In this document: positions 1-56,130 of the stretch, piece by piece
How the letters are laid out: the number at the start of each line of letters is the position of its first letter
Position numbering within the stretch: position 1 is the stretch's first letter
DNA from: a virus
Taxonomy: Duplodnaviria; Caudoviricetes
Reading direction: 5' to 3' (one strand)
Virus record (IMG/VR): IMGVR_UViG_3300029985_000050
Coordinates: 1 to 56,130 of that record
Length of the DNA: 56,130 nt
Notes under the pieces: generated by a model
Databases searched by the model: none
Told to the model about the DNA's origin: nothing
What the model saw: only the letters and a program-made list of their open reading frames with translations
Position numbers and translations under genes: made by a program

Positions 1-421
1 CGGGGCGGATGCTGACGACTTCGACAAATACTGCTCTCCGAACTTCAATGATTTTCGGAATAAAGCCAGTACGCTACTCCAGCTTTTAGAGCGCCAGCTC
101 GAGGTGGGGCTATTGTCTGGTTTTCTTGGAATTTTCCGCCCAAGGACTCAAAAATAAATACAACTCCAAAAACAGACCACCAAGACCTTGAAGAAACTCT
201 ATCACAGGGTCCTCACTTATTTTTCCGAGGTTAGCTCTTCGATCACGCAGATACGTTCAGACACCCCAGAGCATTCAGAATCCACAGCCACTGCCTATAC
301 GCAAGCCCGTGGATACTCCAAGAGTTGTAGATACCGTTTACAAACAAAAGAAAAAAGCAAGTGAATTGCAGATAGATAGCCCACTTATTCACAAACATGA
401 TTCAACCCCTCCTGCAACCCC

Positions 422-486
422 ACCTAACAATCCGCTTCCACCGGCGATTTGGCTTCGCCAAACGCGGTGAAGACGGAGCGTTAGGT
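422..486 (+). repeat. attC site 1 (65 bp)
   Basis: ACCTAAC (R'', RYYYAAC) at 422-428 and GTTAGGT (R', GTTRRRY) at 480-486, with an imperfect inverted repeat between. Confidence 0.85.
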
Positions 487-540
487 GGACGCCTACGCGG
501 CGCAGCGATGAAATGGAACAAACCATGAAAATAGCTGCAA

Positions 541-1431
541 ATGAATAACCGCAAAATAGCTGCAATTTTGATAGCTGCATTCGCATGGTCAGTACCCAAT
601 GCCTACGCACAAGAAAATAACCCCGAAAACAAACATGCAGATAGCGCCAGCCAATGGAAGGGTACTAGAGTCCATGTGCTTAAAGCAAACACGATTGTAC
701 CTCAAAAGCCTATCGCCAGGGTTGGCATACTCGCCGTTGACTCCCTCGTAATTAAGAATCCAATTTGCGTAGTCTTCAGTCCGACGATCATACCGCCTGT
801 CAAGATGGCCGATGAAGGCCCCAAGGCAGATAAGCAAAATTCCACCGCAAATGAGCCATTCTTTACAAAATGGAAAGATGTCATTGCCGCCCTCGGTATG
901 TTCGGTGCGCTGGGGGTTTCCCTCGGAGCCCTGTGTATCTCCATACGCGCTCTGCACTACACCGGCAACCTGTTCCGAGTCACACGAAACGGAGCTGCGT
1001 CGCAAATTAGGGAGAGCAAAAACCTTATTGGAATCACTTCGGATACTGCCAATAGGCAGCTTCGGGCTTACGTTGGAATCACCGATGTGCGAAGCTACGC
1101 CGACAAGGTGACGTTCGGCATTAGCAACTACGGGCAAACCCCGGCCCAAGATGTTCTGGTTTGGGCGAACTGTGGGGAAACTGCCTTGTCTACCGAAGAT
1201 CTCAAAACTTTTCGCGAGAATGATGTGTCTGCCGGAACTTTGTGGCCTGGAAATCTGACGCGAAGAGGTGTGGATCGGAATGGCCTCGAGAGCCCGTTTA
1301 CCTTTCGCGGTGTGCTCACCTACACCGATATTTTCAAAAAATCCCACACCACCACATTCCAATACTTCGTGATGGACATTCCTGGGATTCACAAATCCGG
1401 CCCCCACGACAAAGGAAACTCCTTCACATAG
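541..1431 (+). CDS. Cassette protein, paralog 1: signal peptide, TM helix, conserved C-terminal domain
   Basis: MNNRKIAAILIAAFAWS leader; hydrophobic VIAALGMFGALGVSLGALCISI; RQLRAYVGI..NYGQTPA..YTDIF..TTFQY..GNS motifs shared with the next three cassettes. Confidence 0.8.
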   Translation: MNNRKIAAILIAAFAWSVPNAYAQENNPENKHADSASQWKGTRVHVLKANTIVPQKPIARVGILAVDSLVIKNPICVVFSPTIIPPVKMADEGPKADKQNSTANEPFFTKWKDVIAALGMFGALGVSLGALCISIRALHYTGNLFRVTRNGAASQIRESKNLIGITSDTANRQLRAYVGITDVRSYADKVTFGISNYGQTPAQDVLVWANCGETALSTEDLKTFRENDVSAGTLWPGNLTRRGVDRNGLESPFTFRGVLTYTDIFKKSHTTTFQYFVMDIPGIHKSGPHDKGNSFT

Positions 1432-1449
1432 CAAAATGAACGAAATTAC

Positions 1450-1513
1450 ACCTAACAATGCCGTTCCTCCGGGATTCCGCTGCGCTCCACCCGGAGAACA
1501 GGCTCCGTTAGGT
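1450..1513 (+). repeat. attC site 2 (64 bp)
   Basis: ACCTAAC...GTTAGGT hairpin; same sequence as the site at 4295-4358. Confidence 0.85.
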
Positions 1514-1567
1514 GGACGCCTACGCGGCGCAGCGATTGATGAGATAGCTGCAAAATGAAAGCAACAA

Positions 1568-2344
1568 ATGAATAACCGCAAAATAGCTGCAATTTTGATA
1601 GCTGCATTTTCATTTGCAAACGTCTACGGTCAAAAAAGCGGCAATGCTGATGACAAAGCAAATGGCGCACCCAATTCCAAACAAGTAGAGAAAAAAGGAA
1701 ATGATTCGAGCGATTACCGCCGCCACCATGTAGGTCAAGCCCCACTGTCTATCGAAGCGGTCGATACCCCAGTAGTCAAGATCGTAACCACGACAAATAC
1801 CGAAAACTGCCAGGAGAAAGAAAGCAACTACCCCTACTGCCGAATAAAGCAGTGGTTCGTGGACAACAAAGACCTGCTCTCGGGAATCGCTACGATTATT
1901 GCGGCAATTGGCGTCTGCATCAGCATTTTTGTTGCCCGAAACACGCAGAGTGTGGGACGTAGGCAGCTGCGCGCATATCTTGGAATTTCCGAGTTTGGTC
2001 TCAGCACCTCCTGCGTGATGTTCACCATTAAGAACTACGGATTGACGCCGGCAAAGAAAGTGCGCATTTGGTGTGATTGTCCCGATACAGAAAGATGGCC
2101 TGCGCTGATAAAGTGGCTTCCGAAGCACGGTATTTCCGACGGAGATCTCATGTGGCCCGGGGATACCTTGGACCGGAAAAGTGTTCGAGTCGGATTGACC
2201 GAGGAATTTTTTGCGAACGGTAAAATCAGCTACACCGATGTCTTTGGGAACCGGCAAGTGACGACATTCCAGTACTCGATTCAGAAAGGCCCTAGTGGGA
2301 TTCTTCGATGCGTTGCTCACACCAAAGGCAATTCCGCCACATAG
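1568..2344 (+). CDS. Cassette protein, paralog 2
   Basis: Same N-terminus; TM LLSGIATIIAAIGVCISIFVA; RQLRAYLGI/NYGLTPA/YTDVFG/TTFQY/KGNSAT. Confidence 0.8.
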   Translation: MNNRKIAAILIAAFSFANVYGQKSGNADDKANGAPNSKQVEKKGNDSSDYRRHHVGQAPLSIEAVDTPVVKIVTTTNTENCQEKESNYPYCRIKQWFVDNKDLLSGIATIIAAIGVCISIFVARNTQSVGRRQLRAYLGISEFGLSTSCVMFTIKNYGLTPAKKVRIWCDCPDTERWPALIKWLPKHGISDGDLMWPGDTLDRKSVRVGLTEEFFANGKISYTDVFGNRQVTTFQYSIQKGPSGILRCVAHTKGNSAT

Positions 2345-2365
2345 CAAAACAAATGAACAAATCAC

Positions 2366-2430
2366 ACCTAACACGCGCCTTCCACCCGGATTCCGGCAAG
2401 CCGGAACCGTGTGAAGAGCGGGCGTTAGGT
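2366..2430 (+). repeat. attC site 3 (65 bp)
   Basis: ACCTAAC...GTTAGGT imperfect hairpin. Confidence 0.85.
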
Positions 2431-2487
2431 GGACGCCTACGCGGCGCAGCGATGAAATGAACAAAGCAACAATGGAAATAGCTGCAA

Positions 2488-3237
2488 ATGAATAACCGCA
2501 AAATAGCTGCAACTTTGATAGCTGCAATAGCGTCATCGGTACATTCCCAAGAGATAAGGGATGTTCACTATACTTCGCACATTACCGCACAGATAGCAGC
2601 AAAAGATACCGCAAACGATACCCAAACCCCCAATCATCCATCGAAGCGCGGAGATACGGCCAAGCGTCGCGAAGGAAATACCGATACAGGGGCCAAAAAT
2701 AATGATCCCAAGAAATCCGATGAACTTTTCCCAGCTGCAAATTTCCTCAAGGTGCTTGCTACAGACTATGGTAATGATATTCTGGCGCTCATCGCATTGG
2801 GGGCTCTCGCCGCTGGTATCTGGACTGCCTGGATTACTCGCACTAACGGAAATCGGCAACTTCGGGGCTACGTTGGTGTCGAGGATCTGATTTTTGCCGA
2901 TCCCCACACCACGCTCACAATTAAGAACTATGGGCAAACGCCCGCTAGTGATGTGAAAGTCTGGCTTGACTGGGGTTCTCCCTCGAAGGACTCTACTACG
3001 CTCAGAGGAGATCCTCAAGGGCAGGTATTTGAACGCGGAGTTATCAACCCTGCCAAAACCACTGCCTGTGCGCACCCGTGCAGAGGCCCAGTAACTGGAT
3101 TCTTTATCTATGGCACGATCAGCTACACCGACATTTTTGGCGAGAATCAAACAACTACTTTCCAATACATTGTCGGATACCCGCCCGGCAGGCACCCTAC
3201 CTGCACCGTCCATTCCGAAGGCAATTCCGCAACATGA
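2488..3237 (+). CDS. Cassette protein, paralog 3
   Basis: MNNRKIAATLIAAIAS; TM ILALIALGALAAGIWTAWI; RQLRGYVGV/NYGQTPA/YTDIFG/TTFQY/EGNSAT. Confidence 0.8.
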   Translation: MNNRKIAATLIAAIASSVHSQEIRDVHYTSHITAQIAAKDTANDTQTPNHPSKRGDTAKRREGNTDTGAKNNDPKKSDELFPAANFLKVLATDYGNDILALIALGALAAGIWTAWITRTNGNRQLRGYVGVEDLIFADPHTTLTIKNYGQTPASDVKVWLDWGSPSKDSTTLRGDPQGQVFERGVINPAKTTACAHPCRGPVTGFFIYGTISYTDIFGENQTTTFQYIVGYPPGRHPTCTVHSEGNSAT

Positions 3238-3258
3238 CAAAACAAGTGAACAAACCCC

Positions 3259-3323
3259 ACCTAACAATCCGCTTCCACCGACGATCCCACTTCGTGGGAC
3301 GCGGTGAAGACGGAGCGTTAGGT
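3259..3323 (+). repeat. attC site 4 (65 bp)
   Basis: Same arms as site 1 (CCTAACAATCCGCTTCCACCG...CGCGGTGAAGACGGAGCGTTAGG), different apical stem. Confidence 0.85.
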
Positions 3324-3403
3324 GGACCCTCCGGGCGGGATTTAGCTGCAATGAACGAAATAGCTGCAATGGGAATAGCTGCAATGAACGAAATGAACAA
3401 ATC

Positions 3404-4300
3404 GTGAAAATAGCGGCAATACTGCTCATCGCAATTTCTATTGCTGGTGCTGATTCAATACCACGCATTAAAGACTCCATCCCGAAAGACTCTGTACGCA
3501 ATCCCAAGATGGAAAGCGCTGTCCACAATCAGCCCGGCACTGATAAACACCCAGCGAAGGTGGATTCTGTGCCGCCCCGTCCCCGGGTAGTTCTCGGCAG
3601 TCCACAGCGCAGCGTAAATTCTACCACAAAACACGATTCCATTGAGGGCCAGAGTAACCAAGTAGCAAATAGCGGCAAAAAGATAGACTCTCCTTGGGCA
3701 CTCATTTGGGTAGCTGTTGCTGCCATCGCGGCTTTGATTCCGGCGCTCTTTGGCCCAGCTCCCATTATCGCTGCGTTCAGATGGCTCAACTCCCGAAATC
3801 GCCGAGGTATTCCCAAGGCTGGCGCTGCCGACCAACAACCGATTAGCACAGCCCCGCCGCAAATTATTACCGCTGCCACGCAGCGACTTCCCAACCCTAC
3901 CGCGCAACAACCGATAATTCAGATTTTGGACATTCTTTACAAAAGAAACAGTACAGTCCTCACGATCACAAACCAAGGTTTGGCCCCAGCTAGATCCGCT
4001 GAAGTCTGGGCATCCTGCGGAGAGGTCGCACAGACTACCGAGGTTCTCCAAAGAATTCCCGGGGAGCCTCGTCACCTCGGTGTAATCGCGCCAGCCAGTG
4101 TCTGCACGCTCAATGCACCCAAAGAAGAGGATCTTCACCTCCCCTACTTCGTGTACGGACGAGCCACCTACGTTGATTCTTTTGGGGTGCCCCATCTCGA
4201 TACTTTTCAATGCGTAATCACCGGCATCGAATCCGGATCTTGGAATTTCCATTCCGAAGGCAATTCCACCACACAGCAAAATGAACGAAATTCTACCTAA
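3404..4300 (+). CDS. Cassette protein, paralog 4 (more diverged; stop codon lies in the attC R'' box)
   Basis: KIAAILLIAISIAGA signal; TM WALIWVAVAAIAALIPALF; NQGLAPA/YVDSFG/DTFQ/EGNS; CAG where the paralogs have their stop. Confidence 0.75.
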   Translation: MKIAAILLIAISIAGADSIPRIKDSIPKDSVRNPKMESAVHNQPGTDKHPAKVDSVPPRPRVVLGSPQRSVNSTTKHDSIEGQSNQVANSGKKIDSPWALIWVAVAAIAALIPALFGPAPIIAAFRWLNSRNRRGIPKAGAADQQPISTAPPQIITAATQRLPNPTAQQPIIQILDILYKRNSTVLTITNQGLAPARSAEVWASCGEVAQTTEVLQRIPGEPRHLGVIAPASVCTLNAPKEEDLHLPYFVYGRATYVDSFGVPHLDTFQCVITGIESGSWNFHSEGNSTTQQNERNST

Positions 4301-4358
4301 CAATGCCGTTCCTCCGGGATTCCGCTGCGCTCCACCCGGAGAACAGGCTCCGTTAGGT
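4295..4358 (+). repeat. attC site 5 (64 bp)
   Basis: Same sequence as attC site 2. Confidence 0.85.
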
Positions 4359-4379
4359 GGACGCCTACGCGGCGCAGCG

Positions 4380-4574
4380 ATGAAATGGAACAAAGCAACA
4401 ATGGATTTTGAACTATTCCGGTATGAATCCTCAGCATTATTCCAATTACTCATGAAACTAGACAAGAAGAAGCCTGGGAAAGACGATTTGAATGTTTGGA
4501 GTTCCCCTGATTGGAACGCATTCAACGTCGCCGTATTGGAGTTATTGTGCATTGCTGAACGACAGCTCAGATGA
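4380..4574 (+). CDS. Small hypothetical cassette protein
   Basis: ORF directly after attC5 and its leader; start at 4380 or 4401. Confidence 0.4.
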   Translation: MKWNKATMDFELFRYESSALFQLLMKLDKKKPGKDDLNVWSSPDWNAFNVAVLELLCIAERQLR

Positions 4575-4659
4575 CATCCAGAACCTTCAGCAACCCCCAA
4601 AAACCTATTGCCGAACCTACCCACGGAAAGATTTGGAGCCACAAATCAACGATCCACAT
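4567..4659 (-). CDS. 30-aa hydrophobic peptide MWIVDLWLQIFPWVGSAIGFWGLLKVLDVI
   Basis: Translated by hand; preceded by a GGAGA RBS within the 39-bp repeat that also starts ORF 5012-5314. Confidence 0.45.
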   Translation of the reverse strand: MWIVDLWLQIFPWVGSAIGFWGLLKVLDVI

Positions 4660-4771
4660 TTAAAATCTCCCAGTTCGTCGGTGGAATGAACAAATCATGG
4701 TAATGGCTGCAAATGAATAACCACAAAATAGCTGCAATGAGCAGCCGAACAGCAAACAACAAAGGAACGAA

Positions 4772-5059
4772 ATGAGCCACTCCACTTTTCGCGAAGCAAT
4801 CCTTCCGTACCACATCCAAGCAAATTCGGACGGAACCCACACGGTGAGGAATCGCCAAAATGCGCCGATCTTCGAAAATATCCGATTTGAAAAATTGCCG
4901 CCGAAAACTGCCGCCAAAATTTCATTCAATGGGTCTGAAGACATCTCGAGCGTGTATCTGTACTGGGGAGGTGCTCCCCCGAAAACCAAGAAGCTCAAGG
5001 CGGAGTACTTTCTACGCCTTGCTCTGCTGTGCGATCTTTCGGTCACACACGAGGCGTAA
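4772..5059 (+). CDS. Hypothetical cassette protein (95 aa)
   Basis: AAGGA RBS; preceded by the cassette leader motif. Confidence 0.65.
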   Translation: MSHSTFREAILPYHIQANSDGTHTVRNRQNAPIFENIRFEKLPPKTAAKISFNGSEDISSVYLYWGGAPPKTKKLKAEYFLRLALLCDLSVTHEA

Positions 5060-5314
5060 TGCTTCCCAGAAGGAAATGGCTCCAGGAATGTCCTTCGCAT
5101 TTTCGCAAGCCAGCGCGATGGAGTCGGCGGGAACGTCGTGATTTTCCCACTCCTCCATCACACGCTTTTTGCCGAAGTGCTCCAGGAGAATGTCGGCATT
5201 CTTTGTTTTTCCGCAACCCTGCGGGCCCCAGATCAAGACGCCACGGACTTTCACATCCTTGGGATTCTTGTGGCCTGGCTTCTTCGGGGAATAGGTCTCA
5301 AAGGGACTTCCCAT
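5012..5314 (-). CDS. Small P-loop protein
   Basis: Walker A VLIWGPQGCGKT; GGAGA RBS. Confidence 0.65.
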   Translation of the reverse strand: MGSPFETYSPKKPGHKNPKDVKVRGVLIWGPQGCGKTKNADILLEHFGKKRVMEEWENHDVPADSIALACENAKDIPGAISFWEALRLVCDRKIAQQSKA

Positions 5315-5363
5315 TTCAAATCTCCCAGTTCGTCGGTGAAATGAACAAATGCAAGAAAATCAC

Positions 5364-5428
5364 ACCTAACGCCGCCTGTTCACGGTGGCCGGACGCAGTC
5401 CGGCCACCGTGAACAGGCGGCGTTAGGC
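5364..5428 (+). repeat. attC site 6, perfect palindrome, array terminus
   Basis: Arms 5365-5394 and 5398-5427 are exact reverse complements with a 3-nt loop; ACCTAAC...GTTAGGC. Confidence 0.8.
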
Positions 5429-5472
5429 TCAGAATATAGTTTCACAACTCTGAAAATCCAACAACTTTCTGC

Positions 5473-5703
5473 TCACCCCGCTCGAAGGGAGTTCGAGGTG
5501 GTGCTGGTGGCCCTGTCGGACTTCAAAACGGGCTTGGGAGGGCTCGCAACTTCGTCATCGGTCCTGAATCTGGCCCGCTCCACGACCTCGATATCGACTT
5601 TCGAAGGTGCGTCGGAGTTGATGTGCAGCGAAATGGAGCCGTGATGCATGGATTTTGCCCTTTTGACGATGAATTCTAGCGTTTCGTCGCTGATTTCGGC
5701 CAT
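5473..5703 (-). CDS. Hypothetical protein (76 aa)
   Basis: Abuts the portal stop; GGAG RBS. Confidence 0.6.
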   Translation of the reverse strand: MAEISDETLEFIVKRAKSMHHGSISLHINSDAPSKVDIEVVERARFRTDDEVASPPKPVLKSDRATSTTSNSLRAG

Positions 5704-7518
5704 TTACTCCCCGTTTTCCTTCAAGATGGTCTCCAGAACGCCCTTGAGGTCGCCTCCGTCGTGCCGGAACGCGAGCAACGCCACCAAAAGTGCATCCGGA
5801 TCGTCCTGGTGGTCCATCAAGGCCTTCCGGAGGGCGTCGATTCGGTCTCCGGTGATTCGATTCGACCTTCCGGGCTTGTGGACCGCGCTCGCGCCGGGCT
5901 GGGTGACGCCCTTCTTCTGCTTCCCGCCGATGCTCCCTGGTGTGGACCTGGTTTTCGTCGCTTCCTTGAGGTTCACGGAGGGTGCCGCGGCGGTTTTGGA
6001 GGCGGTGGCGTGCGGAGTTGTCTGCCCACCCTCGGTCGTTCCCGAGTTTCCATCTTCTTCGCCCTGCACCGTTCCTGGAAGGGGCTCGCCGTCGTTGTCC
6101 AGGCCGAGCTGGAGGAAGAACGGATTCGGCGGCGGGTTGTTCGCCTCCTCGGCGGTGAGGCTGGTGTTGTTCGAGTACCGCCCGCCGTACCGATTCCGGC
6201 GGATCTCCAGGGCGGACAAAATGCCATTGATGAAATCTAGACTGTCTGCTTGAGACGTTTTATAGCGCACGTCGGCCGCGTCCTTCTCATTCATGCTCCA
6301 GACTGGGCGGAACTTGATCGCGTACTCGTCCGGGTCGACGTCGGGAAGGGCGGAAGCCCCAATCCACATGGTCAGGGCCTCCACCGGGGCGCGCAGGTAG
6401 AGTCCCTGTAGGGCCTCGACGCTGTCGTAATACTGGCGGGCATCTCCCTCGCCCGTCGCATTCATCCCGGCAGCGCCGCGGCCAAACAGGAGCGAGACGG
6501 GGATGTTCACGTCCGCGCTCACCCGCATCATCATCCGATCCACCACGTCGGCCACGCCTGCGAACTCGAGCTTGTCGCGGGTGTAGTCCTCGTCCTCGGC
6601 CAGCATCACGCCGTGGAGGTAGTTCTTGGAGAGCTCGATGTTCGCCATGCGCTGTTCGATCGCGCCGTAGTCCTTGGCGAGAAGGAGCTGCTTCAGGTTC
6701 TTGATCTTGTACTTTCCGATCACCGACTCCTGCATCAGGTTCGAGATCGCGTTCCAGGAAAGCCCCATGTTCGACAAGCTGTCGAACGCAGCCTGGATGA
6801 CTCCAAACCCCCAGTAGCGGCGGTAGATGTCCATACCCGGGTAGACCCGATCGGGCGTTGGGTCACCACGCCACTCCACCACGCGTGTCCAGTGGATCTC
6901 GTAGGGCGGGCCGTAGACGCGCCGGACGGTGAAGTATGCGGGGAGATCGTAGCGCACTGACTCCGGGTCGGTGTCCAGGTCCGTAGGCATGATCCAGATC
7001 TCGGCGGCCGAGTGGGTGCGCAGGCCCAGGAGCTTCTGCGGGTTCTCGGGGTCGAACTTGAACGGCGCCGAGAGGGGCTTGCCGTCGTCCCAGAGTAGGA
7101 TGGTGAGCGCCCCGCCGAAGAGCCGGGTCCACTGCAGGGCCTCGCCGAAGTGCTTGCGTACCTTCAGCCGATCCATCTGCTTCACGATCTTCCCGTCCGG
7201 ATCGCCGTCGATGTCCCACCCGTTGCGGGTGGCGTCGTCGGCCAGCATCTTCACGATCCGCTTCCCCAGCCCGTCGCCGATGTAGAAGGCGGAGAGCTCG
7301 GGGAAGGTGAGCATGTACGGCGGGTTGACCTGGTTTGCCGTCGTGCGGTCCTTGCCGCGCACGCCGGACCCTGTCACGAAGTTCCGGAAGCTGTCGTTGT
7401 GGAGGTACACCTCGCGGAGAATCCCCTCGTTGACGCGCGCGCCCAACGAAGGGCGACGCTGCATCGCCTTTGCCGCCGCGGCTTGCTCCGCCTGGATGAC
7501 TTCGAGTTCGTTGGGCAC
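5704..7518 (-). CDS. Portal protein (DUF1073/HI1409-like) with low-complexity C-terminal tail
   Basis: Downstream of terL; motifs KRIVKMLADDATRNGW, RLFGGA, IHWTRV, IPVSLLFGRGAAGMNATGEGDARQYYD. Confidence 0.85.
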   Translation of the reverse strand: MPNELEVIQAEQAAAAKAMQRRPSLGARVNEGILREVYLHNDSFRNFVTGSGVRGKDRTTANQVNPPYMLTFPELSAFYIGDGLGKRIVKMLADDATRNGWDIDGDPDGKIVKQMDRLKVRKHFGEALQWTRLFGGALTILLWDDGKPLSAPFKFDPENPQKLLGLRTHSAAEIWIMPTDLDTDPESVRYDLPAYFTVRRVYGPPYEIHWTRVVEWRGDPTPDRVYPGMDIYRRYWGFGVIQAAFDSLSNMGLSWNAISNLMQESVIGKYKIKNLKQLLLAKDYGAIEQRMANIELSKNYLHGVMLAEDEDYTRDKLEFAGVADVVDRMMMRVSADVNIPVSLLFGRGAAGMNATGEGDARQYYDSVEALQGLYLRAPVEALTMWIGASALPDVDPDEYAIKFRPVWSMNEKDAADVRYKTSQADSLDFINGILSALEIRRNRYGGRYSNNTSLTAEEANNPPPNPFFLQLGLDNDGEPLPGTVQGEEDGNSGTTEGGQTTPHATASKTAAAPSVNLKEATKTRSTPGSIGGKQKKGVTQPGASAVHKPGRSNRITGDRIDALRKALMDHQDDPDALLVALLAFRHDGGDLKGVLETILKENGE

Positions 7519-7601
7519 GTGGAGTTACCTCTTCGAGGGACGCGTGACGGTCTTCTTGGTGGCGTTGGGCGGCTTCCCGAGGGGTTGGACGATGCCGGTG
7601 C

Positions 7602-7943
7602 TCACTGGCCGACCCAAGGGTACACCGTGCCGTTGATGCCGGTGATGACCAGCGCGCGATCGCCTTCCAGCGAGTACTCGTTGGGCCACACTACGGGAGT
7701 CCCGTTGACCGGGATGAGGGCGGTGTCCAAGTTCGCCGCGGCGCCGCTGGGGGTTTGGCTGACGAACTGGAGCGTACCCGTGTGCCCGGCCACCTCCACG
7801 GAAGCACTCAGTGTGATCGGCCTGTTCTTGTCCAGGTTCTGCTGGAGCAGGTACCAGGTGCCGTTGGTGGTGATCCCTTGTCCGAGGTCGGTGTCGACCA
7901 GAGGTCCGGGGTTTCCGTTCGTGAATTGCTGCCATCTGGCCAT
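7602..7943 (-). CDS. Hypothetical protein (113 aa)
   Basis: GAGGAG RBS; between terL and portal. Confidence 0.65.
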   Translation of the reverse strand: MARWQQFTNGNPGPLVDTDLGQGITTNGTWYLLQQNLDKNRPITLSASVEVAGHTGTLQFVSQTPSGAAANLDTALIPVNGTPVVWPNEYSLEGDRALVITGINGTVYPWVGQ

Positions 7944-7965
7944 TGTGTATCTCCTCAGTCGTTGG

Positions 7966-9276
7966 TCAAGAGTACATCACACGGGCGGTCTTCTCCTCCT
8001 CGGGGAAGAACACCTCGCGCAGGAGAGAGGCGGCGGAGTCCGGCACGTCGTCGGGCTCGGCGTCCTCGGTGTAGTCCGCGATCTGCATCATCGCCTCCGG
8101 GTCGGAGTCGTTCGCCCAGACGATCTGGTGCCAGTGGTGGCCCAGATAGTCGTGGATCTTCTCGTGCTTCTTCTGGCTCTCGTGGTAGGACTCGCATACG
8201 AGCCAACGCTCCTCCTCGAACGTCTCGAACACGCGGGCCAGCATGCCCTTGTCGGAATTCGTCTCCAGGTGGAGCTCGTGGCAACCGCGCCGCTCCAGCT
8301 CCACCATGATGGCGGGCTTGGCCTTCTCAGCCGAGCAGGCCCACTTCTTGACGAACAGCTGGAGGCGTCCGTCCTCCCGATTCGACCCGATGGTGAGGGC
8401 CGTGGTGTCTCGTCCCCCGTAGGCGGCGTCCAGCTGGGCGACCTTGCGGAAGTTGTTCTGCTGCCAGGGTCCCATCACGGGGTTCTGGAACTCCATGTCG
8501 TCGGCGTTGACGTGCTCGAGTTCGTAGTTGGCCGCCCACATGGCCTTGGTCATGGTGGCTTTTTTCAACTCGATCTCTTCGGGGGAAAGGATCCCGGTCG
8601 AGAAGACGTCGAACTTCATGGGGTTGATGCCCATCCCCTTCAGCATCTCCCAGGCATCTTCCTTGTGCCACGGGGTCCCGACCACACGGGCGAAGCGCCC
8701 TGGGTCCAAGATGTTCGTCAGGATTTCCTGCAGGTTCGCACGCGTGCTCTCCCGCTTGGCCCTGGAGTACCGGTCCTTCATCGAGATGGCGTCGTCCACG
8801 AGGATCGTGTCGTAGTGGGAGCCGACGGGGACGGTGTCGATACCGTAGGCGTCGAGGCTTCCTTCCTTCGTGATGGATCCCTTGAAGTTGAACGTGAGCC
8901 GCCCGTCGCGGTTCACGATCTTCTCCGGGTAGAACCCGTGGAAGGCGCGGAACAGCTCCTGGATCAACTCGTGCTCCATGTAGAGCCCGATGGTCTTCAG
9001 GGAGTCGTTGGCGACGGACCATGTCTCCCGCACCAGCGCGACGCGGTCGTCGGGGTGGAGGAGGAAGTTCCGGATGGAGCCGATTTCGGTGACGGCGGTC
9101 GTCTTGTACGCGCCACGATGGGCCTGGATCGCCGTGTGCGTCTGGGGGTCCCAGACGGACTTGATCCAGTCCGAGTGCATGGGGGTGAGCTTCTTCTTGC
9201 CGACCAGGTGGCCGATCAGGTGTGGGTATTTCCCAAGGCGGCGGAGCTGGTCAGGCGAGTAGAAGTCGCATCTCAA
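7966..9276 (-). CDS. terL: Terminase large subunit
   Basis: Walker A-like HRGAYKTT, Walker B ILVDD, VGTPWHKED, nuclease QLDAAYGGRD...PDDVPD. Confidence 0.88.
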   Translation of the reverse strand: MRCDFYSPDQLRRLGKYPHLIGHLVGKKKLTPMHSDWIKSVWDPQTHTAIQAHRGAYKTTAVTEIGSIRNFLLHPDDRVALVRETWSVANDSLKTIGLYMEHELIQELFRAFHGFYPEKIVNRDGRLTFNFKGSITKEGSLDAYGIDTVPVGSHYDTILVDDAISMKDRYSRAKRESTRANLQEILTNILDPGRFARVVGTPWHKEDAWEMLKGMGINPMKFDVFSTGILSPEEIELKKATMTKAMWAANYELEHVNADDMEFQNPVMGPWQQNNFRKVAQLDAAYGGRDTTALTIGSNREDGRLQLFVKKWACSAEKAKPAIMVELERRGCHELHLETNSDKGMLARVFETFEEERWLVCESYHESQKKHEKIHDYLGHHWHQIVWANDSDPEAMMQIADYTEDAEPDDVPDSAASLLREVFFPEEEKTARVMYS

Positions 9277-9809
9277 GGGAGGGATCCGGCTTCGGAGAAG
9301 ATCTGGCTTGCTTCACGGCGAGCCTCGTCGGAAACTCCACGGGCACGGCCAGCGTCCTCGCCGCGGTACTTCGCTCGGTTCGCCTTCAGAACTTCCTTGA
9401 GCAGACCACCGTCGTAGCGGGTGACGTAGCCAGCGAGTCCGCCGTCCTTGGTGAACACCGGCTCGTCCCACCCGAGGATCCCGCGCTTGAAGGCGGCGTC
9501 TTCTGCGACGTCGATTCCGATGTCCCATGCCTGGGAGAGCTTGAGGGAGAATTCGGGGTCCGCCTCGGCTTTGGCTCGGACATCCTGCGGGGTGAGGGCA
9601 GTTCCTTTGAGCGCGTCCTCGCGGATCGGCATCTCGGAAAGCTGGCGAAGGTACAAATCGAAGCCGGTGGGCTTGGTTGGGGGCGGTGTCTTTGCGGGCG
9701 CGATGGGGGCGGGGCTCGCGGCAGGCGCCGGAGACGGGGTGGGCTCGGAAGACTTTTTCCTGGGAGGTGCCACGAGAAAGAGCGTACTTTGGCACGGCAA
9801 ATTTGTCAA
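9273..9809 (-). CDS. Putative terminase small subunit (start uncertain)
   Basis: 4-bp overlap upstream of terL; GWDEPVF..G..RYDGGLL..LKA..KYR pattern. Confidence 0.65.
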   Translation of the reverse strand: MTNLPCQSTLFLVAPPRKKSSEPTPSPAPAASPAPIAPAKTPPPTKPTGFDLYLRQLSEMPIREDALKGTALTPQDVRAKAEADPEFSLKLSQAWDIGIDVAEDAAFKRGILGWDEPVFTKDGGLAGYVTRYDGGLLKEVLKANRAKYRGEDAGRARGVSDEARREASQIFSEAGSLP

Positions 9810-9942
9810 GCGAATACTGTGCCGGGTTTGAAGTAGGTTTCTTAGGTCGGTTTTCTGATTTTGTGGGAAATGGGCGATTCACTCGGGAGTGAATTCTGGG
9901 TACAAGGTGAAGATGGTCGGCGGCTCGTTGATCGCTGGAACC

Positions 9943-10003
9943 TGGATCTTTGGTCGCTGGTGCTTGGACGCTGGTGCTTGGATCTTTGGTCGCTGGTGCT
10001 TGG
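9943..10003. repeat. 25-bp direct repeat x2 (CGCTGGTGCTTGG core x3)
   Basis: TGGATCTTTGGTCGCTGGTGCTTGG at 9943 and 9979. Confidence 0.85.
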
Positions 10004-10121
10004 CTCTTTGGTTAGAAACCTAAGTTCTTTGGCATTAGTTGGTTTGTGGTTTTGGAGGTGGTGAGCAGGACCCTACATTCCAAAGGCCAAACCACCTGAT
10101 TGTTTCACGCGTGGAACAATG

Positions 10122-10208
10122 ATTCCGACCCCTATTCCGACCCCTATTCCGACCCCTATTCCGACCCCTATTCCGACCCCTATTCCGACCCCTATTCCGA
10201 CCCCTATT
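10122..10208. repeat. 12-bp tandem repeat ATTCCGACCCCT x7
   Basis: Directly visible, perfect copies. Confidence 0.97.
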
Positions 10209-10301
10209 GCCTAATGCATTGTGACAGATTCCGTCGGCGCCTCCCTCTCATCGGCACGCCTCTTGCGTCGCGCGTGCTCTACCTGCCCACCATTGCGCCC
10301 T

Positions 10302-10340
10302 TGCCCTCATGCCCTCATGCCCTCATGCCCTCATGCCCTC
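10302..10340. repeat. 8-bp tandem repeat TGCCCTCA, about 5 copies
   Basis: Directly visible. Confidence 0.95.
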
Positions 10341-10345
10341 CTCAA

Positions 10346-10413
10346 AAGAGATTTCGTCTCAAGTACGGTTTCGTTAGGTTTCCGCGGATCGCGAACCTAT
10401 GTTGCTAACATGA
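10346..10413 (+). promoter_or_regulatory. Duplicated early promoter/operator element, copy 1
   Basis: AAGAGATTTCGTCTCAAGTA..TTAGGTTTC..GGATCG.GAAC.TA..TT....ACATGA shared with 11124-11191. Confidence 0.55.
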
Positions 10414-10589
10414 ACAACACGAGCAACAAGACCCGCGCCCGCACGGCAACCTACTACTACCTCTGCAGGACCTCGGAGTCTGGCCTCGTGGAGTATATCT
10501 ACTGCGGCACCTCACGCCTCGCTGCTCTGGAGTCGTTGCGATTCAACGCTGCACATAGTTCCGCGGTCTTCGAAATCGTTATCGCCTAA
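10410..10589 (+). CDS. Small hypothetical protein, possibly leaderless
   Basis: ATG directly after a -10-like TATGTT. Confidence 0.45.
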   Translation: MNNTSNKTRARTATYYYLCRTSESGLVEYIYCGTSRLAALESLRFNAAHSSAVFEIVIA

Positions 10590-10618
10590 CCTCTCACCAA
10601 ACAATCAGGAGCTCCAAA

Positions 10619-11125
10619 ATGTTCGCCTTCCTCCCTCTCGTTGCTCTCCTCGCCACTCTTGGTATCTCGACGCGCTACGCGACCCCTACCGTGCGCATCG
10701 ACTCGACGCGCGGCCTCCCCGATTACGAGGCACAGTGCGCTATCTACCTCGAGGATTCCCTCGCCGACGTCGCGGAGCTCGATCCTCCCGACTCCGTCGC
10801 CTGCAGTACTGCGATCGACACCGTCGGCGACCCAGGTTCAGATGTTTCCCTCCTCTCTTCCTGCCATACCATCGATCCGTCCGACTGGCCCTGGGCCAGC
10901 GTCCAGGCCGTGAACGATTCCGCGGCCGCACATGTCCGCGCCTTGCTTACCGATTCCGCGGAGCTCCCCGCGGAGTCCGTGCGACGCCTCCACGAAATGG
11001 AGTCCACCATCCGCCCCCTTTCCGTCCTCCCGACTCCCACCCTTGTCCAGGTTGCGACCCGCGGAAACGTCGCCGAACCAGCCCGCGCGGCAACATGCTA
11101 CATCGGCCTGGATTGTCCGGAATAA
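10619..11125 (+). CDS. Exported or membrane-anchored hypothetical protein
   Basis: AGGAG RBS; hydrophobic N-terminus MFAFLPLVALLATLGI. Confidence 0.7.
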   Translation: MFAFLPLVALLATLGISTRYATPTVRIDSTRGLPDYEAQCAIYLEDSLADVAELDPPDSVACSTAIDTVGDPGSDVSLLSSCHTIDPSDWPWASVQAVNDSAAAHVRALLTDSAELPAESVRRLHEMESTIRPLSVLPTPTLVQVATRGNVAEPARAATCYIGLDCPE

Positions 11126-11191
11126 GAGATTTCGTCTCAAGTAAGAAATTATTAGGTTTCTTGGGATCGGGAACGTAGATTAGTTACATGA
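11124..11191 (+). promoter_or_regulatory. Duplicated early promoter/operator element, copy 2
   Basis: 20-bp exact match to 10346-10365 plus conserved downstream blocks. Confidence 0.55.
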
Positions 11192-11322
11192 GGCCAGCTA
11201 AACCAGGTCTCTCAAACAACCGGAGAAAAGACAATGGACCTCTTGACCGCGTACAACACTCTCGCACAGATCGCCGGATCCGGCGTTGTCGCCTCTCTCA
11301 TCCTCGCTTTTTGGGTCGTCAG

Positions 11323-11595
11323 GTGAACGCCCCAACCTTTTCCGCTGGCTTCACCACCGCCCACCTGCACCAGTTCCCGTCCGGAACATGGGGTCTCGTT
11401 GGTCGCGTTCCGTTGTCGATGAAGTACGCCACGACGGATCCGGAAATTCTCGCCGCTATCCACGAGAAAGCGAAATTCGGCGCCACCTTCGGAGATTCCG
11501 AAGCAAAGCGCCGCGGAATCGCCCGCCTTTCCTTCAAAACTGCGGATGAAGTGCTGGCCCGCGCGGCCGCCCTCGGAATCCAGGTGCAGGAATGA
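11323..11595 (+). CDS. Hypothetical early protein
   Basis: GTG start overlapping the stop of a 30-aa hydrophobic ORF (11234-11326). Confidence 0.55.
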   Translation: MNAPTFSAGFTTAHLHQFPSGTWGLVGRVPLSMKYATTDPEILAAIHEKAKFGATFGDSEAKRRGIARLSFKTADEVLARAAALGIQVQE

Positions 11596-11861
11596 GTGCC
11601 GCGGTCAAAACCTACCTCCTAAAAATCCGTGCGCACGAGACACATTGCCCGATGATTCAGGTCGACGTCTACAACGGTCGCCGAAAAATCGCGGCAATGA
11701 CTCATCGTGACGGATGCCCTGATCGCGGGGTCACACTGTACCCAGCTAGAATCGGAAAATGGTTTCCGACCAAATCCGCGGCCCTGGAGTTCATCCGCGC
11801 GAACGAGGAGAACTACCTCTCGTGCATGGGCGGATCCGTTGTCGTGGAGTACGCCAAATGA
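11592..11861 (+). CDS. Hypothetical early protein
   Basis: ATGA overlap, RBS. Confidence 0.6.
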   Translation: MSAAVKTYLLKIRAHETHCPMIQVDVYNGRRKIAAMTHRDGCPDRGVTLYPARIGKWFPTKSAALEFIRANEENYLSCMGGSVVVEYAK

Positions 11862-12091
11862 TCGCGGCGCCGGTCACGATCTCCCCGGAAGGCCTTATCT
11901 TCCGTGCAGTCGAATCCTACTCGGTGCGGACCAGGGATCCGTCCCGAGGATGGATTAACCATGCCCCGCGTCTCAACGGATACGTGCGACACGGTGTACC
12001 GATCGCAAAAATCTACGCGGGCCCGATGGAGGCAAATTTGCGCGCGGCCTTTGCGCGAATCATCCCCTGGGATGATCTGGTTTCCCGATGA
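11858..12091 (+). CDS. Hypothetical early protein
   Basis: ATGA overlap, GGAG RBS. Confidence 0.5.
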   Translation: MIAAPVTISPEGLIFRAVESYSVRTRDPSRGWINHAPRLNGYVRHGVPIAKIYAGPMEANLRAAFARIIPWDDLVSR

Positions 12092-12218
12092 TCCCCGCGG
12101 CACCTTTGCCAGATATGGCGACCTGGATTTTCAAGCCCCGATTGTCCGCACGATTCTACGCGGCCGTTCGGGAAATCAACGCAACGACAAAAAACGACCT
12201 GAAAGAGGAGCACTGAAA

Positions 12219-12455
12219 ATGAAAACCAACGTAGGTGTGAAAACTCATCCGATCGGGAATATGGGCTACCTCCATTTTTGGTACGCAAACAACAAATCCC
12301 GCGGCACCAAAAATGTGACCGTCGTCTGGTCGCTGGAAAAATCTCGCACGCCGCTGGCCAGGCAACAGGTCGCCCAGGTTGCGACGACGAGGACGTGTGG
12401 GTGGCATGGAAATGTCAACCTGTCCAAAAAAGTGCTCGCCGAATTGGGTTTGTAG
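12219..12455 (+). CDS. Hypothetical early protein
   Basis: GAGGAG RBS. Confidence 0.6.
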   Translation: MKTNVGVKTHPIGNMGYLHFWYANNKSRGTKNVTVVWSLEKSRTPLARQQVAQVATTRTCGWHGNVNLSKKVLAELGL

Positions 12456-12599
12456 CCCGATTCCCGTCAATTTGAGGCACCTTCCCGGGCTTTTCAGAGC
12501 CCACCCCGTGTCCACCACGCCTAGCGACCGATTCTAGGGCGCCCCTAGGGCGATTGTGGGGCATTCGCACCAAACCACGAAAAACAGAAAGAACACCCC

Positions 12600-12854
12600 T
12601 TGAAAATCTCGAATCTTTTGCTTGTCGTTGCCCTCCTCTCCACCGTCGCCCTCGCCAAAAAGGACCTCCAAACGGTCGACGTGAACCATGCTCCGGCCGA
12701 CTCTTTGGCGGCGCACCTTCCGGGGGTTGGCCCCGCGATCGCACAACGGATCGTGGAGGGTCGGCCGTACAAAACCTGTCAAGATCTGTCCTCCACGGTT
12801 TCGGGGATCGGCACGAAGAAACTGGACAAGATCTGCCCTCTCCTCACGTTTTGA
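12600..12854 (+). CDS. ComEA-like helix-hairpin-helix DNA-binding protein with signal peptide
   Basis: Signal ..LLLVVALLSTVALA; VDVNHA...LPGVGPAIAQRIVEGRPY...VSGIGTKKLDKI double HhH. Confidence 0.85.
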   Translation: MKISNLLLVVALLSTVALAKKDLQTVDVNHAPADSLAAHLPGVGPAIAQRIVEGRPYKTCQDLSSTVSGIGTKKLDKICPLLTF

Positions 12855-12878
12855 GGGTGGTATAAGTTTCTTTGTTTG

Positions 12879-12905
12879 AGGGCGGATGGGCCGCCCTTTT
12901 CTTTT
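12879..12905 (+). terminator. Rho-independent terminator
   Basis: AGGGCGG-ATGGG-CCGCCCT followed by a T-rich tract. Confidence 0.75.
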
Positions 12906-13349
12906 GCCTGGAGTGGCAGGTATGGTGCGGGTTTGGCGGCGCTGGTGGGCGGATATTGGTTATGTGTTTTGTGAGGTGAACGGCCCGGCGGCCCTTTGGT
13001 GGTCTGGGAAATTGGTTGGGGGGTAGTTGGTTATCCCTAAATCTACTCTTTAGAGATCAGAGAGAAAAAGATAAGAGTTAAAAGGTAAAATAGAGAGGAG
13101 GAAAAACGGGGCCGTTTAACCGTCTAGACCACCTTGCACCTACAAACCCTTTGCCCATGCCGATTACCTGCCAAACAAACCTCCATTTTTATTATCTGTT
13201 ATCCCATACCTAAGGGCTTCGCCACTAACACCTATCGCACTCTCCACAAAATCCACCTAGTTTCGTGTTGACTCTTAAAGCCTTAAACACTATACTCCAC
13301 CTGCCAAACCTCGCCCCAGCGGGAGACGGCACTTAAACTCAACAGATAG

Positions 13350-14489
13350 GTGGTAGACAAAATGTGTCCACGAAAGAAAAAGGAACTCACAAACTCATTC
13401 CGGCCCGGGTTCAATCCGGAATTCGATAATGTTGATTCCAAACCTGCACAATTCCGGAAGATCCCTGAAACCGCGCGCGCGGTTCTTTTGTCCGTTGCGT
13501 CGACCCGTGGGGGTGCCTTTCGGTTCCTTTGGGGGTCTCGGAATTCCCCGGCGTGCGAGCTCTTTTCAGGGGGCGAAAGGTTCGACCCGGATCCCTTTTT
13601 CGATGCCCTTCCCCCGTTGAGCAACCCGGATGGGGTGGTGGACTATCCTACCCGCTGTCAGATTCTGCATGATCGTTTGGGGGTGCCGATTCGCGCGGAG
13701 CGTCGGACGTACTTAGGGGGCGCCCGCGGCCTGTCCAAGTACTTGGAACCCGTGGCCCTCGTGAACATCCTGGACAGGATCCAAGAGGGTGGTACGGTGG
13801 TCGACCCCCGGGAATTCGGGTTTTCCCTCGTGGGTGCCGGGGGCAAGGGTAGCCGTGGGGCCCTGCCCCTGCATATGGGGTTCATCACCCCCCATCTACG
13901 GAAACGAAACGCGGGAATCCGTGGGTTCACTTGTTCGGAATCCGTGGGGGTAGCTCTGGATCGCCTCCACGGCGCCGTCGTGCGAATGCGTGCGGATTTC
14001 AAGGATACGCGAATGCAAGGGGTGTACTCCTGGGAGGGCGCTTCCAAGGGGGCAAGGGTCCCGGAGGAATATCTCCTTGGTCTGAAACTATCCCCGGAGG
14101 TGTGGATCCGTCGTCGTATCGCCCGCCGATCGTCCGTCCTCTCCCTCTCCATCTTCGGCACCCGGCAATTGCAAAGCGGAAAATGGGAGGCGGTAGACCT
14201 CACGGCCCCCGCCGCGCTCCTGGCCACGGGAACGGACAACGCTGGGCCGGCATGGCGCCGTGCGGTCTACTTGGTGAACCGCGGCGATGGGTACGAGTGG
14301 GTCCTCCTCCACCCCGCCCACGACAACTACCCCACGGAGGTTTCAGGCGTCCCCGGCGTTGAGTACGAGGGGTCGCCCGCCCGGTCGCTGGTCTCCTCCC
14401 TCCGGACGTTGTGGGACGACGGCGACAAGGTGAAAATTCGATGGATCCGGGACGACAAGCCGTTGACGGACGCCGGAGAGGTGCGGTAA
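13350..14489 (+). CDS. Hypothetical protein (379 aa)
   Basis: Long ORF co-oriented with neighbours; no motif recognised. Confidence 0.6.
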   Translation: MVDKMCPRKKKELTNSFRPGFNPEFDNVDSKPAQFRKIPETARAVLLSVASTRGGAFRFLWGSRNSPACELFSGGERFDPDPFFDALPPLSNPDGVVDYPTRCQILHDRLGVPIRAERRTYLGGARGLSKYLEPVALVNILDRIQEGGTVVDPREFGFSLVGAGGKGSRGALPLHMGFITPHLRKRNAGIRGFTCSESVGVALDRLHGAVVRMRADFKDTRMQGVYSWEGASKGARVPEEYLLGLKLSPEVWIRRRIARRSSVLSLSIFGTRQLQSGKWEAVDLTAPAALLATGTDNAGPAWRRAVYLVNRGDGYEWVLLHPAHDNYPTEVSGVPGVEYEGSPARSLVSSLRTLWDDGDKVKIRWIRDDKPLTDAGEVR

Positions 14490-14532
14490 CTCCACCAGCT
14501 GAAAACTTTTTTGCCTTTCTTCACCCCACCTC

Positions 14533-14561
14533 TTGACTTCCTAACATAGATTGCTTAGATT
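14533..14561 (+). promoter_or_regulatory. Sigma70-type promoter
   Basis: TTGACT-17 bp-TAGATT. Confidence 0.7.
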
Positions 14562-14617
14562 ACTAGACATGAGGCCAGGCGATCCCGCCCACGGCCCGAA
14601 ACAATCGGAGCGAAACA

Positions 14618-14968
14618 ATGTCGACCAAACCCACAAAAGCAGAAGTTGAAGAGCAGAAGGAACTGCTAAAAAGCTGGTTCCCGAAGGGCTCCACCGTATA
14701 CACTGTTCTTCGCCACGTTTCGGCGTCCGGCATGCAGCGGGAAATCGGGGTTGTCGCGATCCTTCCCCAGGATCCCGGAAACCCCGGATCGGGCGCCGAC
14801 CTATGCCACCCGAACTACGCTGTTTCTACCGTCCTTGGTTGGGCGCGCTCCAAAGGCGACGGCGTCAAGGTCTGTGGGTGCGGGATGGATATGGGGTTCC
14901 ACCTCGTGCACGAGCTCGCCGGCGTGCTCTACGGTAACGGATATGACCTTAAGCAACGGTGGATCTGA
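14618..14968 (+). CDS. Phage hypothetical protein
   Basis: GGAG RBS; VLRHVSASGMQR and GCGMDMGFHLV motifs. Confidence 0.75.
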   Translation: MSTKPTKAEVEEQKELLKSWFPKGSTVYTVLRHVSASGMQREIGVVAILPQDPGNPGSGADLCHPNYAVSTVLGWARSKGDGVKVCGCGMDMGFHLVHELAGVLYGNGYDLKQRWI

Positions 14969-15009
14969 ACATGCGACACTTCATCTTCACCATTTCCAAG
15001 GTTTGAACC

Positions 15010-15231
15010 ATGAAAACCAAAGCGCCCACCCTGGCCACCGTGTACGGCACCTCTCCCGACCTCCCCATGATGAAATCCTTGATCGGGGACCGCTTCCTTT
15101 GTGGAACGAAAATCGAGCTCATCGCCTCCCCGTGCGGGACCTTCCACGAGGTCCACAATTCCAAGGGCCGGCTAAATATCGTGGTGGTTCGCAAGGGCGC
15201 GCGGTTCGCGTTCGGGACGGTGGCCCGATGA
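15010..15231 (+). CDS. Hypothetical protein
   Basis: Operon position. Confidence 0.55.
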   Translation: MKTKAPTLATVYGTSPDLPMMKSLIGDRFLCGTKIELIASPCGTFHEVHNSKGRLNIVVVRKGARFAFGTVAR

Positions 15232-15680
15232 GCGCCGAAAAGGACATCCTCCACGAGGTCGGCGACTACTTCGCGATCCGGTGCGGGAAGACCGTCGAGG
15301 TTCGGCACTCCCTCCCCGTCGGCGCGCTGGTGGACTCCACCTTTCCTTTCGACAAGGGCGGCATTTCCTTGGCCGTCGCCCGGGTGGACTATCTGGCCGG
15401 AACTCCCCGCGCCCAGGCTCCCCGGCGCGATCCGCACGCCTCCCCCATGAAAAACGAGGAGTGCGAGCGGATCGCCCAGGCGGCGGCGCGGGTGCCGCGG
15501 GCCGATGGAAAGCCCATGGCATCCCAGTACATTTACGGCGCGTTGGAGGCCGCGGGGCTCCTTGTGCAGGTGGTCAAGAAAGGGAACGGCGCGGAGTACT
15601 CCCGCCTGAAGTCGTCAATCAAACGGTGGGAAATCCAGGCGGTGGCCGATCGCGCCCTTTGGCTTTTCGAGCACCCATAG
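15228..15680 (+). CDS. Hypothetical protein
   Basis: ATGA overlap. Confidence 0.6.
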   Translation: MSAEKDILHEVGDYFAIRCGKTVEVRHSLPVGALVDSTFPFDKGGISLAVARVDYLAGTPRAQAPRRDPHASPMKNEECERIAQAAARVPRADGKPMASQYIYGALEAAGLLVQVVKKGNGAEYSRLKSSIKRWEIQAVADRALWLFEHP

Positions 15681-15791
15681 CGCCCCACGGGGACCGGGGC
15701 GGGTTCGATTCCAGCCCGGGCGCTTTCCCGGCCTCTCCACGGTGGAGGTGGTCGGGGTCCTTGAGAAACCAGACAATCGGAGGAGAAGACA

Positions 15792-16223
15792 ATGGAAACA
15801 GAAATCAAAATCGACGCGGCCCGTAGGCTCTACACCTGCCCCGTCGCGGGCGGGTGGTCCTCGTTCGGGTTCGATTACGCCGACCGCGACAACCGCGCGA
15901 TCCGGGAAGAGCTGAACCTACCGGCGCCGGTGGCCGTGGTCGGGACGGTGGAGGCCCTGCAGGAACTCCGCGACGCCCAGGAGGCCGTGCGCCTTTCCGG
16001 TCGCCGCCTGGAATGCGGACTCCATCCGAAGTTGCGCGGGCTCGAGGGTTCGCGCGTGGAGGCCACCCTTTACGGGGAGCGCGTCCGGTTTCAGGTCGGG
16101 AAGTCTACCGGCTGGATTCCTTGCCACCTGCAGATTCACAATTCCAGGTCCACCGGCGGCGGTTCGATTCGTCCGGACGCGGACCTCGGCGACGTGGTGG
16201 TGATTCGTAGGGGGCGGGCATGA
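15792..16223 (+). CDS. Phage hypothetical protein
   Basis: GGAGGAG RBS; FQVGKSTGWIPCHL..SRSTGG motif. Confidence 0.75.
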   Translation: METEIKIDAARRLYTCPVAGGWSSFGFDYADRDNRAIREELNLPAPVAVVGTVEALQELRDAQEAVRLSGRRLECGLHPKLRGLEGSRVEATLYGERVRFQVGKSTGWIPCHLQIHNSRSTGGGSIRPDADLGDVVVIRRGRA

Positions 16224-16405
16224 ACGCCGCGCTCGAGGGAAAAGAGCTCAACCGCGCCGCGTTGATCGCCGCCGCGCCGGACCTTTTGGAGGCGCTGGAA
16301 AAGCTGGTGGTCGCGGTGGAGGATGAACTCCCGGTGGGAGGGTCCGACGAAACCCGCGCCGCGCGTGCCGCCCTCGCAAAGGCCTGCGTGGAGGTGGCCC
16401 GATGA
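16220..16405 (+). CDS. Small phage protein (LIAAAPDLLEAL family)
   Basis: Widespread phage motif LIAAAPDLLEALE. Confidence 0.75.
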   Translation: MNAALEGKELNRAALIAAAPDLLEALEKLVVAVEDELPVGGSDETRAARAALAKACVEVAR

Positions 16406-16686
16406 GCGCCGAATTGAAGGCCTGCCGGGAGTACGGCGAAAGGGTGGCGGCCGCGGCGCTTGCCCACATGCCCGCGGCGATTTTCGGAGCCCTTCGGGAT
16501 CCCGACCGCGCGGACTCGATCCGGCGTATGGTCTACTACATCGAGGTGAATCCAGAGGCGATCCCAGGCGAACGCCACGAGCGGCGGGATTTCCTCTCGT
16601 TCCTGGTTCGAGCATACAACTACATGGGGCGCGAAACGAAGGCCGAACAGGAGGAGTCCGCGGCGCGCGCGGAGGCCAACGGATGA
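16402..16686 (+). CDS. Hypothetical protein
   Basis: GGAGG RBS, ATGA overlap. Confidence 0.65.
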   Translation: MSAELKACREYGERVAAAALAHMPAAIFGALRDPDRADSIRRMVYYIEVNPEAIPGERHERRDFLSFLVRAYNYMGRETKAEQEESAARAEANG

Positions 16687-16747
16687 GCGCCGCGCGCTGG
16701 ACTCCGGAGGCGATTTTGGCAAAGCTCGAGTCGGAAGGGGTGAAACT

Positions 16748-16996
16748 GTGAACCGCGAAACCGTCCTCAAGGAATACGCCGCGAACCTGTTCGAATCCCT
16801 CCCGGAGGATTTCAAGGGTCAAGCCCAGGGGATCCACCGGGAAATCGGTAACGGGGTGCGCCTAGCCGCGTTCTTCCGCGGGGGCGACCAGATCGCCCGC
16901 CGCGCGGCGCTCCGGTCGACCGTCCTGGACGTCCGCGCACTCCGCACGGGCGCCCGCCTGGCCAAAATGTTCGACCTCGTGGAGGTGGCCCGATGA
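16748..16996 (+). CDS. Hypothetical protein
   Basis: Translationally coupled operon gene. Confidence 0.6.
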   Translation: MNRETVLKEYAANLFESLPEDFKGQAQGIHREIGNGVRLAAFFRGGDQIARRAALRSTVLDVRALRTGARLAKMFDLVEVAR

Positions 16997-17217
16997 TCCC
17001 CGACCCGCTGCACATCAACGGGCAATCCTGGCACCACCGCGCCGAAGGGGTGGACGTCGAGGCACTGGACCACTACGCCGCGTGGGAGGCCACGCTCTTG
17101 TCCGGCGGCACCCTGGTGTACCGCCTGGTGGTGGACCAGTTCGCCGGTTTCTGGACCACCAGCGGCCCGACACCGGGCCTCGTGCTCATCGCCGTCATTC
17201 CGGAGGTGGTCCGATGA
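16993..17217 (+). CDS. Hypothetical protein
   Basis: GGAGG RBS, ATGA overlap. Confidence 0.6.
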   Translation: MIPDPLHINGQSWHHRAEGVDVEALDHYAAWEATLLSGGTLVYRLVVDQFAGFWTTSGPTPGLVLIAVIPEVVR

Positions 17218-17417
17218 TCCACGCATTTTCCGAAATCAAATTTCCCAACGGTCACACGACCCGCCGCGTATTCCGCTGGCAGGGGGTGTCCGCCGACTTG
17301 ATCGCCCTGATCGGGCACGCGATCGGGAACGGGGGTGCCGTGACGGTGCGCCCGGCCACGCCCGAAGAGGTGGCGGTGAACGATCTTCGCCGCAACGGGT
17401 CGGAGGTGGTCGGATGA
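17214..17417 (+). CDS. Hypothetical protein
   Basis: GGAGG RBS, ATGA overlap. Confidence 0.6.
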   Translation: MIHAFSEIKFPNGHTTRRVFRWQGVSADLIALIGHAIGNGGAVTVRPATPEEVAVNDLRRNGSEVVG

Positions 17418-17812
17418 ACCGCCGATACGTCCCCGCCGCGGTGCGCGCTGCCCGGGCCGAAAAGGAGCAGGCACAGAACGCCGCCCAGAAGCTCTACGAC
17501 GACCGGGAGGAGAGGGTCCACGCGCTCCTCGAGGAGGCGAAGACGATCGCCGGCGAAGCCACGCCGATGTTCACTGGGTGGTTGGACGAAAACCCCGTGG
17601 AGAACTACGGCGACCGCACCGAGCTGGAATCGCAGGTCGAAGAGCTGGAGTCCCACAAGTATTCCTTCGAGGAGATTTCGTTCTCCGTCCACGGCTCCTC
17701 TTTCCTGGACCGTTCGGTGGTGGAGATCTGGGATTCCGCTTCGATGATGGAGCGAATCCAGATCGAAGACTTTTTCAAGGGCTTCCTGGCCGCGCGGACG
17801 GTGGCCGTATGA
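17414..17812 (+). CDS. Hypothetical protein
   Basis: GGAGG RBS, ATGA overlap. Confidence 0.65.
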   Translation: MNRRYVPAAVRAARAEKEQAQNAAQKLYDDREERVHALLEEAKTIAGEATPMFTGWLDENPVENYGDRTELESQVEELESHKYSFEEISFSVHGSSFLDRSVVEIWDSASMMERIQIEDFFKGFLAARTVAV

Positions 17813-18207
17813 CCTGGAAAAATCGGATCGCGGACCTCGACGCGAACTACTCCGGACTGCTCCGGGCGATCTTCGCGGGCGCGGCGGTCGCCGCGGTGGT
17901 GGCGCTCCTGGCCGGGTGCGACCTCGGCACCGGCGACCACGTCCCGGACTTCTCCGGACAGTACAACTACACCGCCTGCACAAACTACACCGTGACCGCG
18001 CAGGATAGGCAGTTTGCGGAGGTGGTGGATTCCACGGCGACCTGCCCGGACAACTCCGCCCCGTTCATGATCGAGGCGCAGTGGCTTTCCACGGACTCCA
18101 GCTGCTCGGTGGTGCCCTACACGAACGTGATCGGAGGTCTCGACGGGATCCGCCGCACGTTCGGGTGCTGGAGGCCGGCGCCGAAGTACACCGGTCCGCC
18201 GCTCTAG
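17809..18207 (+). CDS. Putative lipoprotein
   Basis: Hydrophobic stretch ending in lipobox LLAGC; Cys-rich mature part. Confidence 0.6.
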   Translation: MTWKNRIADLDANYSGLLRAIFAGAAVAAVVALLAGCDLGTGDHVPDFSGQYNYTACTNYTVTAQDRQFAEVVDSTATCPDNSAPFMIEAQWLSTDSSCSVVPYTNVIGGLDGIRRTFGCWRPAPKYTGPPL

Positions 18208-18328
18208 CCCGAAGGACCACCGGGCGAAGGTGGTCCGCACCGGGGAACCTCCCGGCGTCGCGCGCTGTTCGATGCGCGCCCAGCTCCACGGACGGAGACC
18301 ATTTCAACCAAGAGAATCGCAGGTAACC

Positions 18329-18862
18329 ATGAGCGAAGAAACGACGATCGACAACGGCCCGGAGCAGGACAGCGGCGAAAAGCTGGTGGGGGTGGAGTGC
18401 TACCTGTGGAACGACGAGGGTACCAACCTCGAACCGAAGATCGCCAGCCCCCTGCGCGCGGTGGTAAAGAGCATCTACGCCCCGGTGGGCGGGACGGAGG
18501 TGCCCTACGACACCGATGGTCAGGACTCCCACCAGCACGCCCGCCCCGTGGCCCTGGGACTCCCGGAGGCCACCGAGCAGGCCACCGAGCAGGCCACCGA
18601 GGTGGAGGGGGATGCCCTGAACACCTTCCCCGAGGACGGCGATCCGGACGCGCGGAAGGTCCACGATCTCCTGCAGGAGGTGGGAAAGATTCTCCAGCGG
18701 CGCAACTGGCCGGGAGCGGCGTTTACGCTGACGGAGATGTCCGAGGGGAAGATCGGCGTGTTCGGGTTCAATATGTTTTCCTTGCGCAAGCACATGCCGG
18801 TCCTCCTGGCGGCGGGCGCTGGAGGCATGCGGATGTCCGCGGCAGCCAAGGCCATCGGCTGA
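18329..18862 (+). CDS. Acidic hypothetical protein
   Basis: ORF with GC3-rich codon pattern. Confidence 0.6.
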   Translation: MSEETTIDNGPEQDSGEKLVGVECYLWNDEGTNLEPKIASPLRAVVKSIYAPVGGTEVPYDTDGQDSHQHARPVALGLPEATEQATEQATEVEGDALNTFPEDGDPDARKVHDLLQEVGKILQRRNWPGAAFTLTEMSEGKIGVFGFNMFSLRKHMPVLLAAGAGGMRMSAAAKAIG

Positions 18863-18864
18863 AC

Positions 18865-19340
18865 CCAGCCGTCTCGACGCGACGGGGAGGGCATTTTCAC
18901 CTCGCCTGACGCGGGGGTGACCGCTCTGCCGGGGGCCTCTTTTGCGCCACCACCAAACACAGAAAGACGAAAAATGGACTGGAACAAATTGACCGACGAG
19001 CAGTTCGCCGTGGCCGCGAAGGCGCGTCCGTGGTCCGCGCTGAAGTACTGCGCCGCACGGCTGACCGACAATCAGTTCGCCGTGGCCGCGAAGGCGCGTC
19101 CGGGGGCCGCGCTGATGTACTCCGCCGCACGGCTGACCGACGAGCAGTTCGCCGTGGCCGCGAAGGCGCGTCCGTGGTCCGCGCTGGCGTTCGCCTCCAC
19201 ACGGCTGACCGACGAACAGTTCGCCGTGGCCGCGAAGGCGGATCCGGGGGCCGCGCTGATGTACTCCGCCGCACGGTACGCCGCTCTTTCCGCGTAGCTC
19301 CTCCGCCCACCCTCCAGCCGTCTCGACGCGACGGGGAGGG
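18865..19340. repeat. 27-bp direct repeat (18865-18891, 19314-19340) flanking the repeat-protein gene
   Basis: CCAGCCGTCTCGACGCGACGGGGAGGG twice. Confidence 0.92.
18974..19297 (+). CDS. Tandem 24-aa repeat protein (4 units)
   Basis: LTD(E/N)QFAVAAKA(R/D)P..AL....R x4; 72-bp DNA repeats. Confidence 0.75.
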   Translation: MDWNKLTDEQFAVAAKARPWSALKYCAARLTDNQFAVAAKARPGAALMYSAARLTDEQFAVAAKARPWSALAFASTRLTDEQFAVAAKADPGAALMYSAARYAALSA

Positions 19341-19372
19341 GTTTCACACAGAGCTAGGTTTTCAAAGGAACC

Positions 19373-20197
19373 ATGAAACTTCGGCCAAGGAAAACGGGAT
19401 ACCCGGCGAAGGCCACGCGCGATGAGCTTTGCCAGAGGGTAAAGTTGGCCGTCCCCACCTCCGTGCGCCTCCGTCTCGAAGCTCTCGAGGTGGCTCGCCG
19501 GGAGGGTGGTGGTGCCCAGAAGGCGGATCCGCCCAGCGCGAACCAACTGGAGAAGGATGAGCGGGAGTACCTGGGCGAGATTCGAAGGCGGTGTTTTCAG
19601 GGTTCGCGCCCCGAGCCCGGATCTATCGGAGCGGCACCGTATTACCTGCAGCTGGCCGATGCGACTTCGTATCTCGAGCAGCGCCTGGCGATGCACCGCG
19701 AGGAGCGCGCACGGATAGCCCAGCTGGAGGCCACCGGCGACCACGTCCAACCGCCCGCTGCGGTGGTGGCCGACTGCATCCGAGAGGGGCTCACTCTGCC
19801 CGGTGCCCAGGGGATGGCCGACGACTACATCCAGGCATCCGTCCCGCTGTCCCTCCTGCGTGCCGCCGGCCTGCGAGAGGGTGGTCGGGACGTCGCGGGG
19901 CTGGTGCAGGCCCTCCCGGCGCTGGTGTTGTCCTACGGCCTCACCGACGAGGAGGTGGGGGCGCTGGTGGCCACGGTGGCCGCGCTCGACGCGCTCCCTC
20001 CGCCGCCGCGCGCGGTGGTCGAAACACTTTCCCGTGCGGTGGTGGCGGGTCTCGTGGTGGTGGAGAGGTTGGATCGGGATCGGGCGGCGAGGGGTGGCCT
20101 GGCGTCGCGTCTTCCTGGCCCGGAGGTTTGGAGAAATTCGACTTGGGAACGCTTGCGCGCGATGGGGCGAGAAGTTCCACCACTTCCGTGGCGGTGA
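19373..20197 (+). CDS. Hypothetical protein (274 aa)
   Basis: AAGGA RBS. Confidence 0.6.
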   Translation: MKLRPRKTGYPAKATRDELCQRVKLAVPTSVRLRLEALEVARREGGGAQKADPPSANQLEKDEREYLGEIRRRCFQGSRPEPGSIGAAPYYLQLADATSYLEQRLAMHREERARIAQLEATGDHVQPPAAVVADCIREGLTLPGAQGMADDYIQASVPLSLLRAAGLREGGRDVAGLVQALPALVLSYGLTDEEVGALVATVAALDALPPPPRAVVETLSRAVVAGLVVVERLDRDRAARGGLASRLPGPEVWRNSTWERLRAMGREVPPLPWR

Positions 20198-20361
20198 AAA
20201 TTCTCTTGCTTTCTTGAAAAGCATAGGTTAGTTTGTTTACAGTTCACTTCAACCAGGAGCTTTGAGATGCGAAGAGTTTTCATCGGGGCGCTGGACGGCC
20301 TCGCAACGCACGACTGGCTTCCGGGCCTGGACCTCTGCATCGACGGATGGTGGGGGTTCTG

Positions 20362-20586
20362 ATGAACGCCCCGGAGACCATCGCCCTGAAGGCTCGGAAC
20401 TTCGACCGGCTTATCAACCGCATCCGCGACCAGATCGAGCCCGCCATCGTGTGGCGCGACAACGACGGCACGCTGGAGTCCGACAGCAAGCGCACCCCGG
20501 AATGGGCGATCCGCATGTGGGAACTCCTCTCCGACGACGATCAGAATGAGATCGCGGATCGGGCGGCGGAAGGGCGGGCGGGATGA
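20362..20586 (+). CDS. Hypothetical protein
   Basis: Coupled operon gene. Confidence 0.55.
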   Translation: MNAPETIALKARNFDRLINRIRDQIEPAIVWRDNDGTLESDSKRTPEWAIRMWELLSDDDQNEIADRAAEGRAG

Positions 20587-20798
20587 AGCTACTCCTCCTC
20601 GCCGCACTCCCGGAGGGGAAGGTCCTGGTGGAGCGTGAACTGATCCAGTCTGCAATTGGAGCGCTGCGCACATCCGTCCCGATGGAGTTCCTGAATGCTG
20701 AGATGAAGCGCAGGCATGTCGATACCGAAAAGGATCTGAGCAACGCCCTCAGCCCCTCCCAGCACCCCGGACAGGGTGGGAAGGGTGGTGAGGGGTGA
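20583..20798 (+). CDS. Hypothetical protein
   Basis: ATGA overlap. Confidence 0.5.
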   Translation: MKLLLLAALPEGKVLVERELIQSAIGALRTSVPMEFLNAEMKRRHVDTEKDLSNALSPSQHPGQGGKGGEG

Positions 20799-21265
20799 GC
20801 GGATCCCCTCTCCACACCCAGATCCAAGCGGCGGCGGCGCGATGGATCAAACGCCAACACGCAGGCCCGCACCGCTACTCCGGATGCGCCTTCGTTGCCG
20901 TGGACCCCGTGACGTGCGCCTACGAGCAACCTGACGTGATCGGCTGGAACTCGTGCGAATCCGTGCTGGTCGAGGTCAAGGTTTCGCGGGCAGATTTTGC
21001 CAAGGACAAGACGAAGGCGCACCGAGTCTGGACGGAAGGTCTCGGGAACGCCCGCTGGTTCGCGGTGCCAGTTGGGATGCTCCGACCTGCCGAGATCCCT
21101 GACGGCTGGGGCCTCCTGGAATGGGATGGACGAGCCCTGTCCGTCGCCAAGGATTGCACCAAGCGCATCCTCACGCAGCAAGGGCTTTTAGAGGAGCGAC
21201 GGATACTGGTTTCGCTGCTCCGACGGATCGACCGCCCACCGAAAGGAATGATATGCCCTACCTGA
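20795..21265 (+). CDS. PD-(D/E)XK-fold putative nuclease
   Basis: EQPDVIGW...LVEVKVSRADF..D...GWGLL. Confidence 0.65.
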   Translation: MSGSPLHTQIQAAAARWIKRQHAGPHRYSGCAFVAVDPVTCAYEQPDVIGWNSCESVLVEVKVSRADFAKDKTKAHRVWTEGLGNARWFAVPVGMLRPAEIPDGWGLLEWDGRALSVAKDCTKRILTQQGLLEERRILVSLLRRIDRPPKGMICPT

Positions 21266-21513
21266 TCCCCCTCGCCGCCCTGGTCCTGCGCCCCTGGCCC
21301 AAACGGTGGTGCGGTCGCGGGAGGTGGCGGGGATGAGGATCACCACCAAGTCCGGCGTCGTGGTCCACTCCGAGCGCAGGCCCACCGTGGACCGCGCCTG
21401 GGTGGTCTGCGCGACGCACGGGGAGATGCTGATCGACCTGGAGGTCGTGGAGGGCGGCGAAAAGTTCGTCGGCCCGGTGTTCGAGAACATGGTTTCAAAG
21501 TACGGAGGACGAG

Positions 21514-21921
21514 ATGGCAAAGACGAAACTGGAGTTGCTGAAGACGGCAGCCGAAATACTGCAGGAAGTAGCTCGGGGAGAGGTGGCCGGGAGCCACGCC
21601 ATGGGAGGGTACCTGAACACGAGGATTCTCCCGGAAAAGCTGATCCAGTGCGCCCAACAGTGGCTCCAGGAAGAAGTCTCCGAGGAGGATGGGGACTTGC
21701 CACCGTCCCTCGCCGAGGAGCCGCCGACCGATGACCGTTGGTTCGCAGCGTATCTGCGGGGGATCGACGCGTGGGGAAGGATCGGCGGGCAAAGACCTTT
21801 CGACGGCAGCCTGCCCTCCGATCTGTGCCGGAACTTCGCCAAGGCCGTCGCCGACGATGCCCTCGCCGCCGCGAGAAACCAGGCAAAAGAATCTCTTGAC
21901 AAACCCACAGTAACTAAGTAA
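21514..21921 (+). CDS. Hypothetical protein
   Basis: GGAGG RBS. Confidence 0.6.
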   Translation: MAKTKLELLKTAAEILQEVARGEVAGSHAMGGYLNTRILPEKLIQCAQQWLQEEVSEEDGDLPPSLAEEPPTDDRWFAAYLRGIDAWGRIGGQRPFDGSLPSDLCRNFAKAVADDALAAARNQAKESLDKPTVTK

Positions 21922-21924
21922 CTT
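21896..21924 (+). promoter_or_regulatory. Sigma70-type promoter for the replication block
   Basis: TTGACA-17 bp-TAACTT. Confidence 0.65.
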
Positions 21925-21978
21925 AGGTTCTGTCGGGAAGAGTTCTCGACGGACCACTTCAACCACAAGGAACATCAA

Positions 21979-22416
21979 ATGGCCAAGACCACCGAAAAGA
22001 AACCCACCGAGTTCGTCCTCCCCGGCCCCAAGGCCACCCCCGGCGAGATCGCCGACGCCCGGTTCGACCTGGAGATGCGCCTGAAGGACGCCAACGCGGT
22101 CGTGAAGAAGTTCGAGGGCCTGCGTGTGGATCTCGACGAGATCATCCGCCAGGCCGCGCTCAAGAACAAGGGCACGACGTTCGGCGGCAAGTTCGGCGTC
22201 GTCACCGTGGTCCACGAGGACAAGCTCACCGTGGACACCGAGAACGGCGGCTGGGATAAGCTGTACGCCTGGATCGCGAAGACCAAGAACTTCGACTGCC
22301 TCCAGAAGCGCCTGGGCGAGAAGGCCATCGGTGACCGGATCGCGGCGGGCGTGGTCGTGCCTGGCGTGACGACGTTCCCCGTGGAGAAGGTAAAGATCGC
22401 GGCGGTGAAGGGATGA
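21979..22416 (+). CDS. Phage hypothetical protein (replication module)
   Basis: AAGGA RBS; WDKLYAWI..FDCLQKRL..VPGV motif. Confidence 0.7.
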   Translation: MAKTTEKKPTEFVLPGPKATPGEIADARFDLEMRLKDANAVVKKFEGLRVDLDEIIRQAALKNKGTTFGGKFGVVTVVHEDKLTVDTENGGWDKLYAWIAKTKNFDCLQKRLGEKAIGDRIAAGVVVPGVTTFPVEKVKIAAVKG

Positions 22417-22643
22417 TCGAAAACCCTCTGGACCTCCTGGCCGACGACTGCCCGGAGCTGACCGCCTCCAGGAAAAGCGGCCACGTCAACCCACCATGTT
22501 CGGACTGCGTCGACCACCACTACAACAGGGAAGCATTGGCGGATTTGCGGAAAATTGCTTTGATGGAGGATGGGACCTGTTGTGGGAACGAACAGCGTAA
22601 CATGGGCGGAGGCTGCACGAACTGCGGCGACCCGAGCTTCTGA
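22413..22643 (+). CDS. Small Cys-rich protein
   Basis: CxxC pairs; ATGA overlap. Confidence 0.5.
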   Translation: MIENPLDLLADDCPELTASRKSGHVNPPCSDCVDHHYNREALADLRKIALMEDGTCCGNEQRNMGGGCTNCGDPSF

Positions 22644-22987
22644 TGCCCCGCCCCAAGAAGCCGGAGATGGTTCGCCCGGAGCCTCGGTTCGTCGTGGAGG
22701 GCGCAGGCCCAGCACCGAAGCGCAAGAACCCGACCCCGGCGAAGATCGTGCCGGACGGGGAGAACTGGGCGCTTCCCGGCACCGACATTCCCGCAGGGAC
22801 AGACCCCTTCCAGTACGCGGCCGGGATCCTCGCCGGAATCCGATCCCTCGTCGCCGAGCGCGATGCGCTGCGGAAGCTGGTGAGGGAGGCGTATCTGCAG
22901 GGCGCGCTGGACCAGTCGCACCGCTGTGGCCTTGCGGGAAGTAAGCAAGGCCTGGAGAGGTTCCTGGAGAAGCACGGTGAACACTGA
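22643..22987 (+). CDS. Hypothetical protein
   Basis: Coupled start. Confidence 0.55.
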   Translation: MPRPKKPEMVRPEPRFVVEGAGPAPKRKNPTPAKIVPDGENWALPGTDIPAGTDPFQYAAGILAGIRSLVAERDALRKLVREAYLQGALDQSHRCGLAGSKQGLERFLEKHGEH

Positions 22988-23219
22988 CGCCGGTCCTGCG
23001 GAGAAAGCCCTACGGGAACTCCCTAAGGACGCTCCAGCGGAAGTATATTTCCCAAAACTACGTTCCGCCTTGGCGGAGTGGGTAGGGGTTCCGGAAGACA
23101 TGCTTTTCGGGAAACAGACCTTGCCAAACCCCGAACCTGAGTAACTACCTTTCCGAACTACGGAATACCGCTGCTCCGACGGTCCTCTCGGGCAACTCAA
23201 AGCAACAAAGAAACAAAGG

Positions 23220-24074
23220 ATGCTGACCATGGCCCATCACACACCCAAGAACGCGCCGAGCACGACCACCGCGCTCATCAACATCGACCAGAAGCTCGCC
23301 GAGGCCGCCGGGAGCACCGCCGTCGAGAAGCCCTCCGGAGGCACCAAGATCTCCACCAAGGGCGGCAAGCTCACCTACGGCGGCACGCAGTTCCCCAACA
23401 ACGAAGTGGACGTGATCGTCCTGGAGTTCGCGGCGAAGAACACCTACTACGCCGGAGCCTACGACCCGGACAACGTCGCCCCGCCCGACTGCTTCGCGAT
23501 CGAGCTGGCCGTGGGCAAGGACTTCGAGGACAACCTCAAGCCCCACACGAACGTCGAGGAGCCGGTGAACCCCACCTGCCACGGCTGCAAGTGGAACGAG
23601 TTCAAGTCGGCCGACAACGGCAAGGGCAAGGCCTGCAAGAACCGGCGCGACCTGGCCGTGATCCCCGCCACCGTGCTGGACGAGGCCGACGTGGCGAAGG
23701 CCATCGCCGACGCCGAGATCGCGGTGTTCTCCGTGTCCCCCTCGAACATCTCCGTGTGGAAGGGATTCGTCGCCGGGATCGCCCGCCAGTCGCTCCCCAT
23801 CTGGGGCGTGACCACGCGGATCGGGCTCCCATCCGTGTTCGACCAGTCGTTCCAGGTCGTCGACGGCGGCGACCTCAAGCCCAAGCTCACCCAGGCCGTG
23901 TGGGACGCGCTGGAGAAGAAGCGTGCGGAAGCCCGCGACCTTCTCGTGGTGCCCTACGAGCCCCTGAGCGAGGAGCAGAAGGCCCAGGCCGCGGCGCCCA
24001 AGGGCCGTCAGGCGGCTCCGTCCGGGCGTTCGGCGCGCTTCACCGCTCCGGTGGCGGCGGGCAAGAAGAAGTAG
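23220..24074 (+). CDS. Putative ssDNA-binding/annealing protein
   Basis: PDCF..CHGCKWN.F.S...GKGKACKNRR motif upstream of the polymerase; function inferred from context. Confidence 0.55.
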   Translation: MLTMAHHTPKNAPSTTTALINIDQKLAEAAGSTAVEKPSGGTKISTKGGKLTYGGTQFPNNEVDVIVLEFAAKNTYYAGAYDPDNVAPPDCFAIELAVGKDFEDNLKPHTNVEEPVNPTCHGCKWNEFKSADNGKGKACKNRRDLAVIPATVLDEADVAKAIADAEIAVFSVSPSNISVWKGFVAGIARQSLPIWGVTTRIGLPSVFDQSFQVVDGGDLKPKLTQAVWDALEKKRAEARDLLVVPYEPLSEEQKAQAAAPKGRQAAPSGRSARFTAPVAAGKKK

Positions 24075-24196
24075 TTCTCACGAGCAGGCCAGTGGAGGAC
24101 CCGTTTCTCTCTGGCACAGGCCCCGGCAGACCTCCTCTTCGGAGTAAGCTGTTCTGCCGGGGTTCCTTTGTTCACTTCAACCACAACGAGAAACCC

Positions 24197-25324
24197 ATGT
24201 TGAGAATCAACACCGAAAAGCCGTACAAGATCTTCGCGGAAGTCCTGGAGCAGGGCGCGCTCGACCAGTTCGAGAGCGCCCTGCTCCAGGACTTCGCCGT
24301 GCAGGGTGCCCTTATGCCCGACGCCCACTTCGGCTACTCCCTGCCCATCGGCGCGGTGGTGGCCACCAAGGACTTCGTGGTGCCTGCCTGGGTGGGCTAC
24401 GACATCGGCTGCGGCATGTGCGCCTTGCCGACGAGCTTCGATCGCGGCGCCGTGGAGTGGTGCGCCAAGGGGATCTTCGACGAGATCTACCAAGCCGTTC
24501 CCGTCGGGTTCTCCCACAACCACGCACCGACCACCTGGGAGCACGCGGGGCTCTTGCCGTGGTCCGCCCGTATGGAGGAGATCTTCTCCAGGGACGGACT
24601 CAGGCAGATCGGATCCCTTGGCGGCGGCAACCACTTCATCGAGATCGGCGCTGACGAGACGGGGAAGGTGTGGATCATCGTCCACTCCGGTTCCCGCGGA
24701 ATCGGCCACGCGACCGCATCCCACTACATGCGGCTGGCCAGCGGATCCGGCAAGGCGAAGGAGGGGCACTTCGGACTCCACGTCGACTCGGACGACGGCT
24801 CCGACTACATCAAGGACCTCGCTTTCTGCCTGGCCTTTGCCTTGGAGAACCGCAGGCAGATCGCCGTTCGTGTGGAGGCGGTGCTTGCCGGGTTCGCGCG
24901 CGAGGGTGGCTCCGCTTCCGGCGAGTGGGAGATCCTCATCAACCGGAACCACAACCACGCGGAACTGCGCGAAGGCCTTTGGATCCACCGCAAGGGCGCC
25001 ACCCACGCCGAAGCAGGCATGGTGGGCGTGATCCCCGGCAACATGCGCGACGGCTCGTTCATCGTGCGCGGCAAAGGGAACCCAGACGCGCTCTGGTCCT
25101 CTTCCCACGGGGCAGGTCGGTGCCTGGGCCGCAAGGAAGCCCAGCGAACGCTCACACTGGAGCAGTTCACTGAAAGCATGGTGGCCGTCGTAGCCAAGGT
25201 GGACAAGGATACCCTGGACGAATCGCCGTTCGCTTACAAGGACATTTTCAAGGTGATGGAGCAACAGAAGGACCTCGTCGAGGTCGTGGCGCACATCAAG
25301 CCCATCATCAACATCAAGGGGTGA
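24197..25324 (+). CDS. rtcB: RtcB-family RNA ligase
   Basis: MPDAHFGY..PIG, VGYDIGCGM, GSLGGGNHFIE, HSGSRG, HNH, HRKGAT, PGNM, SHGAGR, DESPFAYK. Confidence 0.95.
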   Translation: MLRINTEKPYKIFAEVLEQGALDQFESALLQDFAVQGALMPDAHFGYSLPIGAVVATKDFVVPAWVGYDIGCGMCALPTSFDRGAVEWCAKGIFDEIYQAVPVGFSHNHAPTTWEHAGLLPWSARMEEIFSRDGLRQIGSLGGGNHFIEIGADETGKVWIIVHSGSRGIGHATASHYMRLASGSGKAKEGHFGLHVDSDDGSDYIKDLAFCLAFALENRRQIAVRVEAVLAGFAREGGSASGEWEILINRNHNHAELREGLWIHRKGATHAEAGMVGVIPGNMRDGSFIVRGKGNPDALWSSSHGAGRCLGRKEAQRTLTLEQFTESMVAVVAKVDKDTLDESPFAYKDIFKVMEQQKDLVEVVAHIKPIINIKG

Positions 25325-25328
25325 GGGC

Positions 25329-25643
25329 GTGAACTGGAAAGAGCGGTCGAGCGTGGGACTTCTCGACGTCAAGCTGCTGTTCGCCTCGACACCGAAGGGA
25401 TACTTGGTTCGGAGGTACGCCGACCGAATCGCGGTGCAGTCGAAGGACGAGACCGCGATCTCCTGGGAGGTCCTGCAGAACATCAAGTGGGAAGTGCTCG
25501 GCGACGTGGTGGCGATCGAGGTATTCCCCATGGACGCCGACGTGGTGAACTTGCGGAACACCCGGCACCTCTGGTTTGGCGACGCGGTGAACGAAGTCGT
25601 GAAGGCCTGCACACACCCAGAGTTCACGGAGGCGAAGAAGTGA
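25329..25643 (+). CDS. Phage hypothetical protein
   Basis: SWEVLQNIK..AIEVFP...VVN..NTRHLW motif. Confidence 0.65.
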   Translation: MNWKERSSVGLLDVKLLFASTPKGYLVRRYADRIAVQSKDETAISWEVLQNIKWEVLGDVVAIEVFPMDADVVNLRNTRHLWFGDAVNEVVKACTHPEFTEAKK

Positions 25644-27613
25644 AAAAGCCCAGAGTTTGGACTTACGATTTTGAGACGATCGGGATACAGCGGCGTCCGG
25701 AGTATCCGCCGCGACCGGTGGGCGTCTCGATCCTGAAGCCTGGAAAGCGGACCTCGCACTACTACGCCTTCGGGCACCCCGAAGGGAATAACTGTGGACT
25801 CGCCGAGGCCAAAGCCGCCCTCAAGGAGATGTGGGATTCCGGCGACCAGATTTTGGCGCATAGCCAAAAGTTCGATTACGACGTCGCCACCACCCACATG
25901 GGGATGCCTGAGATCCCTTGGCATCGGCTGGAAGACACCCTCTTCCTCCTCTTCCTCAACAACCCCTACTCCCTCGACCTGAAGCTGAAGCCCGCCTCCG
26001 AGCGGCTCCTGGGCATGAAGCCCGAAGAGCGCGACGTGGTGAAGGAGTGGGTCCTCGCCAACGTGCCCGAGATGCAACGAGGATACCCATGGCCGAAGAC
26101 GAACCACTGGGGCCGCAAGTTCAAGAAGCCCGAGTGGGGGGCCTACATCTGCCGCGCGCCCGGTGGGCTCGTGGGGAAGTACGCCGACGGCGACGTGGTG
26201 CGCACCAAGGCGTTGTTCACCAAGCTCTGGCCCTCGGTCCAGGCGCGGGGCATGGGCCCGGCGTACGATACCGAGCGCGAACTCATGCCGATCCTCCTGG
26301 AGAACGAGCGGGCCGGTGTCCGCCTGGATCTCCCCGCTGCGAAGAAGGCCCACGCCGACCTGAAGCGCGGGATCGAGGTCTGCGACGCTTGGCTGCGCAA
26401 GGCGCTCAAGGCCCCGGAGCTGGAGGTCGACAACGACCAGCAACTCGTGGCCGCGCTGGAGAAGGCCGACGCCGTCACCCACTGGACGATGACCAAGCCG
26501 ACGAAGACGCACCCCGATGGGCAGAAGTCGGTCTCCAAGGACAACCTCCCACCCACATGCTTCCGCGACCAGAAGATTGCCCGCACGCTGGGGTACCGGA
26601 ACCGGGCGCAGACGCTCATGGCCGTGTTCCTGGAGCACTGGATCGACATGGCCGAGGCCACCGGTGGCCGGATCCACACCAGCTGGAACCAGGTCAAGGG
26701 CGCAGGCGCGTTCGGTGATGCTGGCGCTGGCACCGGGCGAATGTCTTCGGCCCCGAACTTCCAGAACATCCCGCAGAAGTGGGAGAAGCCAAAGTCGAAG
26801 AGCCCGGACAAGTTCGTCCACCCTACGCACCTCCGTTCGCTCATCCACCTGCCTCTGGCGCGGGCCTTCCTGCTCCCCGACGAGGGAATGGTTTGGCTGA
26901 AGCGCGACTATTCCCAACAGGAGTACCGTGCCCTGGGGCACTTCGAGGACGGTTTGCTCGCCAACGAGTACCGCACCAACGAGAAGACGGACATCCACGT
27001 GTTCGTCCACGATCAGATTCAAAACATCACCGGCCAAGACCTTCCTCGTGAAACTGTCAAGACGACGGACTTCGGGATGCTGTATGGGATGGGGATCACG
27101 AAGCTCGCCCAGAAGCTAGGCATCCCGGTGGAGGAGGCCAAGCGGATCAAGAACGCCTGGAAGAAGGCCCTGCCCGACGTCGTGTCGCTGGACGAGGAGA
27201 TCAAACACCTGATGAAGATCGGAGGGATCCTGCGCACCTGGGGCGGTCGGGAATACCCGGTCAAGCCGCCGGTGGAGAAGAAGGACGAGGGCCGCTGGCA
27301 GACGTTCGAGTACAAGTCGCTCAACGACCTGATCCAGGGTTCGTCGGCCGACTGCACGAAGCGCGCGATGATCGAGTGGGCCAAGAAGAAGGGATCTGCC
27401 CGGTTCCTGATCCAGGTCCACGACGAGCTCAACATCTGCGCACCGGCGAAGGACGCCGCGCGCGAGATGAACATCCTGCGGGAAGCGATGGACTCCGTGG
27501 GGATCAAGTTCGGGGAGGAGCCTTCCGACGATGGGCGGTTCCGGGTCCCGATGTCTTCCGAAGGCGCCAAGAGCGAAACCAACTGGGCGGAAATCGAAAA
27601 ATGGGAACCATGA
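25640..27613 (+). CDS. Family A DNA polymerase with 3'-5' exonuclease
   Basis: ExoI YDFET; TGRMSSAPNFQNIP; motif A DYSQQEYR; motif B RETVKTTDFGMLYG; motif C QVHDE. Confidence 0.95.
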   Translation: MKKPRVWTYDFETIGIQRRPEYPPRPVGVSILKPGKRTSHYYAFGHPEGNNCGLAEAKAALKEMWDSGDQILAHSQKFDYDVATTHMGMPEIPWHRLEDTLFLLFLNNPYSLDLKLKPASERLLGMKPEERDVVKEWVLANVPEMQRGYPWPKTNHWGRKFKKPEWGAYICRAPGGLVGKYADGDVVRTKALFTKLWPSVQARGMGPAYDTERELMPILLENERAGVRLDLPAAKKAHADLKRGIEVCDAWLRKALKAPELEVDNDQQLVAALEKADAVTHWTMTKPTKTHPDGQKSVSKDNLPPTCFRDQKIARTLGYRNRAQTLMAVFLEHWIDMAEATGGRIHTSWNQVKGAGAFGDAGAGTGRMSSAPNFQNIPQKWEKPKSKSPDKFVHPTHLRSLIHLPLARAFLLPDEGMVWLKRDYSQQEYRALGHFEDGLLANEYRTNEKTDIHVFVHDQIQNITGQDLPRETVKTTDFGMLYGMGITKLAQKLGIPVEEAKRIKNAWKKALPDVVSLDEEIKHLMKIGGILRTWGGREYPVKPPVEKKDEGRWQTFEYKSLNDLIQGSSADCTKRAMIEWAKKKGSARFLIQVHDELNICAPAKDAAREMNILREAMDSVGIKFGEEPSDDGRFRVPMSSEGAKSETNWAEIEKWEP

Positions 27614-28524
27614 AAGAGCCGAAATTCAACCCCTCCGCGCTCCTTAAGGCCGAGGCCAAGAAGTTCGCCACCCTTGACAAGCCCCCGGCCCTGAAGGTCG
27701 TGCCGAAGCGGGAGCCGGTGCGCGCGGTGAAGCGGGGAGCGCCCACGCCCCAAAGCTCTCTGGCCGATGTGGTCGTGGAGATGAACTTCTCCCGGCTGAA
27801 GTCCTGGAGCCTCTCCGCCTACAAGGACTACAAGAAGTGCCCCCGGGCGCTGGCGCTCAAGCGCATCGCCAAGATCAAGGAACCCGACTCCCCGGCGATG
27901 GCCCGCGGCACGTTCGCCCACTCCGTCTGCGAGAAGTTCGTGAAGAAGGAGATCTCCTGGGAGACCGCCGTCGCCGAGGCCAAGAAGGCCGGGGACAAGA
28001 CCCTCTACGGCAAGAAGGCCAATCCCATCGACCTCGAACCCTTGAAGGAGTACCTCCACGCCGCCCAAAAGAAGCAGGTCGTGGTGGAGGGCGACTGGGC
28101 GTTCGTGGAGAACTGGGACGACGGCGACTGGTTCAAGAACGCATGGCTGCGGATGAAGCTGGACGTGGGCCTGCGGGTGAAGGCGGGCGTCTACGAGGTC
28201 ACCGACTGGAAGACCGGTCGGATCTACGACGACCACAAGGAAGAGGAGGACCTCTACGTCCTGGCCATGTTCCTCAAGTTCCCGGACGCCCGCGAGGTCC
28301 GCGCCGTGTTCGGGTACCTGGACCAGGGAAAGATCGAGACCTCGGGCAGGGTGTACCGCCGCGAGGAGATGGGCGCGCTGGCCGATCGGTGGGAGAAGAA
28401 GGTGAAGCCCATGATGAGTGACACCACGTTCCCATGCAAGCCGAATCCGTTCTGCCAGTGGTGTTTTTTCCGTGCGGCGAACGCCGCGAATTTGCCAGGG
28501 GGGAAGAAGCTATGCCGTTTCTAA
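27610..28524 (+). CDS. PD-(D/E)XK (Cas4/RecB-like) exonuclease
   Basis: WSLS..CP, RGTFAH, MKLD..VTDWKTG, C-terminal CQWC. Confidence 0.85.
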   Translation: MKEPKFNPSALLKAEAKKFATLDKPPALKVVPKREPVRAVKRGAPTPQSSLADVVVEMNFSRLKSWSLSAYKDYKKCPRALALKRIAKIKEPDSPAMARGTFAHSVCEKFVKKEISWETAVAEAKKAGDKTLYGKKANPIDLEPLKEYLHAAQKKQVVVEGDWAFVENWDDGDWFKNAWLRMKLDVGLRVKAGVYEVTDWKTGRIYDDHKEEEDLYVLAMFLKFPDAREVRAVFGYLDQGKIETSGRVYRREEMGALADRWEKKVKPMMSDTTFPCKPNPFCQWCFFRAANAANLPGGKKLCRF

Positions 28525-28639
28525 GATTCATCGGATGTATGGGGCTTCTCGGCCTCGCGGTAGGGGTTATCATCACCGTTTTCGGGACCGGCCTTCTACT
28601 GGTCCCCATGCTGCTCTGCTGGGTGTTCGGGGTTCGGCT

Positions 28640-29023
28640 ATGAGCGGCGCGTGGAAGTCCATCTCAGTGGATCAGCTTGAGAAGCACTTCGTCGACGGGA
28701 TGTCCTTCGCCATCATGCGGGGCCAGGTCGAGTGCGGCGAAATACGCTTGGAGGACACCCCGAAGGAGTTCCAGAAGACCCTCCGCGAAGACGAGCGGCA
28801 GGCCCACAGCAAGTGGGAGCGCGAGAAGCTGGTGCGCGAAACTCCGATGGCTCCGTGCCCGTTCTGCGGAGGCCCTGCCGAGGCGTGGGCGGAGTCCGGG
28901 CCGATGGAGATGGGCGGAAGCTCCACCAAGCACCACGTTGGGTGTCGGTCCTGCGGGGCGGGCGTGCGCACGGAGGATCCTCTGCGGTCGCGGCAGGGTT
29001 GGAACCGGAGGGTCGAACGATGA
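28640..29023 (+). CDS. Protein with Lar (restriction alleviation)-like Zn ribbon
   Basis: PCPFCGG...CRSCGA...WNRR. Confidence 0.65.
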   Translation: MSGAWKSISVDQLEKHFVDGMSFAIMRGQVECGEIRLEDTPKEFQKTLREDERQAHSKWEREKLVRETPMAPCPFCGGPAEAWAESGPMEMGGSSTKHHVGCRSCGAGVRTEDPLRSRQGWNRRVER

Positions 29024-29367
29024 GCGCCGGCGAAGATCTGAAGAACTCCTGGCTGATCGCGGCGCACGCCCTCCACGAGGCGGAACTCGTGGTGGGCCTG
29101 CGGAAAAAGGACGCCGAAAAAGCCTTCGCAGCGTACCGAGAAACCCTGGGCGTGGTCTACGTCTGCGCCACGGCCCTGCTTGCCACCGGCGAAAAGCTCT
29201 CCTTCACGATGCATACCTTGTACGAAAGCCCCCGCACCCTGGAGAATCTGCGAAGCCTGACCGTCAGCGCAGTGCGTGCCAAAGGGGTGTGTCTGTGGAT
29301 CCAGGTGGAGCACTCCATCGCGGCTACTGAGTGGGACGCCGTCCGAAAGCTCGGGGTTGGCGAATGA
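29020..29367 (+). CDS. Hypothetical protein
   Basis: GGAGG RBS, ATGA overlap. Confidence 0.6.
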   Translation: MSAGEDLKNSWLIAAHALHEAELVVGLRKKDAEKAFAAYRETLGVVYVCATALLATGEKLSFTMHTLYESPRTLENLRSLTVSAVRAKGVCLWIQVEHSIAATEWDAVRKLGVGE

Positions 29368-29993
29368 GACACCTCCTCGAATCCGCACACCAGCGGAAGG
29401 TCGTCAACTTCGCCCGTGGGCTCGGGATCCAGGTCACCAAGCTGAACCCCATGGGGCAGAACGGCTGGCCGGATCTTCTGGTCGCCATCCCCGGTGGGAA
29501 GGCGTTGTTCATCGAGATGAAACAGCCGGGCAAGGAGCCCACGAAACTTCAACTGCACATCCACGCGATGCTGCGAGATCAGGGGTACGACTGTGCCACA
29601 GCCCAAAGCCACGAAGAAGGCAAAGCCCTCGTTTCTGACCGCCTTCGAGAACTCGTCCGCACCGGTCGAGGCGGGATCCTCACGGAAGCGGCGCGGCAGC
29701 ACGCCGGAAGTTGCGGTGAAGGCGCAGAGTTGGAAGTGCCACGACTACCAAAGGAAGGCTGCCCAGTTCCTCGTGGATCGCGCGGCGGCAGGTCTGTTCC
29801 TGGACCCGGGCCTGGGGAAGACGTCCTCCACCCTGGCCGCCCTGGTGAAGCTCAAGGAGAAGGGCTTGTTCCGCCACGCGCTGATCCTCGCCCCGCTGCG
29901 CGTCGCACGAAACGTGTGGCCGGCGGAGGTCAAGAAGTGGAAGGAGTTCTCCCACCTGCGGGTCGTGGTGCTCCACGGCCCGAAGAAGGATGA
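29364..29993 (+). CDS. VRR-NUC domain nuclease (3' part overlaps the helicase)
   Basis: GWPDLL...FIEMKQPG..PTKLQ...LRDQG. Confidence 0.8.
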   Translation: MRHLLESAHQRKVVNFARGLGIQVTKLNPMGQNGWPDLLVAIPGGKALFIEMKQPGKEPTKLQLHIHAMLRDQGYDCATAQSHEEGKALVSDRLRELVRTGRGGILTEAARQHAGSCGEGAELEVPRLPKEGCPVPRGSRGGRSVPGPGPGEDVLHPGRPGEAQGEGLVPPRADPRPAARRTKRVAGGGQEVEGVLPPAGRGAPRPEEG

Positions 29994-31152
29994 TCTTCTC
30001 AAGGAAGAGGCCGACATCTATGTGATGAACTACGAGGGCCTGGATTGGCTCTTGGGTGCGACGCAGAAGCGCGATTGGACCGGGAAGACGAAAACTGTCT
30101 ACACCCACGAGAACTTCAACAAGATCTCGCCGGAGATCCTTATTTGCGACGAAGTCTCGAAGTGCAAGTCCACCGCGACAAGTCGCTTCAAGGCCTTGCG
30201 CACCGTTCTTCCGAAATTTTCTCGCCGGTGGATCCTCACCGGCTCGCCTGCGCCCAACGGGATGCTCGACCTCTTCGGACAGGTTTTCGTCCTGGACCTG
30301 GGCAAGGCCCTGGGCCAGTTCATCACCCGCTACAAGCTCGACTACTTCATTCCACTGGATCGCAACGGCTGGAAGTGGCAGATCAAGAAGGGTGCGGAGG
30401 AGACCATCTACGAGAAGCTCCGGCCCTACGTCCTGCGGCTGGCCGCCGAGGACTACTTGGAACTTCCGGAACTGATCGAGAACAACATCGTGGTGGACCT
30501 CCCCCCGAAGGCCCGGAGGGTCTACGAGGAGTTGGAGGACGAGTTCCTCTCCGAGCTGGACGACGGGATGAAGTTGCTCGCGCCGTCGGCCGCCGCCGTG
30601 CGGATTCGTATTTCGCAAATCGCGAACGGGGCATGCTACGACGACCGCGGCGAGAAGACCTGGACCCACTTCCACGACGAGAAGACGGACGCCCTGGTGG
30701 ACCTCGTGGACGAGTTGCAAGGTTCGCCACTTCTGGTGGCCTATGCCTTCCGGCACGACCAGGAGAGGATCCTGAAGGCATTGGGGAAAGACACCCCGTT
30801 CCTCGGCCAGGGTGTGTCGCCCGCACGGGAGGCGGAGATCATCCGCGACTGGAACCTGGGGAAGATCCCGGTGCTCCTGGGCCATCCCGCCTCGATGGGG
30901 CACGGGCTCAACCTCCAGGGCGCGGGGAATCACGTCTGTTGGTACGGCCTCACCTACGACTTCGAGCTGTACGACCAGTTCAACCGGCGTGTCCTCCGAC
31001 AGGGGAACACACACAAGCACGTCACGGTCCACCACATCGTTGCCAGGGACACGGTGGACGAGGTGATCCTCCGCGCACTACGGCGGAAAGAGAAAAGCCA
31101 AGGGGCGCTCCTGGATGCGCTCAAGAACTACAAGAAGGAGAAGCAAAAGTGA
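29593..31152 (+). CDS. SNF2-type SF2 helicase (true start probably near 29716)
   Basis: HDYQ, LDPGLGKT, ICDEVS, LTGSPAPN, GHGLNLQ, QFNRRVLRQG. Confidence 0.92.
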   Translation: MPQPKATKKAKPSFLTAFENSSAPVEAGSSRKRRGSTPEVAVKAQSWKCHDYQRKAAQFLVDRAAAGLFLDPGLGKTSSTLAALVKLKEKGLFRHALILAPLRVARNVWPAEVKKWKEFSHLRVVVLHGPKKDDLLKEEADIYVMNYEGLDWLLGATQKRDWTGKTKTVYTHENFNKISPEILICDEVSKCKSTATSRFKALRTVLPKFSRRWILTGSPAPNGMLDLFGQVFVLDLGKALGQFITRYKLDYFIPLDRNGWKWQIKKGAEETIYEKLRPYVLRLAAEDYLELPELIENNIVVDLPPKARRVYEELEDEFLSELDDGMKLLAPSAAAVRIRISQIANGACYDDRGEKTWTHFHDEKTDALVDLVDELQGSPLLVAYAFRHDQERILKALGKDTPFLGQGVSPAREAEIIRDWNLGKIPVLLGHPASMGHGLNLQGAGNHVCWYGLTYDFELYDQFNRRVLRQGNTHKHVTVHHIVARDTVDEVILRALRRKEKSQGALLDALKNYKKEKQK

Positions 31153-31760
31153 CCAACCGCATCATGCTCGATCTGGAGACCCTGGGCACCAAGCCCGGCT
31201 CCGTCATCCTCGCCATCGGGGCCGTCCGTTTCGACGAGACGGGGATCCTGGGCGAGGGCTTCTACACGAACGTCAACCCGGAGTCCGCCGTCGAGGCGGG
31301 GCTCACGATCGACGTCTCCACGATCATGTGGTGGCTCCAGCAATCCGACGAGGCCCGCAAGGGTCTGGTCGCCGGCGAGGCGATGCTCCTGCCCCAGGCG
31401 CTCCATGCGTTCGGGCGTTGGGCGCTGGCCCCGGGCGGCGTGGTGAACTCCCACGAGGACATCGTGCAGGTGGAAGAGTTGTGGGGGAACGGGTCGGACT
31501 TCGACAACGTCCTTCTGGCCCACGCATTCACCGCCGCAGGCCTTCCCCAGCCGTGGAGCCACCGTGCGAACCGGGACTACCGGACCCTGTGGGCGCTGGC
31601 CCCGGACGTTCCGTACGTGAAGCCGGTGATCGCCCACAACGCGCTGGAGGACGCCAAGGCGCAGGCGATTCACGCGATCGAGATCCTGAAGGTGCTCAAG
31701 GGCGGCGCGACGGAGTTGCCTGTGGAAGGTGCAGCCCCTTCGGCAGGAGAGATCTCATGA
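31149..31760 (+). CDS. DEDDh 3'-5' exonuclease (Rv2179c-like)
   Basis: MLDLETLG, WGNGSDFD, RDYRT, HNALEDA. Confidence 0.88.
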   Translation: MTNRIMLDLETLGTKPGSVILAIGAVRFDETGILGEGFYTNVNPESAVEAGLTIDVSTIMWWLQQSDEARKGLVAGEAMLLPQALHAFGRWALAPGGVVNSHEDIVQVEELWGNGSDFDNVLLAHAFTAAGLPQPWSHRANRDYRTLWALAPDVPYVKPVIAHNALEDAKAQAIHAIEILKVLKGGATELPVEGAAPSAGEIS

Positions 31761-31944
31761 AGTGGCTTAAGCCCGCCAGACAGTTCAGCATCAAAATAGA
31801 AGCGGAAGACGTGTGCTTCCACATAGAGGGCGCGAACGCCGAAGAGACCTACACCCTGTGGCAGAGGGTCCGTCGGGCTATCGCTCACAACGACTACGGG
31901 AAGCCGCAGGGCTGACCTCCACAGAAGAAACCCGCAAAACCCAC

Positions 31945-31974
31945 TTGACAGTTATCAAGCAGGCAAGATATATT
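31945..31974 (+). promoter_or_regulatory. Sigma70-type promoter
   Basis: TTGACA-18 bp-TATATT. Confidence 0.65.
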
Positions 31975-32046
31975 CAGTACTCAACAAGGTGAAGTCGGCG
32001 AGGTGCCGTAGCTTCGCCGACGAAACCAAGATCAGGGAGATCTCAA

Positions 32047-32412
32047 ATGTCCGAAACCGCCACCATCGTCAAAGCCAAGGGCGGACGCCCTTCCGAGTAC
32101 GCCGGCAAGTCCATCGCCGTCGTCGCCACGAAGGAAGTCATCAAGGGCTACAAGTCCAAGTCGCCCGGCGTGACCGCCGCGATCAAGGCGATCCTCGCCA
32201 CCAAGAACTCCACCAAGGTCGCCGCTGCGATCAAGGGCGGAACCTCCGTCACGGAGGCTCTCGTGGCCGACGTGAAGAAGGCCCCCAAAGTCGAGGTGCT
32301 CCTGGGCGTCGACGTGTACTTCATCGAGAAGGACGGCACGCAGGACTTGGTGAAGATCGGGACCGCCCACATCCGCCGGGCCATCGCCGAGAACTTGATC
32401 GTCGTGGCGTGA
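32047..32412 (+). CDS. Lys/Ala-rich hypothetical protein
   Basis: GGAG RBS, own promoter and terminator. Confidence 0.7.
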   Translation: MSETATIVKAKGGRPSEYAGKSIAVVATKEVIKGYKSKSPGVTAAIKAILATKNSTKVAAAIKGGTSVTEALVADVKKAPKVEVLLGVDVYFIEKDGTQDLVKIGTAHIRRAIAENLIVVA

Positions 32413-32419
32413 GTCCGGC

Positions 32420-32450
32420 ACCCCTCCGGTCGGGAGAACGGAGGGGTTTT
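32420..32450 (+). terminator. Rho-independent terminator
   Basis: ACCCCTCCG/CGGAGGGGT stem followed by Ts. Confidence 0.6.
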
Positions 32451-32671
32451 GAATGGTGAGATACAAGTGCCGTAACCGCGTCACGAGTAGGCCGAACCCC
32501 GGAAGGGTCTAGGCCAAAAACTGACCGCTAACCGGCTGGAAACGTTCGCCAGATTGCTCCGCCTCGGCTCAGGCGGTATGGACCGTAGAAGTCGCCGGAT
32601 TTAAGGCACCCTGGAAAGACGGGGCGATTCTCCAAAGGGGTACACCGGAAACGGACCTGCTGGAGGCGGTT

Positions 32672-32767
32672 TGGGCAGTAGCTCCAGCGGTAGAGCACCT
32701 GAAGTACGGTCGCCGGAAGCGGTTGCAAGAATTCAGGAGGTGCATGGTTCGAATCCTTGATGCCCAT
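32672..32767 (+). ncRNA. tRNA-like RNA with expanded anticodon loop
   Basis: Acceptor TGGGCA/TGCCCA; D arm TAGCTC..GGTAGAGC; stem CCTGAA/TTCAGG around 28 nt; T loop GGTTCGAATCC; no CCA; anticodon not assignable. Confidence 0.65.
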
Positions 32768-32800
32768 TTGCAAGAACCCTTCAACCAAAGGAACCCAACC

Positions 32801-33043
32801 ATGAAGAAAACCATCCTCACCCTGGCGCTCGTCGCCTCCGCGGTGCTCGCAGGGGCCGACTCCTCTGGCGTCGCCAAGGCCCTCACCCGCTTCCGTGCGG
32901 ATACGGCGCTGGCGAACAACCTCTGGCGGCAGGCGGCCCACCAGGACAGCGCGGCGTTCCAGGGCCGTGTCCAGGCGCAGACCATCTACCAACTCGCGGT
33001 CCAGCACCTTTCCGAGGACACCACGAAGGCGGTGAAGAAGTGA
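32801..33043 (+). CDS. Small secreted helical protein (paralog of 44990-45301)
   Basis: MKKTILTLALVASAVLAGA signal; RFRAD..LA / VQAQT.Y.LAV.HLS.DT. Confidence 0.8.
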   Translation: MKKTILTLALVASAVLAGADSSGVAKALTRFRADTALANNLWRQAAHQDSAAFQGRVQAQTIYQLAVQHLSEDTTKAVKK

Positions 33044-33432
33044 GCAACATCGAAACCACCCTGGCCGAGCGCGGCGCGCGCTACGGAGAGTTCCTCGGTC
33101 ACGCGGCCATCACCCAGGCCCTGAAGTCCGTCATGCGGGGGACCCTCCTGGAGGACCTGGGCGACGAGAAGTTCGTGGCCGACCTGGAGGCCGCGCTCGC
33201 GCCGGTGAAGGCCAAGTGGCCCACCCTGCGCTGCGACGTGCGGGAAGGCTGGGAGATGGTCGCCCACAAGCTGGGGCGGTCGTTGAACGGGGATGCGGAG
33301 TGGGCAGAAAATGCCCATGATGGCGCGGGCTACTTAACCTTGGTTGTTAAGCGTCAGGTGGAGGGCCAGGCTCCGAAGAAGCCCGCGATCCTGACCACGG
33401 CGACACGGACCACCGGCGGGAAGCGGCAGTGA
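33040..33432 (+). CDS. DUF6378-like phage protein
   Basis: TLAERGARYGEF...EMVAHKLGRSLNGD...HDGAGYLTLV. Confidence 0.7.
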   Translation: MSNIETTLAERGARYGEFLGHAAITQALKSVMRGTLLEDLGDEKFVADLEAALAPVKAKWPTLRCDVREGWEMVAHKLGRSLNGDAEWAENAHDGAGYLTLVVKRQVEGQAPKKPAILTTATRTTGGKRQ

Positions 33433-33580
33433 CCAAGAGCGAGAACAAAGCTCCCCGGCGTGACCGCACGCTGGAGGAGCTTCGCCGCATCGCCAAGATG
33501 CAGGCGCAGCAACTCGTCAGCCCGCCGCCGAAGCTACGTTTTCGCGACGCGATCCAGCAGCTCGCGGCGGGGGATGAAGC

Positions 33581-34300
33581 ATGAGCGGAGCGTTGACGAT
33601 CGTCTCGGGGAGGCTGGATGCTGAAGACTTCGGAGCCATCGTGACCGCAGGCTTCCAGCCGGTGTTCCTCCCCCTGGAGGAGTACGGCCCATACGAGGCG
33701 TTCATCCGGAGATCCGAGGCCCTGCGCGAGCACGCCCGCGGCACGCACGACACCGTCCTGGTGGACCGTGGGTTCCTGCTCTCCGGCACGCAGTCCCGGA
33801 TGCTGGAGCGCATCGCCCGCGGCCTCTCCGCCACGATCCTCGGGGCACCGTGGCACGGGATCAACCCACAGATCTTCCCGGCGAACCCAGGGCCGGGGAT
33901 CGGGAACTGGGAGGCCAAGATCCTTCTGGTTGGCTCCGGCCCGGCGCAGGGTGGCCAGCCCCCGTTCTGGCCGTACATCTCGTCGCGCCCCGACGGCCCG
34001 GCCACGTGGCTCACGGAGCAACTGGAGCTTGGTGGCGTGCGGGAGCAGGACGTCTACTGGGTGAACGCCCAGACCGTCGCGGACGGCATGCTGGTGGACG
34101 AGTTCTCCGACGTGCTCCGCTCCCGCCCGTGGGACGCTGTGTTCGCCCTGGGCGAGGACGCCTACGGCTGGGCGATGCGCGAAGGGTTCGCGAGCGTCTC
34201 GCTGGAACACTACCCGACTTGGTGGTGGAACTACCGTCCGGGGAAGGACTACCCGGCGGTGCGGGGGATCTGGCAAGCGATAGCTGGGCCAGGGCACTAA
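33581..34300 (+). CDS. Protein with C-terminal uracil-DNA-glycosylase-like domain
   Basis: ILLVGSGP..., YWVNA, VFALGEDA, LEHYP pattern. Confidence 0.45.
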   Translation: MSGALTIVSGRLDAEDFGAIVTAGFQPVFLPLEEYGPYEAFIRRSEALREHARGTHDTVLVDRGFLLSGTQSRMLERIARGLSATILGAPWHGINPQIFPANPGPGIGNWEAKILLVGSGPAQGGQPPFWPYISSRPDGPATWLTEQLELGGVREQDVYWVNAQTVADGMLVDEFSDVLRSRPWDAVFALGEDAYGWAMREGFASVSLEHYPTWWWNYRPGKDYPAVRGIWQAIAGPGH

Positions 34301-34401
34301 GTTTCTGAGTTTTCGCTTGGCACGATCTTTTCCCAAGCAACACCACGCCCGGCGTATTTGGTCGGAACTATATTGCTGACTTCACTGGAGGATTTTCAAC
34401 C

Positions 34402-34782
34402 ATGAGCACCCACGAACAGAACGTCTTCGTCAACATCGGGGACCACCGGCAGGCCATCGACGCTTGGATCGCGTCGCAAGGGCTTTGCCAGTCGGACGTC
34501 CCGGCCCTGCGCGCCGCCGCCAAGAAGTTCGTGAAGCTCACGGAGGCCGAGGCCGCGTTGCCGCCCGAGCGCCGTGAGCGTCTCCAGGAGAGCCGCCGCA
34601 CGGAATCCGCCCGGGTGCTCGCCGCGATCAACGGGATCTACCCCCACCTCAAGCCCAGGCGTACGCTGACCTCCGCAGTCTCGGAGGCTTTGCGAAAGCA
34701 CCTGGAGGGCGTCCGAAACGAGCCGGACGTGCGCACCACGTTCCAGGAACTGCAGCCGAGCACATCCGCCCTGGCCCGGTGA
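34402..34782 (+). CDS. Hypothetical protein
   Basis: GGAGG RBS. Confidence 0.65.
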   Translation: MSTHEQNVFVNIGDHRQAIDAWIASQGLCQSDVPALRAAAKKFVKLTEAEAALPPERRERLQESRRTESARVLAAINGIYPHLKPRRTLTSAVSEALRKHLEGVRNEPDVRTTFQELQPSTSALAR

Positions 34783-34783
34783 G

Positions 34784-36901
34784 ATGCCCAAAAAGTCCGT
34801 CAAGGCAAAGGTGCCCACGGCACCCCCGCCGAAGGCCCCACCGGCTGAGACGAAGTTGAGCGAGAAGCTCCTGGAGAAGTTCCACGAGAAGCTCCAGGAG
34901 TCCATGCTCGACGATCCCGAGATCATCGACGACCACCACTTCGCGCCCACGGATGCCGCCGGGGCGAAGTCTCTTGGGCTGTACGTCGCCAAGGCTGGTT
35001 TCAAGATTCCCTACTTCACGCCGTCTGGCGAAGAAACTGGGTTTTTTCGTTTTCGCTATCTAGAGGATACAAGGTCGGGCTTCGAAAAGCAAACGGGAAC
35101 CAAGCCGCAACGCTACGGACAGCTCGGCGGGACGCTGAACGAGGCCTACTTCTCGCCAAGCCTCCACTGGGAAGAAGCCCTCCAAGACTCTGCGATCGAC
35201 ATCTGGATCACCGAGGGCGAGCTCAAGGCCGCGTGCGCCACCACCCAGGGGATCCCGTGCATCGGGCTGGGTGGGGTCTGGTGCTTCAAGAGCACCAAGC
35301 GGGTGATGCACCTGATCCCCTCGCTCGAGCAGATCAACTGGGTCGGACGCAGGGTCTACATCTGCTACGACTCCGACGCCTCCTCGAACCCCGACGTGAT
35401 GGCCGCCGAGGTCTGCCTCGCCAAGGAACTCACCCGCCTCTCCGCCTTCCCCACCATCGTGCGCCTGCCGGCCAAGATCGACGGACACAAGAACGGCCTG
35501 GACGACTACCTCGTGGAGCGCGGGGTCGCGGGCCTGGAGCAGTGCCGCAAGGAAGCCGTCCCGTTCGCGGACGCCCAGGTGCTCCACCGGCTGAACGAGG
35601 AGGTCGTCTACGTTCGCGACCCTGGCTTCGTGGTCCGTCGCTCCGACTTCCAAAAGCTCGCCCCCACCGCGTTCGTCTCCCACGCCTACTCCGATCGCCA
35701 CATCACGGCCCTGACGGAGAAGGGCACCCTGACACGGAAGTCCGCCGCGGACGCCTGGCTCAAGTGGCTCGGCCGTGCGGCGACGCAGTGCTTCACCTAC
35801 GCCCCTGGCCAGCCCGAGGCCGCGGTCACCTCCGACGGGAAGCCTGCCCTCAACGCCTGGCGTGGGTGGGGGTGTGCCTCGGTGGAGGGCGACGTGACCC
35901 CGTGGCTGAACCTCATGGACTTCATGTTCGAAGGGTTCCCAGAGTCGCGCACATGGTTCGAGCGGTGGCTCGCCTACCCCATCCAGTTCCCCGGCGCCAA
36001 GCTCGCCACCGCGGTGATTCTGTGGGGCCGCACCGGCGGCACGGGAAAGTCGTTCATCGGCGAGACCATGCAACGGATCTACGGCTCGAACTACGACAAG
36101 ATCGGGAACACCCAGCTCGCGGGGGCGTTCAACGGCTGGGCCGAGAACAAGCAGTTCATCATGGGGGAGGAGATCTCCGGGATGGACAAGCGGGGTATGA
36201 TGGACCGGCTGAAGGAAATGATTACCGAGGAGCGGGTCCAGCTCAACATCAAATACCTCCCCGGCTACTCGATCCCGTCCCACGTCAACTACTACCTCGT
36301 CTCGAACCATCCTGACGCGCTCCAGCTGGACGAGACCGATCGCCGATGCTTCGTCCACGAGACCCCGGCCACGCCGCTGTCCGACGAGTTCTACCTCTCC
36401 TACCGCCACTGGCTCAAAGAGTCAGACGGCAAGGGCCCGGCCGCATTGCGCTACTACTTCGAGCACCTGGACCTCGGCGACTTCAACCCCCAGGCCCGCG
36501 CGCTGAAGACCGCCGCGAAGACGGAGATGGTTTCCGACGCCATGAGCGAGCTGGAGCGTTGGCTCCACGACCTGCGCCGTGACCCGGACACCGTCCTGCG
36601 GGTGGGATCCACCGTGGTGAAGCATCGGTTCTGGACGGCCAACGCGCTGCTCGAGATGTTCGACCCCGATGGCCGGAAGAAGACATCCTCCGGCGGGATC
36701 ATCCGGGCGCTCAAGCGTTCGGGAAGCGTGCCCGTCGGGATCTTCACCACGAAAGACGGAGTCAACCCGCTGTGGGACATGCGCCCAGGCGCGACGGTGG
36801 CGGACCCCGCGAAGGCCTACGACGCGGAGCGTGGGTTCCTACGGCCTTCCGAGCCAGTTGTGCGTGCTGTGAAATCTTCAACCAAAGGAAAAGCGAAGTG
36901 A
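34784..36901 (+). CDS. Primase-helicase (Toprim/DUF3854-like plus SF3-type helicase)
   Basis: ITEGELKA, GLGGVW, ICYDSD, GLDDYL; Walker A GGTGKS; VSNH, DRR. Confidence 0.88.
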   Translation: MPKKSVKAKVPTAPPPKAPPAETKLSEKLLEKFHEKLQESMLDDPEIIDDHHFAPTDAAGAKSLGLYVAKAGFKIPYFTPSGEETGFFRFRYLEDTRSGFEKQTGTKPQRYGQLGGTLNEAYFSPSLHWEEALQDSAIDIWITEGELKAACATTQGIPCIGLGGVWCFKSTKRVMHLIPSLEQINWVGRRVYICYDSDASSNPDVMAAEVCLAKELTRLSAFPTIVRLPAKIDGHKNGLDDYLVERGVAGLEQCRKEAVPFADAQVLHRLNEEVVYVRDPGFVVRRSDFQKLAPTAFVSHAYSDRHITALTEKGTLTRKSAADAWLKWLGRAATQCFTYAPGQPEAAVTSDGKPALNAWRGWGCASVEGDVTPWLNLMDFMFEGFPESRTWFERWLAYPIQFPGAKLATAVILWGRTGGTGKSFIGETMQRIYGSNYDKIGNTQLAGAFNGWAENKQFIMGEEISGMDKRGMMDRLKEMITEERVQLNIKYLPGYSIPSHVNYYLVSNHPDALQLDETDRRCFVHETPATPLSDEFYLSYRHWLKESDGKGPAALRYYFEHLDLGDFNPQARALKTAAKTEMVSDAMSELERWLHDLRRDPDTVLRVGSTVVKHRFWTANALLEMFDPDGRKKTSSGGIIRALKRSGSVPVGIFTTKDGVNPLWDMRPGATVADPAKAYDAERGFLRPSEPVVRAVKSSTKGKAK

Positions 36902-38586
36902 GATACCTGTCGTTGTTCAGCGGGATCGAGGCGGCAAGCGTCGCCTGGGGTCCGCTGGGCTGGAAGTGCGCCGCCGTGGCGGAGATCGAGCCGTTCCCGT
37001 GCGCGGTGCTTCGGGAGCACTACCCTTCGGTGCCGAACCTGGGCGACGTGACGAAAATCACTCGCGAAGTGGTGCGGGGCCTTGGGAAGCTGGATGTCGT
37101 GATCTTCGGATCGCCATGCCAAGATTTGTCTGTCGCAGGAAAACGTGAGGGAATCGGAGGTGCTCGCAGTGGTCTCTTTTTTCAAGCCATCGAAATCGTC
37201 AAGTGGGCCCACGAAGAGTGCGGTGCCCGTTTCGCCCTCTGGGAGAACGTCCCAGGTGCCTTCTCCAGCCAGTCCGGAAGAGACTTTGCAGAAGTGGTTG
37301 GGGCGCTATCTGGCGCCGGAGTCGAAGTCCCCGAGCACGGCTGGGGCTCGGAAGGCGCGGCGGTGGGGCCGAACGGCCTCGTCGAGTGGAGCGTGCTGGA
37401 CGCGCAATGGTTCGGAGTGGCGCAGCGGCGCCGTCGCGTGTTCGCTCTCCTCGACTTTGGAGATTGGGCCGGCAGACCCCCGATTCTCCTTGAGCCCGAA
37501 AGCCTGCGCCGGGATTCTCCGCCGAGCCGAGAAGCGGGGCAAAGCCCTGCCGGAACTCTTGCGTCGCGCACTTCTGGCGGTGGCCTCCCAGGAACTGACG
37601 AGGCCTGCGAAGGATACGTCACGCCCTGCCTCACCGCCAGCCGCCTCCAAAGGATCGGCGAAAGCACCGGCCAGGATCCGGTAGCTGCGACGTTCCGGCA
37701 GTCCTCCATGAAGGGCCGTGGGACGATTGGCTGGGACGACTCCGGTGTCGCGAAGCCTGTGAAAACTCAGGTGGACGGCCAGATGGTCTGCTTCGGCGGG
37801 AACAACACCGCTGGCCCGATCGACGTGGCGACGGCACGGAACGCCAGCGCCAGCGCCAGCGGGCGGCTGGACTTCGAGAGCGAGACGTTCGTGGTTGCTC
37901 CGGAGGTTGCGGCCACGCTGCGGAGCGCGAGCGACTCTCCCAAAGCCCATGGAAAGGTCAACGGCACGGATCGGGCAACCATCGTCGCTTTCCACCACAA
38001 TGCCCAGGCCGCGCAGCTTCCGACGACGACGGATACGCCCAAGACGGCGGCGCTGACCTGCCCACAGGGGGCGGCGGTCGCTCAGTGTGCGACCGGCGAC
38101 GTCTTCCACACGCTCCATGCGGAAGGGTTTGACGCTTCGGAGGACGGTACCGGGCGTGGTGGTGGTGCGGTTGCCGTGGCCCTGCGGGGGCGGGAAGGCG
38201 GCGCAGCCTGCGAACTCGGCGATGAGGTGGGCTTCACGCTGCGGGCGTCGTCCGGAGGCGGTGACAAGCCCCATGTCCTCTGCCCCACGGTCGCCCAACC
38301 GGTGCGCACCAACCCCCGGAACAACAGCGACGGCGGGATGGAGGCGCGCCAGCACATCTACGGGGACGCCCAAGTCCGTCGCCTCACGCCCACGGAATGT
38401 GAGAAACTTCAAAACTTCCCCACAGGGTACACGAAGATCCCGTGGCGTGGGAAGCCCGCAGAACTCTGCCCGGACGGCCCACGGTACAAGGCCTTGGGTA
38501 ACTCCATGTGTACCGCCGTCATTTTTTGGATCGGCCAAGCGATCGAGCATGCTGCGAAATCTTCAACCAAAGGAAAAGCGAAGTGA
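36865..38586. repeat. 37-bp direct repeat (36865-36901, 38550-38586; 1 mismatch) flanking the methyltransferase
   Basis: TGCTG(T/C)GAAATCTTCAACCAAAGGAAAAGCGAAGTGA. Confidence 0.95.
36898..38586 (+). CDS. C5 cytosine DNA methyltransferase with long variable region
   Basis: LSLFSGIE, GSPCQD, WENVPG, QRRRRVF, RRLTPTECEKLQ, YKALGNS. Confidence 0.93.
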   Translation: MRYLSLFSGIEAASVAWGPLGWKCAAVAEIEPFPCAVLREHYPSVPNLGDVTKITREVVRGLGKLDVVIFGSPCQDLSVAGKREGIGGARSGLFFQAIEIVKWAHEECGARFALWENVPGAFSSQSGRDFAEVVGALSGAGVEVPEHGWGSEGAAVGPNGLVEWSVLDAQWFGVAQRRRRVFALLDFGDWAGRPPILLEPESLRRDSPPSREAGQSPAGTLASRTSGGGLPGTDEACEGYVTPCLTASRLQRIGESTGQDPVAATFRQSSMKGRGTIGWDDSGVAKPVKTQVDGQMVCFGGNNTAGPIDVATARNASASASGRLDFESETFVVAPEVAATLRSASDSPKAHGKVNGTDRATIVAFHHNAQAAQLPTTTDTPKTAALTCPQGAAVAQCATGDVFHTLHAEGFDASEDGTGRGGGAVAVALRGREGGAACELGDEVGFTLRASSGGGDKPHVLCPTVAQPVRTNPRNNSDGGMEARQHIYGDAQVRRLTPTECEKLQNFPTGYTKIPWRGKPAELCPDGPRYKALGNSMCTAVIFWIGQAIEHAAKSSTKGKAK

Positions 38587-38921
38587 ACGACCCCTACGAA
38601 ACCCTCGGAGTCCACCCGAACGCCGCCCCGCAGGTCCTGCGCGCGGCGTACATGGGCCTGTGCCAGGCGAACCACCCGGACAAGGGCGGAGACGCCGGGA
38701 GGATGGCGGACCTCGCCGAGGCCTGGGCTGGCCTGCGTGACGTGAAGGTCCGGCGGAAGACGGACGACGGTCTGAAGCTCTACAAGAAGCTGGACCGTGC
38801 GGCGTGCCCCAAGTGCCGGGGGAAGGGCCTGGTGGTCGTCTCCAAGGGGTTCGTGGCCGGGCCCGAGATCGTGTGCGGGGTGTGCAAGGGCACGGGATTG
38901 CCGGTCGGAAAGCCTGCCTGA
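38583..38921 (+). CDS. J-domain protein with Zn finger
   Basis: DPYETLGV..HPDKGGD; CPKCRGKG / CGVCKGTG. Confidence 0.8.
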   Translation: MNDPYETLGVHPNAAPQVLRAAYMGLCQANHPDKGGDAGRMADLAEAWAGLRDVKVRRKTDDGLKLYKKLDRAACPKCRGKGLVVVSKGFVAGPEIVCGVCKGTGLPVGKPA

Positions 38922-38922
38922 G

Positions 38923-39306
38923 ATGTGCCTACCAAGGATTTCTCCAGCGCAACGTGAGAAGGTCCGGCAGATGTTCGACGGCCACTGCGCCTACTGCGGG
39001 AACCCGCTGGGCAAGCTCTGGCACGTCGACCACCGGGTGCCGGTGCGCCGGACGTGGAAGGACGACATGGTCAAGCTCCTGGGGCACACCAGGGGCGGGA
39101 ACGACGAGGACAACTGGTTCCCGGCCTGTACCCGGTGCAACCAGCGCAAGGGCGCGCTCTCCGTGGAGGAGTTCCGTGGCCTGATCCGGGCGGAGGTGAT
39201 GCTCGCCCTGGAAGACTGCCACATCCGCATGGCCGTGGACTTCAAGTTGCTGCGCGTGGCGAAGGTGCCGCGCGTGAAATTTCACTTCGAGGAGGTGCTC
39301 TCGTGA
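38923..39306 (+). CDS. HNH endonuclease
   Basis: CAYCG..VDHRVP..N..PACTRCNQRKG. Confidence 0.88.
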   Translation: MCLPRISPAQREKVRQMFDGHCAYCGNPLGKLWHVDHRVPVRRTWKDDMVKLLGHTRGGNDEDNWFPACTRCNQRKGALSVEEFRGLIRAEVMLALEDCHIRMAVDFKLLRVAKVPRVKFHFEEVLS

Positions 39307-40127
39307 TCGAACCAAAAACAGCCGTTGTCGAGTTGCAAAGCCGCCTGGGCAGGGTGGGAAGCATCGTCGCCTACGATCCCTGGGACTCCAGGAAGTCCGT
39401 GCTGCACGCCAAATGTTGGGTGTCCAAGATCGCCCGCCTGTCCCACGGCCTCGGGGAAGCGGAGGACTACATGGCCCACTTCGACCGGGTGGTGAATCAG
39501 ATGAAGCACGAGAGCGTGCTGGAGTTCGTGCCGTGGTCAGACTGCTCCGAGTTGGCCTTGCCCTACGCTTCCCTCCGCCACCGGTTCCCGATCAACGATC
39601 CGAATTCCCCCAACTTCTGGCGGCACTACTTTGCCGAAGCGGTGTCGGAGCGGGGAACGCGCCTGAGGGCGGCTTCCGCCTTCCTCGTGGAGGCTCCCAT
39701 CTTCGTGGCCCGCCAGTGGATGCGCCATCGCTCCTTCGCCTACCTGGAGATGAGCCGCCGGTATACCAAGGGGAGCCGGGTGGCTTGGGAGTTCTACGGG
39801 CAGGCCCCGGACTTCATCTCTGATCCCGACACCGACCCCACCAACATCCCGATGGGGTTCACGCCTGCCGGGGAGACGGAAGAGAACCACTTCTGGAAGG
39901 CCTGTGAAACTGAGTACCTGCGCCGCCTGAACGCCGGATGGCCCAACGAGATCGCCCGCGGATGCATGCCCGTGGAGACCATGACCAAATTCTGGACATG
40001 CGGGTTCGACCGGGATTGGGAGGCCTTCCTGAAGCTCCGTGACGACGCCCATGCCCAGTCGGAAATTCAGGTGTTCGCTTCGTGGATCTCCGGGTACCTC
40101 AAAGCCAAGAAGGAGATCGCCGGATGA
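39303..40127 (+). CDS. thyX: Flavin-dependent thymidylate synthase
   Basis: HESVLEF, PIFVARQWMRHRSFAYLEMSRRY, EIARGCMP, HAQSEI. Confidence 0.88.
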   Translation: MIEPKTAVVELQSRLGRVGSIVAYDPWDSRKSVLHAKCWVSKIARLSHGLGEAEDYMAHFDRVVNQMKHESVLEFVPWSDCSELALPYASLRHRFPINDPNSPNFWRHYFAEAVSERGTRLRAASAFLVEAPIFVARQWMRHRSFAYLEMSRRYTKGSRVAWEFYGQAPDFISDPDTDPTNIPMGFTPAGETEENHFWKACETEYLRRLNAGWPNEIARGCMPVETMTKFWTCGFDRDWEAFLKLRDDAHAQSEIQVFASWISGYLKAKKEIAG

Positions 40128-40285
40128 TCGTCTGGAAGGAAGAGACCACCGAGCAGAAGGTGAAAATCTTGGAACAGAGGGTGAAGGACCTGGAGGAGCA
40201 GGCCGAGACCAGGGCGGGCGCTCTGGAGGGCGCCCAGAACATCATCCGACAACTGCGGGACGCGAATTCGGGGGTGGCGGCATGA
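40124..40285 (+). CDS. Small coiled-coil protein
   Basis: AGGAG RBS, ATGA overlap. Confidence 0.55.
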   Translation: MIVWKEETTEQKVKILEQRVKDLEEQAETRAGALEGAQNIIRQLRDANSGVAA

Positions 40286-40746
40286 AGCGTCCATGGTTCA
40301 CGACGAAGAAGCCCGTCCCGGAGGAGCGCAGAGATCTTCAGCATCTGGAAGATTTCGTCTGGCCAAATGGAGAGCCTGACGAGCGAGGGTATTCTCCGCA
40401 GCTGTATAGGGTTGTTGCTCGCAAGAAAGCTGCCGGGATCTTCTTGGACGCGAGGGAGCAGCGTTGCTTTGATTTCGTTTTAGGTAAAGCCAACCGGATC
40501 CCGACAAAGAAGTTCGTCGAGATCTGGTGCTACTGGCGGATCGCCCGCGACGGCACGCCCACCGTCTCGATCTGCGACGACCCCATGGGCCATCCGCACG
40601 CCCACCTCGTCCGGGTACCCATTCCCGAGGACGTGCAGAAGTGCATCGACGCCACGAAGAACCCGCCGCTGTGTCTCGTGGTTGACAAGGCGGGCTACGC
40701 CACGGGCGAGTGCCCGCAACCTTCCAACGAACCGGAGAACCCATGA
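40282..40746 (+). CDS. Hypothetical protein
   Basis: ATGA overlap. Confidence 0.55.
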   Translation: MKRPWFTTKKPVPEERRDLQHLEDFVWPNGEPDERGYSPQLYRVVARKKAAGIFLDAREQRCFDFVLGKANRIPTKKFVEIWCYWRIARDGTPTVSICDDPMGHPHAHLVRVPIPEDVQKCIDATKNPPLCLVVDKAGYATGECPQPSNEPENP

Positions 40747-41063
40747 AAATCAAAGATGCCCACATCGCCTACATCCCCAGCCGCGACGTCGTCGGTGCGT
40801 TCGACGTGGACGCCGTCACGAAGAAGCCCGGCCTGTTCGTGGACCGCTCCGACGAGACGCTCCTGGCGGCCTCCGCCTGGGTGCTCCAGGCACAGGTGGG
40901 GAAGTCACTCGCCAAGGACCTCCCGCCGGTGTTGCGGTGGTTGAAGAAGCTCACGCGCTCCAAGAAGACCGCTGGCGCCAAGCGCGTGGTCGAGTTCCAC
41001 GACGGGGTGCGCCTGGAGTTCACGGTGCGGGTGCTGGAGGGCGTACCACATGGAAATCGTTAA
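40743..41063 (+). CDS. Hypothetical protein
   Basis: GGAG RBS, ATGA overlap. Confidence 0.6.
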   Translation: MKIKDAHIAYIPSRDVVGAFDVDAVTKKPGLFVDRSDETLLAASAWVLQAQVGKSLAKDLPPVLRWLKKLTRSKKTAGAKRVVEFHDGVRLEFTVRVLEGVPHGNR

Positions 41064-41418
41064 CATTCCCTTGGTCGCCCCTGTTACGAAGGAGACCTTG
41101 AACCACTTCAAGCCGGAGAACTACTTCCACTTCCTGTTCGGCACAGCCTCCCTGCGCGGGCGCACCGAGATCGCGGCCCTGGCTGCGAAGATGTCGGTGG
41201 AGATGCGGATCTGCGTCATCCTGGTGCCCGGGAAGGTTCCCAGGAGGATCCGAAAGATCCGCAGTTCTCGCATCGCTGTCCTTCGGGTGGGCCGCTGCCG
41301 CAAGCCCACCGAGGAGATGGAGCGCGTGCGGCAAGACTTCCTGGCACAACAGACCCTCCACCCTCCGGTGGACCTCGCTTGGAGGCCGCTTCGCCTTTCC
41401 CTGGGACCCAACCCATGA
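41050..41418 (+). CDS. Hypothetical basic protein
   Basis: GGAGG RBS. Confidence 0.55.
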   Translation: MEIVNIPLVAPVTKETLNHFKPENYFHFLFGTASLRGRTEIAALAAKMSVEMRICVILVPGKVPRRIRKIRSSRIAVLRVGRCRKPTEEMERVRQDFLAQQTLHPPVDLAWRPLRLSLGPNP

Positions 41419-42326
41419 CCATCCCCGCCGGCTTCAAACCCATGCTCGCCGAGGCCCTGCCCGCCGGCCAGCTTCCCGTGTTCCCCAGCTACGTCAGCCC
41501 CAAGCTCGACGGCGTGCGGGCGGTGGTCTTCGGAGGTGTGGTCTACAGCCGAAACCTCAAGCCCATCCGCAACGCCCACGTTCAGAAGGTCCTGGGGCAC
41601 GCCCTCCTGGAGGGGTACGACGGAGAACTCATCGTGGGGCCGCCCACCAGCCCCACGGCGTTCCGGGACACGACCAGCGGCGTGATGGCGGTGCTGGGCG
41701 AGCCGAACGTGCTGTTCCACGTGTTCGACGTCTACAGCCCTGCCCGTGGGTTCAACGATCGCTACCACGGGGACCTGGGCAGTGCATCCCACCGGGCGGC
41801 CAGGTCGCGCCTCCACATCCCCATGCAGCTGGTGGCCCAGAAGCTCGTCCACAACGCCGAGGAGCTTCTCGCGGCCGAGCAGGACTACCTGGACCAGGGC
41901 TACGAGGGCGCGATGGTGCGGTCGGTGGATGGGCCGTACAAGTGCGGTCGCGCCACGGTGCGCGAGGGCTACCTCCTGAAGGTGAAGCGGTTCTCCGACG
42001 CCGAGGCCCTGGTGGTCGGCTACGAGGAGCTAATGCACAACGAGAACGAAAAGACCACCGACGCCCTGGGGCACGCCAAGCGGTCCACGGCGAAGGCGGG
42101 GAAAGTCGGCGGTGGGGCGCTGGGCACGCTGCTCTGCAAGGACCCCGAGACCGGCGTGGAGTTCGGGATCGGCGGCGGGTTCACCGCGGAGGAGCGTCTG
42201 GCCCTGTGGCGGGATCGCGACACCCTGGCGGGCCGAATCGCCAAGTACAAGTTCTTCCCCACCGGGTCGAAGGAAGCACCCAGATTTCCCGTGATGCTAG
42301 GGTTTCGGGATCCTTCCGACGCTTGA
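41415..42326 (+). CDS. ATP-dependent DNA ligase
   Basis: KPMLA, motif I SPKLDGVR, YDGELI, FHVFD, EGAMVR, LLKVK, PRFP. Confidence 0.93.
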   Translation: MTIPAGFKPMLAEALPAGQLPVFPSYVSPKLDGVRAVVFGGVVYSRNLKPIRNAHVQKVLGHALLEGYDGELIVGPPTSPTAFRDTTSGVMAVLGEPNVLFHVFDVYSPARGFNDRYHGDLGSASHRAARSRLHIPMQLVAQKLVHNAEELLAAEQDYLDQGYEGAMVRSVDGPYKCGRATVREGYLLKVKRFSDAEALVVGYEELMHNENEKTTDALGHAKRSTAKAGKVGGGALGTLLCKDPETGVEFGIGGGFTAEERLALWRDRDTLAGRIAKYKFFPTGSKEAPRFPVMLGFRDPSDA

Positions 42327-42333
42327 AAAGGAA

Positions 42334-42366
42334 GAGGCCTCTCGGGATAAATCCCAAGAGGCCTCC
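42334..42366. terminator. Hairpin between converging operons (probable bidirectional terminator)
   Basis: GAGGCCTCT.GGGAT / ATCCC.AGAGGCCTC inverted repeat. Confidence 0.7.
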
Positions 42367-42419
42367 GGTCCCTTTCCACACATTCGCGCAGAGCAGAAGA
42401 TAGTTCTGCCCTGGTGCGG

Positions 42420-42770
42420 TCAGCCGCCCAAATTCGCGACGTCGCTCTCGACCTTCGCCACGTCGGCGGTGAGCACCACCGAGACGGCCTGGGTGACTGC
42501 GGTGCCGATGGCGGGGCCAAAGGTGCCTCCGACAGCACCGGCCACGGCGTTGCCCACGGTCTCGGCGGCGATGGGCTCGCCGGTGGCGATGACCGGCGCG
42601 GCCACAGAGAGCAGCGCCGAGGTGCCGATCTTGAGGACTTCCTGGACCTGGGTGGGGGGAACGGTGGAGTGGACGGCCTCGATCAGGGCGTGCGAGCCCG
42701 CTTCGATCAGGTGGAGACCCTTGTGGGCGGCGGTGGCCAGCCCGGCTTCGATTTCGGAAAGGATGCTCAT
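42420..42770 (-). CDS. Ala/Val-rich hypothetical protein (end of lysis cassette)
   Basis: GGAG RBS, ATGA overlap. Confidence 0.65.
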   Translation of the reverse strand: MSILSEIEAGLATAAHKGLHLIEAGSHALIEAVHSTVPPTQVQEVLKIGTSALLSVAAPVIATGEPIAAETVGNAVAGAVGGTFGPAIGTAVTQAVSVVLTADVAKVESDVANLGG

Positions 42771-43057
42771 GGTGTTTTCTCCGTTGATGGTTCGCGCACG
42801 GTCGGCGCTTCCGACGTGGCTTTCGAGAACATCGAATCTACTCTCTTGACGCACGGAAGGTTGGCCAGAAGTTGATTCGAAACGGTGATGCTCACGGCGA
42901 CGACCCCCAGCCGGTGCAGGTCGTCCAGCGTGATCCCGAAGAACCGCTGGGCCGCCCAGATGCCGCCGCAGGCAGCGATGATCCCGATCCAGGACTCCAG
43001 ATTCGACTTGAACCCTTCCTTGCCGACCACCAGCCGGATGAGTGCGGCGAAGTTCAC
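42767..43057 (-). CDS. Putative holin-like membrane protein
   Basis: Two hydrophobic segments and a charged C-terminal tail, in the lysis cassette. Confidence 0.45.
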   Translation of the reverse strand: MNFAALIRLVVGKEGFKSNLESWIGIIAACGGIWAAQRFFGITLDDLHRLGVVAVSITVSNQLLANLPCVKRVDSMFSKATSEAPTVREPSTEKTP

Positions 43058-43962
43058 TGGGGGTCCGCCAGGTACGCCAGCAACTCGTCCTTGTCCTGCT
43101 TGAAGCACTCTGCCCAGATGGCCTCCACGTCGGCAGCGTGTTGGGTCTCGTCCAATTGGTAATCCGTACAGGGTGGATTCACGCGGAAGTTCAAGAGCCG
43201 GTCCGCCCCACCACCCATCTTCTTGACGAATGCGTTGATGGCTCCGCGGATGAATTCCACGTCTGCCGAGTTGCCTGTTGTGATGGCCTTGAGCACGATC
43301 TGCTTGAGATATGTCAGGATGAACCAGTCGTTGCCGACCGGCGGGCCCTCGGGGTTGAGCCCGCTGGTCACCATGTTCAGCATCTTGATCCCGTGGCTCA
43401 CGTCCACCGAGTCATCCATGACCACGCCAGCGAAGCCCACCAGGAGCGGATCGTTGGCGGCGAAGCCTCCATCCCCGTGTCTGCCGTCCGGCGTGGAGAA
43501 GAACGTCGTGGCAGCCATGGAGCACCGGATGGCGAACCATACGGGCACGTCCTTGTCCTTCGGGCCGAAGACCTTCAGCTGCTTGCGGCGCATGTCCCAG
43601 GCAGTCAGGTACAAGGGCTTGACGGTTTCGGCCATCGTCCTGTCGCCGCACTTCTCCTTGAGCAGGGCGTCGATCACTTTGCTGTCGTACTGGGGGCCGC
43701 ACTTGGTCAGCCGGTACCGCAGATTCCGCTTGCCGAAGATTGCGGCCCCGTGCTCGTGGTGCATGTCCAGGGTGTCCTGGCCGTGGAATCCGCAGGCGTA
43801 CATTCCGGCGTCGATGGCCTCCACGCTGGTACCGGCGAAGAAGTCGAACAGGTCCTGGATCCACTTGCCGGTTGCCTTCTCCAGGTCAGACACGTAGCGG
43901 CATGGTCCGATTCCCATGAAGCCGCCACCGGCCCCCGAATACCCTTTGACTGGTTGGTTCAT
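43054..43962 (-). CDS. Patatin-like phospholipase
   Basis: Gly-rich GAGGGFMG, nucleophile elbow FAGTSVEA, SMAATTFF, DGGFAANDP. Confidence 0.85.
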   Translation of the reverse strand: MNQPVKGYSGAGGGFMGIGPCRYVSDLEKATGKWIQDLFDFFAGTSVEAIDAGMYACGFHGQDTLDMHHEHGAAIFGKRNLRYRLTKCGPQYDSKVIDALLKEKCGDRTMAETVKPLYLTAWDMRRKQLKVFGPKDKDVPVWFAIRCSMAATTFFSTPDGRHGDGGFAANDPLLVGFAGVVMDDSVDVSHGIKMLNMVTSGLNPEGPPVGNDWFILTYLKQIVLKAITTGNSADVEFIRGAINAFVKKMGGGADRLLNFRVNPPCTDYQLDETQHAADVEAIWAECFKQDKDELLAYLADPQ

Positions 43963-44120
43963 TTTTGGCCCCTGTTGAAAATCGAATCCGTCTCCCCGTC
44001 GCACCCATCGTCCGGGTCCAGGTCCTCGCGGCCCCAGCGCGGGTAGATTGCCGCGAGCCCCAGCGCCCCGGCGCAGACCAGGAGGCCGAAAACGAGGGCC
44101 AGTGCGATGAGGTGCCACAT
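43959..44120 (-). CDS. Small membrane protein
   Basis: MWHLIALALVFGLLVCAGALGLAAI hydrophobic helix. Confidence 0.6.
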   Translation of the reverse strand: MWHLIALALVFGLLVCAGALGLAAIYPRWGREDLDPDDGCDGETDSIFNRGQK

Positions 44121-44635
44121 CAGGCGAGGTCCAGCTTGGTGCGCTCTTCCGCGATCCGGTTCAGCCAGCCCCGAAGGAATTCCAGGGACTGTGGCCGTGC
44201 GCGCGCGACGGCGTTGTAGAAGATGTCCCGCAGGTCCAGGTACCGGCTCGCGACGGCCCTCGGGTCGCACGCGAGCGCGGCGGCTTGCGTCTCCGGCCCC
44301 CACGCGCCGTCGTCGGTCAGTTGGAGCGCCTGCTGGAGGGTCCGGATCGCCCGGCCTTCCCCGGAGTTGACCGCGCAGTCGAACACCACGGCATCGAGCG
44401 GGGGCGTCAGGACGTTGCAGTGGGCCGGGAGCCAGTACTCGGTCTGGTAGATCGCAGCGACCTCGTTGGGCAGGATGCGCCGGACGGACTGGGCCGGGAC
44501 GCCGTGCTCGGTGCGCCAGCGGTCGTACACGGCCTGCGTGACGCCCTGGTTTGTCGCTCCACCCGGGTCGTCGGGGTTGTCCACGAATCCGCCCTCGAAC
44601 TGGAGGACCATGGAAAGAGAGTCGGGAAAACTCAT
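44120..44635 (-). CDS. Endolysin, glycoside hydrolase family 108 with peptidoglycan-binding domain
   Basis: EGGFVDNPDDPGGATNQGVT, VFDCAVNSG, LQQAL..DG.WGPET, FLRGWLNR. Confidence 0.92.
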   Translation of the reverse strand: MSFPDSLSMVLQFEGGFVDNPDDPGGATNQGVTQAVYDRWRTEHGVPAQSVRRILPNEVAAIYQTEYWLPAHCNVLTPPLDAVVFDCAVNSGEGRAIRTLQQALQLTDDGAWGPETQAAALACDPRAVASRYLDLRDIFYNAVARARPQSLEFLRGWLNRIAEERTKLDLA

Positions 44636-44961
44636 CGATGGGCTCCTGGGTACATGGATGCCGTGCGAGACGGCGTGTCGTTGGGCTGGTGATCGAGGCG
44701 GAATTCGCAGAGGGAGAGGCGGACAGAGTGGTCGGCAAACTGGGCCTGGATTTTCGCGAGGTCCTTCGCGTAGATCTGCTGCGTGACCAGCCCGATCCCG
44801 AGGACCTGGAAGCCGAGGTAGAGGCCGGAGACGACGCCCCCGACGACCTTCGCGAGGAACCATGTCTCGGAGGCGAGGATTTCGGAGGGACGGCGTTTCG
44901 GCTCCCGCGCTTCGAGGCGCTCGGCTGGGTCCGGAAGCATGGCCGCACTGGCTGGATTCAC
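44632..44961 (-). CDS. Single-TM protein upstream of endolysin (holin or antiholin candidate)
   Basis: AGGAGG RBS; TM VVGGVVSGLYLGFQVLGIGLV. Confidence 0.5.
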   Translation of the reverse strand: MNPASAAMLPDPAERLEAREPKRRPSEILASETWFLAKVVGGVVSGLYLGFQVLGIGLVTQQIYAKDLAKIQAQFADHSVRLSLCEFRLDHQPNDTPSRTASMYPGAHR

Positions 44962-44989
44962 CGCTCGCCCTCCTGGTGTAAAAGTACTC

Positions 44990-45301
44990 TCACCGCGCCT
45001 TCCGCGCCGTGTCTTGCGAAAGGTGGTAGACGGCGAGGTCGTAGGTCGTCTGAGCCTGCACGGTGCGGTCCCGAGCCTTCGCGTGCTGGTCCGCAGCGGA
45101 GGAGTCCAGGGAGTGGGCCTCGCGCAAGAATCCGGCGGCGAGGGTGCTGTCGGCCCGGAAGCGGGCGAGGGCCAAGGAGTCCGAGATCCGGAACTGGATG
45201 AGCCCTGCGCCTCGGTTGTCTGCGATGTCCCCAACTGCGGACAGCTTATCTGTGGCCCCGGCGAGGGCGGCGAGGGTCAGGAGGAGGGCGAGGTGTTTCA
45301 T
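44990..45301 (-). CDS. Small secreted helical protein (paralog of 32801-33043)
   Basis: MKHLALLLTLAALAGA signal; AAGGA RBS. Confidence 0.8.
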   Translation of the reverse strand: MKHLALLLTLAALAGATDKLSAVGDIADNRGAGLIQFRISDSLALARFRADSTLAAGFLREAHSLDSSAADQHAKARDRTVQAQTTYDLAVYHLSQDTARKAR

Positions 45302-45312
45302 GTGATTCCTTT

Positions 45313-47823
45313 TCAGAGCCATTTGGAGTTCGCAGCATTCCATGTCAGATTCCGACTGCTTCCTGCGGTCAGGGAAAAAGTAGCGACAAGGTTTGAGGAC
45401 GACACCACGCAGGTTGCCGGGGCATTCTGGATCAACGTCAACTGCTGCCCGTCCACCGTTCCGTTTGGGATCGATGTAAGCGTGGTTGGATTCGATGAGC
45501 CCGGCTCCAGCGAGATTACCGAATAGAGCGCTGATACCGTGACATTTCCGAGTGTCGCAGAGGTATTGCGATTGTAGGATTGCCTAGCAACAATCCCATT
45601 AAATGTTACAGGTTCGGTGAAATTGAAACTTGCGGTATTCCAATTTGCTTCTTGGATTCCTGCTGCTAAAATATAACCACTACTGGATGCAGATGAATTT
45701 AAGTTTGGAGAGCCTGTCGCATCAAACAATATTCCAAAATCCGTCGCGTTTGAAGCACCATTCTTTCCAGAAAGTCCAACCCAGCCATATGTTGAGTTAT
45801 AGTTAGCTGTCCCAATTGCAGCAGTACCACCTATTACTTCGCCTCCAGTGCTCGCAGCCCCTTGCGCAGAGATGTTCCCATTCGGCGCGGAGATCGCGGT
45901 GCCTGTAGCATTGGACGTGATTGCTCCACCAGATCCAACCGCGAACACCGTAGACGATCCAGCCAAATCGACTTGCAGAGGGTTGCCAGTGTATCCGCTC
46001 GGCATCGCAACAATCAATCCACCACGGGACGACGATTGCATGTTAGAGTACGCACCGACCAACGCGCCGTAGGTTCCGGCGCTCGCGCCCAAAGCCCCGG
46101 CTGAATTGAGATTTGCTCCAAGTGTATTGAATAAATTGCCAGTAATCGTGACTCCTGTCGTATTGAATAAGCCAACAGTAGATCGATTGACATTGATTTG
46201 GACGCCTTGTGAGATAGATCCCTCGATAGCAGTCAATCCACCATTGAACAGGATTCCCGCACTGTACGTCCCCGAACCACTATTGTATGTATTCGATTGC
46301 CCAATCCATCCAATCCCCGAGGACCCGGCCCAATCCGCAATCCTAACATCTGATAGACCTCCAACAATGACGGGAGCCGTGAGGGTGCCTGTAGCGGTCG
46401 GATTGGCGACGGGGAGATAATCCGTATTTGCCACAGCATTGCCCAGCGTGGACGAGCCGGTCCACTTGGTCAGCGCCCCCGTGGTGCCTCCAGAGAGTGC
46501 GGGTTGGAACGTGGATTGCGGAATCGTGGAGCCATTCCCGAGGACGAGATTCGTCCCAGAGAGCGTCGAGACAACACCAGAGGTCAGGACCGCCGTGCCG
46601 GTGCCGGAGCCGATGGTCGTGGTTCCGTTCAGCGTCACCCCAGAGGTTGACGCCGATAGTGCGATGAACGAATAAACGCTCCCGATTGCCAGCGAGAACG
46701 TAGTCGCCGCCTGCGCCTGGATGGAGCCTGGCGACGTGATATCCATGTAGGTCGGCGCAGCCATCACGCCGTTTTCTGTGCCTGCTGTAATCGAGTTCCC
46801 GCCAGTCGGCCCGAACCAAGCCCCGGATCCGCTTGCGACAGCCGTGCCCATCCCTGCGTTGCCGCCGACCACGACCCCGTTCGCGAGCGCCGATGCATCT
46901 GTTGAGGTGAGCGTCCCTGCCACCGATGGGGAGGCGGACCAAGTCGGAACGGCGCCCACGCCTGCTCCAACCAGCATGGTTCCGGTTGCTCCGGAAGTGA
47001 CTCCCATGGACCCGGAGGTGCTGGTGAAAAGGCCGGTATTAGCGCCGGAGAGCGTGAAGGCCGGTGTCGTCACGGTCCCGGTGAATGTCGGAGAAGCAAC
47101 TGAGGCCGCCCCGATTGCCGCTGGAGTGATCGTGGCTGTGGAGACCGCGGTCACGAGCCCCTTGGCGTTGACCGTCACCACCGGCACCGTGGAGGCCGCA
47201 CCGTAGCTCCCCACGTTGCTGTTGACCGTAGCGAGGGTGAGCGCAGTGGAAGCATTCCCCGAACCATCTACCGACATGGATCCGGTGGCGTCACTGGTCC
47301 ACGCTAGTGTGCGAGGCGTGGTCCACTTGGCCGCGCTGCCCGTGGTGTTGTTCGCTAGGGTCGCGGCTGAGGCGTCCACGATCTGGGCGGAGGCGTTGGT
47401 CCCCACGATGGTCTTGGAGGCCGGTACTGCCGCGCCGTTGACGGCAACCACGGTCGTCGGAATCGAGATGTTTGCGGAACCATTGAAGCTGGTCGCTGTA
47501 CCCACAGCGTCCCCACTGGTCGCGATGGTCCGTGGAGTTGTGAGGGTGGCCGCCGACCCGGTGGTGGATTGGTTCCACGTCGGCACCGTCCCCGTCAGGC
47601 TGGAGTAATTGATGAGCTGGTACGTCGGGGCAATCCCGATGCCGTTGGAGCCGAGGAACGTACCCGATGCCCCCGCTGGGAGGTTCGTCGGTGCGCCGTT
47701 GGTCGTGCCGGCCCAGATGTCCCCCGTGGTCAGGAGCGGATTCGGATTCCCGCCCACGGCTGAGGTGATCGACGTGGCTCCGGCGATGGAGCCCAGAGCG
47801 AGAAGGAGTTTCAGGATGCGCAT
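45313..47823 (-). CDS. Tail-fibre/adhesin-like Gly/Thr/Ser-rich protein with N-terminal signal peptide
   Basis: MRILKLLLALGSIAGA; fibre-type repeats (TSFNGSANISI, GSYG..VPVVTVNAKGLVTA); follows the baseplate genes. Confidence 0.7.
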   Translation of the reverse strand: MRILKLLLALGSIAGATSITSAVGGNPNPLLTTGDIWAGTTNGAPTNLPAGASGTFLGSNGIGIAPTYQLINYSSLTGTVPTWNQSTTGSAATLTTPRTIATSGDAVGTATSFNGSANISIPTTVVAVNGAAVPASKTIVGTNASAQIVDASAATLANNTTGSAAKWTTPRTLAWTSDATGSMSVDGSGNASTALTLATVNSNVGSYGAASTVPVVTVNAKGLVTAVSTATITPAAIGAASVASPTFTGTVTTPAFTLSGANTGLFTSTSGSMGVTSGATGTMLVGAGVGAVPTWSASPSVAGTLTSTDASALANGVVVGGNAGMGTAVASGSGAWFGPTGGNSITAGTENGVMAAPTYMDITSPGSIQAQAATTFSLAIGSVYSFIALSASTSGVTLNGTTTIGSGTGTAVLTSGVVSTLSGTNLVLGNGSTIPQSTFQPALSGGTTGALTKWTGSSTLGNAVANTDYLPVANPTATGTLTAPVIVGGLSDVRIADWAGSSGIGWIGQSNTYNSGSGTYSAGILFNGGLTAIEGSISQGVQINVNRSTVGLFNTTGVTITGNLFNTLGANLNSAGALGASAGTYGALVGAYSNMQSSSRGGLIVAMPSGYTGNPLQVDLAGSSTVFAVGSGGAITSNATGTAISAPNGNISAQGAASTGGEVIGGTAAIGTANYNSTYGWVGLSGKNGASNATDFGILFDATGSPNLNSSASSSGYILAAGIQEANWNTASFNFTEPVTFNGIVARQSYNRNTSATLGNVTVSALYSVISLEPGSSNPTTLTSIPNGTVDGQQLTLIQNAPATCVVSSSNLVATFSLTAGSSRNLTWNAANSKWL

Positions 47824-47835
47824 GGTGGGATCCGA

Positions 47836-50800
47836 TCAGGATTTGAGGAGGGCGACAGATGCTGTCGTGGCGGAAAGCCAAGTGATCGCGGCTGTGTAGT
47901 ACTGCGAAAGCGTCATGTCCGCAGCTAGAAGGACGGCGGATCCAGAGGCCACGCCAGCGGTCTTTCCGTTTTGGTAGAACGTGTACCCGGAGATGGTGAA
48001 TGTCACGGCAAAACTTGTCGTGCCTTGCTTGAAAATAACCCGCGAGGTTGACCCGATCAGAGGATTGGAGAACGTGATCGTGGTCGCAGCAGTTAGGGCG
48101 CCGGGCACCCCGGATGCTCCAATGAGTACCGTCCCCCCATTCGCGAGGTTTGCGGAGATCGCTGTCCCGACCGCGATGGTTTGGACGGCTTGGGATAACT
48201 GATCGGAGGTCAATCCGCCATTTGCATCGCGCACGGCTACCGAGGATGCCGTGCCTGTCGCGGAGGCCGGGACCGCGACTGGCGTCGCTGCAGACCCTGT
48301 AAGGTTTCCCTCCACGCTGTTGGCCGCAAGGTTCGCTTGTTTCGCCAGAGTGACCGTCCCCGCTGGGATCGTCATGGCGAGCGACCCCGCCGTATTGGTC
48401 GCGTCGCCCGTGTGTGCTGGCTCCATCGCGGCGGTGATGACTGTGCTGGTGGCGTCGATGATCTGCCCCGAGGTGTTGGTCCCGACGAAAGCCTTGGAGA
48501 CTGGTACTGCCGCGCCGTTGACCTGCGAGGCATTGATCGTGCCCGTCACCTGCCCGATGGGGAGGGAGAGCACGGAGAGCGTCGTCAGTGTCGAGTTCGA
48601 CGTGGCCGTGATGTTCGCGGCTGTGCCAGTGGTGCTCTGGTTCAGGGTCGGCACATCCGCGGCGACCATCGCACGAAAGGATGGGTTTCCCGCGGATCCG
48701 TTCGGCGCCGCGTAGAAGTAGTTCGCCGTCTGACTCCCGAACGTTGTGTTCAGGTCAGAGCCTACCGCGATGGACGGCGTACCCAGGGCCGTGAGGTTCT
48801 TCAGGAGCCCTGTGGCAAGCCCGGCCAGACTGACGCCGTTGATTCGGTTGACCGCAGTCGCGTTGATCGTCCCCGTGACGTCGCCAAAAAAGGAGGGAAT
48901 GTCGCTGTTCACGATGGCCCGGAGGCTCGGGACCCCGCTGGCCCCGTTGGGCGTGGCCCAGAAGAGGTTCTCGGCGGCGCTGGTGAAGGCTGGAACATAG
49001 GCGGCGTACGAAAATGTCCCGGATCCATTGTTCGTCAGGGCACCAGCCGTGTTCGCCAGGGAGCCGAACGAGGTCACGTTGGCCGGAATGCCGGTCAGCG
49101 ATCCCCACGCCCAGGTGGTCGGGAAGGGCTGCCATGACTTGTCGCCGCGCCAGTACTGCGCCGTGGTGCCAGCGGTGATCGCTGGTTCTGCCCCCACCTG
49201 CGCCGCCGTGTAGTCGCCGGTCGTGGCCGCGACCGCACCAGTACGCCCGAAGACGGAGGTCACCGCACCGGTCGGGGTTGTCCAGACCCACGCGGAACCG
49301 TTCCAGTTGGGGTACCCGACCGTCAAAGATCCAAGCGAGTGCCCCAACAATCCTGAGACGATGGGGCCTGGATAGCTCCCCGAGAGATCCCCAGAAGCCG
49401 TCCCCGATGGCGGGAAGGATGCCGTGGTCTGTGTGGTGACCAACCACTCCGCGATCTGGTCCATGGTCAGCGTGTTGCCCCCGGCCGCGCTCCACTGGAC
49501 GGACTCCTGAAGGATGTTCGCCGCCGTGGTATTGACCGTCGCGACCTCGTCCACGTTGAGGCGCTGGTAGATCGGGTGCCCCTGGTAGTAGCCGCCGTCA
49601 ACCTCCAGGAAGCCCTTGACCTTGACTGTAGCCGTTGCGCCGATGGCGGTCTGTGCGAAGACGCGGAGGTCCGTCCGGAATTTCACCGCACCGCCCGCTT
49701 GCAGGTAGGGAACCGTGGTCCCGGCAAGCGTCCAGGAGACCAGTGTCGTGCCGCCCATGGAAACGGTCTGGTTCAGCGTGTTGGCGAGCGTGGCCCAGGA
49801 TCCAGTACCATCCCATTCAAGCGCGTAGACGAAGCCGGGCCCCTGGTTCGCGCTCGGGATCGTCGGAATGGAGGGCGTGAGGCTGGTCAGCGTGGTTGTG
49901 GCGACCGTGATCGGCGTCGAGCTGGAGTAGATCGCACCGCCCGATCCGCCGCCTCCCCCGCCACCAGATACGCGAGCCGAGTCCGCATAGAGCGCCCACC
50001 CCGAGCGTTTCGCCGTGTCCGCGATGTGGGAGGCGCGGGCGGAATCGACATCGAAGGCGGACGGCGAAACGAGAGATCCGGTTCCCGACACGAGCTGAGA
50101 GGACGTACCGCCAGTGGTCGCGTAAGCCTGTGCGGAAATCATCCCTGTCGGGGTAATCGAAATCGGCGTCCGTTGGGTCCCACCAACCAAGCTCGTCAGG
50201 GAAAGATTGCTGCCGGTGGCCATGAGCTGGAATGTCCAGGCTGATCCAGTCGGAGCAGGGTCTTGAATGTTCACGTCGGGGCCCGCGCCAATGGCATCAG
50301 ACGCCGTGCGATTGGCGGTCAGCACGATACCGGTAACCGAATTGGAGAACGTCGCTGAAGTCCCTCCAAGCGGGCCAGTTAGTGTTCCGCCCGACAAAGG
50401 CAGGTAGCGCCCGATAAGCGTCCGCAGGGCCGAGGAGGTGTCCGCCAGCAGGATGCGCGCGAGGGCCATGGAATCGGCCTGGAGGGTCCGGAGCGTGGTT
50501 GCGGTGTCGGAGATCAGCATATCGACCTGCCCCGCCGTCTGCCAGCCCTGGGAGTTCGCGGCGAGGCTGTCTCCGATGAGGGGGGATGCCTGGGCGGAGT
50601 CCAGGTAGTACCCCGCGTAGTCGCTCCGCTGAGGCACTACAGGCCCAGTGCGCCCGGCGAACGAGGAGACGCCTCCGCCCCCGCCACCGCCCGTGATCGG
50701 CACGCTGGTGGCGCTGGTAATGCGCCCGAAGGAGTCCACTGTGCCCTGGAAGACATGGGTCGCGTCCCCGTACGCCCCCGGCGTGACGCCGGAGTAGTTG

Positions 50801-50991
50801 AGGAAGATGGTGTCACCGGAGCGGCGCAGACCCGTGCCGACATTCCACACGGAGTCGAGGTACATGAGATCCACCGGAGCGCCCGAGGTGGGGCGGTGGA
50901 GCACGAAGGTTCCTGGGCCGGTGGGAGACTGGGCCAGGGCCGCCGCGATGGTGAGTAGGAGTGCCCTGAGAGGTCCCTTAAGCACCGACAT
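47836..50991 (-). CDS. Tail-fibre/adhesin-like protein with N-terminal signal peptide
   Basis: MSVLKGPLRALLLTIAAALAQ; GVTPGAYG..TVDSFGRITSA, VTSVFGRTGAV, GDLSGSYPGP repeats. Confidence 0.7.
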   Translation of the reverse strand: MSVLKGPLRALLLTIAAALAQSPTGPGTFVLHRPTSGAPVDLMYLDSVWNVGTGLRRSGDTIFLNYSGVTPGAYGDATHVFQGTVDSFGRITSATSVPITGGGGGGGVSSFAGRTGPVVPQRSDYAGYYLDSAQASPLIGDSLAANSQGWQTAGQVDMLISDTATTLRTLQADSMALARILLADTSSALRTLIGRYLPLSGGTLTGPLGGTSATFSNSVTGIVLTANRTASDAIGAGPDVNIQDPAPTGSAWTFQLMATGSNLSLTSLVGGTQRTPISITPTGMISAQAYATTGGTSSQLVSGTGSLVSPSAFDVDSARASHIADTAKRSGWALYADSARVSGGGGGGGSGGAIYSSSTPITVATTTLTSLTPSIPTIPSANQGPGFVYALEWDGTGSWATLANTLNQTVSMGGTTLVSWTLAGTTVPYLQAGGAVKFRTDLRVFAQTAIGATATVKVKGFLEVDGGYYQGHPIYQRLNVDEVATVNTTAANILQESVQWSAAGGNTLTMDQIAEWLVTTQTTASFPPSGTASGDLSGSYPGPIVSGLLGHSLGSLTVGYPNWNGSAWVWTTPTGAVTSVFGRTGAVAATTGDYTAAQVGAEPAITAGTTAQYWRGDKSWQPFPTTWAWGSLTGIPANVTSFGSLANTAGALTNNGSGTFSYAAYVPAFTSAAENLFWATPNGASGVPSLRAIVNSDIPSFFGDVTGTINATAVNRINGVSLAGLATGLLKNLTALGTPSIAVGSDLNTTFGSQTANYFYAAPNGSAGNPSFRAMVAADVPTLNQSTTGTAANITATSNSTLTTLSVLSLPIGQVTGTINASQVNGAAVPVSKAFVGTNTSGQIIDATSTVITAAMEPAHTGDATNTAGSLAMTIPAGTVTLAKQANLAANSVEGNLTGSAATPVAVPASATGTASSVAVRDANGGLTSDQLSQAVQTIAVGTAISANLANGGTVLIGASGVPGALTAATTITFSNPLIGSTSRVIFKQGTTSFAVTFTISGYTFYQNGKTAGVASGSAVLLAADMTLSQYYTAAITWLSATTASVALLKS

Positions 50992-51754
50992 ACAGCACCC
51001 CGAAGATGTGTGCGCCAACATTCGCGGGCCACATGAGCGTCAAATTGCTTCCCCCAGACCCGTCTCCGTATGCAGGCGAGAGCGTGATGTCATACCCACC
51101 GAGAAGGTGCGTCGTGACCGGAAACATGGTTGGTGTTGCCGCCTGGGAGAACATGCCCATGATAACCCCCTTGGGTACGGAAGATGCGACGGCCTGCCAG
51201 GCCAACCACTGAGCTTCAACAATTCCAGCCATATTTATGCCGTAGTGTACGGGGTGGGATCCAGCTCCGGTACCAGTCGCCATCGCGGGAATGTCGACAT
51301 CCAGGTAGAATACGTTCACGGACAGTTGGTTGAGGCGGACCTTGGCATTGCCGACGGCCAAATCTGCTCCAGAGTTCCCTGCCGCAACCGCTGTGCAGGG
51401 CACCGTGTAGATGCCTACACCTCTGGACAACACGACTTCTGCGGCTTCTGCTCGGGTCGTCTCTGCGGTCACCAATGCCGTAGCGGATACCAGTGCCGCC
51501 GCTGCCGCGCCCGCCGCGTCGAACGCCGAAGATGCTTGCGTCGCGGCGGACCCGAGCCCCAGGTTCGCCTGCGCTGCCGTCGCGCTCACGATGTCGGACA
51601 GGTTGTTCGCCGGCTGAAGAGTGCTCGCCAGGAGTTGCGCAAGTGTCACCTTGCGGCTGGTGGGGGCGGACTGCGACAGCTGCTGAAACTCCAAGAGGTC
51701 CGTCGCCGGCGTGAGCACCGTCGCGGCAGTCAAATCCTGAATTCTGTAGCCCAT
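50978..51754 (-). CDS. Baseplate-proximal tail fibre or adaptor protein
   Basis: RIQDLTAAT..SRKVTL, ANNLSDI..AQANLGLG motifs; position. Confidence 0.6.
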   Translation of the reverse strand: MGYRIQDLTAATVLTPATDLLEFQQLSQSAPTSRKVTLAQLLASTLQPANNLSDIVSATAAQANLGLGSAATQASSAFDAAGAAAAALVSATALVTAETTRAEAAEVVLSRGVGIYTVPCTAVAAGNSGADLAVGNAKVRLNQLSVNVFYLDVDIPAMATGTGAGSHPVHYGINMAGIVEAQWLAWQAVASSVPKGVIMGMFSQAATPTMFPVTTHLLGGYDITLSPAYGDGSGGSNLTLMWPANVGAHIFGVLYVGA

Positions 51755-51756
51755 GG

Positions 51757-52314
51757 TTAGCCCCCCACCAGTCTTGTTTGAAGGTCATCTGTAACTCGCA
51801 CCGTGCCGTCGTCGGTGATGCGGAAGTCCGTGAAGATCAACTGCACACCCGCCGGCACTGCCGATGGCCGAATCTGCGCCACGGTGATCCCCGGGATCGC
51901 CCCCGTACCATAGAAAGCATACACCTTGGCGGGCTGCACTTCTTGTAGGATGATGGGGGCGACGCCGCCCGCCACTCCGCGGATCGCCGCGATCAGCTGC
52001 TCGGGTGTGCCGGAGGTTGCCTTCAGCGCCGCTGTCTGGACGGTGATCCGATACGCGGAGTCCGTCGCGCCGTTGCGCAAGGGTGCCCCGAAGATCGCCC
52101 CAAGCATGTCCAGCTGCACTCCGATGGCCGTGGCCATGTCGAACGCCGTCAGCAACTCCTGGATCGCGTCCTCGACCAAGTTCATCTCCGAGGCCAGCAT
52201 CGAGATCATGTTCGTGATCCGCGAGGGCGTCGTGTCGGTGCGCCACTTGTACTGCTCCAGGAGAAGCTCCTGGAGGTCGTTGTGGTCGACTGGCTGGATG
52301 GGTTCGTCGCTCAT
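51757..52314 (-). CDS. Baseplate wedge protein (DUF2612-like)
   Basis: LLEQYK..DMATAIGVQLDMLGAIFG..D..YR; follows baseplate J. Confidence 0.75.
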   Translation of the reverse strand: MSDEPIQPVDHNDLQELLLEQYKWRTDTTPSRITNMISMLASEMNLVEDAIQELLTAFDMATAIGVQLDMLGAIFGAPLRNGATDSAYRITVQTAALKATSGTPEQLIAAIRGVAGGVAPIILQEVQPAKVYAFYGTGAIPGITVAQIRPSAVPAGVQLIFTDFRITDDGTVRVTDDLQTRLVGG

Positions 52315-53846
52315 AGCGTACCGTAGGCGATGTAGGTGCCGTTCGGGATCTCCGCCACGTTTCCGGGGCCGAGCACGATGGGCCCTGCGACGTAGGTGCT
52401 GCCGTCTGTGGAGACCGTCACCTGCGCGTTTCCGATCCCCGGCACCGTGTAGATGGGGGCCAGGAACCTCGGCGCGATCACGTCCTTGCCTGCGGTGAAC
52501 TCCGCCGCCGCCCACGCGAGAATTGCGGTCGTGATCGCCGCGTTGCCTGGGAAGGACTCCTCGGTGTAGAGGTCGTAGAGCACCTTCACCCAGATGAGCG
52601 TCGCCGTCGGAATGTTGAAGGAGACGTTGTGCAGGGTCCCTTGGGAGTCCGGCACCGAGCGCGTCGTGTTGCCCCCCGTGGCGATGCCTGCGGGTTTGCT
52701 GGCCCACACCGCGTTGGCGATGGCCTGGGGATCTCCGCCGACCACGGTCGCCGTCACGGAATGCGCTGGGGTGTAGGCGTCGATCGCCGTGTCGCCGTCG
52801 TTGGAGGACACCGCCACGGTGGAGACACCGGCCACGTTGTCGTAGATGTAGGCGGTCATGGCGGCGGGAGTGGAGAGCCCAAGGCCGATCTGTTGTGCGC
52901 GGCGCAGGCGCAGGGCGTCGTCGGTCTCCACGTCGCGACCAGGAACGCCGGGCACGAGGTTCGTCACGAAGGCCCAGCCGGTCTGCGGGGAGACGATCGC
53001 CGTCAGCTCGTTGATCGCCACGGTCTGGGCGCCGGTCACGTTGCAGATGAACGAACCCTGGGAGCCGATGAGATCCGTCGTCCACTGCGAGTTCGAAGGG
53101 TTAGCCGACGAGTAGGAGTACGGGGTCATCGGGTGCTGAAGCCGAAGGACCACGCCCGTCGGGAACTGCTCACCGCCAACCGCGTCCGTCGTCGGGTACT
53201 GGATCACGCCGCTGGACCAGACCTGGGCCACGCCAGGAAGCGTCGGCGGTGTGGGGGTGCCCCAGGTGCCTGCGTTGATCGCGATGGCGAGCAGATTCAT
53301 CGTGTTGATGGCCCGCGTCGTGGCGTCCGCGTCCGAGGTCGCGGTCACGGAGAAGCTGCCGAACGATGTGACCAGCGTCACCGTGGCACCGATCGCTGGC
53401 ACGGTGCCGAACGACAGGTAGAGGTCCTGGCAGGAGCCCGACGAAATGACGGCGTTGGTGGATAGGGAGAATACCACCGCCCCCCTCACCCGTCGGGCCG
53501 TGCTGCCAGAAGGAATCGTTACCCCGTCGTTGGCGGGGAGAGCGTAGAGATTCGCGTACACCGTGGACTCCGCCGCGGCGATACGCACGACGCCCGTGTA
53601 GGTGCAGATGCGGTCCAGGGCCGCACCGGAAGCCTGTGCCGGATCCATGGATGCATAGACCTCCTGAGTCGCGTCCCACATGTCGCCCAGACCTGCGGCC
53701 TCCAGGCCCAGGAGCTGTCCCGTGGGGCCTTCGGCGGAGGTGTCGATCGTCGGGCCGAAGAACGAGACCATCGCGGCGTTGAGGCTGGAGAGGATCTGCT
53801 GGAGCGTGCGGGCGACGAAGCCCGTGGCTGTGACGTAGGTTCCCAT
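52311..53846 (-). CDS. Baseplate J/gp47-like protein
   Basis: ASGAALDRI, GRDVETDDALRLR, IANAVWASKPAGI. Confidence 0.88.
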   Translation of the reverse strand: MGTYVTATGFVARTLQQILSSLNAAMVSFFGPTIDTSAEGPTGQLLGLEAAGLGDMWDATQEVYASMDPAQASGAALDRICTYTGVVRIAAAESTVYANLYALPANDGVTIPSGSTARRVRGAVVFSLSTNAVISSGSCQDLYLSFGTVPAIGATVTLVTSFGSFSVTATSDADATTRAINTMNLLAIAINAGTWGTPTPPTLPGVAQVWSSGVIQYPTTDAVGGEQFPTGVVLRLQHPMTPYSYSSANPSNSQWTTDLIGSQGSFICNVTGAQTVAINELTAIVSPQTGWAFVTNLVPGVPGRDVETDDALRLRRAQQIGLGLSTPAAMTAYIYDNVAGVSTVAVSSNDGDTAIDAYTPAHSVTATVVGGDPQAIANAVWASKPAGIATGGNTTRSVPDSQGTLHNVSFNIPTATLIWVKVLYDLYTEESFPGNAAITTAILAWAAAEFTAGKDVIAPRFLAPIYTVPGIGNAQVTVSTDGSTYVAGPIVLGPGNVAEIPNGTYIAYGTL

Positions 53847-54235
53847 CAAATGCTCCCTTGGACGGCTGTGCCGTCGGTGGCGATGGCGGAGAATTTCACG
53901 TAGAGCGTCCGCGTCGCGGAATTCAGCGTGCAGACGACGGAGACCACCGAGGCCACGCCGGGCACGAGCGCGATCTGCGCTGCGAAATACCTCTGGAGGG
54001 TGGCGAGATTCGGTCCCTTGATGAGTACCTGCCCGACGTAGTCGATCCCGATGGAAGGGTCTTGGTACCACTCGCCCAGCATGGTGCGTAGCCGGGTGAT
54101 GACCGCCTGGGCCACGACGGCGTTGGTGACTTGGTGGAACTTCAGTTGCCCGGTGGGATCCAGGTAGAGGTCGTACATCGGCGTGGCGATCGTGGGGTCC
54201 ACGGCGTCGATCCCGAGGGCGATGGTCGTGCTCAT
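53846..54235 (-). CDS. Baseplate wedge/sheath initiator (gp25-like)
   Basis: QAVITRLRTMLGEWYQDPSIGIDY motif. Confidence 0.75.
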   Translation of the reverse strand: MSTTIALGIDAVDPTIATPMYDLYLDPTGQLKFHQVTNAVVAQAVITRLRTMLGEWYQDPSIGIDYVGQVLIKGPNLATLQRYFAAQIALVPGVASVVSVVCTLNSATRTLYVKFSAIATDGTAVQGSI

Positions 54236-54948
54236 TTCAGAAGCTCCTGCAGGGAGGCCTTGTCGAGAGCGACCTGTGCTCTCGCGACAGTGTGCAGCGT
54301 GGCGGCGGCTGTGGCCGCAGCGACGGCAGCGGTGAGGAAGGACGCACCGGCGGAGATCCCGGCCCCGACGTTCGTGAAGTTCAGCGTCAAATCCTGTCGA
54401 AGCTGGTCCAGCTCGGCGTAGATCGTCTCCAGCTCCGCCCGGAGGTCGGTCTGGGCGTTTCGAATCCCGACCGTCGCGCCCAGCTCCACGATCGAGCCGT
54501 TCCCGCTCACCAGCACCACGGCATCCATCGTCGCGCTGGCGGGGAACTCCGGTGCGGAGCTCCAAGTCCAGAGGCCGGGGATGGCGATGGCGTCGGTCAG
54601 GGCGTGACGGTCCAGCGAGCCCGGGTCGGCTAGGTCGCTCCCGTCGCTCTGCAGGTATCTCCCGATCCCCACCTCGGAGAACACCAGCGTCACGCCGTCG
54701 CCCGGGTTGATCGGGAAGAACAGGGTGCCCAGGGCGGAGGAGGGGAACACCACCGGCACGCCGCCGATGGGCGGGATGTCCATGAGCACACCGTTGGAGG
54801 ACGGGAGCCGAACGGAGGGCTGGACCGTGGCGCGGCGGGTCTTGTGGCCGTCGTAGGACGTCACGATCCCGGGGATGCTGGTGTGGACGCCTTCGATGTT
54901 GGCGTCGATCAGGAACTGGACGGCCTCGGGAAGGGTGATCTTCGACAT
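54232..54948 (-). CDS. Baseplate spike (Gp138-like N-terminal domain)
   Basis: HTSIPGIV, VPVVFP, PINPGD..LVFSE, RHALTDAIAIPG. Confidence 0.82.
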   Translation of the reverse strand: MSKITLPEAVQFLIDANIEGVHTSIPGIVTSYDGHKTRRATVQPSVRLPSSNGVLMDIPPIGGVPVVFPSSALGTLFFPINPGDGVTLVFSEVGIGRYLQSDGSDLADPGSLDRHALTDAIAIPGLWTWSSAPEFPASATMDAVVLVSGNGSIVELGATVGIRNAQTDLRAELETIYAELDQLRQDLTLNFTNVGAGISAGASFLTAAVAAATAAATLHTVARAQVALDKASLQELLK

Positions 54949-56012
54949 CAGACGTTCCCCGACGCATCGCGCGATGCGTGGATCGCCATGTCGAAGTCCT
55001 CGCCAAAGTTCGTCAGGCGATAGGTGATGTCGTCCGCCACGAGAAGCATGTATCCGTCGGTGGAGAGCGCCGGGTGACTTACCTTGACGGGGCAGTTGGG
55101 GCGGGCAATGTGGTTGACGAGCCCGTGGAGCTCGACACGCTCCCGCTTGGCTTCGGCGTCAGCGTACTTCTTATACCACACGGTCTGCGCGGCGCGTGTC
55201 TGCCCGTCAGGAGACTTTCGCTTGTTGTAGGCCGCTTGGGCCTTCTGGAGCGCCCGCGCAGCCTTGACCTCTTTGCGCCAGGCCGTGACCTCGTGGACCA
55301 CCCACTTGGCGCTGGTGAGTCCGCTGGTGAGGTCCCACATCAGCGTTTCGATTTGGAAGTCGGGCTGGCCCGCCTTGAAGACGCGAAGTTCTGCGAGGTC
55401 GTAGTAGAGCCCCAAGTTGACCCCGGGTGCGGCAAGGATCTTCTCGACCCTCCGGAACATCTTCCGCATCGGCCCCACATCCACGAAGCCGCCCTGGGGA
55501 ACGATGTTCGATACGTTCACCCCGAAGACCGGCACCCCGAGGATCAGGCCCAGGCCGTTGAGGATCGTCTGGAGGTCGGTGCCGGGGTCGTAGGAGACTG
55601 CGGTCAGAAGAGTTTCGAATTCCATCGACCGCGCGCGGAAGCCGTAGGCGTTGATGGTCGTCACCCAGTCGCTCTCGATCAGCGTCGATGTGGCGTAGTC
55701 GATCTGGCCCAAGAAGATCGTGCCGAAACCCTCGTCGGTGTAGCCCGCGTCCACCCGCAGGATCTTGCCCGGATCTTCCAACCACTTCCTCGTGTCGGAG
55801 TTCAAGTTCATGATCTTGACTTCGGCGACGTTGCGATCCATCGTGTTCGAACGGTGGACCTCCGCGGAGGCGTGCAGGGAATCCTCGCCGGTGACGTGGT
55901 TGATCCCGGCGAGCTGGTAAAGTTCGCCCTGCAGCATGAGCGTCGCTGTGCCCACCTGCGTCCCCGCAGGATTGTCCCCCGCGTAGATGTCCAAAACCCT
56001 ACCGAACGCCAT
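54948..56012 (-). CDS. Baseplate hub / tail protein
   Basis: AEVKIMNLN, DAGY..GTIFLGQI; upstream of the spike. Confidence 0.75.
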   Translation of the reverse strand: MAFGRVLDIYAGDNPAGTQVGTATLMLQGELYQLAGINHVTGEDSLHASAEVHRSNTMDRNVAEVKIMNLNSDTRKWLEDPGKILRVDAGYTDEGFGTIFLGQIDYATSTLIESDWVTTINAYGFRARSMEFETLLTAVSYDPGTDLQTILNGLGLILGVPVFGVNVSNIVPQGGFVDVGPMRKMFRRVEKILAAPGVNLGLYYDLAELRVFKAGQPDFQIETLMWDLTSGLTSAKWVVHEVTAWRKEVKAARALQKAQAAYNKRKSPDGQTRAAQTVWYKKYADAEAKRERVELHGLVNHIARPNCPVKVSHPALSTDGYMLLVADDITYRLTNFGEDFDMAIHASRDASGNV

Positions 56013-56130
56013 TTTGCACCTCCCAGGCGGCGATCTCGGTGGCGTTGAGGTAGCAGAGGAACCACTGGGATCCCAGGTCCGGGAACGCGATGGGCTGTCC
56101 CACGACGCCGCTGGAGGCTGGGAAGACGAT
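55999..56130 (-). CDS. Partial tail/baseplate protein (C-terminus only)
   Basis: Open frame ..DLGSQWFLCYLNATEIAAWEVQNGVR* running off the window edge. Confidence 0.55.
   Translation of the reverse strand: MVFPASSGVVGQPIAFPDLGSQWFLCYLNATEIAAWEVQNGVR

Follow-up and report, generated by a model that had tools for sequence, protein, structure and literature searches.

Integrons are usually seen as bacterial gene-capture devices that are spread by plasmids and transposons. Phage-borne clusters of attC sites were first reported in 2023, from isolate genomes and a laboratory assay in which IntI1 recombined five of the six phage attC sites tested (Qi et al., 2023; PMC9892861). They include the CALINs of three virulent phages, Tetrasphaera phage TJE1, Pseudoalteromonas phage PH101 and Polaribacter phage P12002L. 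The same report describes an inducible prophage of Vibrio anguillarum (Va_90-11-286_p16) that resides inside the Vibrio superintegron, flanked by attC sites with 68-bp direct repeats.

Here we describe a cassette array next to the portal operon in a 56,130-nt viral contig (the window). The locus is likely a CALIN in the genome of an uncultured, virulent-type peat myovirus, where it sits as cargo in the morphogenesis region. The initial annotation had presented such cargo as new biology, but phage CALINs were published in 2023 (Qi et al., 2023) and the locus is therefore a well-documented further case rather than a new kind. Like TJE1, PH101 and P12002L, it combines an attC cluster without intI with a phage lacking a lysogeny module and, as in TJE1 and PH101, the cassettes share one orientation (Qi et al., 2023). 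The TJE1 CALIN adjoins a terminator-like palindrome with an inverted GTTRRRY, which resembles the boundary site found here. Compared with the phage CALINs as presented in that report, this array has at least seven sites (counting attC_L, a boundary site seen in relatives) and at least six cassettes, is flanked by the portal and head-protease genes, carries mostly one paralog family and has natural relatives whose cassettes differ exactly at the core site, although we make no claim that it is larger or differently placed than the 17 published CALINs. What the locus adds is a natural population with variable cassettes on one and the same phage backbone, breakpoints located at the recombination core and a possible attC-type link to the integrons of Acidobacteriota, a hard-to-culture phylum.

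An integrase-free array beside the portal operon

The array (422–5428) contains six attC sites in one orientation at a spacing of 0.9–1.07 kb (Table 1). Its ORFs, except for the 100-aa ORF of cassette c5, are on the plus strand and read in the opposite direction to the flanking late genes. GC content is 0.50 in the array versus 0.63 elsewhere in the window, and GC3 is 0.54–0.55 versus 0.8–0.9 in the phage, with a sharp GC step at 5428. The coordinates given in the initial annotation for the end of the last attC (5428) and for the stop of the minus-strand small ORF, 44 nt farther on, proved accurate.

Table 1. Features of the array and of the flanking phage genes in the window. R1, covariance model of bacterial attC sites.
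Feature	Position	Strand	Remarks
Cassette c0, 3' part	1..421	+	GC 0.46
c0 ORF	2-157	+	C-terminal 51 aa of 170-aa predicted membrane protein P0351
attC 1, 65 nt	422-486	+	closes c0; R1 30.6 bits, E 4.7e-6
Cassette c1 ORF, 296 aa	541..1431	+	paralog family A1
attC 2, 64 nt	1450-1513	+	identical to attC 5; R1 33.8 bits
Cassette c2 ORF, 258 aa	1568..2344	+	paralog
attC 3, 65 nt	2366-2430	+	R1 35.1 bits, E 2.2e-7
Cassette c3 ORF, 249 aa	2488..3237	+	paralog
attC 4, 65 nt	3259-3323	+	R1 31.2 bits
Cassette c4 ORF, 298 aa	3404..4300	+	paralog
attC 5, 64 nt	4295-4358	+	R1 33.8 bits
Composite cassette c5	4359..5363	no single strand	three ORFs
c5 ORF, 57 aa	4401-4574	+	
c5 ORF, 95 aa	4772-5059	+	
c5 ORF, 100 aa	5012-5314	-	P-loop motif GPQGCGKT
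attC 6, last site, 65 nt	5364-5428	+	R1 27.4 bits on +, 25.7 on -
Spacer array/operon, 44 nt	5429..5472		conserved in L002-L005
Small ORF, 76 aa	5473..5703	-	last gene of portal operon
Portal protein	5704..7518	-	PF06381 7.8e-65; phrog_146 5e-88
ORF between portal and terL	7525/7602-7943	-	
terL, terminase large subunit	7966..9276	-	phrog_38 9.1e-42
terS, terminase small subunit	9273..9809	-	phrog_4044 2.3e-11
Tail-module gene, right contig end	54948..56130	-	

The array lies in phage DNA and has no integrase. Tyrosine recombinases (PF00589) had no matches in the window or in the related records G001 and G002, serine recombinases (PF00239) had none in the window, and none of 10 early ORFs matched the PHROG integration/lysogeny category. 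The window also has no tRNA, as annotated initially for the junction, and no Rfam family. The locus has the composition of a CALIN: the window contains six attC sites, relatives show a seventh at the opposite boundary, and no integrase was found. A complete integron would have intI and attI beside its array, and intI was absent from the window, G001 and G002. An ordinary prophage lying beside a chromosomal array, as the initial annotation had considered, is unsupported, because no integrase, conventional att repeat or host gene was seen in these three sequences.

A chimeric assembly that joined a bacterial array to a phage would also account for the GC step and for a perfect 63-nt palindrome exactly at the joint, and a misassembly at this palindrome had been raised as a concern. 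Yet all four independent viral contigs that extend beyond the small ORF (L002–L005, 92–99.5% identical) run on into attC and cassette DNA, two of them through an imperfect site. Indeed, only the window and L003 have a last site that is a perfect 30+3+30 palindrome; L004, L005 and part of run X1 have an ordinary imperfect attC of 67 nt in its place, which corrects the initial description of the site. Furthermore, of the words sampled from window positions 1–7000, 82% or more are present in 20 of the 24 peat runs listed. Contig depths, though a rough guide only, track the backbone for cassette contigs in four runs (for example, 13.5–24 versus 26 in X1 and about 50–56 versus 50 in X16), and a 66,707-nt contig holds a cassette, backbone and head proteins together. 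We consider a chimera extremely improbable.

Sequence and fold of the attC sites

All six sites are imperfect palindromes (the last one perfect here) with RYYYAAC...GTTRRRY ends. They start with ACCTAAC, end with GTTAGGT (GTTAGGC in the last site, where G occupies 5422 and TTAGGC 5423–5428) and are 64–65 nt long, for an attC length range of 57–141 nt (PMC5027507). [quoted passage not shown] In the folded bottom strands of seven distinct imperfect cassette sites, we found G18 and T25/26 bulges on the arm opposite AAC, an offset of +2 from the canonical positions (G18 and T26 in attC 1). All sites had an extra T14 bulge on the AAC arm, which is absent from the attC rules in the part of PMC5027507 that we draw on. 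Two boundary sites have bulges at C16/17 and T24/25 instead, and the perfect palindrome of attC 6 is bulge-free.

The sites were also recognized by a covariance model (R1) whose training set was 11 attC sites from two Acidobacteriota MAGs, with no phage sequences. Ten of the 11 source sites came from an array ending beside an integron-integrase gene, and the phage sites themselves had supplied the looser pattern by which the source loci were located. R1 detected all six window sites on the plus strand (27.4–35.1 bits, E 2e-7 to 4e-5), and the best unrelated match on both strands of the window scored 14.4 bits (E 0.25). The plus strand exceeded the minus strand by 10–17 bits at the five imperfect sites; the boundary sites reached only 17.6–18.7 bits. 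Judged by their sequence, the six sites in the window are attC sites.

These results bear on whether the hairpins could be the phage's own repeats (terminators or REP-like) between tandem paralogs, with a convergent likeness to attC and no integron integrase ever acting on them. Such an origin would suit the four paralog cassettes, which have a common leader of ~35–100 nt, and a protein family that a first word-index search found in only six clusters, all like the window's own cassettes (31–100% identity). It would also suit the lack of a phage integrase and of bacterial genomes matching the strict site pattern. However, a model from bacterial integron sites detects all six in the correct orientation, and their bulges fit the attC rules (PMC5027507). 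Cassettes c0, c5 and X (the last from the relative L030), which are unrelated to the paralog family, follow the same kind of site, and the low GC and GC3 argue for an origin of the array outside the phage. The narrow exchange in L002, described next, also speaks against phage-own repeats, which we regard as very unlikely.

Cassette exchange among relatives

Related phages differ in cassette content, and they do so exactly at G/TTAGG. The site type of attC 4 (3259-type) precedes c4 in the window and directly abuts the phage flank in L002, where it is followed by the same TTAGGC bases that end attC 6. This exchange is confined to the 8 shared bases GCGTTAGG, at G/TT. In L002, an HNH_3 homing-endonuclease gene also interrupts the small ORF. 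Both c3 and c4 are found after two different sites: c3 is the first cassette past the head-side boundary attC in L030, and c4 the first past the boundary attC in G002. Single runs show further alternative neighbours at attC borders. Because the differences fall exactly at G/TTAGG, they suggest trans action of a host integron integrase on the phage attC sites. Some cassette junctions have up to ~35 nt of leader in common, and homologous recombination could therefore explain part of the variation.

Position of the array in the phage genome

The initial annotation had placed the array at the portal, which is correct, and in place of the head genes, which is not: these lie past the right end of the incomplete contig. 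G001 (L013) extends the window beyond its right end, and upstream of the tail-module gene located there the same strand carries a tail-fibre-like gene and those for the tape measure, tube, sheath, neck and MCP. Beyond the MCP are a structural protein, DUF2213 (a gene supplied by L022, the first 2.4 kb of the record) and then the boundary attC. The head side of G002 and L030 reads leader, attC_L and cassette, with the array beginning at the palindromic attC directly beside the head-gene leader. In relatives, the array is thus bounded by the portal operon on one side and by the head maturation protease (DUF2213)-MCP operon on the other. The head genes of relatives end at the seventh attC (attC_L in G002 and L030) and there give way to cassettes. 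Together with the contig size of c0 given below, this arrangement makes CALIN cargo the best supported of the options proposed initially.

No single contig was found to bridge head genes, array and portal, and the map was closed from equal longest-contig sizes and from a contig known by its extent only. The longest contig has 19,974 nt for the c0 variant P0355, the exact MCP, the exact TMP and the sheath and tube variants alike. Because c0 has this contig in common with head and tail proteins, it would lie beside the head genes, and the map would therefore close at ~68 kb. In run X1, a 15,191-nt contig, of known extent rather than sequence, continues unbroken for 14,684 nt to the left of window position 1. 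The composite map would then read head-operon leader, attC_L, c0–c5, attC6, 44 nt and small ORF-portal-terL-terS, and its best explanation places the array in the portal-to-protease gap. A 419-nt contig of runs X16 and X19 begins at window position 1 as well.

The same gene order is found in Yokohamavirus PEi21 (NC_021342.2), a distantly related phage (portal ~30% identical) with opposite-strand accessory (moron-like) ORFs in the portal-protease gap. In PEi21, six ORFs, five of them on the opposite strand, separate the portal from the protease, after which come the structural protein and MCP. Unlike in our phage, the annotation of the PEi21 record places no repeats or attC in the gap.

Every junction seen is also expected if the phage (~62 kb, starting at the small ORF and running round as far as the DUF2213 leader) had integrated in a host chromosomal cassette array, a host integron integrase recombining its attC_L with a host attC. 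The cassettes on both sides would then be host DNA. Both junction types expected from such a reaction are present: host attC(..G)/TTAGGC-phage in the window and L002–L005, and phage attC_L(..G)/TTAGGT-cassette in G002 and L030. L002 (3259-type site/phage) and G002 (attC_L/c4) even match the two reciprocal products that would arise if, in the window order, the phage had inserted between c3 and c4. The phage itself lacks an integrase, attC_L diverges along with the phage backbone, and the attC-bounded Vibrio prophage provides a precedent (Qi et al., 2023). Unlike in that prophage, the two boundary sites differ here, no host DNA was seen and the phage looks virulent, with PolA, primase, SNF2 helicase, ThyX and ligase genes. 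Integration is also at odds with c0, the leftmost portal-side cassette, sharing its longest contig with head and tail proteins; it would need c0 on both sides or yet another insertion point. The circular attP form, in which a cassette-free phage would have attC_L joined directly to TTAGGC-TCAGAATATAG, was seen in 0 of 4 portal-side and 0 of 2 head-side junction contigs. No host gene was seen in these six contigs either, and the longest contig listed has 66,707 nt. Moreover, an attP in the middle of a late operon would be unusual, and PEi21 has accessory ORFs at that very spot. Integration at the terminal attC, already an option in the initial annotation, predicts the same two junction types, and we consider it unlikely.

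A possible role for the host integrase

For the CALIN carried as phage cargo, we tentatively propose, as a plausible reading, that an attC platform without an integrase is serviced in a virulent phage by the IntI of its host, in a continuous phage-host cassette trade in nature. During infection, the host integron integrase would act in trans on folded attC hairpins of the replicating phage DNA to cut out, insert and swap cassettes at G/TTAGG, with the phage as docking platform and the host as enzyme source. Peat populations would record this trade as differing cassette orders in phages that are 92–99% identical. In a bolder variant, the phage would use the same site to move into and out of host cassette arrays, a kind of lysogeny that relies on the SOS-controlled IntI of the host. 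If the host integrase does act, phages would both carry cassettes from cell to cell and draw accessory genes of their own from the cassette pool. The locus is, in addition, a well-defined system in which to ask whether lysogeny can come about through attC x attC recombination.

The probable host is a member of the Acidobacteriota. The strict attC pattern matched no bacterial genome, and the looser pattern matched two Acidobacteriota; the link is weak and partly circular, because the strict pattern fails and the looser one came from the phage sites. One of these matches is a chromosomal integron on contig C52 of a MAG (G004; L053, L055) with the same CCTAAC...GTTAGG boxes as the phage. Its attC sites are 69–76 nt long, plus one of 98 nt, and a model from such sites detects those of the phage. 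As in the phage, the C52 array has a lower GC than its backbone (0.56–0.58 versus 0.65). Unlike the phage array, it ends at an integron-integrase gene (TIGR02249, 245.7 bits, under the cut-off of 265 and matching the N-terminal two thirds only). The C52 sites are 83% alike; the contig has no cassettes in common with the phage and lacks the strict phage pattern.

Cassette cargo

In the c1 protein, a signal peptide or TM segment and a TM helix are combined with a C-terminal beta-sandwich. Similarly, the model of its paralog c2 has a TM helix (residues 101–133) and a beta-sandwich (138–250), with blocks within residues 91–258 at pLDDT 78–97, mostly above 90. The cargo is mainly this one paralogous family of predicted membrane-anchored beta-sandwich proteins, and our guess is that they could serve in host-envelope modification or superinfection exclusion. 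A search for a promoter-like site for the cassettes found none. The stop codon of c4 is a TAA within the R'' box of attC 5. Cassette c5 contains a 39-nt repeat (4657–4695 and 5312–5350) and a degenerate cassette leader (4685–4767), which suggests that it arose from two cassettes fused after the loss of an attC.

The cassette array and its phage setting

The record is a single viral contig of 56,130 nt with no terminal repeats at its ends. Repeat finding and a simple fold-based scan located six palindromic sites in the array (attC 1–6) and none elsewhere in the window. The array has a GC content of 0.50 (positions 1–5428) versus 0.63 in the remainder, and its ORFs have a GC3 of 0.54–0.55 versus 0.8–0.9 in the adjoining phage genes. 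Cassettes c1 to c4 each carry a single ORF, and c5 looks like two cassettes fused following loss of one attC.

Features of the cassette array and the adjoining phage genes
Feature	Position	Strand	Content
attC 1	422–486		
attC 2	1450–1513		
attC 3	2366–2430		
attC 4	3259–3323		
attC 5	4295–4358		
attC 6	5364–5428		last site
c1 ORF	541–1431	+	single ORF between attC 1 and attC 2
c2 ORF	1568–2344	+	single ORF between attC 2 and attC 3
c3 ORF	2488–3237	+	single ORF between attC 3 and attC 4
c4 ORF	3404–4300	+	single ORF between attC 4 and attC 5
c5 interval	4359–5363	both	three small ORFs
76-aa ORF, portal, small ORF, terL, terS	right of array, in this order	−	

The rest of the window encodes replication and nucleotide metabolism functions (RtcB, family A DNA polymerase, SNF2 helicase, a DUF3854/DUF5906 primase-like protein, ThyX and an ATP-dependent ligase), a lysis region with a patatin-like protein and a GH108 lysin, and, on the minus strand at the right end, tail fibre and baseplate genes. 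Searches of the window for tRNAs, Rfam families and tyrosine or serine recombinases were empty, in agreement with the initial annotation, which had noted neither an integrase nor a tRNA at the junction. Neither the array nor the head-gene leader rose above shuffle level in promoter and terminator scans; the leader has a hairpin plus T-run whose loop is too long for the terminator scan used. The RtcB-like ligase (577 aa, 23591–25324) matches Pfam in two stretches, the best covering only residues 329–577, which suggests a large N-terminal extension or insertion.

A 39-nt element with copies 95% identical (4657–4695 and 5312–5350, and L005:5824–5863 in a related viral contig) includes a ribosome-binding site of the GGGAGA type, along with an ATG. 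It sits before three different minus-strand ORFs within cassettes and resembles a movable translation start for genes that run in the phage late direction.

The palindromic sites as attC sites

The sites start with ACCTAAC and end with GTTAGGT, corresponding to the RYYYAAC and GTTRRRY boxes. When the bottom strand is folded, the arm opposite the AAC triplet shows, in seven distinct imperfect cassette sites, a G bulge (position 18) and, about six pairs further on, a T that is bulged or unpaired (position 25/26); two sites from the head-side boundary have C16/17 and T24/25. In the available text of Nivina et al. (2016; PMC5027507), canonical attC sites have bottom-strand extrahelical bases opposite AAC (G16 and T23/24, with a six-pair stem between them). 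The bulges of the phage sites are a good fit to this arrangement with a two-base shift. The phage sites also have an extra T14 bulge on the AAC arm, which is absent from the canonical description in that text.

A strict attC pattern had no match in 185,579 species genomes. A looser pattern, derived from the phage sites, matched two loci, both in Acidobacteriota MAGs and with only one site per bacterial locus fitting it. In one MAG (G004, contig C52), eight sites lie in L053 and three more in L055; the two stretches would form one array. The L055 sites stop 135 nt short of a putative integron-integrase ORF, which the model TIGR02249 matches over the N-terminal two thirds only (245.7 bits, below the 265 cut-off). 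In this integrase gene (L055:3602–4687), which runs in the same direction as the cassettes (inverted type), the PF00589 match is split over two frames, which suggests that the gene is frameshifted or that the long-read assembly has an error there.

A covariance model (R1) was built from 10 of the 11 G004 sites (the 98-nt site was omitted) and one site from the second MAG. Run unfiltered, R1 recovered all six window sites on the plus strand at 27.4–35.1 bits, with the best unrelated match at 14.4 bits. The model preferred the plus over the minus strand by 10–17 bits at the five imperfect sites and by 1.7 bits at attC 6, a perfect palindrome of 63 nt.

This last site exists in two forms. Two portal-side relatives (L004 and L005) have it as an imperfect palindrome of 67 nt that keeps the usual bulges; in the window and in L003, the left arm together with the loop complements the right arm exactly. 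One peat sequencing run (X1) contains the two forms side by side, the imperfect one at a depth of 7.85 of 18.2. The perfect palindrome is probably the derived state, produced via quasi-palindrome correction by template switching. By analogy with the EHB-deletion results in the available text of PMC5027507, such a site should have lost its strand choice.

Reality of the portal-side junction

The portal gene is present in nine viral contigs from other samples, and all four that reach beyond the small ORF run into attC and cassette DNA. L003 (99.5% identity over 6,779 nt) extends back to window position 4107; L004, L002 and L005 are 98.9%, 97% and 92.5% identical, respectively. In addition, at least 82% of the words sampled from positions 1–7000 were present in 20 of the 24 listed peat runs, and cassette and backbone contigs had similar depths in four runs, contig depths being a rough guide only. 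Runs X16 and X18 have bins without cover, and records of 59,509 and 123,086 nt contact the stretch only briefly. The initial annotation had proposed a depth comparison across position 5428 and had considered misassembly at the palindrome. The independent contigs, the 20 runs and the similar depths counter a chimeric assembly and make it very unlikely at this junction.

The small ORF after the portal is interrupted in L002 by an in-frame gene for a 277-aa HNH_3 homing endonuclease (L002:5650–6483, corresponding to window 5505–5683), which is also AP2-like by eye and is preceded by a small ribbon-helix-helix-like ORF. Runs X18 and X19 contain a joint (5496 to 5683) matching this insertion. At the other end of the array, window 1–419 exactly matches a 419-nt contig in X16 and X19, so that position 1 is the start of both this contig and the IMG contig. 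In X16 the segment also continues into alternative sequence in place of attC 1. This part of c0 appears to be bounded by branch points.

Head genes and the head-side boundary

The array was initially described as occupying the place of the head genes; these genes in fact lie beyond the right end of the window. The right-end gene was found in eleven viral contigs. One of them (L013, record G001) encodes an identical protein and overlaps the window with 99.8% identity over 5,989 nt. Upstream and on the same strand, it has a tail-fibre-like gene and genes for tape measure, tube, sheath, neck, major capsid protein (MCP; phrog_264, 4.5e-80) and a structural protein, and the first 2.4 kb of the record encode a 505-aa DUF2213 protein (PF09979, 5e-36). 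A viral-contig scan with the DUF2213 protein returned only four known contigs. The composite phage has the same order as Edwardsiella phage PEi21 (terS-terL-portal ... protease-structural protein-MCP), where the interval between portal and protease contains six ORFs, all but one on the opposite strand. Six related viral contigs stop within the baseplate J-like region (at 53,105, 53,155, 53,597, 54,183, 54,212 and 54,693), which points to a hypervariable or repeated segment at about 53,100–54,200.

Three head-side records (G001, G003 and L028) begin within a palindromic site, at the base pairing with the crossover G, and G002 reads through this site. In window plus orientation, G002 runs from the DUF2213 leader into attC_L, a 56-nt attC-like site (18.7 bits with R1), and then into GTTAGGTGGACCC and the 5' end of c4. 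L030, a relative with a head region 92–94% identical, has in order attC_L (17.6 bits), c3 (at 97.8% identity), an exact copy of attC 1 and a cassette absent from the window. Thus, morphogenesis genes flank cassette DNA on both sides, and the cassettes are oriented alike at the head and portal sides. Contigs L022, L024 and L028, from different samples, share the identical start base, the one pairing with the crossover G of the boundary attC. As TTAGG is common to all continuations seen there, a break at exactly that base is hard to account for in full.

A phage-borne array or integration into a host array

With phage genes on both sides of the cassettes, the array is likely a cluster of attC sites lacking an integron integrase (CALIN) carried as phage cargo. 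Alternatively, the phage could have integrated through attC_L into a host attC, making the cassettes on both sides host DNA. Integration predicts host site/TTAGGC-phage and attC_L/TTAGGT-cassette junctions, and exactly these two were observed. Both readings predict them, so the junction types alone are compatible with either. However, none of the six junction-crossing contigs contains host genes or the attP-type junction (attC_L joined to TTAGGC-TCAGAATATAG), the circular form that, with an attC-like site such as the one now found at the far phage end, had been named as a sign of integration. A scan for an empty site with the spacer next to the small ORF returned only four known viral contigs.

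The position of c0 also argues against integration. The full c0 protein has 170 aa and a one-residue variant (P0355), whose longest contig (19,974 nt) has the same length as that of the exact MCP, sheath variant, tube variant and exact tape measure. This shared figure would place c0 next to the head side, and in the window c0 lies upstream of c1–c5 and the portal; the initial annotation had named capsid genes left of the array as support for phage cargo. Besides the 19,974-nt contig, a JGI/ENA contig of 19,001 nt also contains c0. Agreement in length counts as indirect evidence, one chance match of numbers having turned up in the analysis. Furthermore, a 15,191-nt contig from X1 runs 14,684 nt leftward from window position 1, unbroken. 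In this run, 20 of 23 aligned contigs match the window at 99% identity or more, and each border between cassettes within the array interrupts the contigs. The sum 15,191 = 507 + 492 + 14,192 would put the contig end at window 53,597, as in G002, and would leave 357 nt of c0 ORF and a leader of about 135 nt; it serves only as a weak check for coincidence.

The gene content is of the virulent type, with none of ten early ORFs matching a lysogeny-type PHROG, and the portal-protease gap holds opposite-strand accessory ORFs in PEi21 too. The composite map adds up to about 68.3 kb (56,130 + 11,658 + ~490 nt). The window and the contigs of G001 and G002 yielded no integrase, and the remaining ~490 nt are too short for one. 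The longest contig listed (66,707 nt, a length common to c1–c4, portal, terL, tube and head-side proteins) has 1,162 nt to spare and is too short to bridge. Together, these observations favor the phage-borne array and leave integration via a host integrase improbable.

Such an array had initially been regarded as new biology. The available text of Qi et al. (2023; PMC9892861) already records phage genomes with complete integrons (three), an In0 (one) or CALINs (17) and describes IntI1 recombining five of six attC sites from virulent phages, and the kind is therefore already known. The available parts of a permafrost MGE preprint (10.1101/2025.02.12.637893) and a myxophage preprint are silent on phage CALINs. 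Added here are an uncultured peat phage as carrier, what may be a comparatively long array within the portal-protease gap, an attC type resembling that of Acidobacteriota integrons, and natural variation pointing to ongoing recombination.

Cassette turnover between relatives

This variation involves both sites and cassettes. Downstream of the 3259-type site lies c4 in the window, and in L002 the phage flank; c4 itself lies behind this site type in the window and behind attC_L in G002. Similarly, c3 sits behind the 2366-type site in the window and behind attC_L in L030, and the site identical to attC 1 leads into c1 in the window and, in L030, into a new cassette. Around the L002 exchange point, the parental sequences have only GCGTTAGG in common, a stretch too short for ordinary homologous exchange. 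The event fits site-specific recombination at G/TT. Homologous exchange is possible at the other junctions, which have longer common leaders. Alternative neighbours at cassette borders occur even in single runs; for example, the end of c5 joins a 422-type site or a new site, and attC 4 joins a new cassette. In each of the three relatives compared, the cassette had diverged less than the backbone: L005 (portal 95.4%, c5b 96.6%), L030 (head region 92–94%, c3 97.8%) and G002 (right-end overlap 94.8%, c4 fragment 98.7%).

Cassette cargo

Viral-contig scans with the c1 protein and a c0 30-mer found no contig, and one with the cassette leader found only L003. The c1–c4 proteins are paralogs (the other three are 26–40% identical to the first) that begin alike, with a signal-peptide-like stretch, and share a conserved C-terminal domain. 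Searched against 1.84 billion representatives, their joint profile matched 2,803 proteins at E ≤ 0.001, the best 150 being mostly 200–330 aa. Giant Big_9/cadherin proteins were rejected as homologs; their match to the profile (A1) is a short repeat-like stretch. Pfam, in a version without PF28748, the entry to which the ESM Atlas points, gave no match on c1–c4 or on six single-domain bacterial relatives.

The AlphaFold model of c2 (mean pLDDT 81.6) has an N-terminal hydrophobic helix, a disordered stretch, a long transmembrane helix and a beta-sandwich. Foldseek matched it to archaeal pilins, FlaF/FlaG, ApaG and uncharacterized phage membrane proteins at TM scores (0.27–0.5) too low to assign a function; the best viral neighbour, itself weak, comes from Rhizobium phage RHEph01 and is an uncharacterized transmembrane protein. 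Our guess is that the cargo provides envelope-directed accessory functions such as superinfection exclusion. Outside this family, c0 encodes a different small membrane protein, and c5 codes for a P-loop protein of 100 aa (phrog_14685) along with small ORFs.

Follow-up and report, generated by a model that had tools for sequence, protein, structure and literature searches.

A probable phage-borne CALIN with four paralogous cassettes for predicted membrane proteins in the head-gene module of an uncultivated peat phage

Sedentary chromosomal integrons carry repeated families within one array. Regarding the recombination site, an attC is an imperfect palindrome of roughly 57-141 nt, the bottom strand of which folds with extrahelical bases, its structure being conserved over its sequence. 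CALINs, clusters of two or more attC sites within 3 kb that have no integrase nearby, have also been reported in phages (PMC9892861). As given in the available text of Qi et al. 2023 (PMC9892861), integron components were present in 21 of 10,705 isolate phage genomes, with 17 CALINs, virulent phages included, and five of the six phage attC sites assayed were recombined by IntI1.

The array described here belongs to an uncultivated phage from peat and is placed between its portal and head-protease genes. The window, i.e., the whole stretch of 56,130 nt that was analysed, carries six attC-like sites spaced 893-1069 nt apart with no integrase nearby, which is the kind of phage-borne CALIN already known from Qi et al. 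2023 (PMC9892861). The array is classed in this way, and not as a complete integron, because no tyrosine recombinase was found in the assembled 67.8 kb, although the array part between contig L082 and window position 1 lies outside the assembled sequence and the search and could hold an integrase. The integron integrase TIGR02249 and the tyrosine recombinase PF00589 both had no match in the window and five related records, including that of L082, by which the genome closes, and no intI with attI and Pc stands beside the array. A location in a bacterial integron is not supported: the array is embedded in phage sequence, with the portal and the head protease as its neighbours, and these searches found no integrase.

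Similar to the phage CALINs in the available text of Qi et al. 2023 (PMC9892861), the attC sites are co-oriented, with ORFs between them and no integron integrase in the phage, and a host IntI acting in trans is an idea common to both. The differences from that report (PMC9892861), as far as its available text goes, are the uncultivated peat phage compared to a set of isolates; six sites in the assembled part compared to a minimum of two; the position inside the head-gene module, recurring there in a phage 71% identical in the portal; a cassette order that differs between co-occurring variants; and four cassettes with paralogs of one family. The homogeneous length and core of the attC sites and the promoterless, co-oriented cassettes with GC below that of the backbone resemble sedentary chromosomal integrons. 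However, intI, attI and the Pc promoter are lacking, the carrier is a phage, and the two borders of the array are a backbone attC (attC0) and half an R' box.

The reading favoured here, held with moderate confidence, joins a phage-borne CALIN, shuffling by a host integrase, a subfamily of bitopic membrane proteins and an accessory envelope role, of which exclusion is the likeliest. Window positions 1-5428 would be the portal-side end of an integrase-less array of integron type, between the portal and the DUF2213 head-protease/scaffold gene. Recombination between attC sites would let cassettes enter, leave and reorder, the integron integrase presumably being supplied in trans by the host, and a host chromosomal integron with homogeneous attC sites is the probable cassette source. 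Since four swappable cassettes encode diverged copies of one membrane protein, the phage appears to hold a shufflable stock of accessory envelope proteins. These four consecutive cassettes carry members of one subfamily of a large uncharacterised family; its members may be accessory inner-membrane proteins, made in the infected cell, and their action at the envelope is proposed with low confidence. Most plausibly, and at the same low confidence, they would exclude competing phages or other incoming DNA, several paralogs widening the range excluded; receptor masking and sensing, put forward earlier beside exclusion, would be other conceivable roles.

Membrane proteins for superinfection exclusion are encoded by several phages, as seen in T4 Imm and Sp, P22 SieA and HK97 gp15. 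Like these, the proteins of the array are predicted to be small accessory inner-membrane proteins that a phage encodes apart from its core genes. Neither in sequence nor in fold was a relationship to superinfection-exclusion proteins found, nor was homology to any named family. A bolder and rather unlikely version is that a non-integrating phage lineage with a permanent docking attC borrows the host IntI, its swappable two-module proteins being a combinatorial exclusion repertoire. If so, a docking attC in the head-gene module would let phages draw on, reorder and exchange a cassette pool, the module combinations would decide which competing phages or mobile elements are kept out of the infected cell, and an integron-driven diversity system would serve a virus.

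The layout of the array and of the adjoining backbone is given in Table 1. The 5' leader that follows each attC is conserved at the DNA level, even before the unrelated first ORF of the composite last segment; both this leader and the family remnant in that segment had been overlooked in the preliminary description. The partial ORF of cassette A is a paralog of the same unrelated ORF (BLASTP 41% identity over 29 aa, E 2e-6), while family gene 4 has a GTG start and extends into attC5. The cassette genes run antisense to the flanking late genes, and contigs from RNA libraries, which cannot show transcription, cover parts of genes 1 and 3. The array is foreign to the phage backbone in composition, having about 50% GC (positions 1-5428) and a cassette-gene GC3 of 0.48-0.55, compared to about 63% GC in the backbone and a GC3 of 0.82-0.91 in core genes.

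Table 1. Coordinates of the array features and of the adjoining phage backbone in the window.
Feature	Positions	Strand	Remarks
Cassette A	1-480	+	truncated by contig end; holds partial ORF 2-157
attC1	422-486	+	pattern scan; inferred crossover G480/T481
Cassette B	481-1507	+	conserved leader, family gene 1 (541-1431, 296 aa), attC2 (1450-1513)
Cassette C	1508-2424	+	leader, family gene 2 (1568-2344, 258 aa), attC3 (2366-2430)
Cassette D	2425-3317	+	leader, family gene 3 (2488-3237, 249 aa), attC4 (3259-3323)
Cassette E	3318-4352	+	leader of other type, family gene 4 (3404-4300, 298 aa), attC5 (4295-4358)
Composite last segment	4353-5422		ORF 4401-4574, gene remnant, ORF 4772-5059, P-loop ORF
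ORF	4401-4574	+	composite last segment; unrelated to family
39-nt direct repeats	4657-4695 and 5312-5350		composite last segment
Remnant of family 5' end	4693-4767		composite last segment
ORF	4772-5059	+	composite last segment
P-loop ORF	5012-5314	-	phrog_14685 match, E 8e-12
attC6, final site	5364-5428	+	crossover G5422/T5423
Phage backbone beside array	5423-9276	-	L028, L029 colinear across junction; GC3 0.86-0.91
76-aa ORF	5473-5703	-	backbone beside array
Portal	5704-7518	-	PF06381, E 7.8e-65
Backbone ORF	7602-7943	-	between portal and terminase-like ORF
Terminase-like ORF	7966-9276	-	label from ORF position and sequence; without Pfam match

As previously proposed, four consecutive co-oriented ORFs encode one diversified membrane-protein family, each being followed by an attC-like site of 64-65 nt. 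Their mutual identity is 26-40% (40, 35 and 26% to the first ORF in alignment A1), and all four have a signal-like segment at the N-terminus, then a variable disordered region and a single TM helix, and share a conserved C-terminal domain. Most motifs named in the preliminary description were recovered as invariant residues in A1: K5, I6, A7, A8 and L10 (KIAA.L), N196, G198, P201 and A202 (N.G.TPA), Y261, D263 and F265 (Y.D.FG region), T272, F273 and Q274 (TFQ) and H289, G292, N293 and S294 (H..GNS). W208 is invariant as well, and QLR.Y.G holds in three of the four ORFs but not in ORF 4, which has AQQPII at that position. In the profile of the wider family (A4), the C-terminal motifs are QLRAYVG, (I/L)xNxGxTPA, GxIxYxDxFG..RxTxF and a terminal GNxxT, and the columns N, G, A, G, D, G and N are unchanged in 40 of 40 aligned members, including the four of the window (gene 4 without QLRAY). 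In a quick tree, the 14 KIAA-type proteins are all placed within a single subtree of 18 rows (aLRT 90).

At E ≤ 1e-3, the profile search retrieved 10,983 cluster representatives, and the stricter limit of E ≤ 1e-10 leaves 2,265; the family has no match in Pfam or NCBIfam, and the four window proteins none in PHROGs. Members of the wider family lie in chromosomes (43 loci, most of them from Alphaproteobacteria), with an IS1595/ISXO2 transposase cluster in 16 of the 43 loci, at most about 1.3 kb from the family gene in the 10 loci listed, and DUF6471 immediately upstream in seven. A tblastn search with the wider-family member P0011 found nothing in 50,697 phage records. The cassette linkage expected of homologs is limited to the close KIAA-type subfamily, as the pattern scan found no attC site in 61 loci (531,562 nt) of wider-family relatives. 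For the wider family, the refuting condition set in the preliminary description, i.e., homologs generally outside cassette arrays, therefore applies.

The position of the wider family beside IS1595 transposases in chromosomes suggests mobile cargo in general and not a phage-specific role. The array could be real and phage-borne while its proteins are passenger cargo with a function in the biology of bacteria or mobile elements, such as a regulator anchored in the membrane or an addiction-type module carried along by IS1595 elements; for the phage, they would then be neutral or incidental. This explanation, doubtful though with some weight, is also consistent with the cassette GC3, which shows no drift towards that of the phage, and with the lack of any sigma-70-like promoter found on the + strand of the array. 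However, it accounts poorly for four paralogs retained in a row, with intact ORFs and a confidently folded domain in the AF2 model; phage genomes are under size constraint. Also against it, cassettes D and E recur in L007, in the relatives L035/L083 (85-86% in the DUF2213 protease) and in the window, and the same array position is seen again in the phage L090, whose portal has only about 71% nucleotide identity.

The sites were located by a crude pattern scan (RYYYAAC...GTTRRRY plus arm complementarity). It found the six sites of 64-65 nt, all on the + strand within 1-5428 and co-oriented with the ORFs, and none in window positions 5500-56130 or in 20 shuffles of 1-5500. The earlier suggestion of integron-type cassettes is supported, and an attC-like site bounds each unit. 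The core boxes R'' (RYYYAAC) and R' (GTTRRRY) occur in all six window sites, five of which are imperfect palindromes with bottom strands that fold with bulged bases at z -3.2 to -7.3, attC1 with -26 kcal/mol (z -7.3). Two resemblances between sites were confirmed: 1451-1512 is identical to 4296-4357 over 62 nt (0.01 matches expected by chance), with 94% likeness over 125 nt, and attC1 and attC4 have identical arms (420-443/465-488 and 3257-3280/3302-3325) with differing loops. In Rfam (E ≤ 1), the hairpin had nothing beyond a weak match to a miRNA family, attributed to chance; an exact 24-nt attC-plus-leader pattern had no match in genome_contigs, and a bacterial integron carrying this type of attC was likewise not found.

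The set is indeed shuffled: L007, L083/L035 and L027 differ in their cassette order, as do contigs of the single run X3, and cassettes adjoin different neighbours in related contigs. The site attC0 is followed by cassette D in L007, where D is 95.8% identical to the window copy and directly follows the backbone site, and by cassette E in L035/L083; run X3 has both a contig with the junction of D and E and a loose end with the attC0 loop before cassette E. After the left half of attC1 comes a type a leader in the window and a type b leader in L007, and left halves and right leaders combine independently (window, L007, L083). L027 has a left half of attC4 type joined to the backbone, with only GCGTTAGG in common with the window junction. 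The cassettes behave as discrete mobile units that join at the G/TT of the R' box.

At the internal junctions, 13-25 nt are common to both sides, so the exact crossover point is unplaced there and homologous recombination could give the same reshuffling. Such shuffling of accessory genes without an integrase would fit repeats of the phage itself, such as terminator or gene-boundary stem-loops, and would resemble the gene shuffling through stem-loops described in T4-type phages. This alternative is decidedly unlikely. Besides the integrase not being found, it draws on repeats that reach 35-60 nt past the attC core into the conserved leader, on one contig of run X15 that skips the 655-nt unit between the 39-nt direct repeats (4657-5311), and on attC6, a perfect hairpin with 30-nt arms in the window and L028. 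However, canonical cores are present in nine of nine aligned sites of 59-67 nt (CCTAAC and CGTTAGG invariant), with bulges, and 13 of 27 consensus pairs over eight sites keep pairing through changes on both sides. The L027 junction, the only tight one, is confined to 8 nt around G/TTAGG; the composition is foreign to the phage; and L090 carries, at the corresponding array position, a site that is identical to attC3. Moreover, phage attC sites are proven IntI substrates, as stated in the available text of PMC9892861. A perfect hairpin such as that of attC6 is not typical of an attC; in L029 and L030, this site is imperfect.

Concerning the architecture of the proteins, a signal peptide that can be cleaved off, a variable disordered segment that is exported and one TM helix running into a long helix are predicted, followed by a cytoplasmic Ig-like β-sandwich with a conserved GN(S/T)xT tail. 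Hydropathy gives a single internal TM per protein, and the AF2 model has a helix at residues 3-17, disorder at 22-105, a long helix at 108-173 and the β-sandwich at 178-296 (pLDDT >95 for 175-296). The claim of a variable part outside and a constant domain inside stands for the predicted topology, as 30 of 40 family members have more K+R in the 15 aa following the TM than before it (125 vs 63 in total), but the inner domain is not constant, being 26-42% identical between paralogs. Comparing w1 with P0004, the identity is 86-100% over residues 1-180 and 26-42% over 181-296; N-terminal and C-terminal modules are exchanged between relatives, which are thus mosaics. Structural matches are only generic Ig-like sandwiches with a TM-score ≤0.5. 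Likeness to phage proteins is seen for the wider-family members P0011 (E 6.7e-5) and P0043 (E 3.6e-4), which match phrog_9607, of unknown function, over the C-terminal domain, the window's four being without a PHROG match, and for the AF2 model, which matches BFVD L7TMN9 ('Transmembrane protein', Rhizobium phage RHEph01; E 1.6e-6, 222 columns) with a TM-score of only 0.36.

It is very unlikely that these proteins are instead oligomeric membrane effectors (pores, abortive-infection or lysis-timing factors), with bundling through the long TM-plus-helix stalk and gating or sensing by the cytoplasmic sandwich. The helix is continuous over 66 residues, TM included, SadB, a trimeric coiled-coil lipoprotein (4c47, E 7.9e-4), is the best match in the PDB, and cytoplasmic domains of Kir channels are among the matches; however, all of these are weak (TM-score ≤0.5), PADLOC-DB 2.0 gave no family at E ≤ 0.1 for the four window proteins and four wider-family members, and no feature typical of known holins or pore formers was found in the sequences.

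Among its phage genes, the window holds the portal (PF06381), PolA, SNF2, a DUF3854/DUF5906 primase, a PD-(D/E)XK nuclease, a ligase and Baseplate_J. Opposite the portal side, the DUF2213 head protease and the capsid border the array in L007 and L082, the order in L007 being capsid (PF09950), cement (PF22758), DUF2213, attC0 and cassette D. The carrier phage is of about 68 kb or more and probably non-integrating; the CheckV completeness of the record, 58%, fits closure at about 68 kb poorly. That the low-GC segment is bacterial chromosome (an integron beside a prophage end) or an assembly chimera is scarcely credible, since the sharp GC step near 5400 (0.49-0.52 to 0.57-0.65), the contig terminating inside the array with contigs breaking at every repeat, and this completeness are outweighed by phage structural genes on both array sides, by L082 overlapping the far window end (11659-17647 with 56130-50142, 99.77%), by the array-backbone junction recurring colinearly in L028 (99.5%) and L029 (98.9%), from other records, as well as in L030 and 14 DNA runs (at least 94% of sampled words of window positions 1-6500), and by prophage ends not normally lying between portal and head protease. 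The other end of L082 coincides with the G of attC0 and lies 186 nt away from the DUF2213 gene.

The array at the start of the window, composed of cassettes A-E and a composite last segment, is very probably a phage-borne CALIN, a cluster of attC sites lacking an integrase, with mobile cassettes. Each family gene is followed by an inverted repeat with RYYYAAC and GTTRRRY ends, and a crude attC scan places six sites, all on the plus strand and inside 1-5428, with none in the window's other 50 kb or in 20 shuffles of 1-5500. When the bottom strands are folded as single-stranded DNA, five of the six give imperfect hairpins (z -3.2 to -7.3), in which a terminal stem of 9-10 bp is accompanied by an unpaired position and bulged bases. 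Eight sites, taken from the window and from related contigs, align with 27 consensus pairs, 13 of which stay paired despite changes on both sides, and CCTAAC and CGTTAGG are unchanged in nine of nine aligned sites. These hairpin, covariation and core features are the defining ones of integron attC sites. An Rfam search gave no relevant match. The recurrence of sites pointed out in the preliminary description is borne out, as sites 2 and 5 are identical across 62 nt and sites 1 and 4 share the same arms with different loops. The last site, attC6, is a perfect hairpin with 30-nt arms in the window and in the related contig L028, and its counterparts in L029 and L030 are imperfect, ordinary attC sites; the perfect palindrome could come from hairpin-templated conversion or from an assembly effect. 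An exact 24-nt attC-plus-leader pattern matches only L028 in viral_contigs and nothing in genome_contigs, and a looser attC pattern finds eight loci in viral_contigs, six of them new, with an attC-like site by our own scan in L090 alone of those six.

Regarding the integrase, neither TIGR02249 (integron integrase) nor PF00589 (tyrosine recombinase) is matched in the window and five related records, including that of L082, in searches whose controls behaved as expected; thus, the element is a CALIN and not a complete integron. Since the phage encodes replication genes of its own and the 67.8 kb assembled contain no integrase, it is probably non-integrating.

The mobility of the cassettes is seen in their neighbours. 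Downstream of attC0, the backbone site on the head-protease side, cassette D is found in the contig L007 and cassette E in L035 and L083, and the leader (the conserved 5' stretch after each attC) that comes after the attC1 left half and loop is of one type in the window and of another in L007. In L090, whose portal gene is only about 71% identical at the nucleotide level, a site identical to attC3 lies at the same position downstream of the portal. From this recurrent position with differing neighbours, it follows that the docking position is old in this phage group and the cassette contents are exchanged. In the sequencing run X3, one contig crosses the D|E junction and another piece puts the attC0 loop right before cassette E, so both arrangements coexist in one run; each attC/leader repeat is a point at which contigs of the DNA runs X1 and X3 break off. 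Of four joints from run X15, three have short sides (24-69 nt) with 90% likeness, and the case for mobility does not rest on these.

Homologous recombination, instead of attC-type recombination, could be held responsible for the internal junctions, where 13-25 nt are common to both sides. In L027, however, an attC4-type left half, and not attC6, is joined to the portal-side backbone, and the only stretch common to this junction and that of the window is GCGTTAGG, at the canonical G|TT position, and a stretch of that length is too short for homologous recombination.

A second type of modular unit, opposite in orientation to the cassettes, may be represented by two 39-nt direct repeats, 95% alike, which on the minus strand comprise a leader, a GGGAG-type ribosome site and the ATG of minus-strand ORFs. 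One X15 contig lacks the 655 nt between them, and the same leader precedes other small ORFs in L030 and L090.

Positions of the features described, by record
Feature	Record	Position	Strand
attC1	window	422-486	+
attC2	window	1450-1513	+
attC3	window	2366-2430	+
attC4	window	3259-3323	+
attC5	window	4295-4358	+
attC6	window	5364-5428	+
attC6 counterpart	L029	4099-4165	
attC6 counterpart	L030	5089-5155	
Cassette D (gene 3)	window	2425-3317	
Cassette E (gene 4)	window	3318-4352	
Gene 1	window	541-1431	+
Gene 2	window	1568-2344	+
Gene 3	window	2488-3237	+
Gene 4	window	3404-4300	+
Gene 4 end, running into attC5	window	4257-4300	+
Mini-ORF MKIAANE	window	525-548	
ATAGCTGCAA copies	window	513-581, 1548-1608, 2460-2528, 3345-3435, 4685-4745	
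RNA-library contigs, gene 1 parts	window	696-943, 715-962, 1260-1530	
RNA-library contigs, gene 3	window	3027-3238	
39-nt direct repeats	window	4657-4695, 5312-5350	-
Patatin-like phospholipase	window	43054-44118	-
Cassette leader and gene 1-like start	L006	150-300	
Insert in small ORF after portal	L027	5355-6483	
DUF2213 gene	L082	187-1701	
Family gene beside IS1595/ISXO2 transposase gene	L039	4766-6570	
Family gene beside IS1595/ISXO2 transposase gene	L045	5081-6735	
Family gene beside IS1595/ISXO2 transposase gene	L059	1252-3368	
Tandem family genes	L065	863-1765, 2047-2913	

The window is a complete linear IMG/VR virus record with a CheckV completeness of 58%, and outside the array it is clearly phage, encoding a portal (PF06381, E 7.8e-65), family-A DNA polymerase, SNF2 helicase, DUF3854/DUF5906 primase-helicase, PD-(D/E)XK nuclease, ATP-dependent ligase and Baseplate_J. 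The GC content, 0.49-0.52 over roughly the first 5000 positions, is 0.57-0.69 in the remainder, and GC3 is 0.48-0.55 in the cassette genes versus 0.82-0.91 in phage core genes. On the minus strand, a terminase-like ORF, the portal and a 76-aa ORF lead directly up to the last attC. The other side is provided by L007, with the order major capsid (PF09950), cement (PF22758), DUF2213 head protease/scaffold, attC0 and then a copy of cassette D, 95.8% identical to that of the window. The viral record L082 (17,647 bp) carries the DUF2213 gene, its first base is the G of attC0, and its positions 11659-17647 match window 56130-50142 at 99.77%; hence the genome closes as the window, 11,658 nt of L082 and an unassembled remainder of the array. 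Read from these overlaps, the genome size is about 68 kb plus that remainder, with the array placed between the portal and head protease genes. A chimera or a bacterial flank is very unlikely, because the portal-side junction recurs in other records, namely L028 (99.5% over 6,779 nt), L029 and L030, and 14 peat-metagenome runs each contain 94% or more of the words sampled from window 1-6500. By tblastn against isolate phages, the portal has nothing above 30% identity, and hence gives no clue to the host.

The phage also encodes a patatin-like phospholipase (PF01734, E 4.5e-7). In L027, which matches the window at 97% identity from the portal leftwards, an insert with a 39-aa ribbon-helix-helix-like ORF and a 277-aa HNH_3 endonuclease (PF13392, E 1.1e-8) splits the small ORF that follows the portal, the original C-terminal end being fused behind the insert; it looks like a homing-endonuclease insertion beside the array.

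The four family ORFs are as first described, and proteins 2, 3 and 4 share 40, 35 and 26% identity with protein 1. The motifs listed for them, KIAA.L, N.G.(T)PA, W, Y.D.F, TFQ and H..GNS, are invariant columns of the alignment, with the exception of QLR.Y.G, present in only three of the four. Hydropathy agrees with a single internal TM in all four. The AlphaFold2 model of protein 1, from a 40-sequence alignment, starts with an N-terminal helix (3-17), is disordered over 22-105, continues as a 66-residue helix that includes the TM (108-173) and ends in a beta-sandwich (178-296) whose pLDDT exceeds 95, and this modelled architecture of the window proteins is well supported by prediction. What does not stand is the constant inner domain, as the C-terminal half varies too and is recombined with the N-terminal half in mosaic relatives. 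Over residues 1-180, protein 1 is 86-100% identical to P0004, with identity falling to 26-42% over 181-296. Protein 4 matches P0006 at 100% over 181-298 and at 36-50% over 61-150, and P0007 has breakpoints at other positions. P0010 (186 aa) has a protein-4-type N-terminal part and TM without the C-terminal domain, a natural truncated form whose reading frame runs on into an attC. Gene 4 runs eight codons into attC5, stopping at the TAA within CCTAAC, because it has CAG at the TAG stop of gene 1.

A word-indexed search finds only 11 relatives; an exhaustive profile search yields 10,983 cluster representatives at E<=1e-3, of which 2,265 also pass E<=1e-10. In a 40-member alignment, the common plan runs from a hydrophobic N-terminal segment through a variable region and a TM to a C-terminal domain with QLRAYVG, (I/L)xNxGxTPA, GxIxYxDxFG..RxTxF and a terminal GNxxT. 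K+R is higher after the TM than before in 30 of the 40 members (125 vs 63), and 31 of 36 long forms have the N-terminal hydrophobic segment, from which the variable part is predicted to be exported and the beta-sandwich to be cytoplasmic. Pfam gives only sub-threshold chance matches on the four window proteins, and among 40 family members each Pfam or NCBIfam family is hit by one protein at most. PADLOC has no match for family proteins and PHROGs none for window proteins, phrog_9607 (function unassigned) being weakly matched by wider-family members. Against PDB sequences, the profile has nothing below E 0.069, and in a Foldseek search of PDB the hits are limited to helix-borne Ig-like sandwiches of a generic kind (SadB, archaeal pilin, FlaF/FlaG and TRAP-beta), none with a TM-score above 0.5. 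Among viral structure models, the best match is to the 'transmembrane protein' from Rhizobium phage RHEph01 (E 1.6e-6), and the ESM Atlas offers 'hypothetical protein' clusters only, with one structural neighbour having PF28748. None of the 30 pattern matches from a family scan of viral_contigs was a relative, and P0011 had no tblastn match among isolate phages and plasmids.

The wider family is not cassette-borne. Its 43 genome loci are mainly from Alphaproteobacteria, also from Rhodanobacter, Methylibium, Terriglobia and others, and an attC scan of these and 18 metagenome loci (531,562 nt) found no site. In 16 of the 43 loci there is an IS1595/ISXO2 transposase cluster, adjoining the family gene in at least 10 of them, a DUF6471 protein is immediately upstream in seven, and a ~140-aa protein recurs in eight; the literature searched had no mention of PF28748 or DUF6471. 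By the refuting condition set in the preliminary description, the idea of a cassette-specific family therefore fails for the family at large, whose homologs generally lie outside cassette arrays, but survives for the KIAA-type subfamily: this N-terminus is common to the cassette-borne proteins, all 14 of which fall within one 18-row subtree (aLRT 90) of a quick tree. Among loci L039-L081, family genes lie directly beside transposase genes, sometimes with overlapping stop and start codons and often with the DUF6471 gene in between, and L065 has two family genes in tandem.

According to Qi et al. (2023, PMC9892861), integron components in phages are a recent and rare report, in 21 of 10,705 isolate genomes including 17 CALINs, and IntI1 recombines five of six phage attC sites tested. 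The present locus is a further member of that kind and, compared with the CALINs as outlined there, adds the head-module position kept across divergent phages, cassette-order variation within a population and a run of four paralogs. Differences in order and neighbours, across related contigs and in one run, are the type of evidence required to argue for ongoing, not fossil, cassette exchange by phages. Two preprints bear on the possible origin of the first site, one of them reporting IntI-driven cassette insertion outside att sites (10.1101/2022.09.11.507474), and on the usual cassette content, the other reporting that anti-phage defence is often encoded by chromosomal integron cassettes (10.1101/2024.07.02.601686). 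The leading guess for the role of the four proteins, itself doubtful, is superinfection exclusion, followed by passenger cargo and thirdly by an oligomeric membrane effector. A complex prediction with three copies of residues 105-296 gave a median of 0.39 against a mark of 0.42 and carries no weight for or against any of these. Even if the paralogs are useless to the phage, the locus is a clean natural case of phages moving integron cassettes between hosts. Moreover, cassettes, a phage and IS1595 neighbourhoods, three sorts of mobile DNA, are here linked to a very large unnamed membrane-protein family, whose cluster representatives number in the thousands and which lacks Pfam, NCBIfam, PADLOC and informative PHROG annotation. 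Such a family is a sensible choice for functional screens, for instance of exclusion or defence activity or of an envelope phenotype.

Regarding expression, a sigma-70-like promoter scan gave no site on the plus strand and two on the minus strand, versus a shuffle mean of 4.5. The gene leaders are A-rich, with no obvious Shine-Dalgarno sequence seen by eye. RNA-library contigs from two libraries cover parts of gene 1, gene 3 and the portal, which cannot show transcription or strand, DNA carry-over being possible, and gaps in their cover and contig depth are uninformative on expression. The leaders bear ATAGCTGCAA three times, and about three copies are found at each cassette 5' end, partly inside the signal-peptide codons (KIAA), with a mini-ORF overlapping the start of gene 1; the conservation of the N-terminus may in part reflect a feature of the DNA or RNA.

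Finally, the 1-kb metagenome contig L006 has the cassette leader and an 88%-identical gene 1 start. Upstream of its GTTAGG, instead of an attC hairpin, there are two ~25-nt direct repeats in GC-richer DNA, reminiscent of an attI region, and the next gene enters the family-gene leader without an attC between, so that this contig may be a glimpse of a bacterial integron source.
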